From Hydrurus foetidus (lineage: Eukaryota): a DNA stretch of 64,000 nucleotides. Every line of letters begins with the position of its first letter. Positions within the stretch are counted from its first letter, which is position 1. The position numbers were made by a program, and so were the translations under genes. The notes below the pieces were generated by a model. That model was not told where the DNA came from. It did no database searches and saw only the letters and a list, made by a program, of their open reading frames with translations. Shown in pieces: positions 1-64,000 of the stretch. The stretch covers positions 1 to 64,000 of the forward strand of contig UYFQ01000740.1 of NCBI GenBank assembly GCA_900617105.1, written 5' to 3'.

Positions 1-81
1 AAGTTTCCTGCCGAGAAATTTTTCTTCTCCTCTCTCTTTCCATCCGTCTCCTCCTCCAACTTTACCCGCAACGCCAACATC

Positions 82-1436
82 ATGGCAGTACGACGCCAGG
101 AGAAGAAGACCAGCTCCATCAACGCCCTCCGACGACAGCAGCCTCGAGCTGTGGCCGTCGCTTTCCGCCAACGTTATGAGGAGCATACCCAACGACGAGC
201 AGACGCAGATTTTCCTGGGTCACCTGCGACTCAGGACCCCGCTGGCGACCTGTCTGCACCGATTCCTCAGCGGAATTCGGAGCCTGCGGTCATGTCTGCC
301 ATTGATGTCCCTGTCATTTCTGCATTGAACGCTCTGTCGTTACAACCAGCTTCGGCTGCGACACCAGCTTCGGCAGAGATTCCTATTCCAAGGACGATGG
401 CACCACCCCAGCAATATGTGCAAACGGGTGAGAGAGCTCCTAAGTTGAGCGCCGTGCCCTCTCGTCAGGAAGTACTACGGGTAATGGAAGTCCTCCTTTC
501 AAATGGAACTCCATTTAAACCAGTTGATGTAGTCCATGTTTCCAACCATCAATCGTTTACAACGCTTCTCAAGCGTAAGTTTGCAACTGATCCCGATCGT
601 CGCGACTCCTGTAACAATTGGAAACATTGGTCGAATCAATTGTTCTGTAGAGAACTCAACATCACAGTTCCTACATCAGCTGTCAATCGAACTGACAAGC
701 TGAGTTTCATTGAAACTGTTTCTCAGGTCGCACTTCAATTCGACCTGAAGGATAAATCAGTGGAAGACAAGACAGATCAGCTTTTAGCTGATATTGTTGA
801 TGGATTCCCTGATGCAACACCCGCTCTCCAACTTCAGGCAACTAAAATTCTCATCGATAAGTTGCCAGTCGAACCTATCAATTGGAGAGCAGTGTTACAA
901 CGTAGTCTTAACAATACAACGCCAAGACTCATTACAATCGAAGACTTTCGATTCGTATGGCTTGCGCAGCTTGCTAAGCTACGAGAATCAATTGATGCCT
1001 TACGGTTCATTGATGTCTCTCCTTTGTATGGTGATCACTCTCGCCAAATCAAAGCCCTCCTCGTTCCTCTCAGGACAAAATCAAAAAACGTCCACGAGAG
1101 GACGAGAAATCTGTGCAATCAGACAAGTCTGACAAATTCGAAAGACCTCTGTGCACAGGTTGTGGGAGACTCGGCCATTTCGTCGCCACGTGTTTCTACA
1201 CTACGTCTCCGTACTATAACAGTACAGACGCACCCTATATCAACTCTGAGGGTCATAAGCAGTTGTTGAAAGTCGATTCAAAGGCTAAGTTTATTCCAAC
1301 TTTACCTAAGACATCGACCTCTTCTTCATCGTCTTCTTCTCTTCCTCCTCCTCCTCTTCGTCAAAACCTGCTACTTCAACAGCAGACTCGACAAACGCTG
1401 CGAAGAAACACAAAGGTGAGCAACTATGCAACCTAA
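82..1436 (+). pseudogene. gag: gag-like ORF with zinc knuckle, split by a frameshift near 1100
   Basis: ORF 82-1269 is followed by ORF 1113-1436, which carries C-X2-C-X4-H-X4-C. Confidence 0.7.
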
Positions 1437-1457
1437 ATTCATCATCTATTCTTTCCG

Positions 1458-4400
1458 ATGATCCAGAACTTATTCCTTTCTTCTCCCCTCTCACAGGAGG
1501 TTATGCTGGAAAAAAGTAATAGAGTCTTTACTCTCCTGGACACCGGCTCTTTTGCTGGCAACTTTATACATCGCCGCATTATAACTAATCATAATTTCAC
1601 ACAATTCGTTTCTAACTCTTCAAAGAAATTGTGTAAAGTTTGTAGTGGATTAGATAATCATTGTTATGATATTTCTGACACTATAGACTTAACTCTTTCT
1701 TATTTTTGCCCTGATTTAAATAATTATTATACTTTTCAAATCACGGCTTATGTTTTAAACGAATCGAAATTTGATCTAATAGTGGGACGAAAAACAATTC
1801 GCGAATTGAATTTGTTTTCACGATTCCCCGATCAAATATCTGCCAATGCTTCATCAAGCACTATCCCATTAGCGGAAGTTTTATCTTCTGAGCAAGTGGA
1901 TATAACGTGTGGCTGTCAGCCTAAGGAGAAGTTGCAACCCTCCGACGGCTCCCCAAAAGTCGATCCTTTAACCCAAAAGGTGAAACCGGCAGTCACTCAA
2001 ACACACGTTATTCTAGCTTCACTAATACAAGAGTCTGAAAGACTTTTTGAGGCTGTGCCCCCTGATGAGGATGAAATCGACGACTCGATCAAGGACTCGT
2101 TTTCACCTTGGATAGATGAATTTCCTGATACTGACCCACTCTCGCTAATAAACTTAGCAGGTGATGAAGATCAGAAAAATAAACTTCGGTTACTAGTACA
2201 CGAATTCAAGGATATATTTAGCAGTGAACTTTCGGCCACTCCTGCTGATATTCCACCGTTTGACTTTCATGTCAATGACGACCAATGGAGAGTCCCTAAA
2301 ATAGACAACCTCCATGGTCTAAATCAACAGTTGATCAAGCTGACATTCTTAGTCAAATTACAAAACTTGAAAAACATAATATTGTTGAAAAATCGAACGC
2401 GGCTTATTATAGCCAAGTTTTACTAGTTCCTAAATCTGATGGAACTAAGCGCATGTGTATTGATTTTCGGAATCTCAACAATTGTACCGAAGATAAATCA
2501 CATCCTATTCCACACATCGGTGAGATGTTGCGTAGAATAGGTGCACATAAAGCAAAAGTGTTTGCTGTACTTGACCTCACTCAAGGTTACCATCAAGCAC
2601 CACTTACACTTGCTGCACGTGCTTATACTGCATTCATACTTTTCTGCGGAGTATATCAATTCACTCGTTTACCCTTTGGGCCAAAACAAGCTCCCTCCTA
2701 TTTCCAACAGATCATGACGACTGTTGTGTTAGCAGGGCTGATATACTCTATATGCGAAATGTACATCGATGATTGCAATGTTTTCGGTAAAGACATTGAT
2801 GAACTTATTTCTAGACTTCGTCTTGTTTTGAACGCTTTAGAAAACACAAAATATTCCTTAAACCGAATAAGTGTTATCTAGGCTATGCCGAAATAGACTA
2901 TGTTGGCAAAGTTCTATCTGCAGATGGACTTAGAATGTCACAAGAAAAATACGGACTGTCTTAGATTTTCCTAAACCAGTACTATCTAAACAACTCAAAA
3001 GTTTTTAGGATTGGTTAATTATTTTCACGACTTTGTTAGAAACGCTTCTACTGTTGTATACCCGTTACATCAGTTGCTTCTTAACTATAATAAGTATAAG
3101 AAAATAACTTGGACAATAGAAGCTCTCAGAGCATTCAATTTGATCAAATCCGAGATTTCAAAATGCACGACTATGCACTTTTTAAGTGACACCGATCCGA
3201 TTTACTTGCACACTGATGCATCGGACTATGGTGTAGGTGCCTATCTTTTCCAGTTAGTTGACGGTCAAGAAACGCCCATAGCATTTGTCAGTAAATCACT
3301 CAACAAAGCTCAGCTTCGTTGGGCTGTTATACAAAAAGAAGCATATGCTATCTTTTATTCGTGCACGTATTTAAAATCGCTATTACGTGATCGTACGTTT
3401 ACATTACGAACAGATCATCGTAACTTGTTATACATAAAGGATAATTCAAATCCAATGATTGTTCGGTGGTTTATGGCCTTATCCGAATATTCATTTAAGA
3501 TTGAATATATACCTGGACCTAACAATGATATAGCTGATTCGATGTCTCGACTCTGTCGCAATAACATGGTTGATTTCCCTCAGGAATATACTCCTGATGC
3601 AATCATGTCTGCTAATATTATTGAGAAATTTAAACTAACACGTGAGCAGTACAATACAATCAGTAAAGTACACAACTCACAAGTTGGGCATTTTGGCCTT
3701 GAGCGCACTTTAAAGCGTCTCAAAGATAAAAATGAAATTTGGCAATATATGCGACAGCATGTCAGGTGGTTCATAGATCACTGTTCGTGTTGTCAGAAGA
3801 TGAGTATGTTAAAGATACCAATACATGCTCATGGCTTCTCGACTTCTACTTACACACCTATGGAATGCCTTAACATAGACTTCATAGGACCGTTTCCAGA
3901 CGGCGGGTACGTACTCGTAATTATCGATACGTTCACAAGATGGGTTGAACTGTTTCATACAGAAGATGCTACGGCACTTTCAACAGCTAAATGCCTCTTG
4001 CAACATTTCGGTCGTTTCGGCGCACCTCTCCAACTCCGTTCTGATAATGGGCCACACTTCATTTCCGAAGTTATCAAAGAGTTTCTAACTCTTATCGGCA
4101 CTCAACATTGTCTTACTTTAGCATATTCTAAAGAAGAAAATGCTATTGTTGAGCGCATGAATAAAGAAGTTAATAGACATCTTCGTGCATTAACATTCGA
4201 TAATGTCACACTAGAAGATTATAAGACGTCACTTCCTTTTGTGCAACGAATTTTAAATTCTAACCACAGTGATCGTTTAAAGATATCAGCTTCTCAACTT
4301 CTTTTCGGAAATGTACTGAAACTCGATAGAGGTATCTTTTTACCTCCTGCTGAGCGAAATGTTACTGATGACAAACCTTTGTCAAAACGCATGAGCAATC

Positions 4401-4930
4401 TACTCAAAACGCAAGATAGCCTTCTTAAAGCTTCGGCTAAAGAACTTCTTCGCACAGATTTGCTTCATCAAAGTCAGTCTCAAATTTTTCAGCATGTAGA
4501 GTATCCAAAAGACTCTTATGTCTTGGTGCACTATCGCGATGGATCACCTCCTTCACGTCTTCACACGCATTGGAGAGGTCCATTAAAAGTCGTTAGTGGC
4601 GAAAATTCGCGTTACACTTTATATGATCTAGTCACTCAGAAAACATCAGAATTTCATGTATCTGCCATGAAACCTTTTCTATTTGACCCAGTGATCACAA
4701 ATCCGTTAGATGTTGCACGACGTGATCACATGGAATACTTTGTTGAAGACATTCTTGAACATCGTGGTAAACATCAACGTACCCATATAGAGTTTTTAGT
4801 CAAATGGTTAAATAACCCTTCTGACAAAAACACTTGGGAACCTTACTCAAGCCTTCGTGACGTTGTTAAACTTCATGATTATTTGCGTCATAATAACACG
4901 ACAAAATTAATCAATAAACAACACGGTTGA
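1458..4930 (+). pseudogene. pol: pol polyprotein (PR-RT-RH-IN-chromodomain) broken by several frameshifts
   Basis: ORFs 1458-2426 (DTG protease), 2453-2881 (RT) and 3011-4930 (RH, IN, chromo). Confidence 0.9.
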
Positions 4931-5109
4931 CTTACACATATATACATCCTTGAAACTTTATCCATGAGGATTCTCTCGCATTTTTTTACCTACAAGGTCT
5001 TTTTTGGAGAGTTTAGTCAGTAAAAGTCTGACATAATTGTTTCAAGTCCTTATTAACATATATGTACTGTCTCTTTCATTTTTCATAGCACACATTATTG
5101 TAGATTTTT

Positions 5110-5129
5110 GAAAAAGGAAGAAGGGGTAG
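5110..5129 (+). other. polypurine tract
   Basis: gaaaaaggaagaaggggtag immediately before TG, downstream of the pol stop. Confidence 0.75.
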
Positions 5130-5304
5130 TGTAGCCTTATGTATCCCTATGAGGATACAATGTGATTAGGTTCACTAGGTACAATAGGCTCATTACGCCC
5201 AGATCCCAGTGGAGGTCCTAGATCCACGTAGGATATGTGTACCCTTAGCGGGCACATCACCTTACTTATTCAACTGTAACTATAATCACAACGTTATCCT
5301 AACA
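5130..5304 (+). repeat. putative 3' LTR (right end uncertain)
   Basis: Starts TGTAG right after the PPT; candidate end CTAACA at 5299-5304. There is no 5' LTR in the window to confirm it. Confidence 0.45.
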
Positions 5305-5814
5305 ACGTCGCTTTCCTGCGTCCCTCCGTTTCCCGCTCCCCGTCCTTCCAACTTCGTTCCTTCGTCCTAGGCCCCGATTTAAGCCATACACTTGTATGGT
5401 CACGTACACACGTACATACGCACGTGCACATGTTAGTACAAATTATTATATGCATACGTACACACACGTACTTACACATGTATGTACATATATAATATGT
5501 ACGTACGTACGATCGCCAATAGCGTAGTACATAGATGTATAGGTGTACATACGTAAGTACCACTGTACTTACGAATGTACGTTCTTATACATATACATGC
5601 ATACGTACCCCTGTACTATCGCCATGTATCAGTTAGTACGAACCCTCTGACCTCACGCAAATGAACGTTCGCCTTTCATGATTCTTCAGTATCGCCAAAA
5701 CACTTCGTTACTATAAGCATTTATGCAACGTTCCTCAAGCACATGCTATGAACAACACATCTCGCTGTGAACTTTGTCTCAAGGTAGTTTCACTGTCATG
5801 AACTGTTACGATAG

Positions 5815-5980
5815 CTCTTTTGCGTGGCTATCTGTAAACTCTAATCAGCTCCGTCTAATACGTTGTACTTCACAGCTTCGTCTACTCGATAGCTCACTGA
5901 ATTGAGACAGTAGCCTGCAGCTGCTTCTCCACATTCGCTGCGAACGCTAGAAGGTGACATCTTGTATTTAGTCTTACAAT
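5815..5980 (-). repeat. dispersed repeat homologous to the internal part of the hAT element (~21878-22038)
   Basis: ctgcagctgcttctccacattcgctgcgaacgctagaaggtgaca matches the reverse complement of 21897-21941 with two mismatches; similarity extends over ~150 nt. Confidence 0.8.
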
Positions 5981-6477
5981 AAGTAAACACATTTTGTAGA
6001 TTGTTATTGGTATGCAATGTGCATCAAGTCGCTTCCTCAATGCCAATTCGTATCACGTATATTGCCATTGTTACACCGTAATAATCACAGCTGTATAGTA
6101 TTTATCCGGTACTTGGTACCAAAAGTCTAGCTTTTGGTACAAATGTCATATTTACAGTTGGGTAGCTACTATCTCGCCTATACAACAACGCAGATGTAAA
6201 TCTGCGAAAGCCAGTCAAATTGCATGCGCATGACGTCTGCGATCTTATTATTGTACGGCAGGTAGAAATAACATGCAACATGAATTTATGCTTTGTGGCC
6301 CCCGTGCCAGTTTCTAATTCTTAAAAAGAATATACTAACCAAAACCTTCCCATCTTCATTTGGCCATCCACGATATGCCCTCCCGACTTCGTGCCAACGC
6401 GTGGAAACTCACATGGTAGCGATTGAAGCCTTCAAAACTTCAGAGATAGTTTTAAAGAGCCTCCGTCCAATAGAAAC

Positions 6478-7200
6478 ATGGCGAAACGAAAGAAGGGCCA
6501 GGGGCCATTTTCATCTGAAGATGATGAGGAGCCACCGCAGCCTCCTCCCGAACAACTAATACCTACTCTCCCCCTGACTCCTGCATTAGGAATTGAGGAG
6601 CCTCCCATCGGTGTTGTAATCGATGAGGAAAGCCCTCAATTCCGGGAAGCTTTAGATAGAAGAATCGCTCAAATCCAGTTGCTAAGAGATGAGAGCCCGA
6701 TTACAGATAATCCGCTAGGGTTAATCGACATCGCGCCAAGGGTGGATCTGCCGTTAGGCGATCAACCCTCGTCTAGGAGCACTGAGATAAGAGCGATTCC
6801 ACTCAACCTCCGTCCGTCAAGTCCGATACCGTCCGATGATGAATCGTCCTTTAGTAGTAGTAAAATTTCTAGTAGATTGAGTATCGGGGGAAACCCTCGC
6901 AAATATTTTTCGAGTGAGTCCTCAATAACGACAATGAAGGGTCGAAAGGACTCTAATAATAACATTAATGATAAAATCGGATCGACGCCGCGGCAAGCAG
7001 AATTCTGGGATAAAGATAGTAGTAGCACTGATAAAGAACAAGAGAATAAATATTCGAAGAAGAAACCATGCAATAAAATGGTCAAAAGAATACATTATCG
7101 AAGGAACTCCACTGTCCTATTATCCGGAATAGGAAAATATGTAATCGACATAAATATGCCAGACAAATTCGTACTCATGGTCATCGTACCGAGCCAATAA
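6478..7200 (+). CDS. low-complexity ORF of unknown function, possibly a TE relic
   Basis: 240-aa P/S/D/E-rich ORF in a TE-rich zone, no recognisable domain. Confidence 0.25.
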   Translation: MAKRKKGQGPFSSEDDEEPPQPPPEQLIPTLPLTPALGIEEPPIGVVIDEESPQFREALDRRIAQIQLLRDESPITDNPLGLIDIAPRVDLPLGDQPSSRSTEIRAIPLNLRPSSPIPSDDESSFSSSKISSRLSIGGNPRKYFSSESSITTMKGRKDSNNNINDKIGSTPRQAEFWDKDSSSTDKEQENKYSKKKPCNKMVKRIHYRRNSTVLLSGIGKYVIDINMPDKFVLMVIVPSQ

Positions 7201-7823
7201 TGACAGAAGAAAATACTCATGGATTCTCGAATAGGAAAATTATATTAGTACCTAGAGTAGAATGACACGATGACGTTTTTTGATAATATTGTCCAGCAAG
7301 GTGCTTTTGTTGTAGCTTCGGTTGAGTGAATGGTGACTCGAAAGCTGTTTCGCAACTGTAAGAGAAATGCCGGATAATTTTGAAATTCCTTTTGCTCGTA
7401 ACAATGCTTTCTTTGAAAATCCACAGTTCCTTGTGATTTCATCGTCGAGTGCACTGGACGCTAGATTCTCACTGCTATTCTCAGCCATTCCAGCTCGAGA
7501 TTCTAGGATATGCTGCACTGTCGACGATTCGATGGTGTACTATAGTGTGATTAAGAATTTTCGTATTTGAATTCTGCTGAATTCAATTTCTCGATTGAAT
7601 TCGATGGCCTGTTTTTAGGGGTGTTGGATTCAGAAGAATTCAATGGTAAAAATCGACTGAATTCATCTGAATTCTCCAGAATTTGGCAAAAATGGCCAAA
7701 AAAGTGGCGATGTAGAATGACCCTAAGGCTTGGCCTTACGGTCTCTGTACGAAATTACCGTTTTTTATTTTTCCTTTCAGTTCCAAATTATTCAAATTCT
7801 TGGTTCTTTGGTTCTTGATTCTG

Positions 7824-7885
7824 GGTTCCGAGTTCCGAGTTCCGAGTTCCGAGTTCCGAGTTCCGAGTTCCGAGTTCCGAGTTCC
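7824..7885 (+). repeat. heptamer tandem repeat (GTTCCGA)n, about 8-9 units
   Basis: Read directly. A shorter reverse-complement version lies at ~15173-15201, upstream of the second AK gene. Confidence 0.9.
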
Positions 7886-8067
7886 AGTTTGAAATAATGA
7901 AATAATGCAGCAACGTATCCTACACAGCTGATTCAACATGGGTCAACTGTGCACATCATCAACAATTCCATGTAGCCCAAAACCAAACCTCTAAGCGTCT
8001 TCTCTCCCTCCAGCCCACTGGTTGATGAAAACAACTGGCAAACAACGAGCACACAATCTACGTCATA

Positions 8068-9613
8068 ATGATGAATTTCTATTCGCGTTGGCCACTTCTG
8101 TGCATCATCCTGGCATCAACGATCATTGTTACCACCAATGGTCACTTTACAACAAGATTTTCTCATGGGGTCGTTAAATCGAACCCATCTGTGAACACGC
8201 TTTCCTTTAGAGGTGTTGCACAGCAACGGAGGAAAAGAACTCTCGAAATGGTCAACAAAAATCAACCTTCGACAACACCAAAAATCATCATTGCGGGAGC
8301 ACCGGCAGCTGGGAAGGGAACCCAGTGTGAAATGATAAAAGCCAAGTACGGTCTAGTACACCTGTCGACCGGAGATATACTGAGAGAGGCTGTCAAGCAA
8401 GGAACACCATTGGGAGTAAAAGCAAAGGCATTCATGGAAGGTGGGCAGCTTGTCCCCGACGACTTGATAACGGGACTGATATGTGATCGCTTGAAAGAGA
8501 GCGACTGTCAGACCAACGGGTGGTTGTTGGATGGCTTTCCTCGCACGAGATCACAGGCAGAGGCTCTGTCAAGTGCTGGTATGGTGCCTGACTGCTTCTT
8601 GATGTTGGATGTTCCCGAGGATATTTTGGTGGAGAGAGTAACTGGAAGAAGGACTGATCCTGCTACTGGCAAGATCTATCACATGAAGTTCAATCCTCCA
8701 GAGAATGACGAAGTCGCATCACGACTGGTGCAACGCAGTGACGATACAGCTGAGAAGATAATAGTGCGTTACAAGGAATTTCAAAGTCACATCGAAGCAG
8801 TTAAATCTTGCTATGAGGATAAGATGGTTCGTGTGGACGGCAGTACATCACAGGATGCAGTGCGCAAGTGCGTCAGTGACGCTATAATTCGAAGTATGCT
8901 ACAATCGACAGAAGTTAAAAAGAACACAAACTTAAGAATCATTATTGCGGGAGCTCCAGCAGCTGGGAAGGGAACCCAGTGTGAAATGATAAAAGCCAAG
9001 TACGGTCTAGTGCACCTGTCGACCGGAGATATACTGAGAGAGGCTGTCAAGCAAGGAACACCATTGGGAGTAAAAGCAAAGGCATTCATGGAAGGTGGGC
9101 AGCTTGTCCCCGACGACTTGATAACGGGACTGATATGTGATCGCTTGAAAGAGAGCGACTGTCAGACCAACGGGTGGTTGTTGGATGGCTTTCCTCGCAC
9201 GAGATCACAGGCAGAGGCTCTGTCAAGTGCTGGTATGGTGCCTGACTGCTTCTTGATGTTGGATGTTCCCGAGGATATTTTGGTGGAGAGAGTAACTGGA
9301 AGAAGGACTGATCCTGCTACTGGCAAGATCTATCACATGAAGTTCAATCCTCCAGAGAATGACGAAGTCGCATCACGACTGGTGCAACGCAGTGACGATA
9401 CAGCTGAGAAGATAATAGTGCGTTACAAGGAATTTCAAGGTCACATCGAAGCAGTTAAATCTTGCTACGAGGATAAGATGGTTCGTGTGGACGGCAGTAC
9501 ATCACAGGATGCAGTGCGCAAGTGCGTCAGCGATGCTCTTGATAAAGCGGCCGAGAGCAGACGATCATTACTGGAAGATACTTCTGGAACAGTCAAAGAA
9601 GTGAAAAAGATAG
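8068..9613 (+). CDS. ADK: plastid-targeted tandem double adenylate kinase (exon 1; probably spliced to the LrgB exon; the unspliced ORF ends at 9624)
   Basis: Signal peptide and transit-like leader, then two AK domains with GAPAAGKGTQ, HLSTGDILR, WLLDGFPR and the chloroplast-type GRRTDPATGKIYH..QRSDD. Confidence 0.93.
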
Positions 9614-9700
9614 GTATCCCATGAAATTTTTGCAAATTAGACTTTTTGATGTTGATTTAAGTATAACAGCTAACTTTCCTTAACTTTGTACTAATCTCAG

Positions 9701-11028
9701 GACTTCTCGACATTCAAGGAGGATCAACAAGTCAATTGTCAACATCTCAAAAGTCCATGGGTCAAGCGGCATTTGGAACACTATTTCTAATTGTGATGGA
9801 CAAAGCTATAGCTAAACTATTCAAGGCGAAGAACTGGTCATTTCCCTCCGCTCTCGGTGCCATGGTGGGAGTCTTTCTGACACTGTGCACATTCCGAGTG
9901 TTTAATGAAGATCTAGCGGAAGGCATTTCTGATGGTCTCTCTCCTGCAGTCTCGTTGATAAAGGCCTGGTTGCCCTTGTTCTTCGTACCTCCTCTTGTCG
10001 TGCTTCCCTTGAAGATGCATCTTTTGAAAGGTGTTGGTGTCCAGCTCTCACTAGTGGTCGCGATTGGGTCTGTTCTGTCTCTCACTTCCGCGGGATTATT
10101 CGCACAACTGGTAGACAATTTGTTCCCTGTCACCAAGGTGGAGGGTGCTGCACCTGCTTCACCGGTGGTTTCCGCTCCCCTTCCATCTCTGCCTCCACTA
10201 TCCATTCCTGCAGCAGCAACCGCATTGTTCTTGGCAGGCAGCAAACTACTCCCCCTAATTGCCCCTTCAGCATCTCCGATGGTACGCGGTCTCGTGCAGG
10301 GTGCCTTCGGGGCAGCGGCTACTGTAACGGGCTATATTACAGGCACCAAGCTACCTGCGAAAGTGAAGAAAATCGCACATCCCGTTTTGATCTGTGCTGC
10401 ACTCACCACCGCATTGCTGGTAGTATTTGGGTCACTCAACGGAATCGCAACTGCAGCAGTGCTGTCACAGTACTTCGGGTCAGGGTCAATGCGAGGATCA
10501 GGGGACATCATATCGTCTATGCTGGGACCGGCAATCATCAGTTTTGGAATCCAGCTCTACCAATACAGAGCAATGCTAAGGGAGAACATTTTCAGAGTCA
10601 TGAGCACAACAGCATTTTCAGCCTCTTTTGGTCTCACCAGTTCAGCTTTACTAGTCAAGGCCTTCAAGTTAGCACCCAAGCAGACTGCCTTCGCTCCTCT
10701 AACAAGATGCATAACAACCCCTCTAGCCTTGGCCGGTGCCCGTCTGACCGGCGCCGACCCCTCACTGTCGGCATTCGTCGTGGTGGTGACAGGTATTCTC
10801 GGTGCTAGTCTTGGAGAGTCATTGTTGGAGGCCGTTGGAGTTAAGGAACCTGTCTCAGTCGGCTTGGCTGTTGGTGCTGGTGCCCATGGCCTGGGCGCGG
10901 CTGCCGTGGCTAACGATCCTATCAAGTTCGCGTCAGCGGTAGTATCAATGACGTTGACAGGTCTCTGGACTGTCGCCCTCATGTCGTATACTCCACTCAG
11001 GCAGTGGCTTGTGAAGTTGTGTCTGTAG
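9701..11028 (+). CDS. PLGG1: LrgA/LrgB family multi-TM transporter, PLGG1-like plastid glycolate/glycerate transporter (exon 2 of the AK fusion)
   Basis: LrgA-like FPSALGAM..WLPLFFVPPLVVLPL; LrgB-like LGPAIISFG, RCITTPLAL, VVTGILGA, GLAVGAGAHGLG; no presequence of its own. Confidence 0.85.
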
Positions 11029-11185
11029 TCTAGTAAGTGAGACTATCAATATCTGTTGGCCTACAGCCTGTACATAATTAGAACTCCGTTACTCCCTACA
11101 GAATGTTCCCTACTTTTGATTGTAAGAATTATTCTGCATCATCACATCGCAACGTGATAGGGGCAGATCCGGTAAATTCGGTCGT

Positions 11186-11342
11186 ATTCACGTCTTCAGT
11201 GGTGTCAATGTTACTATGACGTTGACAAGTTTGTGGGCAGTCGGTACTTCGCCCTCGCAGTGACTCGAGATGTTCTGTATGTAGTCTGTCAAGTGAGGCT
11301 ACCAATATCTATTGCTATACAACCTGTTCAGTATTAGAGCTC
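11186..11342 (+). pseudogene. degenerate tandem duplicate of the LrgB 3' end and 3' UTR (copy of ~10927-11087)
   Basis: Shared blocks in the same order: tcaatg, atgacgttgaca, gcagtg, tgtagtct, aagtgag, caatatct, attaga. Confidence 0.65.
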
Positions 11343-11646
11343 AGTCATAATCAAAATTTTCAATTCTTGATTTCGAGAATTGTTACGTATCGTCATACCG
11401 CAATGCTCCGATCTGGTCACTTTAGTTATTTTCGCATCTGCAGCGAACTCTACCACTTTGACAGGTCGCCGTGCATTGTTCTCGCGCGACCAGTGGCATG
11501 GGCCTGTTGTTCGGTAAGTGAGGCTGTCAATTCGTTGTGCTTTCTGCCTGTATTTGTGAAACGGTCCATCAGACGTCGTATTCCCTGATGTTTATTTCGG
11601 TATCGCGTTACTGGGATGTGGTGAGGGCAGATCCATTTAGACTGGT

Positions 11647-11662
11647 GGTGTTTAGAAACACC
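11647..11662 (-). promoter_or_regulatory. histone mRNA 3' stem-loop (H4)
   Basis: Minus strand CAAAAC-GGTGTT-TCTA-AACACC-ACCA, about 40 nt after the stop. Confidence 0.85.
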
Positions 11663-11700
11663 GTTTTGGGAGTTGATCGATATGGAGTACTCGGAGTATT

Positions 11701-12045
<345 letters not shown>

Positions 12046-12237
12046 TTATGACAACGATTCCAATCCTTGAAAAACAACTCTCGACTCTTGGGTGACCGGT
12101 GACCTTCTTTGTTCACTCAGCATGATGGTGCTCCACACGAGAAAAAGGAAAACGCTTTCATACATAAAAACTGAAAATGTGAAGTGACATCTGATCTGCT
12201 GAACAGAGCGTGACTAAATTCTTCACAGTCTATCTGA

Positions 12238-12687
<450 letters not shown>

Positions 12688-12734
12688 ACTGAGAACAGTC
12701 CCAGACGAAACCATAGTCTTCACAAAACAACAAA

Positions 12735-12750
12735 GGTGTTTCTCAACACC
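12735..12750 (+). promoter_or_regulatory. histone mRNA 3' stem-loop (H3)
   Basis: CAAA-GGTGTT-TCTC-AACACC-ACCA, 47 nt after the stop. Confidence 0.85.
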
Positions 12751-13266
12751 ACCAATAGCAAAGGAAAAACCAATTTTGTGTTGGTATGATCTTATCTCTC
12801 ATAACAGTGGGACCGAATGCCGCCATGTACCGACGTGGCCACACTGCAGTGAAGACTCGCTGGTATATTTCAATAATTATGACATATAATCTTTGCATTA
12901 GTAACTGCGGAAATCATCGAACTGACACTTGACATTCACCAGCGAGGCATTTAATGGCCTCATTGTATCAATCTTCTTCAGTGGTACGCTCGGGCACCCT
13001 ATAAAACTTGATGATCTGCGTATGGAACAACCACTTATTATCACAGTCATAACTCTTTTAACTAAAAAAAACATGAAATTGGAAACAATCTTGAAATACG
13101 GGTAAGGGTAGAGTCCGTGATCGAACTCTAGACTAGTCGCCCAATCGCTACAAGGACCGGACATCGACTTGCACCATACTCTGGAACAAGTCTTTATTCA
13201 GATATTCGATCTTACATACTAGACGACATGCGTGTGGAGATTAGATACTGCTGTACTTCCTTCAAG

Positions 13267-14894
13267 TCACACACCTATATTCGTTATAGAGAAAGGTAAT
13301 TAGTGCGTTTAAGTCGGATTAGTACGAGTGTCCCTCATTGAAAAAATGATCACGTACCTATTTTAGACAGTTCCTTAACTGAATCTGACAGCGATGATCG
13401 TCTGCTCTCGGCCGCTTTATCAAGAGCATCGCTGACGCACTTAGATACAGCATCCTGTGATGTACTGCCGTCCACACGAACCATCTTATCCTCGTAGCAA
13501 GATTTAACTGCGTCGATGTGACCTTGAAATTCCTTGTAACGCACTATTATCTTCTCAGCTGTATCGTCACTGCGTTGCACCAGTCGTGATGCGACCTCGT
13601 CATTCTCTGGAGGATTGAACTTCATGTGATAGATCTTGCCAGTAGCAGGATCAGTCCTTCTTCCAGTTACTCTCTCCACCAAAATATCCTCGGGAACATC
13701 CAACATCAAGAAGCAGTCAGGCACCATACCAGCACTTGACAGAGCCTCTGCCTGTGATCTCGTGCGAGGAAAGCCATCCAACAACCACCCGTTGGTCTGA
13801 CAGTCGCTCTCTTTCAAGCGATCACATATCAGTCCCGTTATCAAGTCGTCGGGGACAAGCTGCCCACCTTCCATGAATGCCTTTGCTTTTACTCCCAATG
13901 GTGTTCCTTGCTTGACAGCCTCTCTCAGTATATCTCCGGTCGACAGGTGCACTAGACCGTACTTGGCTTTTATCATTTCACACTGGGTTCCCTTCCCAGC
14001 TGCCGGTGCTCCCGCGATAATGATTCTTAAGTTTGTGTTCTTTTTAACTTCTGTCGATTGTAGCATACTTCGAATTATAGCGTCACTGACGCACTTAGAT
14101 ACAGCATCCTGTGATGTACTGCCGTCCACACGAACCATCTTATCCTCATAGCAAGATTTAACTGCTTCGATGTGACCTTGAAATTCCTTGTAACGCACTA
14201 TTATCTTCTCAGCTGTATCGTCACTGCGTTGCACCAGTCGTGATGCGACTTCGTCATTCTCTGGAGGATTGAACTTCATGTGATAGATCTTGCCAGTAGC
14301 AGGATCAGTCCTTCTTCCAGTTACTCTCTCCACCAAAATATCCTCGGGAACATCCAACATCAAGAAGCAGTCAGGCACCATACCAGCACTTGACAGAGCC
14401 TCTGCCTGTGATCTCGTGCGAGGAAAGCCATCCAACAACCACCCGTTGGTCTGACAGTCGCTCTCTTTCAAGCGATCACATATCAGTCCCGTTATCAAGT
14501 CGTCGGGGACAAGCTGCCCACCTTCCATGAATGCCTTTGCTTTTACTCCCAATGGTGTTCCTTGCTTGACAGCCTCTCTCAGTATATCTCCGGTCGACAG
14601 GTGCACTAGACAGTACTTGGCTTTTATCATTTCACACTGGGTTCCCTTCCCAGCTGCCGGTGCTCCCGCAATGATGATTTTTGGTGCTGACATTGGCTGA
14701 CTTTTGCTTATCATCTCTATTGACCCCTTTCGTCGCGGTTCTGCTTCACCTCTAAAGGAAAGCGTGTTCACAGATGGGTTAGATTTAACGACCCCATGAG
14801 AAAATCTTGTTGTAAAGTGACCATTGGTGGTAACAATGATCGTTGATGCTAGGATGATGCACAGTAGTGGCCAAAGCGAATAGAAATTCATCAT
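13267..14894 (-). CDS. ADK: second plastid-targeted tandem double adenylate kinase, stand-alone (unspliced ORF ends at 13350; a probable intron 13357-13275 gives the C-terminus KIGV*)
   Basis: Near-identical to 8068-9613 in both AK domains, with the same ATAG|GTA donor at the end. Confidence 0.92.
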
Positions 14895-15423
14895 TATGAC
14901 GTAGATTGTGTGCTCGTTGTTTGCCAGTTGTTTTCATCAACCAGTGGGCTGGACGAAGTGAAGATGTCGCGTAGTTAGGGCAAGGTTTGCTGCTACAGTT
15001 GATCTAAAGGTACTCTGATGTTATCGACGCTGACTGGCAGTATATTGAATCACGATCAACGCAGCGTTGCTGGTGCTGGTTGCTGTTCGCTGACTACCGA
15101 TCGGAACTACATCGCAGTATAATCGGAGTGGAGCAAAGGGGGGCCTAGCTAGAACTTTCCTAGACACAAGCGCTCGGAACTTTGAACTCGGAACTCGGAA
15201 CCTGCAGAATGTGTAACCGTAGATAAAGGACAAAGCTCCATGCTCCATTCTGCGTGCTTGCATGGTTGTGAATTGTGAAGCCCTGCAGCCCTGCTGACTC
15301 TCAGCAGCTTGAGCTGTTCACTCTGTGTTAATTGAATCATTCCTCTCATAGTGCCTGTAGGCGTCGATGAAATGAGTTTCTGCTACGCATCATTGGACAG
15401 TTAAGGAAAACTTTTATTTCAGG

Positions 15424-18850
<3,427 letters not shown>

Positions 18851-19449
18851 ATCGGATACGCTTTGTGCTCTTTTTTAGCCCGCAAATGTCAAGTCATTAT
18901 TTATCTGTAATTTGATCTATTCTTCGAAGTTTTTTACTCTGTACCTTCTATATTACATACTTACACCACATACTTATTTTTTTACACGAAAAACTAGAAT
19001 ACTGGTCCTTGAATAGAAATACTATGAAGTAAATTCATCGTCCAAGATTCTGCTTTCTCATTAATTTAGTAATGAGAATAATTTACATGATACAAAGTAA
19101 TAGTATTTAATGTATTAATTTTGATCCACGAATTCACTATTTTTGATCAATCGTGTAATCAGAAGTGTTTATTGGCTGGACATTGAAACTGTTCACCTTT
19201 GTCAGTATAGAAAAGGGACTTCAACTAACTTTCATGTACGGGTTTGATTACGAAATCGTAATTTGAACTAAGTAAACAGCACAGCTGAGATGAGGTCATT
19301 GTAAAGGTGACAGCCGACTCAACTGATTACTGCGTTGAACAGAAGTCGCATATGGATTTGTATCTTCTTCAATATTTGGTTGCCTTCGGTGACGCATTAT
19401 AAGATTATGCAATCATGACCCACTTTAATGACAGGATGTTACTATCAGT

Positions 19450-21062
19450 CTACGCACCAGAGACGGCACCACCTGATGATGCATTCTTTTTGTTTTTCTT
19501 CTTATGACCGTGTCCCGCTCCATCCCTAAGGTGATGGCTGGATTTATTTTCGTGCCCCTCATTAGACGACTCGGCAGCCTTCAATCTGTTTGCTACGCAC
19601 TCCTTAGTAGTGCATGGCGAATCGGGGGCAGAGAGATTCAAAGCCATTGCTTTTTCAGCATCTTCAATTTTCTTTTTCTCAGCAGCTGAGTGATCTACGC
19701 TGACGTCACCGTGAACTCCTCCATGATAATTATACGGATTAGGCTCGATAAACTTAAACCCAGGGGCATTAACCCGACCGTACCGACCCCTTTTATCCGG
19801 ATCGGATACGGTTCTTCCGAACTCTGGGTTCTTGAACCAGAAAGATCCCGGTCGTAAGTACACACTTTCACCGGTCATATTCGCCAGCACTTCACGTAAT
19901 TGACAAGAATACCGTAACGCTATGACGTCATGGTGAAATCCTACGCTGCGAGCTAGGAACTTTGGAATATCGTAATTAGAAGCTGCTGATTCACCGCTTT
20001 CTCCTGCTCTCACTTCACCGGAAGAAGTTTTCCAAGTCTTCTGTTTTAGTGCAAATTTCTCGAGTGATCGGCTGTAATGATTTATCACCATACCATCCGC
20101 CCACTTTAGTCCCTTGCCGCTTATCCTCCAATTCTCATCCGCGCTCCTTCTTCTGCATACATCTGATTCTGTTGAGAAATCATGCTCCTGACATCCGTGA
20201 AAGTGACAGCATCTAGCGATGTACTCACTCGTCTCATTTCTATATTCAGGTGACTTCAGTTGATAACCACACTTAGGTGCAACAGATGTGTAATAGTTCA
20301 TCTTCGCGCGTGTTTTCATTCTTGTCTGATAAGCTTCAATGCTCAGTAAGTTGATTGGTTCAAGGATATGAGGGCTGGATTGAAAGTTGTTCTTCGTGAC
20401 GCAGTAAGATGCTCGTCCCGTCAGTTTTATCCATCTTTCAAACTTTAATAAAAACGTAGTAAACATGATATAATAAAAAATCTATCGAACACAGCCATCC
20501 TCAAATCTTGTGAAATTCATCATACCTCATCGACAATCGTTATTCCAGGGAGATCAGGAATGAGATATTCATCTAAATCCAAACTAAACTGATAGTCGTA
20601 GCCCATTTTTATAGCCTCTAGCTTGCAATCCGTCTCCAACAATGCTTTAGTTGCCATAGCTTTCTTAAATGGCTGCTTCAAAAACCCTGGACTTATATTT
20701 GCTATGATAGACGTGAAATTACTTTTCACGGTAACAAAGCCAGAATCTATCCATGGCTTCAGTTCCACCAAGCCTTTGTCGATACTATTGTCGTTGTAAA
20801 GAAATACATGGTCAAACCCATGCATTTGATAATAGGCGACCCACTCCGACAGAAATCCTTCCTCATCTTTTATCATGGGACAGACAGCAGCCTTTTTATT
20901 AGTCTTTTTCTGGATTCGAGAAAAGTCACCTCGTGCACAGTTCGGCAAGTTTTGGTACAGCGGACTTCCGTCGTCCTTCTTGTTGACCTCAACTCCAGTG
21001 GTCTCTTGTGCTCTATGAAAAAAGACCAATGCCAAGAGATATTGGATGAACAACATATTCAT
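19450..21062 (-). CDS. secreted/Golgi glycosyltransferase, GT92/GT2-like (2 exons, intron 20525-20443)
   Basis: Signal peptide; AVCPMIKDEEGFLSEWVAYY..GFDHVFLYNDNS; DLDEY (DxD); INHYSRS. Confidence 0.8.
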
Positions 21063-21336
21063 TGTTCTGGGCCCAGAAAGCAATAATGCCATCGTTAATG
21101 ACGACATATTGCTCTATTTTCGGCTGCCAGCATCATCAGATCATTGAATTGTGCGAAAGTGGGGTCACCGCCATTGGGCTGAAGATAATTAGTGACAGTA
21201 TATCTGACAAGTTTTGGAAGTTGAGATTGATCTCGAAAGACGTTCATCTTAAAATACATACCGGCGGCACCTTCTTCCTTCTTCGGACGTCGGACATTTT
21301 ACGGAATACGAAACGTGCAGTCATATACCGTATACT

Positions 21337-22907
21337 TAAGGGTGGTGGCCAGGCCAGTTTTTTTTAGCCAGCCACTGGCCATTGGCTAGGCCAGTTATCT
21401 GGCTAGGAGTTACCGGATAAGGCTGGCCATCCTAGCCAGGCTGGCTAACTTTTTATTTTCGTTGGCTGGCTAACTATTTTTCTGACTGGCTAAATTTTTT
21501 TTCTAAGAGACCCCGATTTGAACCCAGTTGGATGCCTACGGCATATTGTGAGGTGGGTGAGAGTTTGTTTATGGGCATAACTAATTAGTTACACTAATTA
21601 GTTACAGTGTCCTGTGTCAATCTCTGCAATTTGTCAGCTATAAGTTTATGTTATTTAATTGAGTCTGATTTACTACCTACAGGAAGTTATCAATGTTGAA
21701 GTTAAGCTAGATAAAGTGATATGTTCAGTATAGTTATGGAGTATATAATTTATCATTACTATGTCACTTGCATCGACCTTAACATGTATAGTTAGTGTAA
21801 TCAAAAACATACACAATATACATACCTAAACGACTATATTGTGTACCCAAAAAGTGGTACACCATTTCAACCATATATGTAAGACTATCGAACAGTTGTC
21901 ACCTTCTAGCGTTCGCAGCGAAGGTGGAGAAGAAGCTGCAGTCTAGCTTCTCAAATCAGGGAGCTATCCAGTAGACGATACTGTGAAGTACAACGTATTA
22001 AGTTCTGCTTAGAGTTAACAGATAGCCACACAAAAGAGTCACATTGAATACATTTTTATCACAGGCATACCATCAACGTCAATTGACCGTGAGCAAGTGT
22101 GGAGGGCAATAAAGGATCTCATGATCGAGCTGTAGGTAATGAGACATAACGCCTGCGCCTGGAGTCCCGAAATTGCCGTTTTGAATGGAGCAAGAGCTTT
22201 ACCAACTGATGAGGACCCATGGGGAGAAGAAGAAGAGGAGGTTCCCGAACCTGGTCCTCCTCCATTGAATATGAATCAAGTTCAACGAGCAGTTACTGCA
22301 GAACTTAATGCACACAAATCCATACTGAGAATAGATATGAGAGTGACATTAGAAAATGGTGACAAAGGTAAATACATTGACCCATTAACATGGTGGAAGG
22401 ATCGCATAGAAAGCTTTCCAACGTTTTGCCAGATAGCAAGGAAAGTACTTTGCATTCCTGCTGCGACTTCTGCCCCATCTGAGAGAGTTTTTTCTGTAGC
22501 AGGACTCACCATTTCGAAAATGCGTTCTAGACTAGACAGCGAAAATGCTTCGTGTCAACTGGGACCTTAGTGATCAAATGAATTCTCCCCAGGTGGAAAT
22601 ATTGAATTAACTATATGAAGTTTGATTTTAATAATGAGATGCATTTCCATATCATGCCGTGCTAAGTAGAACATCATTTCTAATATTGGCTGAAGAGTAA
22701 GTAAATAGATAACTAAAACAAATGAAAAATACACGGATTTTCTCCAATTTCTGTATTTTGGCCAGGACTTTGGCTAACTTGTTCAGTCAATCTAATGGCC
22801 AGTGGCTAGGCTAACAATCATGCCTTGGGCTAGGATTTGGGCTAAGATCAGACCTTTTTTCGGCTGGCCCGGCTAAATCCGATAAAAGGGGCTGGCCACC
22901 ATCCCTA
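21337..22907 (+). mobile_element. non-autonomous hAT DNA transposon
   Basis: 16-bp TIRs TAAGGGTGGTGGCCAG / CTGGCCACCATCCCTA (2 mismatches); perfect 8-bp TSD CGTATACT (21329-21336 and 22908-22915); subterminal GGCT/TGGC repeats. Confidence 0.92.
22139..22570 (+). pseudogene. hAT transposase C-terminal dimerisation-domain fragment
   Basis: [37 protein letters not shown]. Confidence 0.88.
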
Positions 22908-24074
22908 CGTATACTGTACGCCAATCTGGGGGGAGGTTAAATTTTAAATTTCTATTTTTTCGTGTATCATTATGTGTAGGATAATATGTAGGATGCACAG
23001 GTATCATTGGATTATTGACTGACAGGTATGATGTTGACTTAAGTGTATCATGAAGCTGATATTCTACGAAAATACCAATGATGTCGTCATCGATATTGCT
23101 CCTTATCGCCTCAATCAACAGAAACAGGTGGAGAGAGTATTTTCTTTACTGAACTCTTAACTTAACAATTAGCAGCACCAGCGTTCCATAGCCATGTAGA
23201 GACTTCTGCCATTATTACTTTCAAAGAGAACTTCCGCGAAAGAAAACAGTGCATGGTGCATGTAGGAAATACCAAATAATAAAAGTCGAATCATCAGATC
23301 ATTTTTGAATGTTTAAAATGATTGATTCAGTGATTGAAATATGTTGCTGGTACGGATTTCGGTTCATCTGGATTACGGTGCATGGCAGCATAACACACGT
23401 AATTGATTATCTTTCTATGCTGATTTCAAGTGGCATAATTGAGCTGTCATGTAACATGATTAAATTTTGAGAGGCATAATCGAACACCACCGCGGAGCAA
23501 TTCACCTCCAAAAGACGAAATTGTAAACAGGAAGTTGTTTTTTTGCTGGATTAGTTTTCAGAGATCGTGTGGCATAATTGCGATATTAGAGTGTTTGCGC
23601 ATCTGAAATTACTGAGACTCTGCGGACCCTGGATTTTTCTAATTCCCCGAGATTTTCCGTGTTTTGCAGATTTCTTTTTCGAAAACCGTGATTCTCTCGC
23701 AAATTTGCGAAATCAAATTGTTGAGATCCCGTGAATCTCTGCAGGGGATTTGCGAGATTCTCGTAAATTTCAAGATTGTGGGGGTCGGACCGGGAAAAAG
23801 GGGGTCAGAATCTCTGTAATTTCCAATGCGCAAACACTCTATTATCCTGAAGTGGGACAATGGAACCGCAATTGCAGCAGTAACCTGTAATCGACAATAA
23901 CTAGCTGACACCCCGAGCTTTGTAATCGTCTCCACAAGTCGTTAGCCCTCCACGCTCCACGTACTCTAACAATAAGCAATAGGTATGCGTATGGTGCATG
24001 CTGCTGCTACACTGTTTGTTGCAAGTAGTATTTCGGGTTGAAGGCTAACTTGAAGCTTTCCTACTGGAACTGTC

Positions 24075-26066
24075 ATGAATTTCCCAGCTTCAACAAAGTG
24101 CTCGGCGTGCGGAGCGGTAAAATGTAAAATGACTCCGCACCCTCTACTCGAAGTACCTGTCTGCGAAAATTGCTCAAATGCTTATCAGGGAGAGTTTACC
24201 ATAGACAGCGTCACAGGCAACGAAATCTACTGTAGGTGGTGCGGAGAAGGGCAGGGGAGCATCTCGCTTTGCGATTCATGTCCGAAATCGTTCTGTAGTG
24301 GATGCATTCAGCGTAACTTCGGATTGGCGGAGAGTACTCGAATACAAGGATTGAGTGAGCGTTGGAGCTGCTATCTATGCTCGCCTCAAGCTCTGGAGGA
24401 TTTGATTGAGAAAAATGGCTGGAATATTGAGGTGTCAACTAGTTCATCAGCGGGGCCTGTGAAGAAACGGAAGGCGGCCAACGACCCAAACATTATTTGT
24501 AGTGATGTTAGTAGGGGCAGGGAACGTTTCCCCATTCCAGTGTACAATGATGTCGATCATGTGCCAGCCCCACTTGACTTCACCTACGTGACGAGGCATG
24601 TTGCAGGCGATGGTGTAACCATCACTAATAATCCGAGCTTTGTATCTTGTTGTTCATGTACGGATAACTGCCAGGACGCCTCGAAATGTGAGTGTGCGAG
24701 ACTTATGGGTGGGTTCGCTTACAATAAGAATGGGATATATCTTTCTGAGAAAGTAGAAGGAGTTTACGAATGTAATCAGCGTTGTTCTTGTCACGTAATG
24801 CGCTGCAAGAATAGAGTTGTTGGGAAGGGACCCCACTTAAAGCTGCAAGTATTTCGTTGTGCGGATCCGAACAAAGGCTGGGGTGTTAGGTGTCAAACAG
24901 CGATTCCTGCTGGGACATATATTACGGACTATTTAGGGGAGGTGATGCTGGAGTCTCATGCAGACGGCCGTGGTCTAAGTCGATCTGACGAATATCTTTA
25001 TAATCTCGATGCATGGGGGAGAAGTCAAGCATGCCAGAGGTTGTCTGAGCTCGGAATGAAGAGAGGCTTACTCTCAATACCGACAGAATGTGAGGTAGAT
25101 GTAAGCGCACTCACGAAAAATGAGGTGATGAATTTGCTTGGTGAGGAGCTTACTGAGCTGCTCGATTCGAAAGGTGCTCTAGACAGAGCAATCCGATTAG
25201 GCGACAAGCAAGCCAAGGAGAATAGTGCAGCAATGGCCATGTGCATTCCATGCACTAGCACTACAAGTAGCACCTCTAAGAAACGTAAGTCCATTTACAC
25301 TGCAATCATGTTGTATGATCTTCAACACTCACATTCTCATTCATAAATCTTCGTATTCGCAATATGTTGCACCATGGACTGAACGACACAGGGGTGGGAC
25401 CTGTAACTGTCCCTGCACTTGGTGCCACTACATCTTGGTGGCAGAGCAGAAGAGTTTCCAGAGTGCAGGCGTGGAAGAAAGCGACAGAAACCATCAGCGA
25501 CAGAGCTATCATTGAGACGGAGGAAAATAACGACACCTTCACAGTGGATGCGAGGTACGTACTGTAGATACATTCTGTAGATCATTTAAACACTTCCGCA
25601 GATTTGCTTTTACATAATGAATCCAGGATTTATTCAGCCCTCAATTGAATGGCCACCTCTTCATGTCGAATTATTTTCCCTGTTTCTTATTTCTTATTTC
25701 TTATTTCAGACGCTTCGGAAGTGTAGCTCGATTTCTGAATCACAGCTGTAACCCGAATCTTGATATTGTCACGGTAATGGTGGAGTCACACGATGTCAGA
25801 ATACCACGGTATGACGCACTTCGTTCTATTCCTAAGTAACTTTTTTTATTTTGTCCTAAGCAATGGTACGTGAGATGGGGATGCAATGAAATGAAATGAC
25901 AATTTTTGTTCGATGACTTCGTATCAGGGTGGCTTTTTTCAGTGCGGATGCTATACCGGCCATGACGGAACTCTGCTACGATTACGGCTACTATGAAGGA
26001 AATGTCGAGGGAAAAAGTCGAATCTGCTTGTGTGGGGCGCCTGCCTGTCGGAACGTTCTGTACTGA
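24075..26066 (+). CDS. ADD zinc finger + pre-SET/SET/post-SET histone lysine methyltransferase, SUV39/SETDB1 (H3K9) class; 4 exons
   Basis: ADD: CSAC..HPLLEVPVCENC..YCRWCGEG..LCDSCPKSFCSGCIQRNFG..WSCYLC. Cys-rich pre-SET; KGWGVRC; RFLNHSCNPN; ELCYDY; CLCGAPACR. Introns ~25285-25391, 25555-25709, 25809-25927. Confidence 0.9.
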
Positions 26067-26460
26067 TCCCTCTGTTTTATTTTTGTCTGATCTGACATCC
26101 GTTTTGGCAACTTATCCTATCTTTTTTATACTTTTGTGATTGATAATTTTATTATTTCAAGAAGAGGAAATTATCTTTCATTATAATTAATGCATGCGTA
26201 CGCACAGAGAACGTGGATGAAGAGAGTAAGGTGCGATGTATCTTGTCAACGTCAAAGAAAGTGACTGGTAAGTCACGCGTAGCTTTGCCGTGACAGACGC
26301 AGTCTATTAAATAAGTAATAATGCGATATAAATATGCTTAAATATTGAATAGAGAGGACTAGACAAGAGGGACATCATATCCAATACAAAACGTATCAGT
26401 CTGTACAAAATTTTGTTATACACCATGTGGCATGAAGATTGCAGTGTGCTGCAAAATTTA

Positions 26461-28740
26461 TCAACTGAACTTAGCGTCCATTCGATAGGAGGAAATCCTT
26501 TTCAGTACAACGGGTTGTAGAGCACCAGCAGCAGCTGTGTGCGATTTTGTGCTATCCGCTTGACTGCTCCCACTAGTACTGGCTGGAGACCGAGAGATAT
26601 CAGCCATAGGGGCATGAGACTTTCCTAACATCACCAAGGCGTGCGAGACGATTTTCTTCATGCTCGATTCAAGCTGACCTTCCATGAAAGTTCCTTGATA
26701 CTTCAGGAGCGAAGCCACTATATCCGAGACTGTCATTGCCTCCACAAAAGGTAATCCCAGTCCCAACTCATCTATTCTAGCGATGAGCCGCGCCTCTACA
26801 CTGCACACAGATACGTCTGGTAGTGTCCGTGGGTGGGACGCATTCTTGCCCGAGAAGGAGTACTTGGAGTAAATGTCGGTACCATGATCTTTGGGCCCAA
26901 TAAAAAGAGGGAAGATCTTGTCCAATAGTCCTCTTTCTCTCAACTCCAGTGCAAGGACAAACTCAAGCAGAAGGTGGTCGCATTGAGAAGAGCTGTCGAG
27001 AGAAGTGAAGCTGCCTATTGCCTCTCTAGATATCACCGGGAGAAAGGCTTTGCTCTTCATTAGACCGACACAAAACCCGACATCCCAGGGCTCCCCCGGT
27101 TTGAGACATTCCTTGTCCCACCACACCCTCAGCCCTGCACTTCGTAACATGTTGTACAGCATCTCAGCATGTACACTGTCACTGGCTACGCGGTAGGATA
27201 AGAAAACATCATACTCTGCTTCATCATTTATCATGCGGCATATTTTCTTTCCTGTTATGAAGGGGTGTACGAGTACGTGGCGTATACTCGGTCGTTTCCT
27301 TGGTTCTTTTGAGAGCAGTAGAGATATTAAATTGCGCGCAGCAGTGTTTTTCACTCTGGACAGTTTTTCGACTTTCAGACTGTCTGACCATTCAGCCAGT
27401 AGCCTTAAGTCGCTCTCCTCAATATTGCCGTCACCGTCACATAGGAACAAAGGAGCGTTAGCTGCGATGTTATAGATGACCACGCCAAGAGACCAGAGAT
27501 CGTGAGTCTCTGAGGCAGGAACAAGCTCGAAGTCGAAGTCACAGCTCTGATTGTCCCGTCTGTGATTAGCACCGTGCACCCTGTGATTCGGCATATTTGC
27601 CTTTGAACGTACGCACACCACAGAGTCCGTACAGTATATCAACTCTGGGCATACGTAGCCCGAACTGAACTTCATGGCGGAGTATTCAGTACCGGAAATG
27701 AATGAGACTGATGCATCCAAATCGATCAATTTCATTTGCTGCCCTACTCTCATGATATTGAGCGCTGATGTAGTGAAGAGAAGGAAGGAGGAAGGAAGAG
27801 GGCAACGAAGAAGGTTAGGGGAGGAAAGGGGAGCGAAAAGAAGAGGAAAAGCGTCAAGAGGGAGAGGAAGAGCTGTGATGCAGCAAAATGAAGTGGCGAG
27901 AAAAATTTGGTAGGTATATCCAATAAGAATGAGGTGAGCCAGCTGAGGGCCATTGAGGGAATGCAACAGGCACAGTGAGATGTATGGCTAAAAACTGGCA
28001 GAGTAAAAAATTTACAAAATTACGGAAGGAACAATATCGGGTAAGTTGCATGAGGACAAGGGTATGTTATGGTGGAATGCAAGAGTAGAGATGATTCAGC
28101 GACATGACATGATGTGGAAATATTGATGGAATGTGAGAGGCACTCACGTTTGAGGTCTCCGTGAATGAATCCATTGAAATGCATGTGTCCCACAGCTGAT
28201 GCGATCTGGCATGTTATCATGCGAATCTGATCCCAGTCCCTGCCCGCTAAATGCTCTTTCACCATGACGTCACCGAGGTTTCTCTCGCCGACATGCATCA
28301 CAAAGCAATACGGGAAATCAACAAACCCCTTCGCAACAGCTTCATCTCTGAAGTCTGGATCTTCATCACAGTCATGCACTCTAATGCCTCCCATAACGTG
28401 CACCTCGCTGAAGTTACCCAGCGCTCTCACACGCACTTCTCGTAGGAATTGAGCACGCTCTTTCATGAATTTCATCGCCACCATTTTATCGTCATCCTCG
28501 CTTTCGTGGTCAACGGCAAGATGCACTATGCTTGTTTCGGTCTGCAAGAGATTAATTTTTCAAAAAAAATTGGCTTCGCGTTAATAAAGGGCGATTGAAT
28601 GCATTGCGATGTATTGTGTCTAGTGCAGTAAGTATGTATTAGCAATGTGCGAAGTCATACTCCTAAGGTCAAAAAGAAGATGACAAAGAAGAATGCCACT
28701 GCAACGTGTCTGCGTGTGTACATGAATAGTGTTATGTAAT

Positions 28741-28774
<34 letters not shown>

Positions 28775-30334
28775 CTTGTAATGTGGCTGTGCCAAAGTCA
28801 GAATCTCGTACCGCCTGAAGAACAGAAGGTACCGCATGATCGCTTTCTTGCACTTCGGAGATGCAATGTGCACGACCTGCCTGCCCTCTCGATCTTCAGC
28901 GATACTAAGCTGCACCGCGATGGAGGGATAGAGGGAGAGCACGAACACTATTGCGTACTCGTACTTCTCGTACTGCACAGCTCGTGTCCATGCGTACTCG
29001 TGTTGAGCCGCATCGACTGGCAGTTCAGTCATCGGATCCACCGGTAGGCTATTCATGAGTAACTGGGTCACAGCTCGTACGTCAGCATCGGGGTAGTCCA
29101 GTATAAGGGTGAATGCTGTGCGTCCGTCATAGTCCTTCATCTTCGCAGTATCGATGTGCTCCGCAATCAAAGTCAACAGCGTGTCTACTTCCACACGATC
29201 CAATATGCCTTTGTGCAATGGCAGCTTCTTCAAAAACGCAGCACGATTCGCTGCTAATGCTTCAAAGTCAGATTTCGCGGTCTCAATTTTCTGCAACTCT
29301 TTTTCTCGAGTGATGTATTCCTTCTCAGCATTTTTTCTTTTCTTCATTTCCTCCAATAGAGCATATTTATTTTGCAGAAAGGATGACATTTTTATCCGCT
29401 CGGTTTCGTAGAGAATGAGGAGCACAAAAAGAGAATACAGTATATCCCACAGATTTATGTATCCTTGCAAATAAATGACACCCCAGGCGACCCCTGCAGT
29501 GGCGATACACCATGACAGAAATAATGCATTTTTGGGTATGCCCTTTATGCAGATTTGCATGAACAGAGGATTTATATACGATGACAGTATAGCGTCAGTA
29601 GGCGGTTCGTAACTCAAATCGCTCGGATTGCACCCAGATGCTTGGAATATTGAAGTATCATCGGTACATCCACCATACAATACTCTCGCCACCAGGAAGG
29701 TAAGGGTGCATATCGAGAGCAGAATACAAATGGTACTCTCAATGTCGTCAAAGAGCAATTTTCGAATAATTGATCCAGCGATAACTTGCAATCGCGTGCA
29801 GGGAAATTGTGACTGGAGATGTAAGGTGAACAGCTGGCTGAAGTTTTTGGAAATGTAAAGGAAGTAAATGCATACTCCGAAAAGAAATAATGTGAAAGAG
29901 GCAATAAAATAGGGGCCTTGATAAACACTGTAGGCCAAATTCAAACGAGTGAACGAAATTCCCGCTATCAAAAGACAGAACCCCCAAAAAGCAGGCGCAT
30001 GAAGCTGCGCTTTCATGTATTGGCTGTAGTGCATCTCATCGCTTTTATCGATGAAGTCCAGGAATACGGAAAATTTTGGAGCTTCACGAGGACTTCGCGA
30101 ATCACTGAATGTCGCAGTTGTTCCAGTTGCGTCATCTGGGTTGTGATATGAAGCTGATAATTCGACGGGAAATTTCTTCCTAGAGTTTACAATAATATCT
30201 CTCACGGAGCTAGAATGATGATTTGGTCTGGGTTTCCGGAATTGTTTCACTCTGCCATGCAAGGATCTACTGAGGTCAACTTCGAATGCTTCATCATTAT
30301 CCGAACCACATTTTTGATCATTCCGTACGCTCAT
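26461..30334 (-). CDS. multi-pass membrane protein with ankyrin-like repeats, Ser/Thr kinase and C-terminal TIR domain; 3 exons
   Basis: About 6 hydrophobic helices; DYDGRTAF and DREGRQVVHIA; VAMK, HGDLK|PLN, DLD, CPE, DLWSLG; TIR YDVFLSYR..LRVWWDKECL..FLPVISR. Exons ~30334-28775, 28541-28149, 27764-26461. Confidence 0.85.
28743..28772 (+). repeat. (GT)n microsatellite at the start of an intron
   Basis: Read directly. Confidence 0.9.
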
Positions 30335-30840
30335 TGAACTGTCCTCGATTTCAATGTGAAGGCAAGAAAGGCTTAGCGAATTCTTCACATTCGGCAGCCT
30401 GTCACATTAAACGACTTGAAAATCTCGTGGTGGGCATCTTGATGGGGGGATACTCCAAATAAAAGCCTTGCTAGCGTCAGTCAGAATGGTTTACTGTTTA
30501 TTTCTTGTTATACTACACAGAATGATCGAGATCATCCCATCTCTCTCTCGTCGTGGTGCAGAAAACAGAAAAACTGTTCCAGACGAAATTCCGTCTTTCA
30601 TAGAAGTACGGTTTTCAATTGAAGTTCAACGAAATTCGAAACTGCACATCACTCACAATTCACAGTGGCTTGCTTCATAGCGTTCTCGTGGCACATAATC
30701 GCCTTTCAACACCCTCTATGAGCTCTTACAGGAGCCAAACGTGATAGTTTAGAGTGCTACAAAGTTTTCTGCAATAATTCTTTCCTCTCATTTCTGGGTT
30801 TATCGGTATCAGACAGTTGAAGGAAGACAAAACGCTCCCG

Positions 30841-31248
30841 ATGTTGAAGATCTTCCTTGTTCAGCTCTTTCTACTTCTTAGTGCCACCACATCTAACGGG
30901 TTTTCCATTAGGCTAGGTCGCAGTTATCCTATATGCAGCAATCTCAGAACCCCCGGGACGCTGAAGACTTCGCATAAATCTCCAACCAAATTGTACATAC
31001 AGCCGGAAACTGAAGGAGAAACTAACTCGCTCGTAGCTGATCCAAAGGCCAAACCACAGGGATATATGTCCTCAGATCTTGCTAGCAATGAGGACGGCAA
31101 GCAAGGCAGAGTCTTTGGATATATTCTATTTGCACTAGTTCCTGTTCTTTTCTTGGTACCATTTTTCTTGTCAAGAGGATTTGAACCGCCTGTTGATCCG
31201 GAGATGGAGGTGATACCGAAAGTAACAGTTCAAACTACTAAGAAATGA
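30841..31248 (+). CDS. small probable plastid/thylakoid protein with one C-terminal TM helix, function unknown
   Basis: Signal peptide ending SNG-F, S/T/K/R-rich transit-like region, TM VFGYILFALVPVLFLVPFFL. Confidence 0.65.
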   Translation: MLKIFLVQLFLLLSATTSNGFSIRLGRSYPICSNLRTPGTLKTSHKSPTKLYIQPETEGETNSLVADPKAKPQGYMSSDLASNEDGKQGRVFGYILFALVPVLFLVPFFLSRGFEPPVDPEMEVIPKVTVQTTKK

Positions 31249-31589
31249 GGCAGCACAATGTCAAGCGAGTGACGCGTTCAAGATATTTGACGGCAGGTTT
31301 CTGTAGCACTAGCGTTCGGAATTCGTCGGGCTCACATGAAAACGGATACTACAGAGGCTCCTTCGCACCTAGATTCCAGCTAGAGCAACGCAATGAGAAT
31401 CGAAGCTGATTCTCTATTTCAATATATTTTTACACATGTTCGTTGAAGTTTTAAACTTTTGAATATCAAGGACTAAATTATCAGTAAATTGAGACTGGAC
31501 TACTAACTCCATTTCGGATGTAGAAAAACAAATAATGTACAAAGTAATCAAATGAACACTATTTTAAAGCCCGGCAGTGATACGAATAA

Positions 31590-32368
31590 TCAGAACCTCT
31601 CATTCAGCCTCTTCGCCACATTCCGCATTTGATTGTACACCTTCCCTGGCGGAGCGCCAATGATTAAGTTACAAATGGCATCTCTCGCCAGCTTGATATT
31701 TGAAAACGAACCCATAATGTGAATCTTCTGATCTGCCACCACGATACGGCTTTTTGTGGCGTTTTCAATAGCGTATCTTGTCTTTCCATCCTGTCCAACG
31801 ACTCGCCCAATAGCGCGTGAAAGATGATCACCAGCAAGCATCTTTACGTCGGTAACCATGAAGGAATCTATGTATAAATCCTCGAGTCTCAACAAAGCGA
31901 CGGCGTCCTGTACTTCGAAACCCATCATAAATGCTTCAACGAAATCTTGTCCTTTCTGAATTGCGCCAGGATCTTCAGTAAGCTCTGATGTTTTCAGTTC
32001 AACAGATCGCGTCTTTGGATTGAATCTTATTTGCAATCTTAAAAACTCAACGATAGGCGACATGACAAGGTCCCACTGGTTTCGAAGAGGAGTTAGTCGC
32101 CGTGGTGGACAGCGTATTCTTCTGTATTCTATTTTTCCACCCTATCAAAAAGGGCGCAGACAATAAGAAGTCACGACAACAATTCAAGCTCATGATTTGA
32201 CGATAGCTACACGTAAACAGCTTTTGATGTAGTTACCATGGCATCTACTGCAGAAAGAGCAGGAAAGTCGGGTTTCATCTGTTCGTTAACGTCGGAGGCA
32301 ATCGCCATTTCATCCTCGAGCCTTTCAAGCTCTTCAGCGCGGATAATACTTTCTGTAGCAGATCGCAT
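31590..32368 (-). CDS. PNO1: pre-rRNA processing KH-domain protein PNO1/Dim2 (2 exons)
   Basis: RRIRCPPRRLTPLRNQW; GDHLSRAIGR; GAPPGKVYNQMRNVA. Confidence 0.95.
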
Positions 32369-32909
32369 GATAGTTAGTCGCAGCTGTTGGCTTTCCTTTC
32401 TGCTGGCGCTCTATTTTGATAAAGCTATAATGTTATCATCAATCAGGAGACGTACATCTGGTGGATAGTCGGTAAGATTGGTGGACGTCAATTGTGGAAA
32501 GAGCAGCAGATTTTGATTTTGTCAGCGAATTTCTACATGACCACATCTAATCTTCTACTTTGATCAGCCGATAATTGTGATGACGAAGTTTATTCTTTTT
32601 TCTGCGTTGCATATCACTTTTTCTCTTGGATCTCGTAATGGAAATAATTTCCTAAAATTTGCGAGGATATTGTTAACTAACTATCGAGCATATCGTTGCT
32701 TTGAATTTTATCTTGCTGTGACAATTTCAGCAATACGATAAACTTGCTGAAAGACCTACTCGTGGTGAGATTCTCATCAAGCTCCTCTTCACAATCCTCC
32801 ATGAAAGAAATTCGAAATACGTTTTTTCTGATTGCATCTAATTGGATGGTGCTCCATTCATTCGCGAAGTAAAACAAATTTGAAACAGATGTCATTATGC
32901 AGATTTTCC

Positions 32910-33375
32910 TTTACTTAGTGTATCGCTGGATTTCAGCTTTCTTTTTTTATGAATTTTCACATAAAGTTAGAGTTCGGATCGTGTCCCGTAAATGATAGAA
33001 TATGCGCGGTCTTCAGAGGATCGCTGGATTCGAGCTTGATTTTGGATTTATTTTCGAAGAATGTTAGATGTTGCATCGTGTCGTAAGTGGTCGAATTTAT
33101 GCGGTCATCATGGGATTCAACTTTTCTCTGAACAAAATTTTTGAGCTAGACTTCTAAAGATCAGCTGTCTGAAAATCAAAAGAACACCGCAATTTATCTC
33201 TGAAAACGTTTTACATCTTCTCTGGAATTCTTATGTTTGAAAGTCGAATCCTGTCGACACGACAAAATATTAATCGTTTATAACACGATGCAAACTCTAA
33301 CTTTCTTCGAGAATACATCAAAAGTCACGTACGAAAAAATATAAAACACTGTGATACAAACTTACTCAGTAAATT
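32910..33375. repeat. degenerate ~100-bp repeat: two direct copies plus one inverted copy (foldback/MITE-like relic)
   Basis: atcgctggatt..gttaga..atcgtgtc at ~32920 and ~33020; reverse complement acacgatgcaaactctaac at ~33283. Confidence 0.5.
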
Positions 33376-33752
33376 TAATTCACAGAACCGCACACGCACT
33401 CGCAACGCGCACACCCCACACTATTTTCATATTTCAAAATTCACATCATGAATGAAGGCCACCAAGTGAGGTGCGAGGCAACATTTCACAGTCAGTAGAT
33501 AACTCATCGGGCGATATACGACCGCTCTTGCAGCGTTGTTGCATTTTTTCGGCAACTGGCAATCTTGGGGCCACTTGTGATGGTATGAGGGGTTTTTTTC
33601 TTGCGGCGCTATCGCGTGACTCAATAATAACGTCGTGTTTGAGAGGAGTCAACTTGACCTGAAAGCAATTTCTCCCGTCTGTAAATCAAGGTTATCACTG
33701 GTGGAGAGAAAGCGTCGCTGACACCAACTTGGCGGCACTCAGATTACTGACA

Positions 33753-36700
33753 ATGTCACATAACGGATCAAGTGAAACGAGCTCCTTTATCGATGAATGC
33801 TGGGCATCTTGGTTCTGCAATTTATCGGGGAATCACTTCTTTTGCGAGATAGATAAAGCTTATATGGAGGATTCCTTTAATTTATTTGGGCTCAAGCAGC
33901 ATGTTCCGAAAGATTATTCTAAAGCTCTTGACACAATACTTGATCGATTAGGTAGACCAATCGTTCATTTTGGAACCTATATTTGAGCAATGTTTAAGTG
34001 TGGTATTAAGTTACGTGGTCCACATCACACTTGATGTAGATACTATTGGCAAACGCAAGTATTTCCCGCAATTATGGCTAACATCCGATGTACTATGATG
34101 AAAACAGCACCGACTGAGGCGGAGACAGAGGAGTTGTCACGATCAGCCGCACTGCTGTACGGCTTAATACATGCTCGGTATATAATAACTTCGCATGGAT
34201 TAGAGTCAATGGTGAGACTGCGGTGATTTCTGATGCAAACGTCAGTGATTTCTTTCAACTCAATCTTCTGTTTTTACTCTTTCGTGATTCTGCGGTGTAC
34301 ATTATTTTCTTCGATCGCTCTCTTCGATGTCAAGAGACTCAATGCCCGTGGCTAATGAATTCCGTTATTACGATATGTCTTATCACTTGTCCTACATCAG
34401 CATCGCAAATATGTGCAGCGAGGATTTGGGGAATGTCCACGCATGCTTTGTCGAGGACAACCTGTGCTGCCTGTGAGTACTCTGTCGCTCTGACTCTTCC
34501 TTATAATGTCGTTTAAGCCCTTTCGTTCAGTGGAGAGTAGTGATTCTGACGCATGAGATGACGGCATTTGCAACCCTGACATATTACCCTTACCACTAGT
34601 AACACATGTGACTACTATTATCATAAGCATTAAATAAATGTATACATGAATGTCTCTGAAATAAAATGATTCAAGAGCTCTCAGATTATATTTGCATATA
34701 TCCACACCTTCACATTATTTTGTGTGCATCACATTTCTCGTTGTCATTAAAACTGTACTGCCGTATATGCACGATAAATCGTGTGTTCTTTTTTTCTCAC
34801 GAATTCATTGTCGTGACTCTTGAGCAAAACAGTAAGAAAGCTCCACGCATCTTTCTCTTTTACTTTCTGTACTAATCGCTCCTCTGAGGACCATCTACTG
34901 CACACCGACTTCTTTCCCTTCACTTTCTTGGCTGTAACTGGAGTTCTGATGTTCGTCAGAGCCATCGACCTCAACATCTTGTTGCTGCGCTAAATGATGG
35001 TGCACTTTCCCCACTCCATCAGTGGACATAATAGCAATCATCTTCCTTATATCTCTCATATCACCATTTTGATTTTTCCCTTTTTTATGATATCAGATGG
35101 GGCACACGGATGATCCGAAGCACTGCATGGTGAAATTATTCTGTCCCAAATGTCAAGACGTATACAGCTGTGCACCTAATCAAAGACGTACGTGCTCACC
35201 TACTGTACATCACGTACATCGCTACTGTATTCTATGCGTGTATGTAACTTATTCTCAGACAATGTTTGCACTTTTCATCTCATCATACGACAGAACAGAA
35301 CAGAATTACGTGCGTGCGTGCACTGCTAGTACTTACACTGCCTTGTTTTCATCTTCTCCTTCCTAACCTACGACACATCCTCCTGTGTTGATTATGATCT
35401 GGCCGCAATGGAGCCGTGACTGATGTTATATTCCTCCTCCCTTTCACCTGATTCTTTTTCGTCTCATTTTCATTTCAACGGGGGTTATTTCATTCTTATT
35501 TTTCTTACTGTCTACAGATATTGACGGTGCATTTTTCGGTCCAACATTCCCCAATTTATTTTTCATGACCTACGAAGATGTGGTACCAGAACCCGTGGCA
35601 GAACAAGTACGTCACTGCTTTACTAAATAATGCTCATTGAATTGTTCAGTGAACTGTACTGTATTGTGTAGTGAACTCATATCGTCAAACAGCACTGCAC
35701 TTCGTGCCACTGCACTGCGTTACAGTAATCCACACTGTATGATGACGTTGCTCTCGTAGATCATGCTACTGAATTCGAGGGATAACCATGCTATGTTCTT
35801 TCGATATTTGTCTCTCATCATAAACGGAGCGCATCGAATTTCGTACAGCAGTAAAAATGTGGATGGCTTAGTTCCTCCCATTCCGCAGGATCGTTGACCT
35901 TGTTACCTTCTCCCTCTATTCATTCTACAGAGATTAGTGCCAGTGCCACATTAGTAACGCTGTATTCCTCTTTCCTTTCTATTCCGTTTTTTTCACATGT
36001 TATTCTCGTTTTCTAAATCTCTTGATTTGTACAGTACGTGCCGAGAGTTTTTGGATTTCGCATTCATCATTCCAGCAACAGTCTGCCCCGAGGTAACGCA
36101 GCATTCAATACTGTCATATTAGGCATCATTTTATTCTTGAAGCATGAATGTTGACTCTAGTCGCCGCTCAAAATTACTTTCACCTCCCCTGCTATAGCAT
36201 GCTCTGCTCTGCTATGTCCCCCACACTGTGCGCACACATCTAACGTGTAAGTACGCGCTACTACAGAGCGCATCCGTGCCTAGTGACATCACTGCTGGCA
36301 AACGTTCTGTACTCGTATCGTTTGCTGAAACTGTCTTCAGTTTCTCCTTCACGTTCTAGTGCGCGCGCATCACGTTTTTTATTTCTTTTATTCATGGCGT
36401 GTCTTTCCTTCTTACTTCATTTATCTTCCTCTTCCTTTTCCCCATTCGACGTCACGACCCCACTTCGCCTCATCTTATCCTTCTATGCATCTCCCCTCTA
36501 CTCCTTTCTATTTTATTTAGCCGGATCTGGCGGGAGGAACACTTTGAGTCTGTACTCCGGATACGCTCCAGTAGTGGGGCCGCACAACCCCGGGTTCTTC
36601 AACCACTTCGGAGCGACAGCAGCAGCAGGGTCCAGCTCGCATACGCACTCTTTACTCACACAGGGAAATCTGGCGAATAATAACAACAATGGCAACCACA

Positions 36701-37257
36701 CATCGACTTCCATTTCAGAGAGTCAGTCAGCCGCCACAAAGTGCGTCACTGTGGGGGGCAAGAGGAGGAACACGTCAGCTTCTGACGGACACCAGTCAGC
36801 ATCGAGCAGCAAGGGAATGGAACCTGGATCCGTCTCAAGTTCCATGTTGCTGCAGGGCAATGATGCACATCTAGCGTCACTCTCTCAGGCACAGGGACTG
36901 GGTCTTGGACCGGGTCAGGGGTCCAGTCAAGGGGGTCAGGCATCATCCTCCTCGACCCACGGACCATCCTCTCTTACGTATACGGGACTAGATGGGAAGA
37001 TAGGGGTAGACAAAATAGAGCACACGGAGGGTCGGAACGGACAGGGTCAGTGCGCCCACCCCGCACCACAGAAAGATAGAGAGACGCTAGGCAAGACACT
37101 GTCCCGCACACCTCATCAACGGAACGCACAGGCACCTACGAGCACCGAGACATCCGAGAAGACGGAAAAGGAGTTTGAGCAGTTTCCAGCCAAGAGAGCG
37201 CGGACGACTTCGACCTCAAGGGACTGGACAGAGGGAAATACGAGCAAGGACAAGTGA
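33753..37257 (+). CDS. CSNK2B: casein kinase II regulatory beta subunit, multi-exon, with long low-complexity C-terminal extension
   Basis: [45 protein letters not shown] (Zn finger); [22 protein letters not shown]. Confidence 0.92.
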
Positions 37258-38658
37258 GACCAGTCAGTCGAATCAGTGAGTCTAGTCAGGCAGGCACAGT
37301 TCAGTTGTGCATATAGAGCGTAGATTGGTGTAGTGTGGTGTAGGTCAGTGACTGCCGCATACGTAGCTCAGACTCCGCAGCCTTCACGAACAAAAACAAA
37401 ACAGGAACATGAACATGAGCAGCTCCATACTGTCGGATGCGATAGGTTGGATGGGATGGAGGTCGTGGAAGCACTAGCTTAGACATCAATAGAGGGCAGG
37501 AAGTTGGAATTGATGACGTGGGCAGTAAGAAGAAGGATGACGTGTGCTATAAAGTGGGGTGGAAGAGTCTTCAGCAAAGGGAGATCATGTCGGGATAGAC
37601 TAGACTTCGAGCACATCTATCTCACTGCATCTCTCTCTCTTTCACTCCTACTTGATGCAGCTACTTGATACCCTACAGTGCGATTCATTGCAGCATGGTT
37701 TTTCCGCGGTGGTTGAGCACTACGAATACGACTGTACGGGTTAACTCTCGCGATAAGGGACAACAGGAGATACGGCATCTTGACGTGTATGGATAGGTGA
37801 GGGGAGTGGTTAGACCTTGTTGGGTTGCCTGTATTGAAATTGGTCTAACAGAGCTTGGGTGTAGGTGACTGTCAGTAGACGGTGGGATTGATATGCCATA
37901 GGCCATAAATTGAATATATACGCCAGCAGCCCGAACAAGAAGACATACGATTGAATCTGATGCGAAGCGAGACATCTAATTACTTTTATTCTAATCGCAC
38001 GGATATCAATCTGTCAGAAATGTGAATCTACCAAATTAAATCAAATTAAATATTTCGTTGCTCCGGAATGACTTGAGCTGGTAATTGTATATAACAAGTA
38101 CGCTTTGGCAATCCACTTTTCCGCGCGAAAAAATCTTGCGAAGCAGATCAAATTTGGTTTATTTCAAATAGACAAATTGTATTTTAACAATAAAAAAGTT
38201 TTTTTTTCTGCTCTGGATTTATTTTTATCGACAGCTTTGATGTATAAAATTGGCAAATGAGTTTTTATTCAAATTCGTTATAATGGAAAATAAATTGCGT
38301 CTAATTATTGTCAAAATAATGCACTATTTACAGTCAAACTCCTTCTTGCAGAGGGAGTCATCAGTGAGATGCACAGGACTGACTGTCCGTGTCTCTGTCT
38401 CCTCCATGAAAGCGTCTTTCTCCTATGATACGGCTACCTCTATTGTGTTCATGTAATAACACCTGTCCTGTGTGTCTGTCCCTTGCCCTTGCCATCTGTG
38501 ACTTTGAGGGTCATAAATGGAGTACAGCTTGGACAGGACAGTGTACCCATCATCCCTCACATCCTATCACCTGTACCATCTATCTGTGGTCGAACCTACT
38601 CTCACTCAGAAATGTCAAAGTATATTGTAAGGAAGGGTGGGGTCTTTTATGAGGCCCG

Positions 38659-39822
38659 CTACATATGGGGTGATAACTGGTCCCTGAACGGCCCCGGCCG
38701 ACTGATCAATTCACTGTATGTGCCCTCCTGCTTGATCTTTCCATCCAGCATGACAAGCACCCTGTCTGCGTGGACAGCAGTACCGAATCTGGATGACGTC
38801 AGCACTACCACCTTCCCCTCAGGGACCCCCATCCCGGACCCGGACAGGGACCCTGGATCCTGCTGCGTCATCTCCGCTCTTAACAGGTCGAAGAACATTC
38901 TCTCCTGAGTCTCTGACAGATGGTCACAAGGGGCTTCCATTAGGATGATTTCTTTGTGGAGGGAGTGGAGGGCGCGAGACAATGACAGACTTCTCATTTG
39001 GCCTATATGTGCAACAGAGAGCAGAGATGATTAGGGCAGTGTCGTAATGTGAGTACTGTATAAGGGACATAGACTGAGGGGGGAAGGGAGAAGAGTAAAA
39101 GGACCACGTCCACAGTAAATATGAGAAGGAGTACACAACACCACAAATAAAATACATCACAGTATAGTACTGTACGATACGGTACGGTACATTACAGTAC
39201 GGTACGGTGCGGTAAATTACGGTACCGCACTATACGGTACAGTACAAAGCAATAGGTATACCGTAATCACAACTAACCCTCAGACAATGTGTAAAACTGT
39301 TCAATATCCCCCGCGCTGCTTTCTCTCTGCACAATTGTTGACGCCCCTTGAGGGAGGGAAGAAAACAAATCGCCCACACGAGTCACTCCTTGTATGCGAC
39401 TGCTTCTAAGAGGGTCTTTTGATGTGTTCGATGATGCTTCACTTCCACCTGCTAGTAGACCTGAAAAGGTAATTGAAGATGAGGAGGAAAAGAGGAGAGA
39501 TGAGAGGATGGGAGAAGACAAGAGAAGGGATGGATGAAAGATAAGATGACGAGAGATTAAAAAGTTGAGAAGAAAGTAAAGGGTGAGACAAGAAAATTAG
39601 CATGATCGAGAACAGGAGAACCAGAGTGGTGTGGAGAAGGATGATAAATGGAAGAGACGTAGAGAGAGATCATTGAAGAACGATATAGCAGTGGTTCGTG
39701 CCATGCGTATACACAACACTAAACGACGAATTTGTTGCAATTACTATGAGGTCGTGTCGTTTACAGTCTGATGGATTGCTAATTAGTTGGTTAATTAGCT
39801 AGTTAGTTTGTTAATTAGCAAA

Positions 39823-39882
<60 letters not shown>

Positions 39883-42800
39883 ATAAATAGAATAGTGATT
39901 GATAGGTGAACAAATAAACAGACGAAATATATTTACCAGCGGGCAGTGCCAAGTCCAGATCTCCTTGCTTGAGGTACGTGATGCGATTCCTAAGAGCAGA
40001 GAGACTCCACTCCTCCAACTCCCTGCCGTGCACCCACACACACCCTCCAGTCTGCTCCACAATATTACCATTACTATTGCTGCTACTGCTACCCGGTGTA
40101 TGTGTCTCTCCATAGCCATTTCCTCCGAATTCCTTGAAAGCTACCCGCCCTCCCTCTCCCCATATCGATTCCAATATTTGGGATGGGGATCCGTAAGTGG
40201 AGACACCCGCAGAAGCAGCACTGAGAATCACGGTTATTGAATTCGGTGGGAAAGTAACCGTAAGATCCTGAAAGTGAAGGGGAATACAACGAATTGAGAG
40301 AGAGTCAGAGTCGTAAGAACGAATGAGATTTGAGAGTTTCTTTAGTGTTCAGAGATTCAAGATGCATGAATGGATCCTGGACTTACCTCTAGAATCCCCT
40401 TTCCTCCCCTTGCAATGCTAAGACCCTTCAATTGCACACCCAGAGATTTATCCGGACCATCTACGGTCCACCCAGCGTCCTCGGTATTGCTGGATCCAAA
40501 GTCCACGGACTGGGACTGGGAGTAAAGGGTTGACCATGGATCGGATGGGGACTGGAGTGCTCCCATCTCGAGGTAGAGATGAGCTCTGATGAGGGAGTGG
40601 GGGAGATAGCAGATTAGAGGATGGATGAGGCGGGGTGGTGCAGTGATTGGAATTGATGTAGAGGAGAGAAAAGAGGAGAAGAAAGGAGAAGAAAAGGCAA
40701 GAGAGTGGAGTAGAGTGGAGAAGAGAAAAAAGGAGAGGAGTGACATAGACGGTAAATAATGATCATGATAGAAGAGCTAATAAGGTGCAAACACAAGGGA
40801 ACAGGACCAGTCAGTCAAGATACATTGCAAAATCAGAGGACAATTCAGATAGACAGCGTACCTGTCATTGCTACTTCCATCACTCTGTTTGTACAAGGCT
40901 AGCTGAGGAAAGAGAGAGTCGTAGGTTCGATCCTTCAGTGCGTCAGTCACAGCCACCATGTCACTGACAGCGCTCAGCGCCCTAGAAGAAGAAGAGAATG
41001 ACCAAGTCCAGAAGAGAAACGGTCCAATTGCCATTGCTAAGCAGAGCAAAACCTGCTGTGCTTGAAATCCCATATCCGCGCTCAGCACTTCCGCAGAACT
41101 CATAGAGGAGTCGTGCAGTGAAGGTCGAAGTAACGTGAACACAGGGGGCAACTCGGAATCTGAAAGTCCAAAGTCCATCAGTATTTCTTGAATTTGACGG
41201 ATTGTAAATCCGAGTTGAGAGAAGACGCCACATACAAACACGGAAACGGATTCAAATCCGTTAATATTCCGGAAATAGTAGAGCGCTTTTGACGTCCAAG
41301 CAGAGCAGTCGGCCATAACGATGTTATCGAATATTTTGTTGAAGTCGATTCTATTGCTCGCAGCAGCTTCAATGGCTTGCAAGACAGAGTAGGCAGATAG
41401 CATTGTGAGGACAGCGGTGTATACCACCCTTCTGACAAGGGGGGTAGCACCGATCCGACCGATGTTCTGCAGTACATACTCCCCCTCATCTCCCTGTCTC
41501 CCTCTACCTCTTCCTCCTTTCATCCCATCCTTAGATGTGTTCTCGCCACTATTTGATGTTGATGTTGATGTTGATGCTAGATATCTCTTGAGCTCCTTGC
41601 TCTTCAAGTCATGCACTGCATTGAGTAAGCTCCACTTGGCAAGAGATCCCGAACTCTTCTTGCTCCTAGTCATTCCATCCAACAGTAAGTAGTACTCCAT
41701 CCTGATCAACATATGATGACGAAGGAGAGGCGAAGGAAGTATGAGGGGGGTGAGAGGGCTTTAGTGCTAAGTGATGCATACAAGATACACGGTGATGTTA
41801 AGTACAGCCACAATTGGTAGATACACTGCAGTACAATCAGCAGAGCTGTATCGTAGGGATAGGATGTCAGCCTGGTTGTCACGGTTTATACGATAGTTTG
41901 GTCTACACAGCCGCTATTTTCTATCTTGCTCACCCGGCAGCACCGGCCACATCCCGTCCACTCGTTCCTCCCCCCGACCCCGTTCCGGCCTCTGACCCTA
42001 CTTCTGAAGAAAGGATGTCTGATCCCCTAGATGGCTGACTGAGGTAAATCTCGCTCAATGAGAAAAGAAGAGCAGCAACATAGGGCAGAGAGATTGCTCT
42101 CTTGAGCTGTTCATCAATAGCGAGGAGGGAGAGGAAAAGGAGGGAGAGAAAGAGGTAGAACGAGCATAGGTAGCCCCTCCACACAGACATCATCAAAGAC
42201 AGAGGACTGCTCAATACACTTCCAGAGAGATAAACAGACCCCAGGGACCTTGGTCCGACCCCACTCCCACTCCCACCCAGAGCTCCACCTGTTGAGTAAG
42301 TAAACGATCTCTGTTCAGCATTTACAGTGGGCGATACATGGCTTCTTCTCTTTCCTCTCGAGAACACCTTCTTAACTTTCTTCATCATAATGGAGATCAT
42401 CCCTGCATCTTCATCGTCATCCTCTTCATCTTCCTCCATGCCGTTTTCGTCCTCAAACATGTAATCGTTGCCTACATCATTGATATCATTATTATTTATA
42501 TTGTTATCGTTCACTCTATCTTCATGATAATCATCACTACTATCATGATCACTATTACTACTATAATCATTACCATTGTTGTCATTACCTCTGCTCATAG
42601 CACTTGCACTGCTGGACTGAATAGCTTCGCTCTGCATCACCCTCATTGTGTTAGTCTTGCTCCTCGCATAGGTCACTATTTCTTCTCCGATATTCTTCTC
42701 CAAAGCTGGTAAAAACACCCCACACACAATAACTGTCAAAAAAATCACACTCAGAAGGGCGCATGCCGCTGACCGCTTTGATATTCCGTTTGCTGTATCT

Positions 42801-44942
42801 TTGACCACTTTCAGTAGTCCCAATAAACGTCCCTCAAGGGCCGCAAAAAGTGCAGGTAATCCGTGAAAACTTTCCGTGAAAAAGTTGATAGTTCTTGGAA
42901 CAGATTTTCCAATGACTTCCCCTGGAGATGAGAAGAAATCTTCATCAAATTTGCTGCTGAAGATTGGATCGGATCCCTCAGTAGTCGGGTCGGGGAATGA
43001 GAATTGGTTATTCCCAGAGAGGTTGGAATGATCGCTGCTATCTTTTTGCATGTCTGCACTCCCTCCTAAACTCTTTCCTCCACTCCCAGTCCCACCTCCA
43101 TCCCCACTATCCCTGCTACTGCTACTGCTACTACTGCTTTTCTTCATGAAATCTGAATCGGTACTAGTAGACCCAGCAGTACCCGCTGAATGTCCTTTCA
43201 CGAGATCGTTCTTCTTCCCCATGATGAAAACCGCTTGGTCCCACAATGACCCCCCCTCAGTAACGTCACCCGCACCGCTCTCACCAGTCATAGGTCTGAG
43301 AGAAGATGAGTGCGGTGCAGTTGAGGTGGGGAGATCGGGAGGGGAGGGGACGATGATGAAGGTGGATTTTTCTCTGGCTGTGAATAGGAGAGATGGTGGT
43401 GTGATGGTCTGGACTGCTTGTCTCACGGCCACCACCACTCCTAAGAGCAACAAGGGCAGCAGTACGTCTTGCATTAGGAACAGAGTCATCAGCAACATCG
43501 TCCTCATAGGTGCAGCTGAGAGGGAGACTGCGAAGACTCTACCCGCAGTCAGAGCAGTACCAGGCACGATGGGTGAAACACTCCTCACCATACCGCCACA
43601 CACACTCCAGATACCACTGGACAAACTACGTATCCTATCTTTCACAGATAAGTGTCCCTCCAAATCTCCCTCAGATATGCTCAAGTCAGATATAATCGTT
43701 CCTTTGTCCTTGACACGCACTTTCTGTTCTCCTGCATCATAGTCTGCCCACAGGTCGTTGTCCATCCTTCCCATGGAGCTCACAGATATCTTCTTGTGCT
43801 GAGCTTTCGGAACATTCTCAGTTTTGGTGAATAATGTGTCAAGTCTCTCTTCCTCGATGTCGTACGCACTCTTCTTTAGCACCGAAGAATCACGATTCTC
43901 AACTACAGATGTTTTCGTTTTTACTAAATCTCTACGCTCGATCTCATTACGAGTTGCAGAATGCTGGTCGGCATCTATCGGTCTCTTCGAGGTGCTGTGC
44001 ACCCGTGACTCCTGATCAAATTGTCTAGAGTCACCAGCATCATTTCGGCTGTCGTAATTACGATCGTAATCGCTATTTTGATTTCCACGACTAAAGCCCG
44101 TTTCTCCTATTGGATCTCGATCTTGTTGAAAGGTCGTCCGGTATGTATCCCTGTCAGCCTGCCTCCGCCCACCACTGCTGTCTCTGTAGACTCCTTCCTT
44201 ATTCTCGTAGCTGTTGGGAGGATCATCGTACCCACCTTGGGCGTCATCATATCCACTGTCAAAATCCTGTCGAATCGCTTTTGTTGACAAAACATCCTTC
44301 TTCGTTACCTTCGTTTTGATAATTGCCTTCAGCGACCCCAAAGAAGATTTAAAGCTATTCAGTGTCTTAGAGATTTTTGAAAGTCTTTTGGTTCCGTATG
44401 ATGCATGGACAGATGGTTGAGGCTTGTCAACAGACCAATCTTCGTCATCCGAATACTCTTCGGGACCGCCTCCCCTATCATTGAAACCACGATCGTAGTC
44501 GTATGGAGCGCGAGTTGCTTTGTAATCACTGTCGTCATCAACATTAACTGAATCCCAGGGGTCATCTGTCAATGGCTCATTAAATTCTTCATTGTAAGTG
44601 CTCTTATCATTCACCGACTTAGGGTCCGAATCGACACGGTAAGTATCGCTTGCATCAAATTGCGAGTACAGATCAGAACTTGGTGGCTCCCACTGAGTTG
44701 CTCCTAGTGCATGCATTTGCAGGTGATTCTGGTCAGATGACACTATTATCCGTTCGAGATTACAATCGTGGTGCAAAAATCATGCTTTAACCTGTGCGTT
44801 GGTCATAGTAGTATATCCGACCCTCATGATAGTGTTGACTCCATTGAGGCGGCAGCTGACCAGTCGATGAAACACGTTGAGATACAAGTAAACATATGCT
44901 TATTAGGCCACAAGTTATAGCTGAGCTGCCGGACACCGTCAT
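38659..44942 (-). CDS. large multi-exon protein: signal peptide, WW domain, low-complexity regions, TM helices and degenerate ABC ATPase domain
   Basis: LPPQWSQHYHEGRIYYYDQRTG|ATQWEPP; C-terminal VHGRELEEWSLSALRNRITYLKQ, LPQGASTIV, TLSEGQ..LSLSRAL, IILMEAP, ADRVLVMLDGKIKQEGTYSELI. Confidence 0.7.
39822..39882 (+). repeat. (TTAG)n intronic microsatellite
   Basis: Read directly. Confidence 0.9.
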
Positions 44943-45505
44943 TGGACTGATACTGATCAAGCTGAACAAGATGTCTCTTGCACCTATTGCAAGGCAACGA
45001 TCAACGTTCCACAAACATTCAGTAATCGACGCTGCGACACACTACAGAGATTTTTGTATTGCAAAGTATGCAATGCTGGAGCATGAATTTTAACTGCAGT
45101 GGAACGTAAAGCTGTGCAGCAGTTTATCCAGGTATTAGTAGACCGTATGCGATAGAATCCGTTCCTAAGGAAATAAACAGTACATATTACATTTGGGAGC
45201 AATATGGAACTACTAAAAAGCGTATCCCTCATATTTGACACCAACTGCGGACACGCGTCGAAAAAATTCAAGGAATGAGGCTGTCTACAGCTAAGCGATC
45301 TGAGTCGCGAAAGTCGGCGTCCAGCAGGGTTAGGATAGCATAGAAATGATGCGTGATAGGGCAGATGCTCCAAGAAGAGCGATATTTGTTTTGATGGAAT
45401 AACTACTGGCCCCACGTGCGCTGACTCAACCTTGCGATAAGAAGGTTTGTCGCAATATTGTGACTAAACACAACCTCCTACGAGGGAGACAGCATATCCT
45501 GCCTC

Positions 45506-46038
45506 ATGAAAGAAATTTGGGTTTCGCTTTTCGTCTTATTCTCCCTGTTCGGGATAAAGCAAGCCAAATATCCCATGACAACTCGCCAATGCTTTGCCTC
45601 TCTCACGCTGCCTGACAAGAAACTTATCTGTCCAGAGCAAAGGTTAGTATTGCTATTACCAAAACATCGCATTCAGAGCTGGCCCCCTGTCAGAATGAAC
45701 CTGTTTTCACAGCTGTTTCATTATTTTATTTTGCATTTAGGAATAATTTTTGCATCAAGGAAATATCTGATTTGAAGGAAGATTTATGCGGAAAGACAGC
45801 GTATTTTGGCGATTACTGGGACGCTAAGTTGAACCTCTGCTACTACAAGCATTGTAGTGACGCATGCAATTCTGGAGACTCGACGTTCATGTTCGGTGGG
45901 AAATCCTTCACACGAACAACTTTCTGTTGTAAAAATGGCAACTACTGCAATTCTGCATCTAAATTGACTGTACGACTTTATCCGCTTGTTCTGCTGTGCA
46001 TTATTCTTGTTGTAACACTGACGAATATGATTGAGTGA
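45506..46038 (+). CDS. small secreted 10-cysteine protein, Ly6/uPAR (three-finger)-like, probably GPI-anchored (intron 45643-45740)
   Basis: Signal peptide; the in-frame splice joins the two ORFs; C-terminal CCKNGNYCN, then SAS and a hydrophobic tail. Confidence 0.75.
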
Positions 46039-46505
46039 TTTTTAGGCGATTTACCCTTTCTGCTCTTACTGTGTGACTCTACGCTGTAACAGCATTAGTT
46101 TTATTTCGCGGAGCGGTATATGCTTTTCACGCCCTCAGTATAAAGCTTTGTATGTATAATAGACTGTGCGTTTGAACAGTGAATCACTTTTCAGTTTAAT
46201 GCGTCTAAGCTGGGCTGCAAAAACCGTGAGACACCTACACAAGTAGTAGAGCATGCAGTGTATTTTATGCTATACATGTAAGTTACAAGGTACTGAGAAG
46301 TACATAGGAGTTCCAGTGTATGCTAATCACGGAAGGTGGGTTGGGGAGCAAAAATCCATCCCCGGGACCCTGTCTTTTTTGTGAGCCATTTCACTTCACC
46401 GCTACCCTAAGCCTTATGTAACCCCAAGGCATGAAAGGCTGGGTAAAGGAATCTGGTGGCGGGGATGGATGACCATTCTGAGGTGGGGTGCAATTGTATG
46501 ATATG

Positions 46506-47115
46506 CTATAGTTTTGTCGACTTTTTGACGGTATTGGCGCTTGGACCAAATCCCATACGTTTCTCTCCGAATCCTTTTCTCACGGGTATCGAAATCTCTG
46601 ACTCTAAGAGATTCGCAATATCGTCAATTCCATCTTTGAACTTTTGTTTTAATAGTTTGAATAATATTCCGACGTATTCTTCTTTTGCTGGTTTCCTTCG
46701 CATGTTGAACTCCAGCAGATCGGATTCTGATCCATGGATCCTTATCAGCTCGATTAGTCTGACAGAGATGAAGAACGGAAAGTAGAGAGATTACAATACT
46801 GAAAGTAGATGGGTAAAGTTGGGATAACAAAATACTGACTGGTAGATGAATGAAGTGATGAGATAAATATTGACAGACAGACACATGGTGAGAAAAAGGA
46901 AGTACTTACTTCGTCTCGGACATCTTATCAGCAACTTGCACCGTTCTGACATAGGCAGCGCACGACCCTAGCATCAATTGAAAATGGAAGTCATGTTAAA
47001 GTGTGAAGCTTATGTATGCTAGCATTCATACAATACGTTTTGAGTCGGTGGGAGTAAAAGAAATCAAGAAGATGGCATAAGAAGACAGACGCAATACGCG
47101 AGTGAGAAAAATGAG

Positions 47116-47148
<33 letters not shown>

Positions 47149-50100
47149 AAGAAACAAACAAAAAGAGAGAGAGAGAGAGAGACAGACACAGATCAGGCCG
47201 TACCTTCTTTGAAGCTTTCCATTTTCATCAAGTCGTAACTGAGGGCGTACAGGGCACGTCCTATGTCTAACCTGAAATGTTCACATCAAATGCACGGGAA
47301 TTAGGACAAATGAAGGCCATGGGAAGGATGGCGGTCGGGTCTGTGAGAGACACATAGCATCGTCCATTATCCATGCAAAGATGGAGGGACAGGATGGGGT
47401 GGACACACAGTCCATGCATTTCTTGACGAAGCAAAGAAGCGATATTAGTAGCTTCTTCAACTCACTTCATGTAATCCTGTGCCGCCAGCAAAGTACGCAG
47501 ACTGCTCAGCACGGCTTCTTCACTGCCAAACTCTAACAGGAGGACTTCATAGAGCGCCTTCTTAACGATTTTCGTGGTAACTCCGTCACCCACTTCAGCC
47601 GCCTTCAAGAACTTCTCAAGCAGCTGATGAGACGCTTCTCTCATTTCGTCCGCACTACCCGTCCTAGGAACGAATCGTGTGCTTTTAGACTGACTCTGAC
47701 CCTGAACCCCACTGGACCCTAGGCCTGATCCCTTGAGAGATTCCAGAATTTGTTTTAGGAGGGTCTCGGGATCGGACCCCTCCACTCTAGAGAGAAGTTC
47801 AATCACTCTGTCTTCCGCTGAGGAACGACCAGGAAGATCAGGGGACTCTGAAGTGAGGTGGTTCGCACTCACCGCAACTGTCCCGTCAAGACTACTTGTA
47901 GGTGGAAGAATGGAGAGAAGAGTGGGGGTCGCTGAGAGGTCGCCGAAAGGAGGGTACACGAAGGTTGAGTAGTTATGAGATGCATCCATCACATGTTGTG
48001 AGGTGACAACAGCACTGCTGGTATTCTCTTCATTTCCCCCTCTCCCTCCCTGTCCCTGTCCCTGTCCCTGTCTATCCTCATCCGCTCCATTTTCATTGCT
48101 TTCTGCGGCTGTGCTGTCAGCACGGGATAGCGAGTCTCTTTTCTGTTGTATACGGGGAGTGGACAGCACGCTGTTAGCAGTGTCGTATAGCAAGCTCTCC
48201 ATGAGTGACGAGTCGCCTACGAGGATCTCTCTTTCTATTTCGGAGAACTTATGATGATATTACATACACAGAGGAGAGGGAATTGGAAAAATTAGTGTTG
48301 CGCGGTTCTTTATGTGTGTCTCAATAGGGGTCAGTAGTGTCAACATAGAGAGCGTAACATCTCTACAGTTGTCTCACCTTGTCGAACAAGCGCTTCAGTT
48401 CCACATCAGCAGATGCCGCTGCGATGATTCTTCCCCCCATGCTCCTGCTCCCGCTACTAGGAGCAGCAAGGGCGGCAGCTATCTCCTTGGCGAGGGACGA
48501 GTCAGCGAATGCAGAGGTGAAAGCAGTGGGTGATGATGTGGAGGAGGAAGGTGAGGATGGGAGAGGGGTGTCCGCTGGAGAGGGCTTGGCGGCTGCACTG
48601 TCTCTATTAGTGGTGGCGTTCACCTCCTCATTCTCTTTGGTGACAGTCGGTGCCGCACTACTGGCACTATCAGCATCAGCAGCAACAAGAGAGGGAGTGG
48701 CAGTTCGGCTGAAAGATGAAGTTGGGACTGCAAAGGCTGGTCTGAGTAAGTCGCCCTTCAGCAGCTCAACCAGATCAGATCCACCCTCTCTGTCGCTAGA
48801 CTTCACTGGTACTGACCTGACGACATTTCTCTGAAAGACTCCATCAACTGTGCTATTCTGCTCTTCAGTCAATTGTAAGCCGCTGGTTGCTGTAGCTGCA
48901 GCTGAATATACATTCTCACTCATCATTGCTGCTGAGATGTTTTTAGGAGTGGAATCTGATATCTCGTACAGGTCCAGGTCTGGGAGAGAAGACTCTGAGT
49001 CTGTTTCGTTGTCGTTGGACCATGCGTACATCTTGTGAGATCGAGATTTGCTGTAGAAGAGAAAAGTGGGGAGGTAACGTGACGAGAGACGAGAAGAGGT
49101 AACGTGAGAAGGTAGTAGAACAGAAGTAGAATAGAGGAGGTGATGAGAAAGTGAGAAGGTACGGTCTCACCCGTACGGTTGGTACACCTTTCTCGCAGGA
49201 ACCTGAACGAACTTTTTCTCAGGCAATATCACTGCTGACAGATGACCCCCATAGACGCACCCTAAGGGATACAACGGAAGACAACAGGACAGGACAGAAC
49301 GAGGTCGAATAAGATGGGGATGAGGCGTACTGGTAGATGTGATAGACGATTTCGGAGATGGACATGACTACACAGTTCTTTGGTAGATATCTCTACTATT
49401 ATGGATGTTACGTCATCCGGATTCGAAGTTGAAAAAGCAAAGTGCAGAAATCAGACTCGGTACTTGTAGAAGGAGAAATACCCCATAACTGACTCTTTCT
49501 CTAAATAATCTAACCATGAGATCAATCAGTAAAAAGGTGGTCAATGGCACCCACCCTACCAACTCACAACAACAATACTCTACTCTAACATCCACAGCCC
49601 GCCCTGCTGTGCATCACCTCACCTGTGTCAAGTCCCACTGCACAGTCATACATCTGCAGTCCTCTCGCAGCGTCATGTCCGAAATAGGCAGTCAGCGGTC
49701 CCTTCCACTTGTTGGCCCAGGGATGTCTGAGCGGTCAATTAGTCAGTACGATGGGTGAGAGAGGAGAAGATTAGGTCGAGGAGAAAAAAGAGGGAATAAA
49801 AGAAAAGGTAAAAAGGAAGAGGAGAAAAAGTGACGACGACGAAGGCAGGGTGAGAGGTGAGAACAGGAGATAAGAAAAGGCCACTCAGCCCATCGTTGAA
49901 AATAAGTACATTGGGATAGAAAAGAGAGCAGTCAACAAATCACTTTAGTTCAGTATAGGACTCCTGTGAGTATATTCACATTGCATTGACATTATAATGC
50001 ATTGTATTGTAATGTATTGCATCGCAGAGACTGAAGGATAACTAGCCTAGTAGTATCAACAGAGAGAAGAGTCAGTTTGGGATGCATACCTGTTGAAGCA

Positions 50101-53068
50101 TCTCGGTGACATGCGTCCGTCAGGTAGGAGAGAACGTACGGTCATCATGACCCACGGGTCTTGCTCGCTCAGTCTCTTGCCTAACGGGGGCAGAGGAATG
50201 AGTGGAGCAAGATAAATGATGGAATGGAGATGTTCAGGAGAAACACGTAACTAAGGAGTTGTCAATAAAAACCATGGTGAGTAGCATGATAGACTGTGTC
50301 TGGTGGAGGTGCAGTCAGTTCAGAATTTTCGTCTAGTGCTACATTGCAAAATACTTCATGAACTCAAACATCCCTCAGATTGCCTCGAAGATAACACAAT
50401 CAACAGCTATTCCTCAATTACGTGTTTCTCACTTACCTGTTTTGAACCCCGCATGCACGAATACGCACCCAAGGTCCACGGATCGGATGTAGAAGGGCAA
50501 CTCTGCCAGCCAAGCTAGCTCCTTCAAACTCAGTTGCATACCTTTCAGTGAGGTGGGAGACATGAGGAGTGAGGTAGACAGTGTGTGAGTGAGTGTCGAT
50601 TACGTGGCGTAGAGTTGGATGCAGAGGAACGACTAAAGAGTTTGCATGTGTGTGAATGTTTGTGGATATGTGAAGGAGTGTGGTAGTGGTGGTGGTCGTG
50701 GTGGTGGTGGGGGGAGGGTGAGGGGCTTCACATTCGAATATAGTGTGGCGCTACTTCTTCCAACTGCAGATGAGAAAGCCAAAAAAGAAAAGCCGTTACC
50801 TAGCTCCAGGTGTTGCTGCACTCTGCTGCTCGTAGTCTTCGGTGCGGGTATATCAGATCCTGGACCTGTCAGATTCCCACCGAGAGCATCCCCGGTGATG
50901 GACCTTGGTTTCGTTGAATTGTTCGACCCGCCACTGCTATCTCTATCTTTGTCACTAATGTTGCTATTTTCGCTACCTTCTCTATCCCTATTTCGAGCCT
51001 TTTCTCTTTCTCTTTCTCTCTCTCTATCCCTGCCTTCTCTTTCCTTGTCCCTGTTCATGTCGCTACCTTCAGAGCCTCTAGATCTTCCTTTGAGCCCTTG
51101 CCGCACTACTTCGTGATCGTGATTGCCGCGCACTGACATTGCGCCTATATCCATCGCTAGTCTCACCACCTCCACAGAAGAGGGCCCTACCATGTAACAG
51201 AGATGTTCAAGTGGGGTCAAATAGGAAAGAACAATGAGAGGAAGTACAAAGCCAGTAGCTAAACTAATACGCCGTCACATATCAGAAACAGTACATGAGA
51301 TCACAGCACCTTTGGCTACTAGATCGCCAAGCAGTAGTACTAAATCCCCAGGTCGGTACTTAACAGCCCGTAGCAGATCTTTCAACTCCTCCACACATCC
51401 ATGCACATCACCGATACAGATCACCCTTGCCTTGTGTCTGTCACAAATAGCGTACAGTGCGTCATACGGTACTGACAGAATGTTCTCTAAAGGTCTGTGG
51501 TCTCTGGTAGAACTATCGAAGGCAGAGTTGGTATCATCATAGTTGTTGTCTTGACTAGCTCTATTTAATTCTTCAGCGGAAGCAGAGCTATCCCCGCTCT
51601 TAGCGCTTCCTGTACTGCCTTTATATCCCTCTCTATTGCCTTCACTAGCACTCACACTAACACTGTTGCTACTGGATTTCATGAACTCTCCTACGGAACT
51701 TGCAGAGCCGAGATCTGGTATATTCTCAAACAAATCGGAATCATCACCACCCTTAGCTGAATTACTCGCAGTAAATGATACGGATGCAGTTCTCTGCTGC
51801 AGTGATACGTCATCTTCTAGAGTCGTCCAGTCTGACTCATCTGCAGAATCAGTATCGGAGGGTGTTGCATTATTAATGGTATCCTCTATCGACTGATTGA
51901 TAGCGCTCTCAGTAGAAGGGATCATAGCACCGCTAGATTCCATTTCTGTCGGTCCTAAATCCCCAGTGTAATTACCCTCTGTTAAGTCAGAAATTCTATC
52001 AATCGGTGATCTAGTCAGTGCCGGAATACCGTTTTCTGATACATCCGTCAGCTTTATTGATGCGAATTCCTCCAGAGTTTCAGTAGGAACTCCAGAGAGA
52101 CCTTCCCCAACAACTCTCTGAGCACTCTCTAAAGTTCTCGCATATCCTTGATCAATTTGGGATAGCTGATCACTCTTTGTTGCAGAACATTTTACAGCGA
52201 AAGCATCGTCGACTTCTTTTAACTCGTCATCCAGCAGATCCCATTTCTTAGCTGCGAGCCACCAGCGCGATAAGTAGCTCCGCCCCTTCGAAAGCTTAAC
52301 ATGCGGAAGAGCTTCAATGGCTTCAAGACTAGAGGTTGCTAAGTGGTCGTAGACTATGGAGCGGTAGGAGTTGCTTGGATAGTCTTGCGTAGTCTCGATG
52401 CCACCAGCAGCGGCATCAAATGGTCGCCTGCTTTTCCAGGGTTTGACGTATGACTTCTGATATCCTCCTACTTCCCTGTTCACATTGCTGTCCCCAGATA
52501 AATAGGCTTCTTTGCTACCTCGTTGTGAGCTGCGTTGAGAGTCGAAGCCGGTGGAGAAAATTACATCTGGTCCTGCAGCACCAGGTGGCGGTCTCGAAGA
52601 CCCTCGACCTCTGTAAGGGGCTCCTCCATTAGAAGAAGATCTATCTCTGCTACTTCTATGTGCGTTTCCAGATGCTCTATCTCTGCCACGATCTGATCTC
52701 TCGGCTCCATCACTGGATGGCCTGTTCTCACGGTATGAATGGGAACCTATCGACGAAGACACCGTCAGTGGTAAATCTGATCCACTATTTCTGTAACTAG
52801 TCCTTATGATATATGGGGAAGAAGATGAGTCCGAGGATCCAGAATCAAAACGCGCTGTTGCTGACACGGGAGTTACATCACTTGGTAGTCTCGTGGCGAC
52901 AGCGATCTCAGTCGTTGATGGAATCGATGATACATTCTGAAAGGAGTTCGTGCTGTCCATACGAAAGCAAGAGAGGCGATATCCTGAACTGTGTCGTTGT
53001 ACGAAGGTCCATCCCGTTCGACAAAGTATTGTAAGAAAGACACCACAGTAACATTTTATGAAGATCAT
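46506..53068 (-). CDS. large calcineurin-like metallophosphoesterase (ApaH/PrpE/Ppn2-like) with presequence, multi-exon
   Basis: [43 protein letters not shown], flanked by long S-rich regions. Confidence 0.85.
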
Positions 53069-53466
53069 TCTCCAGCAGATAGCATTCAGCCGACATGAGG
53101 CGAATGCGTCATTTTTTGTCTGTCGAGCAACGTCCTCATTTTATCTCCCCCTGCAACCTTCTAGCAGAGGATTTGATCAGTGAACTCTTTGGTAAACTTC
53201 ATCTTGTTCACATGTTCTTACTGCTGTGTAAGCCATGAAGTCTACAACACAACCCCTATTACAGTAAGTACGACGTATCCCAAACACCGTACGTGTCTCT
53301 CCTAAAGAACCCGGACCGTACAGCTTGGAATCTGTTGTTTGGGTGGCTCTCCATCAAGAAATGAGACAACCAATTGAATCCCTCCAGCTCCATCGCCATC
53401 AGACATAAACTGTTGTACAGCGCAGCCACCTTCAAAGCCGTGAGAAGGCGCCCTTCATTGTGAGCC

Positions 53467-55027
53467 ATGCAGGTAGATGAAGTCATCTGGCAGGTTATTA
53501 ATCACCAATTCTGCTCGTTCAAAGCAAAAATTGCACGAGAGAGAGTGTTTTGTCAAAACCCATACAACGTTTCTGGTCTTTGCATAAAAAGGTTTGTGGA
53601 AGTACTGCACAACAAAACCACCTCAGCAGCAAATGCCTAATGATACTTCTGTCCATGCTTGAAGTGCCTGTCCCCTAGCAAATAGTCGATATGCCACTAT
53701 CAGGGAAGAGGAGGGTGTCTGTTATCTGTACATGAAGACAGCTGAAAGAGCACACACCCCAAAGTACTTATGGGAGAAGATCAAATTGCCAGCAAACTAC
53801 ACGAAAGCGCTTGAATTGGTTTCTGGTCATTTGGAGCACTTCCCCAAGTATCTTGTGCATAGAAACAAACAGAGATTGACGAAAATTCATCAGATGCTTA
53901 TTCGGACGAGGAAACTAAAATTAAGGGCAAAGTAAGTTCCCAAATTTGTAGACCTGACAAATGCGACTCACTGAGCAGCATCTTTGAACTTGACTCTGAA
54001 ATTACGCCATCATTTTGATGACCGATCTTTCTGTCTGCTTCCATTTCGCAGACCTAAGATTGTCACGACGAACACTAAAGTAGACCGGAGGGAGATAGGC
54101 AAGGAAAGAAAAGCTTTGAAAGCCGCTCAGCTTGATAGAGCAATTGAGAATGAGCTTTTGGAACGACTCCGACAAGTATCAGAGAGTGAAATATACAACT
54201 ATCCTGAACAGCAGTACAAAAAGATATTGTCAAGGGTCTCTGAGAAATTCGAAGGTAACTTGCCCATGCTGTCGAAGATGCCCCTCAGTGAAAAATTGTC
54301 TAACCTCTGCAATTTGCATGAATAATCGCCAGACGAAGCAGAGGATGAAGAAGAAGATGTTGACGAGGAAGCGGAGTTAGAGGAAGAAAACGAAGATGAA
54401 GGAGAAGACGAGGAGTACAATGTTGAATACGTCGAGGTTAGACCCATTTGAAGTAACAATCTACCAAAGAATTGGAAAAAACAATATCGTACAACATCTC
54501 ATCCCTGCATTTATTGTGCACGTCTTGAAATTAGAACTTTGAAGAAAGTGATGACGAGGAAGACGAGATCGAGGAGGCAGCTGAAATGGTATACGAGAGA
54601 TTACAAGGTATGTACTTGAACACTTTCTTGTACAATGCCGATTCGTAGTTCAATAATATGGGTGAAAGATAATCGCTGTGAAGACAAAATAAACTCAGCT
54701 CAATATGAGGCTAAAACAGCCCTTGATTTGAACCTTCGTTTCCTGTTAGCCTGAGCGACCGATCTCCTGCATTTACCGCAACCATACCCGAAACACACCT
54801 CTATATCACGGCTACTGCTAACTATTACATACTCCTCATCTCCTCCCCCTGCAGATAAGTCAAAGAGTAAGAGGAAAAGAGGAGCGGACTCGTCGGTTCC
54901 TGTCAAGAAAGGCAAGGGCACCAGAGTGGAGGTCGAGTATGAAAACGAAGACGAAGAAGGGGAGTACGAGAGGAGCCGAGCAGCGGAGAGCGAGAGAGTC
55001 ACTGCGGCAATGGACTTCAACTTCTAA
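53467..55027 (+). CDS. MAK16: ribosome biogenesis protein MAK16
   Basis: [39 protein letters not shown]; acidic tail. Confidence 0.95.
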
Positions 55028-56059
55028 CATGAAAAATGTCACTCAATCTACTAGCGCTCTTTTCAGCAGCGTCACTTGCATACGTCATCAGAGCGCCTCG
55101 TCAGAGCGACTCATCAGTTCAACAGTGATCATTCGTCTCTATTTCTAATTCCACAGCCCTGAGTAGCATTGTCAGTTCATGAACACTTTTTTAATTTCAT
55201 TCATAATGACGTATCTCTTGACAAAGATCTACATCTATCTTCAAGCTGCCCTCCCCCATCTCTCACAGAATATCACAAGCGGACAACCATCTCTCACAGA
55301 ATATCACACGCGAACAACCCGTCCTCCCTCAACAGAGTGAAACAAAGATTTGAAGTAATCGAAAGGCATTATGTGTTATCGTGACTACCGAGACCTAAGG
55401 AGTTCAGGATTATATGAAGACTGCCGCTGGCATCTAACAAATGACGACACATCTGTCATGCAACAATTGCACGACTCTTCTTTCACTTTTTTGTACAATT
55501 TCGTGATTCTCGGAGATGATCGTACTTTTCACGCCAGGGAAACTTTTCTTTAACGTGGCTGAACTGCGTTACCGGCTCCGAGCAGTTCTACTGCGAGCGC
55601 CCTTTGGTTGAACACTGAGGAGGAGTATGCACTCTGAAGTCTCTCAGGTAGTAAGATGTGTCCTTCCCATTGCCATTGCAATGATACAAATACTGATAGA
55701 CAACCCAATTGTAGGGCAAAATACCATATATTGATCGAAGAAGGGGATTTTAAAAAGAACAGAGTTGAGGAGCACTCACATCTCACATTTACATTCTGAT
55801 AAAACTAGAAGTAGTCTGTAAAATAGGAACAAACCAAACTTTTCTGTATTCTGTATTCTGTATTCTGTACATTTTCTACATACTGTAGTTATACGAGTAC
55901 GGTATATTGTGCAGCGGATACAGCTGCCGGCTGCCGCAGTTAAAAAATTCTGTACGAAGGCATTCAGAACTGCATTCTGGCTGCACAAGTAGTTCCGCTG
56001 AAGCTATTCGCTGCCTGACAGCTCGTCTGCTACTCCTCATTACTGCGGTCGATAATTAA

Positions 56060-56541
56060 ATGGACGCTCGCACGATTGGCAAAGGGTTTTTATGTAAGGT
56101 GCTACGAAAGTCACCATCATCTGGTCTGAGAGCTTCTGCAGGTTTATCGATAAGGTCAAAGAGCACAGACAGGCCGCCGTCTCTACCGACAACATCAGCG
56201 GTCAGTCTTGATAACTCGCCTCAGAATTCTAGTCAATCGTAGTCTTAACGTCAAATTAAATTTCTCGTTCTGCGATCTGTCGAACATGCGTAACCGTGTC
56301 CATTATTATCTTGTCGTAGTCTGAGCACGGTAAATTCAGAAGTGATTCTGAGAAGCAAATTAATTTAATCCCGGTTATTGAGGTGAAAGGTTACAGAGCC
56401 ATATGTGATGGAGGAGGAGGAGCATTAGGACACCCGATTGAGTACATTCAACTCGACACTATATCAAAGTTACCACAAGTCTGCAAATACTGCGGACTAA
56501 GATATATCAAAGCCCCGGGGAACCACTTCGGACATCATTGA
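56060..56541 (+). CDS. NDUFS6: complex I 13-kDa zinc-finger subunit (zf-CHCC); intron 56201-56319
   Basis: Exon 2 (not in the ORF track) reads IPVIEVKGYRAICDGGGGALGHPIEYIQLD..CKYCGLRY; exon 1 resembles a mitochondrial presequence. Confidence 0.88.
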
Positions 56542-56971
56542 GTGCCTTTTTTGAATTATCCTATAGTTGTGTGCGGTGTGAATGCACAAAGAAAACAGCG
56601 ATGTAAGATTAGTACTTTTCAACTCTAGATTAGTGCGAGCTCCTTTCAACACAGTAATCTAAAGCACGTCACTTGATTTGATGCTCAACTTTGCGGATAT
56701 TCTACTCTGAATATCAACTTGCTTCTTATTTGGAAGATTTAGCGACTCAGATGAGGCGTAACATATTTTCGAATTGGCGTCACACAAAAATGCCACGGCA
56801 TGAGGTGTTCATGTTGAAATTCATCTTTTGATCCCATGATGCACGCGGATGTTACAGTATTGACATAAAATGAGAAATTAAGCGTCACAGGGACAGATAA
56901 TGAATGGATGGATGACATTTGGACCCGTTACATGGCATTTCCATCGCGACAGAACACAGCACAGTACTGGT

Positions 56972-60412
<3,441 letters not shown>

Positions 60413-60935
60413 TTCGGTGATAGATAGCTGAAAAATTGCCTAGTGCAGCACAGGCATTTCACAAATGTCAGCACCAATTCTGAGAAAGATTTTCTCTATG
60501 AAAAAATCCTCTTCTCCTCAATCGCGTTGTCCTCTCAGTTGTTGCGGCGGGGGATTTAAAAAAGGTCCCCAATTATGAACGAATCTAATGTGTTGAGAAG
60601 ATCACAAGCTTTTAAACGCTGAGGATGAGATCGAGATGCTGATGAGGTAAAAAGGCACCGTACCGTATATACGAAGCACCAAAAACGGTATTCAGGTACA
60701 GTTTGCAGTATGTAATTATTCACGGTTCTTGACAAGGACCGTAGTTATAACAAACAATAAATTACCGTGCAACACACAGCTCCCAGCAGAGCGCTCAGCC
60801 CAAAGGGATCAGCATATTTCGCGCGGAAAAAATCGGAACAAATCTTCTCCGATAGTTACCGCTGCACGAAGCGATATAGGCGACGTAGCTACCGTGGGAT
60901 GAGAGCAACCACATACCTGATTAACAGCCCTCAAA

Positions 60936-62276
60936 ATGATGATCAAATTGACTGTTGTCTTCGCCGTCATTGCCTCGGCACTTGGCTTCAACCTGCAGAT
61001 GAAAGCAGGTGAGAAAGCCGTGAACCTATGCAACCTCCGACCTAAATAACCTGCGGTGGATCTGCCTTCAACTGTCGTACCATCGGACTCATCCGCTTCT
61101 CCGAAAGTGATTAATTGATTGCCTCTGAATTCATCTTGCATCAACTACGCATTCTGTACTGCGCAGCTATGCCATCACTGAACAAAGTGGTGTGCGCAGG
61201 CCTCGCTGGTATCTTCGCCTGTGGCAGCATTAACATGCCCGCCCACGCCCTCACAAAAGCTGAGACCATGAGTCTCAGCTACGGACAGGTCAAGGGATCA
61301 GGCCTCGCGAACAGATGCCCCTCCGTCGTAGGCGAGGAGACTATCGCTTTGAGCAATGGCAAACAGTACAAGATCACTGACCTCTGCATCGAGCCAAAGT
61401 CATGGCAGGTCAGCCTGTCAAACTGATGACCAAAGATACTCTGAACGACAAACTCCATATCGTTGCTTTGCTAATGAGATGCGCCTCATTTTTCTGATGG
61501 ACTACGTAGGTCCAGGAGGACGCCCTCCAGAAGGGCAAGACCGAGAAGGAGTACGTCAACACAAAGATGATGACCCGTCAGACATACAGTCTGGACGGCA
61601 TCTCCGGCATTATGGAGCTGAAGGAGGGCAAGGCAGTCTTCACGGAGAAGGACGGTATTGACTATGCCGCGACAACCGTCCAGATGCCTGGAGGCGAGCG
61701 CGTTCCTTTCCTCTTTTCAGTGAAGAACCTGATCGCGACTGGCTCAGACTCAACCATCAAGCCTGGATTCGAGATGGGTGGATCATTCACTGTCCCATCA
61801 TACAGAACTGGCCTTTTCCTTGACCCCAAGGGCCGTGGCACGACTACCGGATACGATTTCGCTGGTGCCCTTCCAGGTCTCCAGAACGGATATGAAGGTG
61901 TCGGAGAGGAGAAGCTCTTCGAGGAGAACAACAAGAAATTCGACGTTCTTTCAGGTGCGCAACGACTACTCAAATGATAAGATGGAACGAACCATTCACT
62001 TAAATACGTAACATCAATTAAAAATAGGAAACATTGAGTTCGCAGTGAACAAGGTAAATGCCGAGGAAGGCGAGTTCGGAGGTGTCTTCGTTTCCAAGCA
62101 GCCAGGTAAAAACTGCGTCAACACGGGTTTTAATGAATGCTATATTAAAAAGAGTGATTATCTAACTACGTCACTCTGCAATCCCCACTACGTCAGGCGA
62201 CACTGACATGGGTGGCAAGAAGCCAAAGAACATCCTTTCCAAGGGCATCTTCTACGGCCACATCGAGCCACTCTAA
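60936..62276 (+). CDS. psbO: photosystem II oxygen-evolving enhancer protein 1, multi-exon
   Basis: Signal peptide ASALG-F; lumenal AHA cleavage site; [48 protein letters not shown]. Confidence 0.97.
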
Positions 62277-62621
62277 ATGCTGACGGATCACCATCTATCC
62301 ACACTCATCCTCCATTCCAAAGGCTCAGATATCCTGCTGTACCACTGCCTTGCATGAAATCAACCGTCCCCTTTTCATAATGCCTTACATAAAGATTTAA
62401 ATCCCAATTATCATCAAAAATGACGATGTCCTCATCTCGTACTGCGCGCAGAAAGTGTGATTGTAACCGGTGCAGCAGTTATGTAAAGGAAAGCAAGATG
62501 ACAAACTTATCAGAAATTGTAGCTGGTGGGCTGCAAGATAGAAAAAGAAAATAGCCTTCATCGGATATACAAATGTGCAGATCATTGTAATAATTTGGCT
62601 AATCAACTACCGTCGCGATGC

Positions 62622-64000
62622 TCAGCCCTCATCCCTTGCACGTTTGCCAGACAATCGAGGTGACTCACTAAGAGCAGTTTCTTCACCATTGACGACCACA
62701 ACAAGGGCTGAAGAAATTGATGGTTCATTCCGAACAGTTCGCAACGAACGTGACTCGAGCAGCGATGTCACTGTCGGATCCTCGTCATCACTGTCACAAT
62801 CCCCGAATAGGTCTTCAGCCGCTACGCCTTCCTTCAGGGGCACTTGGCCTTGTTTCTCATCCTTTATGTCAGGGCCATTCTTCTGCTGCCCCTTGGGACC
62901 CAAAGTGTTCGGACGTACAGTAAGGTACTCATGTCTGTAAGAGTTTGCCGCACCGGAATGCCTCAAAACCTGTCGATGATAGACGATAAGACGACGATGA
63001 AGGATTGCGACCCATAAAGATGTCCATCTGTTAACAAGACGCGCTTAGGCCTCCCTTCGTCTCACCTCTTCTTCATCAAACACGATGGCTCGGAAAGCAG
63101 CGGAATCGATGGGCTGACCCATTTCTTTCAAGAAAGACTTGATCTGTATGACAATCAGATATGAGATGTTGACCAGTGACATGTTATTATGGGATTCTCT
63201 ATGGAGCTGGGTTGCTACCTACCTCACTCGGTTGAGACAATGTCAGGTAAAGTGACTTCATTTGAGAATAGAAGTTGTGTCTATCCACGATAAACAGAGT
63301 CATAGATTCTCGTGTTTCTAAATAGCATCTTACGATCTTATCAACAGCAGAAAAGAGTCATCTTATCTCATATCTTATCGAATCTGACCTGGGAGACTGC
63401 AACGTCCACTGATAGGTTGAGCGCGCTTTCTCCGAGAAACTGGGTAATCCAAGGAGGGAACTTGGACCTCTTGTCCTGTCGGTTATACCGTGAGTCGGCC
63501 AGAACAACAGCTCTGAGCGAAACAGAAGATGAAGGATGGAGGGGGGCTGGTGAGGTGAGCGGAGGTTAGTTGGACTAAAAAGAAGCCAAGTACGGAGTTT
63601 TTCCCCTTAACTTCGGATCTCACCCATAGTCTCTCTTGCTCCTTATGACCCGACCTACGCACTGTGCTGCTTGCCTCAAAGCGTCAAATGTCAAGAAATC
63701 GTTATCACGGATCTGGAAAAGGCCGCACGAAAAGGTCAGAATTGATAGTTAGAGAAGAGCGGGAGGGTGTGGCAAATTAGTCCAATTGCGGGTGAACGAA
63801 AAATCAATTCAATTTAATGGGTCGGGCCGTATGAAATGGAGCCGGGAACGGGAAGCTCTCAACAATAAAGAATATAGAATTCTCAGATAGACAGAGTGAT
63901 CAAGACATTGTGCGCTTGTGGTACCTGATATTTCTCCCTCATGAAGTCCAGCCTCGCTCTCAAGACGTGTGACTTCGTGTACTGATAAGGAATACCGAAT
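62622..64000 (-). CDS. ERCC2: XPD/RAD3 helicase, C-terminal exons (5' part outside the window)
   Basis: [59 protein letters not shown]. Confidence 0.92.

What the first reader, a model, noticed from the sequence alone, without database searches (positions are those of the whole stretch)
8068..11028. Hidden fusion: plastid double adenylate kinase spliced in frame to an LrgA/LrgB (PLGG1-like) transporter
Seen: the ORF track shows two genes, but an 87-nt intron (GTATCC at 9614 to CTAATCTCAG at 9700, with CTAAC/CTAAT branch-like motifs) joins AK exon 1 (phase 1) in frame to the LrgB ORF, reading ...KKI-G-LLDIQGGSTSQLSTSQK.... The product would be a ~957-aa presequence-AK-AK-LrgA-LrgB protein. The LrgB ORF has no targeting peptide and only ~110 nt upstream for a promoter. 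Known: plant PLGG1 (LrgAB) exports photorespiratory glycolate, and plastid AK equilibrates ATP/ADP/AMP. Inference: an envelope carrier with tethered adenylate-sensing enzymes could link photorespiratory flux to stromal energy charge. I do not know of this architecture being characterised.
Basis: partly seen in the sequence, partly recalled or inferred. Interest (0 to 1): 0.85.

Follow-up and report, generated by a model that had tools for sequence, protein, structure and literature searches.

The report
Adenylate kinase fused to PLGG1-type carrier
An algal gene, likely from a golden alga, is spliced into one reading frame that joins two adenylate kinases to a membrane carrier related to the plant chloroplast glycolate transporter; the same fusion recurs across golden algae and in Chromera, likely anchors an energy-balancing enzyme at the plastid envelope, and was not found described in the papers searched.

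Summary
Confirmed. An 87-nt GT..AG intron (9614-9700) is spliced out in poly(A) RNA reads (12 junction reads, no reads inside the intron). The spliced gene gives a 957-aa presequence-AK-AK-LrgA-LrgB frame. The fusion is not peculiar to this genome: AK-LrgAB proteins occur in Epipyxis, Dinobryon, Mallomonas, Hydrurales and many unnamed records. It also occurs outside that LrgAB clade, in Chromera velia and two unnamed lineages. None of 58 hits around a haptophyte-like query (haptophyte, diatom, red algal and unnamed) carries AK. Both AK domains keep all catalytic motifs, are 98.5% identical, and are homogenised within species. The carrier model has the NhaA/CPA fold. The linker is variable and low-confidence, and AK was lost in some relatives. 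Most likely this is a plastid-envelope monocarboxylate (glycolate/glycerate) carrier carrying active stromal AKs on a flexible tether. Location, substrate and any adenylate control of transport are untested. One origin for all fusions is neither shown nor rejected (AU p=0.23). Five targeted paper searches found no description.

The parts
8068..9613 (+). Exon 1 (coding, 1546 nt, ends in phase 1): presequence + AK1 + linker + AK2 + start of tether
   Evidence: RNA coverage
8068..8250 (+). Predicted bipartite presequence (aa 1-61): hydrophobic signal core aa 11-21, basic Ser/Thr-rich transit-like part ending T-L-E-M; residue after the likely signal cleavage is H (F follows), not the canonical F/W/Y/L
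   Evidence: crude script, no SignalP; criteria
8281..8883 (+). Adenylate kinase domain 1 (plastid type)
   Evidence: PF00406; best PDB match 1ZAK E 8.9e-73; motifs intact
8935..9537 (+). Adenylate kinase domain 2, 98.5% identical in DNA to domain 1
   Evidence: TIGR01351 218 bits against cut-off 168
9614..9700 (+). 87-nt GT..AG intron, phase 1; if retained it would stop the frame at 9622-9624 and give AK-AK alone, but no intron reads were seen
9701..11028 (+). Exon 2 (coding): rest of tether + LrgA-like + LrgB membrane carrier, stop TAG 11026-11028
9832..10101 (+). LrgA-like segment (PF03788, E 2.4e-5, 24.6 bits, under the cut-off of 28)
10321..10986 (+). LrgB domain (PF04172, E 1e-37, 130 bits)
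11029..11170 (+). Likely 3' UTR (spliced contigs end at 11162 and 11170; contig ends do not fix the RNA end)
13267..14894 (-). Inverted paralogue: presequence-AK-AK with an 83-nt intron (13357-13275) at the same place and phase, then only G-V-stop; an expressed AK-AK without carrier (96% identical over 7998-9597)
   Evidence: joint in 39 X14 reads and in X12, X13 contigs

Best explanation
The gene is spliced into one 957-aa frame, presequence-AK-AK-LrgA-LrgB, whose product is likely a plastid-envelope carrier for small monocarboxylates (likely glycolate/glycerate) that would hold two likely active adenylate kinases on a flexible tether at the stromal face. Shown: splicing, frame, domain order, intact AK motifs, and conservation of the fusion across chrysophytes and in Chromera. 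Inferred: the presequence takes the protein through the ER and plastid membranes; the AKs are imported first and the LrgAB part stays in the inner envelope; LrgAB works by facilitated diffusion like PLGG1 and PftAB; the AKs equilibrate ATP + AMP with 2 ADP next to the carrier. On this reading the two activities are made, targeted and placed together in fixed proportion. The link is local adenylate buffering where photorespiratory carbon crosses the membrane (returning glycerate is phosphorylated with ATP in plant plastids; my own knowledge), not necessarily a direct gate.
For: Splicing. Fused homologues as single proteins: 7 of 7 hits among longer proteins and 16 of 49 near-length hits; named ones are Epipyxis, two Dinobryon, Mallomonas and Hydrurales. 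L001 encodes AK and LrgAB in one intronless frame at the junction. N-termini: 20 of 21 proteins have a hydrophobic core, 17 of 21 a small residue followed by F/W/Y/L after it, and all 21 more K+R than D+E. The AK is closest to maize 1ZAK, and its P-loop, STGDxLR, DGFPR and RxDD motifs are present in every complete domain printed. The carrier model (pTM 0.81) matches NhaA/CPA-fold transporters, Z 13.6, rmsd 5.1, 306 aligned; 23 such rows lead the list. This agrees with PMC8562792 (passages). Characterised LrgAB proteins carry monocarboxylates: PLGG1 in the inner envelope (PMC4368765 passages) and PftAB for pyruvate (PMC5626966 passages). Tether: 19-53 aa and unalignable in 17 of 19 rows parsed (2 parse failures); pLDDT under 50 at residues 304-317 between two confident domains in the P0031 model.
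Against: No localisation, transport or kinase assay exists. The window's own signal cleavage is followed by H, not F/W/Y/L, and by the ASAFind rule such a protein is not called plastid. The Phaeodactylum PLGG1 homologues were not predicted plastid (PMC9546453 passage and supplement rows). The chrysophyte LrgAB is a long-branch clade only about 36% identical to a haptophyte protein labelled as a glycolate/glycerate translocator, so the substrate may differ. No named plant PLGG1 was in my trees. Membrane topology was not tested. Long retention and recurrence of the fusion in different LrgAB clades argue for tighter coupling than mere anchoring.
Confidence: 0.5

Rival explanations
1. The AK domains are a built-in adenylate sensor. 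Their open-closed cycle or nucleotide state gates the carrier, so glycolate/glycerate flux follows the stromal energy charge, as SbtB does for the NhaA-fold carrier SbtA.
For: The fusion is kept across deep chrysophyte lineages and also occurs in other LrgAB clades. The carrier shares its fold with SbtA (Z 11.0), KefC (Z 11.8), SLC9C1 and SOS1 (Z 13.6). SbtA is controlled by adenylate charge through SbtB (abstract of 10.1101/2021.02.14.431189). Nucleotide-binding regulatory domains on KefC, SLC9C1 and SOS1 are recalled, not from a call.
Against: The linker varies in length and sequence. AK number is one or two. AK is absent from close relatives that keep the presequence: P0049, sister of P0046, and Vitrella P0141 beside Chromera. 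The catalytic motifs are intact rather than degenerate.
Confidence: 0.25
2. The fusion is a polyprotein of convenience. Two plastid proteins share one promoter and one presequence, and the AK part may be cut off after import, with no functional link.
For: Secondary losses of AK. This genome has made a separate, expressed AK-AK copy with more junction reads in X14 (39 against 10). The tether is low-complexity.
Against: Neutral fusions are not expected to persist over LrgAB divergence down to 41-50% identity, or to appear in three LrgAB clades. No conserved cleavage-like motif is visible in the linkers.
Confidence: 0.15
3. The protein sits in another membrane (periplastid membrane, chloroplast ER or endomembrane) or carries another substrate such as pyruvate or lactate, with the AKs serving the periplastid compartment.
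For: Non-canonical +1 residue in the window's presequence. Non-plastid predictions for diatom homologues. Divergent LrgAB clade. Bacterial LrgAB proteins carry pyruvate.
Against: 17 of 21 homologues have the small-then-aromatic/Leu step after the signal core, and 8 of 21 show the L/I-x-M transit-end motif described for diatom stromal proteins. The AK is of the plastid type.
Confidence: 0.1

Closest known systems
PLGG1 / AtLrgB (At1g32080), plant plastid glycolate/glycerate translocator
   Same: LrgA and LrgB fused in one chain behind a targeting peptide. By eye, the same motif series runs along the part of the Arabidopsis sequence shown in a supplement (FPSAL, WLPLF, HP..C, GD....LG, no alignment run).
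   Different: PLGG1 has no AK. The chrysophyte LrgAB forms its own long-branch clade, and orthology with plant PLGG1 was not tested. The presequence is bipartite-like. The substrate is unknown.
Plastid adenylate kinase (maize, PDB 1ZAK; ADK family PF00406 / TIGR01351)
   Same: Best solved relative (E 8.9e-73); same lid type and catalytic motifs.
   Different: Here it is doubled, homogenised within species and tethered to a membrane carrier. The plant long form is fused to DUF1995 instead (Atlas cluster row).
Bacterial LrgAB / CidAB / PftAB
   Same: Same two membrane domains. PftAB is a facilitated pyruvate carrier (PMC5626966, passages).
   Different: Two separate genes without AK; scores are far under the NCBIfam equivalog cut-offs.
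SbtA-SbtB of cyanobacteria (analogy only)
   Same: NhaA/CPA-fold carrier (Z 11.0 to the model) paired with an adenylate-binding partner.
   Different: SbtB is a separate PII-like trimer (trimer recalled), not an AK, and the substrate is bicarbonate. No sequence homology was tested.
Chromera velia Cvel_26764 (UniRef100_A0A0G4HF20, labelled only 'Adenylate kinase')
   Same: Same order AK-AK-LrgA-LrgB, 921 aa.
   Different: Its LrgAB falls in another clade (with Vitrella). Its two AKs are only 60% identical, and the gene model has almost no presequence. It is uncharacterised as far as the searches show.

Membership tests
LrgAB / PLGG1 carriers | LrgB domain | tested here: met
   PF04172 130 bits, cut-off 25
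LrgAB / PLGG1 carriers | LrgA domain N-terminal to LrgB in one chain | tested here: inconclusive
   PF03788 E 2.4e-5, 24.6 bits, just under the cut-off of 28 in the window; over the cut-off in homologues P0002 (30.4) and P0136 (35.9)
LrgAB / PLGG1 carriers | About 12 membrane helices | tested here: inconclusive
   All-helical confident model with 22 helices listed; a crude hydropathy scan gave only 7 segments over threshold
PLGG1 proper | Orthology with plant PLGG1 | tested here: inconclusive
   No row named as a plant protein in the trees; the chrysophyte clade stands apart from diatom, haptophyte and red algal rows on a weakly resolved backbone
PLGG1 proper | Plastid inner-envelope location | not testable with these tools
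   Presequence features only
PLGG1 proper | Glycolate/glycerate transport | not testable with these tools
   No assay; no solved LrgAB relative by sequence
Adenylate kinase (plastid type) | Family profile over cut-off | tested here: met
   TIGR01351 218 bits against 168; PF00406 two stretches
Adenylate kinase (plastid type) | P-loop Lys, AMP-binding and catalytic Arg/Asp motifs, lid | tested here: met
   GAPAAGKGT, STGDILR, DGFPR, GRRTDP, RSDD in both domains
Adenylate kinase (plastid type) | Kinase activity | not testable with these tools
   No assay
Ochrophyte stromal bipartite presequence | Signal peptide followed by F/W/Y/L | tested here: inconclusive
   Hydrophobic core present; the window has G-H-F, 17 of 21 proteins have the canonical step; no SignalP available
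Ochrophyte stromal bipartite presequence | Basic, Ser/Thr-rich transit part ending L-x-M | tested here: met
   K+R 8, D+E 1, S+T 27%, LEM; motif from PMC3774753 passages
NhaA/CPA-fold secondary carriers | Fold match over most of the domain | tested here: met
   Top 23 rows are CPA/AT-type carriers, best Z 13.6, rmsd 5.1, 306 aligned; first unrelated row Z 7.8. Z is near the caution level for helical proteins, and Foldseek gave no match at E<=0.001

The most novel reading that the evidence does not exclude
The AK-LrgAB fusion arose once in an ochrophyte plastid lineage as an adenylate-gated photorespiratory carrier and passed with the plastid into chromerids. It would then be both the first enzyme-gated PLGG1-type transporter and a rare shared character supporting an ochrophyte (Limnista-related) origin of the Chromera/apicomplexan plastid.
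Probability: 0.15. Interest if true: 0.88.

Novelty: new variant of a known kind. Interest (0 to 1): 0.68.

Why it matters
How algae with four-membrane plastids export glycolate, and whether PLGG1-type carriers are regulated, is open. A natural carrier with tethered adenylate kinases, and natural relatives that have lost them (P0049 against P0046; Vitrella against Chromera), make adenylate control of photorespiratory transport directly testable. The distribution (chrysophytes, Chromera, two unnamed lineages; not in the haptophyte, diatom and red algal hits) gives a new character for the debated ochrophyte origin of alveolate plastids (PMC4603697, abstract), or else a case of repeated convergent fusion. 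Either result points to selection for the pairing. Gene callers that ignore introns split the gene, and assemblers collapse the twin AKs, which would explain why it has been overlooked.

Tried and rejected
1) Two separate genes, or intron retention as a main form: rejected; 12 junction reads and no reads inside the intron, though depth there is low (about 2-10). 2) Double AK as an assembly artefact: rejected; the copies differ at 9 sites, the linker is covered in RNA (X12 contig 8847-9530; 27 X14 reads at 8943, which cannot tell this gene from the paralogue), and DNA contig depth over the AK is about 4 times that of exon 2 (460-481 against 117-120), as four copies would give; the tool warns that depth is a poor copy number. 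3) complex prediction of exon-2 LrgAB with AK2: no answer, score 0.00 in two runs, alignments not used; no evidence either way. 4) No solved LrgAB relative by sequence or by Foldseek at E<=0.001. 5) The ESM Atlas gave no cluster holding both families for P0140 or P0212; this shows neither absence nor novelty. 6) The metagenome locus scan gave only 4 loci from 100 candidate stretches; only L001 reached the AK, so intron conservation in close relatives was not seen in DNA. 7) AU test of one clade for all AK-fused LrgAB plus Vitrella: not rejected (p 0.233, 11 log units worse), not shown. 8) No stand-alone plastid AKs from other algae could be fetched, so the AK tree has no outgroup and says nothing on origin. 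9) Earlier findings: none bear on this. 10) No whole genome is held. 12) The supplements of PMC5462543, which list chimeric ochrophyte plastid proteins, could not be read, and the paper on symbiogenetic fusion genes that it cites is not held; either may already list this fusion.

Full report
Observation. The window shows two ORFs, 8068-9624 (518 aa) and 9757-11028 (423 aa). Between them lies an AT-rich 87-nt stretch, 9614-9700, that begins GTATCC and ends CTAATCTCAG. Removing it joins a phase-1 exon to the downstream frame and gives 957 aa without a stop. Public runs confirm the splice. Oligo-dT raw reads X14 and X15 (one sample, about 6 in 100 of each read) show the 87-nt GT..AG joint in 10 and 2 reads, with zero depth in the bins 9614-9671. 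Contigs of X12 and X13 also hold the joint, while X10 and X11 hold the unspliced intron. X10-X13 are one study with no library on record and may include the window's source. X14/X15 are a second study and differ from the window at a few sites. The metatranscriptome X1 holds exon 2 in a contig starting at 9699 but shows no joint.

Anatomy. Exon 1 encodes a presequence, two adenylate kinase domains and the start of a linker; exon 2 encodes the rest of the linker, an LrgA-like segment and LrgB. AK2 passes the TIGR01351 cut-off, and both AKs keep the catalytic motifs. The best solved relative is maize AK 1ZAK. AK1 and AK2 differ at 9 of 604 nt, 7 of them in synonymous codons. An inverted paralogue at 14894-13267, beyond a histone H4/H3 pair (named from the recognisable translations), is 96% identical up to 16 nt before the donor. 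It has an 83-nt intron at the same place and phase, is spliced in 39 X14 reads, and ends G-V-stop, so it encodes AK-AK without the carrier. Since the fusion is ancestral in the clade (below), this copy is best read as a partial duplication that freed the kinases (inference).

Distribution in chrysophytes. Searching with exon 2 among longer proteins gave 7 hits, and all 7 carry AK. Among near-length proteins 16 of 49 carry AK. Source labels name Epipyxis, Dinobryon (two), Mallomonas and Hydrurales sp. CCMP1899, the last being the closest named relative at 63%. The window is therefore likely a chrysophyte. The 18 top near-length hits (P0013-P0030) have no AK but start about at the junction, several with the same L-G/A-G then LL..GG entry. 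I read them as exon-2-only gene calls, but I did not see their DNA. L001 shows the fusion without an intron at the junction. Truly unfused forms exist: P0044, P0048, P0049 and P0052 join a presequence straight to LrgAB, and P0049 is the sister of the fused P0046, a secondary loss. Single-AK forms may partly be assembly collapse: P0012 is P0003 minus one AK (716 of 720 residues identical), and P0036 and P0062 are one cluster with one and two AKs.

Distribution beyond. A search from the distant P0061 gave 58 hits (named ones haptophyte, diatom and red algal), none with AK; it covered 258-823 aa only, so double-AK forms could not appear. The profile search over 1.84 billion representatives listed the best 150 of 302 at E<=1e-30, and 8 carry AK. 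Five are in the chrysophyte-type clade. Three are not: Chromera velia Cvel_26764 (AK-AK-LrgAB, 921 aa), an unnamed EukProt transcript P0263 that groups with Chromera and with the unfused Vitrella protein (100/97), and the unnamed P0140 cluster, with P0145 holding an AK tail by eye. The lineage of P0140 was not determined; an eustigmatophyte is my guess, not a result. In the careful 37-row tree (a hand-picked subset of the 187-row tree) the chrysophyte-type LrgAB is a 100/100 clade on a long branch, and the backbone is unresolved. Forcing all fused forms plus Vitrella together is not rejected (AU p 0.233). One origin and convergence both stay open. Bigelowiella P0056 nests in the chrysophyte-type clade as a partial model.

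Twin kinases. In the AK tree 6 of 9 double-AK proteins have their two domains as sisters (5 starred). Two near-identical Dinobryon-type proteins pair by position, one is unresolved, and there is no deep AK1-versus-AK2 split. This indicates concerted evolution or repeated tandem duplication; the tree cannot tell which.

Structure and targeting. The AlphaFold model of exon 2 (pLDDT 84.5, pTM 0.81) matches NhaA/CPA-fold carriers (SLC9C1, SOS1, NhaP, AspT, KefC, SbtA, CitS, ASBT, PIN; best Z 13.6, rmsd 5.1, 306 aligned), above the first unrelated row at Z 7.8. Foldseek found nothing at E<=0.001. This fits the reported distant kinship of LrgA/LrgB to that superfamily (PMC8562792, passages) and favours a carrier over a holin pore. 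The model of the single-AK homologue P0031 has two confident units and a linker with pLDDT under 50 (pTM 0.63), and linkers are 19-53 aa and unalignable in 17 of 19 parsed rows. N-termini look bipartite in 20 of 21 proteins by a crude script. The window's own lacks the canonical +1 aromatic residue but has a basic, Ser/Thr-rich part ending L-E-M (criteria from passages of PMC3774753 and PMC4329603). Against this, the diatom PLGG1 homologues were predicted non-plastid (PMC9546453, passages and two supplement rows).

Mechanism. Most likely (0.5) the protein is a plastid-envelope monocarboxylate carrier, like PLGG1 (PMC4368765, passages) and PftAB (PMC5626966, passages), with active AKs tethered on the stromal side that buffer adenylates where photorespiratory carbon crosses. 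Direct gating by adenylate state (0.25) has an analogy in SbtA-SbtB (10.1101/2021.02.14.431189, abstract). A polyprotein without functional link (0.15) and another membrane or substrate (0.1) remain. Only the gene, its splicing, its domains and its distribution are shown.

Novelty. Five searches aimed at the fusion returned no title or abstract opening that describes it. The one paper holding LrgB, adenylate kinase and fusion mentions the kinase only in a reference. Passage searches in PMC9546453, PMC7580956, PMC11528492 and PMC5462543 found no mention in the main texts. The supplements of PMC5462543 could not be read and subscription journals are missing, so a table entry may exist. The Chromera record is labelled only 'Adenylate kinase'. 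The shared presence in chrysophytes and Chromera touches the hypothesis of an ochrophyte origin of alveolate plastids (PMC4603697, abstract). Verdict: a real, conserved, apparently undescribed domain architecture built from two known families; a new variant of a known kind; interest 0.68.

Noticed in passing
window 13267-14894 (-): Expressed AK-AK paralogue without the carrier; same intron position. The end of its transit-like part (8215-8280 equivalent) is only 59% identical to the fusion gene while the flanks are 97-100% identical, which suggests patchy gene conversion.
   Followed up: yes
window 11701-12687: Divergent histone H4 (-) and H3 (+) pair lying between the two inverted AK genes.
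   Followed up: no
window 9539-9692: DNA contigs of X10 and X11 show extra depth here (about 187-189 against 117-120), and X10 has a side contig in which 9692 continues into paralogue-type AK tail sequence. There may be a further partial copy or allele of the gene end.
   Followed up: no
window 8611-8794 and 9262-9343 (loose ends): X14/X15 reads reveal another, more divergent and well-expressed plastid-type AK gene in the same sample that is not in the window.
   Followed up: no
P0089, P0092: Haptophyte-clade LrgAB proteins carry an N-terminal ABM (antibiotic biosynthesis monooxygenase, PF03992) domain, a second kind of soluble add-on to this carrier.
   Followed up: partly
P0056: Bigelowiella natans LrgAB nests inside the chrysophyte-type clade, a possible gene transfer from an ochrophyte; the gene model is partial, so AK status is unknown.
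   Followed up: partly
window 1437-4930 (+): Chromodomain-bearing LTR retrotransposon remnant (RT, RNase H, integrase, chromo) split over several frames.
   Followed up: no
window 26461-28559 (-): Protein kinase domain followed by a TIR_2 domain (PF13676, E 4.6e-10) in an algal gene.
   Followed up: no
window 7828-7885: Short tandem array of a 7-nt unit (TTCCGAG) about 180 nt upstream of the start codon; a shorter run of the same unit lies upstream of the paralogue near 15200.
   Followed up: no

Follow-up and report, generated by a model that had tools for sequence, protein, structure and literature searches.

The window analyzed here, a 64,000-nucleotide stretch of Hydrurus foetidus DNA (contig UYFQ01000740.1), carries on its + strand, at positions 24075–26066, a gene of four exons with a single open frame of 536 amino acids that ends in a TGA stop codon. 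Its three introns (107, 155, and 119 nt) all have GT-AG boundaries. Exon 1 (24075–25284, +) encodes the ATG, an ADD domain, a linker, the pre-SET domain, the first half of a SET domain, and the start of an insertion, and is followed by a GTAAGT donor at 25285. Exon 2 (25392–25554, +), placed by a CTGAAC then ACAG acceptor and by frame continuity, encodes the end of the insertion and the FTVDAR motif. Exon 3 (25710–25808, +) carries the RFLNHSC motif. Exon 4 (25928–26066, +) encodes ELCYDYG, with the Tyr of the Phe/Tyr switch and the catalytic Tyr, followed by the post-SET CxC-x4-C motif and the stop codon. The product aligns over residues 6–536 with two complete database proteins, P0006 (67% identity) and P0104 (65% identity), and the related metagenome loci L001 and L004 break where introns 2 and 3 lie in this gene. 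A contig from sequencing run X4 covers 23857–26150 unbroken and differs at a single letter and by a gap of 14 nt in intron 2. Seven RNA reads (one sample, two runs, ~6% of each read) lie over the exons in the orientation of a + strand transcript. No splice joint was found among them at the listing threshold, and the RNA support is thin; the RNA runs X1 and X2 gave small word shares and three short contig pieces, which are not counted as evidence. A possible 5′ intron at about 23983–24056 was rejected, as it has no read support and no nearby in-frame upstream ATG, and the starts of the relatives match that of this gene. The database record of the gene (P0001) and those of many relatives end at the first intron, without the second half of the SET domain, and automatic annotation therefore misses the full architecture. 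The ADD domain, pre-SET domain, and first SET half all lie within exon 1, so their fusion is not an artefact of the gene model.

Several other features were observed around the gene. A MITE-like element (23582–23846) about 230 bp upstream of the ATG has 41-nt inverted ends that are 88% complementary and is present in one copy in the window; its summed contig depth in run X3 is 5,000–18,000, compared with ~112 over the gene, so it is likely a high-copy repeat. The remnant of a hAT transposon at 21349–22828 contains a dimerisation domain (22136–22570, PF05699, E 3e-16) between 35-nt inverted repeats. The convergent neighbor (26461–27987, −) is an ORF encoding the C-lobe of a protein kinase followed by a TIR_2 domain; it probably forms the 3′-terminal exon of a larger gene that includes the upstream ORFs at 28020–30406, and is possibly immunity-related. 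In the region 7998–14964, an ORF with two tandem units, which we take from their motif to be adenylate-kinase-like, is duplicated in inverted orientation (1582 nt, 96%); between the copies lie an ORF for a membrane protein and, at 12277–12687, a gene for histone H3. A pair of inverted repeats of 123 and 34 nt, at 5815–5978 and 21878–22038 and thus about 16 kb apart, possibly represents two copies of a small mobile element.

The N-terminal domain (residues 8–112; 24096–24410, +) consists of a GATA-like finger (residues 9–33) and a PHD-like finger (residues 53–102) with 12 zinc cysteines. A sequence search of the PDB matched it to the ATRX ADD structures 2jm1, 3ql9, and 2lbm (E 1e-19, 73.8 bits), far ahead of the ADD domains of DNMT3B (47 bits) and DNMT3L (37 bits). 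The Pfam ADD models gave no match to this protein at E ≤ 1; their cut-off was passed by two of the 11 close relatives scanned (P0010 and P0043) and by the distant members P0134, P0224, P0227, and P0229. Because these models miss the protein, the evidence for the ADD is its sequence match in the PDB together with the alignment of the 12 zinc cysteines, and the HMM search proposed in the preliminary description recovered the Pre-SET and SET domains but not the ADD domain. In a structure model of P0006, the fingers are followed by a helix (residues 109–118), and pLDDT is 71–87 over residues 11–120. The full-length model has a pTM of 0.48, which is too weak for placing the domains relative to each other.

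The catalytic module begins with a pre-SET domain (residues 146–247; 24510–24815, +) that matches PF05033 with an E-value of 2.8e-22 and a score of 79.6 bits against a cut-off of 29.1; its cysteines are invariant in 32 aligned members. Pfam matched the SET domain in two pieces. The first half (24846–25010, +) contains GWG, YLGE, and DEYLYNLD, and the second half with the post-SET region (25538–26048, +) is distributed over exons 2–4 and ends in the tail ELCYDYG...CLCGAPAC. All 16 close and all six distant complete members keep the GWG, YxGE, RFxNHxC, and ELxxDY motifs and the post-SET CxC-x4-C intact, including the Tyr equivalent to Y1067, the NH pair, the Cys of NHxC, the catalytic Tyr, and the three post-SET cysteines; the aspartates of DEY and LD are likewise invariant in the family. 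In the PDB, the module matches H3K9 enzymes best (G9a, E 5e-35; Clr4, 9e-26), and ASH1L, NSD, and SETD2 appear only at E ≥ 3e-6. The closest solved relatives are G9a/GLP, Clr4, SUVH6, and SUV39H2, and fold searches concur. A search of the ESM Atlas with the whole of P0006 returned ASHR3- and NSD-like PHD+SET proteins (0.91–0.92); we regard these as look-alikes in domain make-up and dismissed them because both sequence and structure matches favor SUV39-class enzymes. Membership in the SUV39 class, as originally proposed, is borne out.

At the Phe/Tyr switch, residue 508 of this protein, all of the 16 close members have Tyr; Trp is found there in 10/10 SETDB1 rows and 5/6 distant ADD-SET rows, Phe in all EHMT, SUV39H, and DIM-5 rows, and Tyr again in the 7/7 SUVH rows sampled. 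The position equivalent to a substrate-binding residue of G9a, which we number as D1088, is occupied by N, Q, T, D, S, H, or E in different family members. With Tyr at the switch, G9a, DIM-5, and Chlamydomonas SET3p are reported to add no more than one or two methyl groups (PMC1807958, PMC2797608), and the predicted product of this enzyme is therefore K9me1/2.

The insertion that interrupts the SET domain (25011–25537, +) spans intron 1 and comprises a conserved helical core and a variable, low-complexity middle. YLYNLD ends at residue 312 and FTVDAR begins at residue 453, so that the "roughly 140 aa" of the preliminary description proves to be exactly 140. The insertion sits at the profile position where the SET domain of SETDB1 is split. 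Across close members it is 119–295 residues long, with an identity of 47% in the core and 17% in the middle, and in P0025 it is modeled as helices with pLDDT 91–96 over most of the core. A Foldseek search of the PDB gave SET-domain matches alone among the matches listed, and the leads from the ESM Atlas were all under 0.9, so that these searches assigned no known fold to the insertion. The SETDB1 motif KEGYE, which contains K867, follows DEYxxxD immediately in P0134 and P0228, two of ten distant ADD-SET proteins with sequence at this site, as it does in many SETDB1 rows; it is absent from this gene and its close members. In the close subfamily, a lysine (K329 in this protein) lies 17 residues past the LD motif in 52 of 62 sequences. 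The K867 hexapeptide of SETDB1, KEGYES, is reported to be ubiquitinated by UBE2E1 without an E3 (PMC10858943).

A search with exon 1 gave 87 matches out of 3339 candidates. Of these, the 72 top-ranked are close relatives with 41–86% identity, leaving aside the gene's own truncated record P0001; the remaining 15 are other SUV39-class enzymes that match more weakly. The family comprises about 70 close relatives and ten distant ADD-SET proteins, and at least 44 sequences carry both parts. The named close members are Chlorochromonas danica, Hydrurales sp. CCMP1899 (taxid 2985, Chrysophyceae), and Ochromonadaceae sp. CCMP2298, all of which are chrysophytes. The distant proteins with an ADD before the pre-SET domain are P0134, P0224–P0229, P0366, P0374, and P0454, in addition to the fragment P0451. 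Some of them have further domains: P0229 has Tudor (PF21743), chromo, and ADD domains before the pre-SET and a split SET with a Trp switch, giving three candidate readers; P0454 has an ankyrin repeat and an ADD before the pre-SET and a short SET insertion; and in P0134 an N-terminal region precedes the ADD and pre-SET, with the KEGYE motif and an insertion of 441 aa behind them. The N-terminus of P0134, which gave no match in Pfam, presumably resembles an AP2 DNA-binding domain, judging from its motif. Among 80 metagenome loci, 11 have an ADD match to a profile built from this family and ATRX rows; in viral contigs, none of 103 pattern matches was confirmed. The mean identity to 33–39 relatives is 60% for the ADD, 62% for the pre-SET, 66% for the N-terminal SET half, and 28% for the linker, which indicates that the ADD is as constrained as the catalytic part. 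The complete fusion of an ADD to pre-SET, split SET, and tail, the central claim of the preliminary description, is confirmed by the PDB match, the Pfam Pre-SET and SET matches, and the single exon that holds the ADD, the pre-SET, and the first SET half.

Phylogenetic trees were built from the catalytic domain alone, leaving out the ADD and the insertion, and without an outside outgroup. In a tree of 69 rows, the close subfamily forms one clade (100/99), and all 22 family rows group together (81/92) as sister to SETDB1/2 (88/80). In a tree of 34 rows, from which redundant and long-branch rows had been removed, the corresponding values are 73/91 for the family and 77/38 for the sister relationship. 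AU tests reject none of the alternatives, which place the ADD-SET proteins with SUV39H/DIM-5 (p 0.34), EHMT (0.11), or SUVH (0.30), or join only the close subfamily to SETDB (0.10). When the newest distant members are included (46 rows), the single clade of all ADD-SET proteins is lost, and the ADD-bearing proteins fall with SETDB and SUVH into a grade whose branching is not resolved, separate from EHMT, SUVR5, SUV39H, and DIM-5 (96/78). Most of the non-family matches in the profile search are of the SETDB1 type. The label "SETDB1-like" accordingly stands for the insertion site and for the KEGYE remnants in distant relatives, but orthology does not follow. Pfam scans found no Tudor or MBD domain in this gene or in the close members scanned, and since the K867 motif and the Trp switch are also absent, the protein should not be filed as a SETDB1 orthologue. 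The sisterhood to SETDB1 is not statistically established. Judged from its sequence, the protein is a SUV39-class enzyme predicted to work like SETDB1 and SUVH. A bolder and, in our estimate, doubtful reading is that the ADD-pre-SET-split-SET arrangement is an old, possibly ancestral, protist form of the SETDB1/SUVH H3K9 writers and adds a third major class to the ADD proteins. If so, the K867 self-ubiquitination motif and targeting to unmethylated H3K4 would predate the Tudor-MBD readers of animals and the SRA readers of plants, and the docking of DNMT3 ADD domains on SETDB1 would echo a fusion that survives in protists.

The pocket residues of the ADD were compared in 44 ADD rows aligned to horse ATRX, with human numbering. 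These rows were picked by a pattern requiring the four GATA cysteines and H/N-P/S, and those columns are thus conserved by construction. The eight PHD cysteines are retained in 44/44 rows (one of them in 43/44), the E252 position is Glu in 44/44, and the D233 position is Asp in 40/44. Within the acidic loop that binds the H3 tail in ATRX (D207, D208, D212, D214, D217, and E218), the rows are mostly acidic at 208 (36/44), 212 (D/E, 33/44), and 217 (E/D, 40/44), and mostly not at 207 (Gly, 37/44), 214 (gap, 28/44), and 218 (Ile, 33/44). We take D212 and D217 to be the residues in contact with K4 itself. The Y204 position is Tyr in 39/44 rows, the I209 position is F/Y in 40/44, and the Q219 position is Y/F in 39/44, DNMT3B likewise having Tyr there. 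The Y203 position is Ala in this protein, with F/Y in 2/44 and His in 8/44 rows. In ATRX, Y203 is described as the sole aromatic residue of the K9me3 pocket (PMC7764450). The six-acid mutant of ATRX is reported to abolish binding of an H3K9me3 peptide, the six acids being needed together, and H189N and E252L to weaken H3 binding more than Y203A (PMC12900699). From these residues, the pocket of the Hydrurus protein seems suited to an H3 tail whose K4 is unmethylated and unsuited to reading K9me3 in the manner of ATRX, which fits the predicted K9me1/2 product; Y37, F41, and Y52 could nevertheless build another pocket.

We propose, with a probability of roughly 0.55, that the protein is an H3K9 mono- and dimethyltransferase gated by unmethylated H3K4 through its ATRX-type ADD. 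The substrate would be H3K9, as expected from the enzyme class, and the product K9me1/2, as expected from the Tyr switch. With its retained pocket acids, the ADD would read the H3 N-terminus bearing unmethylated K4 and be excluded by K4 methylation, and with Y203 lost it would not read K9me3 as ATRX does. Because the reader and the catalytic site both require the first ten or so residues of H3, the ADD would hold one H3 tail while the SET domain methylates a neighboring one; GLP itself is described as contacting H3K4 and R8. The outcome would be a default silencer barred from active promoters by H3K4 methylation, that is, the logic of DNMT3/3L placed in a histone writer. Counterpoints to this proposal are that the K4 pocket is kept only in part, the D207, E218, and D214 positions being changed, and that the D1088-like position of the catalytic domain varies. 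A role in transposon silencing would be plausible given the class of the enzyme. Our search for work on H3K9 methylation in chrysophytes returned, among the sources it covered, nothing on this group and dinoflagellate work only. Across eukaryotes, histone marks are reported to correlate poorly with their canonical writers (10.1101/2021.11.30.470311).

The preliminary description favored a read-write enzyme that spreads its own mark. Such an enzyme would bind methylated K9 through a pocket rebuilt from Y37, F41, and Y52 (ATRX positions 204, 209, and 219). The prevalence of aromatic residues at exactly these positions, the proximity of the ADD to ATRX rather than DNMT3, and the comparatively mild effect of Y203A on ATRX binding (PMC12900699) speak for it; against these stand the loss of Y203, the similar aromatics of DNMT3B, which is nevertheless described as an H3K4 reader (PMC7764450), and a predicted product of K9me1/2 rather than K9me3. 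Read-write spreading needs a reader that binds the enzyme's own product, and with Y203 replaced by Ala this part of the preliminary description is not supported. The loss of Y203, the two retained K4-site acids, and the Tyr switch together make a writer gated by unmethylated K4 likelier than a self-propagating one, which we consider unlikely.

It is rather improbable that the ADD serves mainly as an allosteric switch, with self-inhibition relieved by H3, or as a docking module for H3-mimicking partners, instead of as a targeting reader. Both functions have precedents, as DNMT3 is reported to be allosterically activated by binding to unmethylated H3K4 and its ADD domains to bind SETDB1 and SUV39H1 (PMC4316174), and the ATRX ADD also binds macroH2A and CHD4 (PMC12900699). 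The short linker would suit such a role, and the conserved helical insertion of the subfamily could dock the ADD; the full-length model, however, is too weak to show interdomain contact, and the idea differs only in part from gating by unmethylated H3K4, with which it is compatible. Still less probable is a main substrate other than H3K9, be it elsewhere on H3 or in a non-histone protein. In favor of it are the long separation of the family on a branch of its own, the variable D1088-like position, and the possibility that writer specificity shifts among lineages (10.1101/2021.11.30.470311), but the pre-SET, the post-SET, and the best matches are all of the H3K9-enzyme type, and the DEY and LD aspartates are invariant. 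That the fusion arose by chance or mis-assembly, or that the enzyme is dead, is scarcely credible even though P0001 and many relatives end at the first intron in the database, given a fusion inside one exon, its recurrence in the ADD-SET family, intact motifs, and the independent contig across the gene.

ADD domains are known from ATRX-type remodelers and DNMT3 enzymes, and to our knowledge, the readers in characterized H3K9 writers recognize either the enzyme's own product or methylated DNA. The arrangement described here is a conserved reader-writer combination within a known enzyme class that has apparently not been described before. We found no description of an ADD-SET fusion by title or abstract in the openly searchable literature; domain-architecture surveys behind subscription lie outside this scope and may mention it in passing. 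A survey of eukaryotic chromatin reports SETDB1/2 homologues with MBD or SRA readers and ADD_DNMT3 as animal-specific; its main text does not mention ADD_ATRX, and its supplementary architecture tables could list ADD-SET proteins (10.1101/2021.11.30.470311). In its accessible text, a review on stramenopiles mentions SETDB1 and EHMT2 homologues in Ectocarpus and no ADD (PMC3145265), and a 2026 study on brown algae contains no SETDB, SUV39, or ATRX in its main text and no ADD or SETDB terms in three supplements (PMC13076208). The absence from domain surveys may be explained by Pfam often missing the ADD and by gene callers cutting the gene at introns. If the proposed mechanism is correct, a sensor of unmethylated K4 within an H3K9 writer would explain, in one protein, the mutual exclusion of silent and active marks in stramenopiles. 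Its 536 residues also make the protein a compact enzyme that is amenable to testing, and it lends itself as a model for SET domains split by an insertion that is predicted to fold.

The enzyme shares features with several known systems and differs from each of them. It resembles SETDB1/ESET/Eggless (KMT1E), its sister in the best tree, in the pre-SET domain, the site at which the SET domain is split, and the post-SET tail, and the distant ADD-SET proteins P0134 and P0228 even keep the KEGYE motif around K867. It differs from SETDB1 in having an ADD in place of Tudor and MBD domains and a Tyr instead of a Trp at the switch; moreover, KEGYE is missing from this gene and the rest of its subfamily, which carry a helical insertion of their own. 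With the SUVH enzymes of plants and green algae (KYP/SUVH4-6 and Chlamydomonas SET3p) it has in common the SUV39-class module, the Tyr switch, and the K9me1/2 product (predicted here), and a sister placement is not rejected (p-AU 0.30). SUVH enzymes, by contrast, use SRA, a reader of methylated DNA, and their insertion is about 23–33 aa in the rows measured. G9a/GLP (EHMT), SUV39H, Clr4, and DIM-5 provide the best solved-structure matches for the catalytic module, but these enzymes have ankyrin or chromo readers of methylated K9, a Phe switch, and an unsplit SET domain. The ADD shares with that of ATRX the GATA-like and PHD fingers, the 12 cysteines, the following helix, and the equivalents of H189/P190, Y204, D212, D217, D233, and E252; it is attached to a methyltransferase instead of a SNF2 ATPase, and Y203, D207, and E218 are not retained. 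As in DNMT3A/3B/3L, the ADD lies directly upstream of a methyltransferase domain and has Tyr at the Q219 position, whereas the catalytic domain here is a histone SET rather than a DNA methyltransferase and the ADD sequence is nearer to ATRX. DNMT3 is described as a silencing writer made sensitive to H3K4 methylation by its ADD (PMC4316174).

Follow-up and report, generated by a model that had tools for sequence, protein, structure and literature searches.

The window analysed here, 64,000 nucleotides of the Hydrurus foetidus contig UYFQ01000740.1, carries a minus-strand gene of three exons, whose single open frame encodes a protein of 1085 amino acids. The gene is built as follows:

30335..30492, minus strand: likely 5' untranslated region; RNA cover runs out near 30490
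28775..30334, minus strand: exon 1 (aa 1-520), with the cytosolic N-terminus, transmembrane (TM) block, helical linker, ankyrin-like segment and start of the kinase
28542..28774, minus strand: intron 1, 233 nt, GT..AG, phase 0, with a CA repeat at its start
28148..28541, minus strand: exon 2 (aa 521-652), kinase N-lobe up to the catalytic loop (Pkinase, E 1.5e-4)
27765..28147, minus strand: intron 2, 383 nt, GT..AG, phase 1
26461..27764, minus strand: exon 3 (aa 652-1085), kinase C-lobe, TIR domain, low-complexity tail and stop (Pkinase 3e-13, TIR_2 3.4e-10)

The three exons form one spliced transcript of one gene. A single 3575-nt RNA contig matches all of them, and the joint 27764/28148, at which intron 2 is skipped, is crossed by 4 + 13 raw reads and three RNA contigs (X2, X9 and X10); intron 2 is retained unspliced in X7. 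Intron 1 was masked in the splice-joint table owing to a TG repeat, and the evidence for its junction is provided by loose ends of reads and contigs, i.e. seven raw reads (X11) and two contigs (X9, X10) that run from exon 2 into exon-1 letters. The first-pass annotation had proposed three in-phase exons encoding a membrane block, a kinase and a TIR domain in one chain. The joining, the single frame and the single chain were borne out by the RNA, but only junction 1 is of phase 0; junction 2 splits the Pro codon of HGDLKPLN. Seven orthologous open reading frames (ORFs) stop at the intron position of exon 1. In the RNA sample from the culture, transcripts cover the gene to a depth of approximately 10x, and a divergent, highly expressed gene starts about 220 nt from the end of its RNA cover. 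Its neighbours are housekeeping genes (SET, PNO1), and no paralog was found within the 64-kb window. Mis-joining of neighbouring genes is ruled out by the RNA, a pseudogene by the open frame and the bias of changes towards silent ones, and a bacterial or viral origin of the locus by the introns and the nuclear PsbO at 61510-61974.

The encoded protein can be divided into the following parts:

29405..29998, minus strand: membrane block (aa 113-310), likely six helices, N-in/C-in, from hydropathy, predicted helices (low-confidence model) and loop charges
29594..29677, minus strand: likely outward loop (aa 220-247) with Cys223 and Cys235, no K/R and five D/E
29228..29404, minus strand: charged helical linker (aa 311-369) that prolongs the last TM helix
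28826..29227, minus strand: ankyrin-like and helical segment (aa 370-503), N-terminal part of a family cassette, 95% identical among orthologs
27250..28825, minus strand: atypical protein kinase (aa 504-823), spanning both introns
26629..27219, minus strand: TIR domain (aa 834-1030), SARM1/AbTir-like, with the codon of E919 at 26964-26962

All the motifs quoted in the first-pass annotation (GGC..SGCNP, YETERIK, VAMK, HGDLKPLN, DLD and CDHLLLEF) are present. The protein has no signal peptide. About six TM helices had been claimed; hydropathy on its own gives five, one of them weak, and the sixth (248-264) is based on a predicted helix, 88% ortholog identity and the loop charges. The block is likely six-pass. 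The hydrophobic residues at aa 461-479 are not counted as a further TM helix, as they sit in the cassette common to soluble homologs. Cys223 and Cys235 are invariant in all eight orthologous rows and likely form a disulfide. The linker, which belongs to a helix at 295-369 in the predicted model and shows 87% ortholog identity with a modest heptad pattern, is likely a coiled coil. The structure model of exon 1 (pLDDT 40) is unusable for fold assignment, and a fold search with it returned generic helices only (best Z 7.2). Nothing credible was obtained with exon 1 in the PDB sequence search, nor with the TM block in Pfam and NCBIfam. The six-helix block was found only in the seven close orthologs: two scans of metagenome loci gave no such block, and the exon-1 profile had four weak matches in 201 genomes of one bacterial phylum, none spanning the whole block. 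Exon 1 had no match among proteins of 911-2600 aa, a weak test that also missed homologs later matched to exon 1.

A likeness of the block and linker to adenylyl-cyclase-type anchors had also been proposed. Among language-model feature neighbours, the nearest named clusters were indeed AC_N (0.89-0.90) and MASE (0.84-0.89), but HHalign of the block against four MASE8 proteins gave a probability below 1%, like the reversed control, both profiles being shallow. An earlier HHalign with seven MASE8 loci, three of them false matches, likewise stayed below 1%. A cyclase- or MASE-type origin may be taken as a lead that comes from the language model and not from profiles. The 6TM anchors found in class III adenylyl cyclases, CqsS and MASE proteins, as treated in the portion of PMC4821796 used here, have six helices with both ends inside and a last helix that continues through a helical linker into a cytosolic enzyme, a layout that the algal block, with five helices by hydropathy and six by model and charge, may share; in CqsS-cyclase chimeras such anchors serve as ligand receptors (PMC4821796). 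Their loops are mostly short, whereas the algal protein has two long ones (36 and 28 aa), their effector is a cyclase or histidine kinase instead of a kinase-TIR unit, and Pfam, NCBIfam and the HHalign with shallow profiles gave no sequence-level match between them and the algal block.

When the exon-1 ORFs were compared, the seven orthologs were seen to retain both the membrane block and the linker. The outer Cys loop and TM2/TM3 are the more variable parts, with an ortholog identity of 60-65% as against 87-95%, and TM4-6 are at 83-91%. Differences between strains are mostly silent, with 14 silent and 5 replacing in exon 1 and 8 and 1, respectively, in exon 3; two of the five replacing differences in exon 1 lie in the outer Cys loop. 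Overall, the gene is under purifying selection, and together with the conserved orthologs this agrees better with a sensor in standing use than with an immune receptor that evolves fast.

The ankyrin-like motifs seen at first reading hold in part. Residues 368-430 are ankyrin-related in a profile test, matching 13 of 27 ankyrin arrays against 0 of 27 reversed controls, but residues 440-505 are not in the same test (1/27 against 0/27), and exon 1 has no match to the Pfam Ank family. Both effector domains called at first reading were confirmed by Pfam, the kinase as Pkinase in exons 2 and 3 and the TIR as TIR_2 (40.9 bits, cut-off 28). The kinase keeps K544, E555, H647, D649, K651, N654 and D666, which among the homologs are found in 61/61 filled rows, 61/62, 62/62, 62/62, 59/62, 60/62 and 60/62, respectively. 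It has no Gly-rich loop, DLD for DFG and CPE for APE. Throughout the family the Gly loop is replaced by a PEHxSATS-type loop and DFG by D-[LFM]-D-A; the missing Gly loop and the DLD are family traits, not decay. In the model of the homolog P0010, which represents the H. foetidus kinase, the two-lobed kinase fold is complete (pLDDT 90), and the kinase (range 157-498) matches CDK/CAMK folds (Z 25.4, rmsd 2.9, 253 aligned). The Foldseek and VIA lists for this model were filled by kinases, leaving the TIR and ankyrin-like folds without structural matches.

The TIR domain is predicted to be of the NAD+-cleaving type, in agreement with the first-pass annotation. The best solved relatives of its profile are AbTir and SARM1 (E ~1e-7 to 2e-7) and not MyD88/TLR adaptors, and the putative catalytic Glu, E919, is present in all 60 filled homolog rows. 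In the P0010 model the equivalent E598 lies in helix 594-607, after the third strand. Mutations of SARM1 Y568, D594 and G601 reduce NADase activity (PMC8266388, in the part cited); these residues align with Y842, D868 and G875, which are kept in 62/62, 62/62 and 61/62 homologs. D914 is invariant in filled rows, as are E919, Y842 and D868. Like the SARM1/AbTir hydrolases, the algal TIR keeps FLSYR, WWD, the BB-loop Gly and the helix-C Glu. The alignment with SARM1 ends 10 residues short of E642, and the register of E919/E642 and of W638 was counted, not aligned; by this count the Trp found at SARM1 W638 is replaced by His in H. foetidus and by Asn in 57/60 homologs. Unlike SARM1 and AbTir, the algal protein has no ARM or SAM domains, is membrane-bound and carries a kinase. 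A STAND NTPase (NB-ARC/NACHT) of the NLR/TNL type was not found by Pfam in any exon.

Residues ~368-1030, i.e. the ankyrin-like segment, kinase and TIR, constitute a cassette shared by a family of at least 66 proteins, of which 62 homologs were aligned; the architecture is thus not the one-off for which it had been taken. The N-termini in front of the cassette are leucine-rich repeats (LRR) plus one TM in 17 homologs (16 of these with one TM helix), a class C GPCR in 2 (Pfam 7tm_3, 1.4e-27 and 8.8e-11), an ankyrin array in 31 and other sequences in 12. In 11 of the 13 LRR-TM and class C GPCR proteins examined the cassette begins at an LPLH-like motif directly after the last TM helix. As judged from sequence, the cassette is wired to recognised receptor types, and the algal protein is probably one of the receptors in a large signalling family that has received little study and whose N-termini are swappable. 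The pTM of 0.81 over 807 aa in the homolog model suggests that the three cassette domains have a fixed mutual arrangement.

The closest published kind is that of the choanoflagellate Kinase TLRs and Kinase TIRs, which Richter et al. (2018, PMC6040629), in the text consulted, call choanoflagellate-specific, describe as uncharacterised and propose to bypass adaptor-kinase assembly. They too are single chains in which a C-terminal TIR comes directly after the kinase, some with a membrane segment and some lacking it, and Kinase TLRs share the order TM, kinase, TIR with the algal protein. In the same account Kinase TLRs have LRRs and one TM, whereas in the algal protein the TM helices number about six and exon 1 gave no match to an LRR family; Kinase TIRs have no TM segment, compared with five to six helices here. 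The algal protein further differs in coming from a photosynthetic alga, in the ankyrin-like segment before the kinase and in its atypical D-[LFM]-D kinase, and the likeness described here is one of layout; no choanoflagellate sequences were among the named homolog-search matches. GPCR-bigrams and GPCR-kinase fusions of oomycetes, amoebae and choanoflagellates (PMC6033456, PMC12716839, PMC10463195, as far as covered here) similarly join a multi-pass receptor to its own kinase, as do the two class C GPCR fusions of the cassette family. Their kinases are mostly TKL/TK, and the algal block is not a 7TM GPCR. The word 'TIR' does not occur in the main text of PMC10463195 or PMC12716839.

Taken together, we favour, with a probability of roughly 45%, the view that one spliced gene encodes a receptor that likely spans the membrane six times and whose cytosolic unit is predicted to combine kinase activity and NAD+ cleavage in response to an outside cue. 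The six helices with their disulfide-bonded outer loop would bind a small molecule or sense the state of the membrane. The last TM helix would pass into the 60-residue helix, which by analogy with the 6TM anchors of cyclases and histidine kinases may dimerise and relay the change to the ankyrin-like segment. This segment, the kinase and the TIR could act as one packed unit, from which the TIR would be released, or in which it would be brought into clusters, once the kinase is activated or phosphorylates itself. In clusters, the TIRs would split NAD+ by hydrolysis, yielding ADP-ribose or else a cyclic isomer, and the product may serve as a second messenger or, if the output is high, signal cell death. 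As the cue, a standing signal from the environment or from other cells is more probable than a pathogen pattern that changes fast.

TIR NADases have roles in immunity and cell death across life, and the protein could instead be a pattern receptor of innate immunity, which would put the cell on alert or kill it when viruses, bacteria or parasites attack. The PADLOC defence-system TIR models match the TIR in 8/8 rows, the LRR members of the family have a Toll-like layout, and the more variable outer loop with TM2/TM3, including the two replacing differences in the loop, would be consistent with such a role. However, there is no LRR or other large ectodomain, and the specifically immune function assigned at first reading is disfavoured by the conserved orthologs, purifying selection, transcription in culture and the housekeeping surroundings with no paralog in the window; we consider it rather unlikely. 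It is also unlikely that the membrane block merely anchors the protein in the plasma membrane or an organelle while the switch of the cassette lies in the cytosol, with the ankyrin-like segment or a kinase acting upstream as its input. Just 3 of the 31 ankyrin-array members have a hydrophobic window, so that a membrane sensor is no requirement for the cassette to function; no part is better conserved between orthologs than the ankyrin-like segment, and the outer loops are short. Six helices, an invariant Cys pair and the conservation of TM4-6 nevertheless exceed what anchoring needs, and other membrane members bear true receptor modules.

The remaining alternatives concern the output of the receptor. 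The kinase may be the output and the TIR a non-catalytic adaptor recruiting other TIR proteins, as could be argued from the missing Trp, from departures from the family pattern beside E919 (N915H, V916L, R921V and a loop shorter by 7 residues) and from a GPCR-type ORF pair with only the first 40-45 TIR residues, most likely reflecting an intron. The four TIR departures of the algal protein are ordinary for the family, 21/62 homologs departing as much, and the invariant residues and enzyme relatives of the TIR make an adaptor quite improbable. A pseudokinase acting as a nucleotide-binding switch that keeps the TIR off until the sensor fires is highly improbable. The altered Gly loop, DFG and APE speak for it, as does the departure from the family consensus at 8/52 conserved columns (median 3; only 4/62 homologs depart as much). 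Kinases are called inactive by loss of the VAIK Lys, HRD Asp or DFG Asp in the relevant part of PMC3019232, but all three are kept here and are nearly invariant in the 62 homologs.

Beyond the favoured receptor reading, it is conceivable, although speculative and rather doubtful, that golden algae and their kin possess an unreported toolkit, in which the ankyrin-like/kinase/TIR NADase unit stands behind at least three unrelated sensors (LRR-one-TM, class C GPCR and a cyclase/quorum-sensor-type six-helix block). The algal member would then be quorum-sensor-like, coupling a small molecule released by bacteria or by other algae directly to NAD+ cleavage without a G protein or adaptor. An expressed, conserved algal example in so large a family suggests that a link between sensing at the cell surface and the cleavage of NAD+ is widespread among microbial eukaryotes. 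It offers a compact system for asking if a TIR enzyme can be gated by a protein kinase located on its own chain, and a test case for the activity of a kinase without Gly loop and DFG and for the ways in which planktonic algae perceive microbes or chemical cues. Outside eukaryotes, plasmids gave no match and the TIR profile none in viral contigs; 17 viral loci had weak generic kinase matches (21-36% identity), none over the TIR, and prokaryote genome contigs had two short matches to the start of the TIR.

The receptor gene is made up of three exons which join into one open frame of 1085 amino acids:

30334-28775, minus strand, receptor exon 1
28541-28148, minus strand, receptor exon 2
27764-26461, minus strand, receptor exon 3

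Both introns (233 and 383 nt) have GT..AG borders and stops in all three frames. The stretch was present whole or in part in ten of the twelve listed sequencing runs, among them six freshwater or lake metatranscriptomes. Reads of X11 and X12, two raw-read runs from one poly(A) sample of which ~6 % each was examined, covered all three exons ~5-20x on the expected strand. Intron 2 was spliced out in 4 and 13 of these reads and in one metatranscriptome contig. A TG repeat masked the intron 1 junction in this mapping; with 26200-28700 as the target, continuation from exon 2 into the 30 letters ending exon 1 was seen in seven X11 reads and in one contig each of runs X9 and X10. The X9 contig (3575 nt) has 1565 nt on exon 3 and the 3' flank, 396 nt on exon 2 and 1575 nt beyond, a length that would extend to 17 nt before the ATG, so it probably spans exon 1; the first 30 letters of this part are those ending exon 1, and the remainder is suggested by the length and a word share of 0.83. 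In run X7, from which this DNA may derive, the stretch was present unspliced. X9 and X10 come from the same study as X7, and X11 and X12 from a separate study, differing at several sites. As reads and contigs cross both introns, the exons are joined in one RNA, as the first-pass annotation had proposed, and separate transcripts can be set aside. All motifs quoted in that annotation are present in the joined frame; the one-chain gene was thus confirmed, while its interpretation was borne out in part.

The ankyrin-like segment, kinase and TIR domain (aa ~368-1030) form a cassette shared with other proteins. When proteins of 759-2165 aa were searched with the kinase C-lobe and TIR, 73 matches were obtained, 66 of them at E <=1e-34, and most covered residue ~365-480 to ~1030. 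Seven weak matches, two starting inside the kinase and two with doubled kinases were dropped, and the remaining 62 homologs were aligned. According to precomputed Pfam assignments 17 carry LRRs, 31 ankyrin arrays and two a class C GPCR, and the other 12 lack all three; an upstream hydrophobic window was present in 16/17 LRR proteins and 3/31 ankyrin proteins. The GPCR members, P0059 and P0060 (7tm_3 at 1.4e-27 and 8.8e-11, P0060 also with ANF_receptor), have this module in one ORF with the cassette, and both ORFs break off after the first 40-45 TIR residues, an intron being the most likely reason. An LPLH-like motif soon after the last TM helix starts the cassette in 11 of the 13 membrane-bound members examined. 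The receptor cassette also starts at such a point (aa 371), and its exon 1 part is 36 % identical to a GPCR member. Two kinase(-TIR) units in tandem were observed in P0003 and P0064.

A quick unrooted tree of kinase and TIR needed 17 label changes compared to a minimum of 4, and its starred branches force at least three changes for LRR and at least two for GPCR. N-terminal modules have thus been swapped or lost repeatedly. The receptor was placed among GPCR and LRR members with a support of 90, which is not strong, its nearest identity being 46 %. The six-helix block occurs in none of the 66 strong homologs, and searches of viral and prokaryote contigs yielded no true relative.

Kinase TLRs and Kinase TIRs were named by Richter et al. 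2018, in whose account of them they are found only in choanoflagellates (PMC6040629). The receptor resembles both in layout but falls outside either definition, having no LRR for the former and having TM helices for the latter. The order LRR, one TM helix, ankyrin-like segment, kinase and TIR was observed in P0028 from Mallomonas, the one strong homolog to which an organism name is attached, and in P0006, P0008, P0017, P0023, P0027 and others; these members have a Kinase-TLR layout outside choanoflagellates. GPCR-kinase fusions are already described in PMC6033456, PMC12716839 and PMC10463195. The main texts of PMC12716839, PMC10463195 and PMC3019232 do not contain the word 'TIR', and the literature searched, which held few subscription papers and no supplements, contained no paper on algal kinase-TIR proteins or on GPCR-kinase-TIR fusions.

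The ankyrin-like motifs of the first-pass annotation were retained in part. Pfam Ank did not match receptor exon 1, which is without a credible family, but a profile of aa 368-430 (22 non-ankyrin-class rows) matched 13/27 ankyrin arrays and 0/27 reversed copies. A profile of aa 440-505 did not match the 27 arrays above reversed copies. The segment is a degenerate ankyrin repeat pair with a helical part specific to the family after it.

We give a probability of about 0.45 to a mechanism in which the membrane block senses a cue and switches the cassette. A cue at the six helices would shift the helical linker, likely as a dimer, and the packed ankyrin-like/kinase/TIR unit would then be switched; the kinase would phosphorylate itself or partners, and clustered TIRs would cleave NAD+, with a messenger or a death signal as the product. 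Of this, the single transcript, the order of the domains, the kept residues and the family setting are observed; ligand, dimer, gating and both enzyme activities belong to the proposal. Pfam Pkinase matched exon 2 at E 1.5e-4 and exon 3 at E 3e-13. The unusual kinase motifs noted earlier, the missing Gly-rich loop and DLD, are real and family-wide, a PEHxSATS-type loop and D-[LFM]-D-A replacing the Gly-rich loop and DFG. K544 is kept in 61/61 filled rows, E555 in 61/62, H647 and D649 in 62/62, K651 in 59/62, and N654 and D666 in 60/62. In the model of P0010, a homolog with the whole cassette (pLDDT 90, pTM 0.81), the kinase domain is complete (Z 25.4, rmsd 2.9, 253 residues), and Foldseek concurs. 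That the domain is a pseudokinase switch is very improbable: it departs from 8/52 highly conserved columns (homolog median 3; as many in 4/62 homologs), which would suit such a role, and it keeps the catalytic Lys, Asp and metal-binding Asp, i.e. the VAIK Lys, HRD Asp and DFG Asp usually examined for inactivity according to part of PMC3019232. In the TIR domain (TIR_2, 40.9 bits vs cut-off 28), a profile of eight TIRs had AbTir and SARM1 as top matches (E 1.2e-7 to 2.6e-7), with plant TIRs lower. SARM1 Y568, D594 and G601 align to Y842, D868 and G875, present in 62/62, 62/62 and 61/62 homologs. Mutations at these SARM1 residues and at E642 are described as reducing NAD+ hydrolase activity (PMC8266388, in part). 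The tool alignment stops at SARM1 632, so the register of E642 was counted: E919 probably corresponds to it, because it lies 22 residues from a shared Ser, compared to 20, and on the helix after the third strand in the model. Each of the 60 filled rows has both E919 and D914, which upholds the earlier proposal of a Glu at about the catalytic position. A TIR serving as an adaptor is improbable on these residues; in its favour, the SARM1 W638 position is Asn in the family and His in the receptor, which also carries V916L and R921V and has a loop shorter by seven residues, departures as large in 21/62 homologs.

Hydropathy of exon 1 gave five segments, one weak, in the block (aa 113-310); for a sixth (aa 248-264), a low-confidence model predicts a helix and the orthologs share 88 % identity. 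Lys/Arg are missing from the three predicted outer loops and present in inner ones. Helix prediction, conservation and loop charges fit a six-helix block whose two termini lie inside the cell and whose Cys223-Cys235 loop faces outward. From the last TM helix the chain runs on into a 60-residue charged helix. Among 1388 candidates the block matched seven proteins at 70-93 % identity and nothing more distant; these represent 45 sequences, each from a metagenome-type source, and are ORFs of exon 1 alone up to the same intron site, with both Cys kept. Across the eight sequences the ankyrin-like part is 95 % identical, TM4-6 and linker 83-91 %, and TM2, TM3 and loops 60-65 %. The proposed likeness to adenylyl-cyclase anchors is kept as a lead: in the language-model cluster resource Atlas, a single source uncalibrated for protein parts, neighbours were unnamed haptophyte and ciliate clusters (0.92) and, among those with names, AC_N (0.89-0.90, on 33 % of members) and MASE8, 6, 7, 11 and 2 (0.84-0.89), but HMM libraries and HHalign gave no support. 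Cyclase and CqsS anchors can act as ligand receptors according to part of PMC4821796. A block that only anchors the cassette is rather unlikely. An innate-immune pattern receptor is likewise unlikely, though the gene may still serve in defence. Of the coding strain differences between exon 1 and run X1, 14/19 were silent (25 of the contig's 28 differences being listed), as were 8/9 of those listed in exon 3 (X10/X11), i.e. ~0.10 and ~0.04 replacing per silent change after site correction. Two of the five replacing exon 1 changes lie in the Cys loop, numbers too small to call. No receptor paralogs occur within the 64-kb window, and next to the gene lie a SET gene and PNO1. With the silent bias, the lack of a paralog there and these neighbours, the data are more in line with a conserved standing sensor than with an immune gene in an arms race.

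Two neighbouring genes are on the opposite strand:

24054-26060, plus strand, zinc-finger, Pre-SET, SET histone methyltransferase gene, converging on the receptor 3' end
30711-31250, plus strand, short gene without Pfam family, with a hydrophobic N-terminal leader and one late hydrophobic stretch, ~200x reads

The short gene starts ~220 nt from the receptor 5' end, and with this gap and the opposite strands a shared bidirectional promoter is likely. That the window belongs to a photosynthetic eukaryote is evident from its introns, from a nuclear PsbO gene and from an LrgA-LrgB fusion; the Mallomonas homolog and the freshwater runs suggest a chrysophyte-type alga. The fusion (9667-11025) lies between the arms of an inverted 1582-nt duplicate (7998-9579 and 13383-14964, 96 %) of a double adenylate kinase gene, each copy having an internal repeat (654-nt spacing, 98 % identical); this could be a recent duplication or an assembly effect. 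A chromodomain-bearing LTR retroelement occupies 1-4927 (RNase H, integrase and chromo in 2990-4927), and a hAT transposase remnant (22136-22570) lies next to an arm of a 123-nt inverted repeat (5856-5978 and 21878-22000, 86 %).
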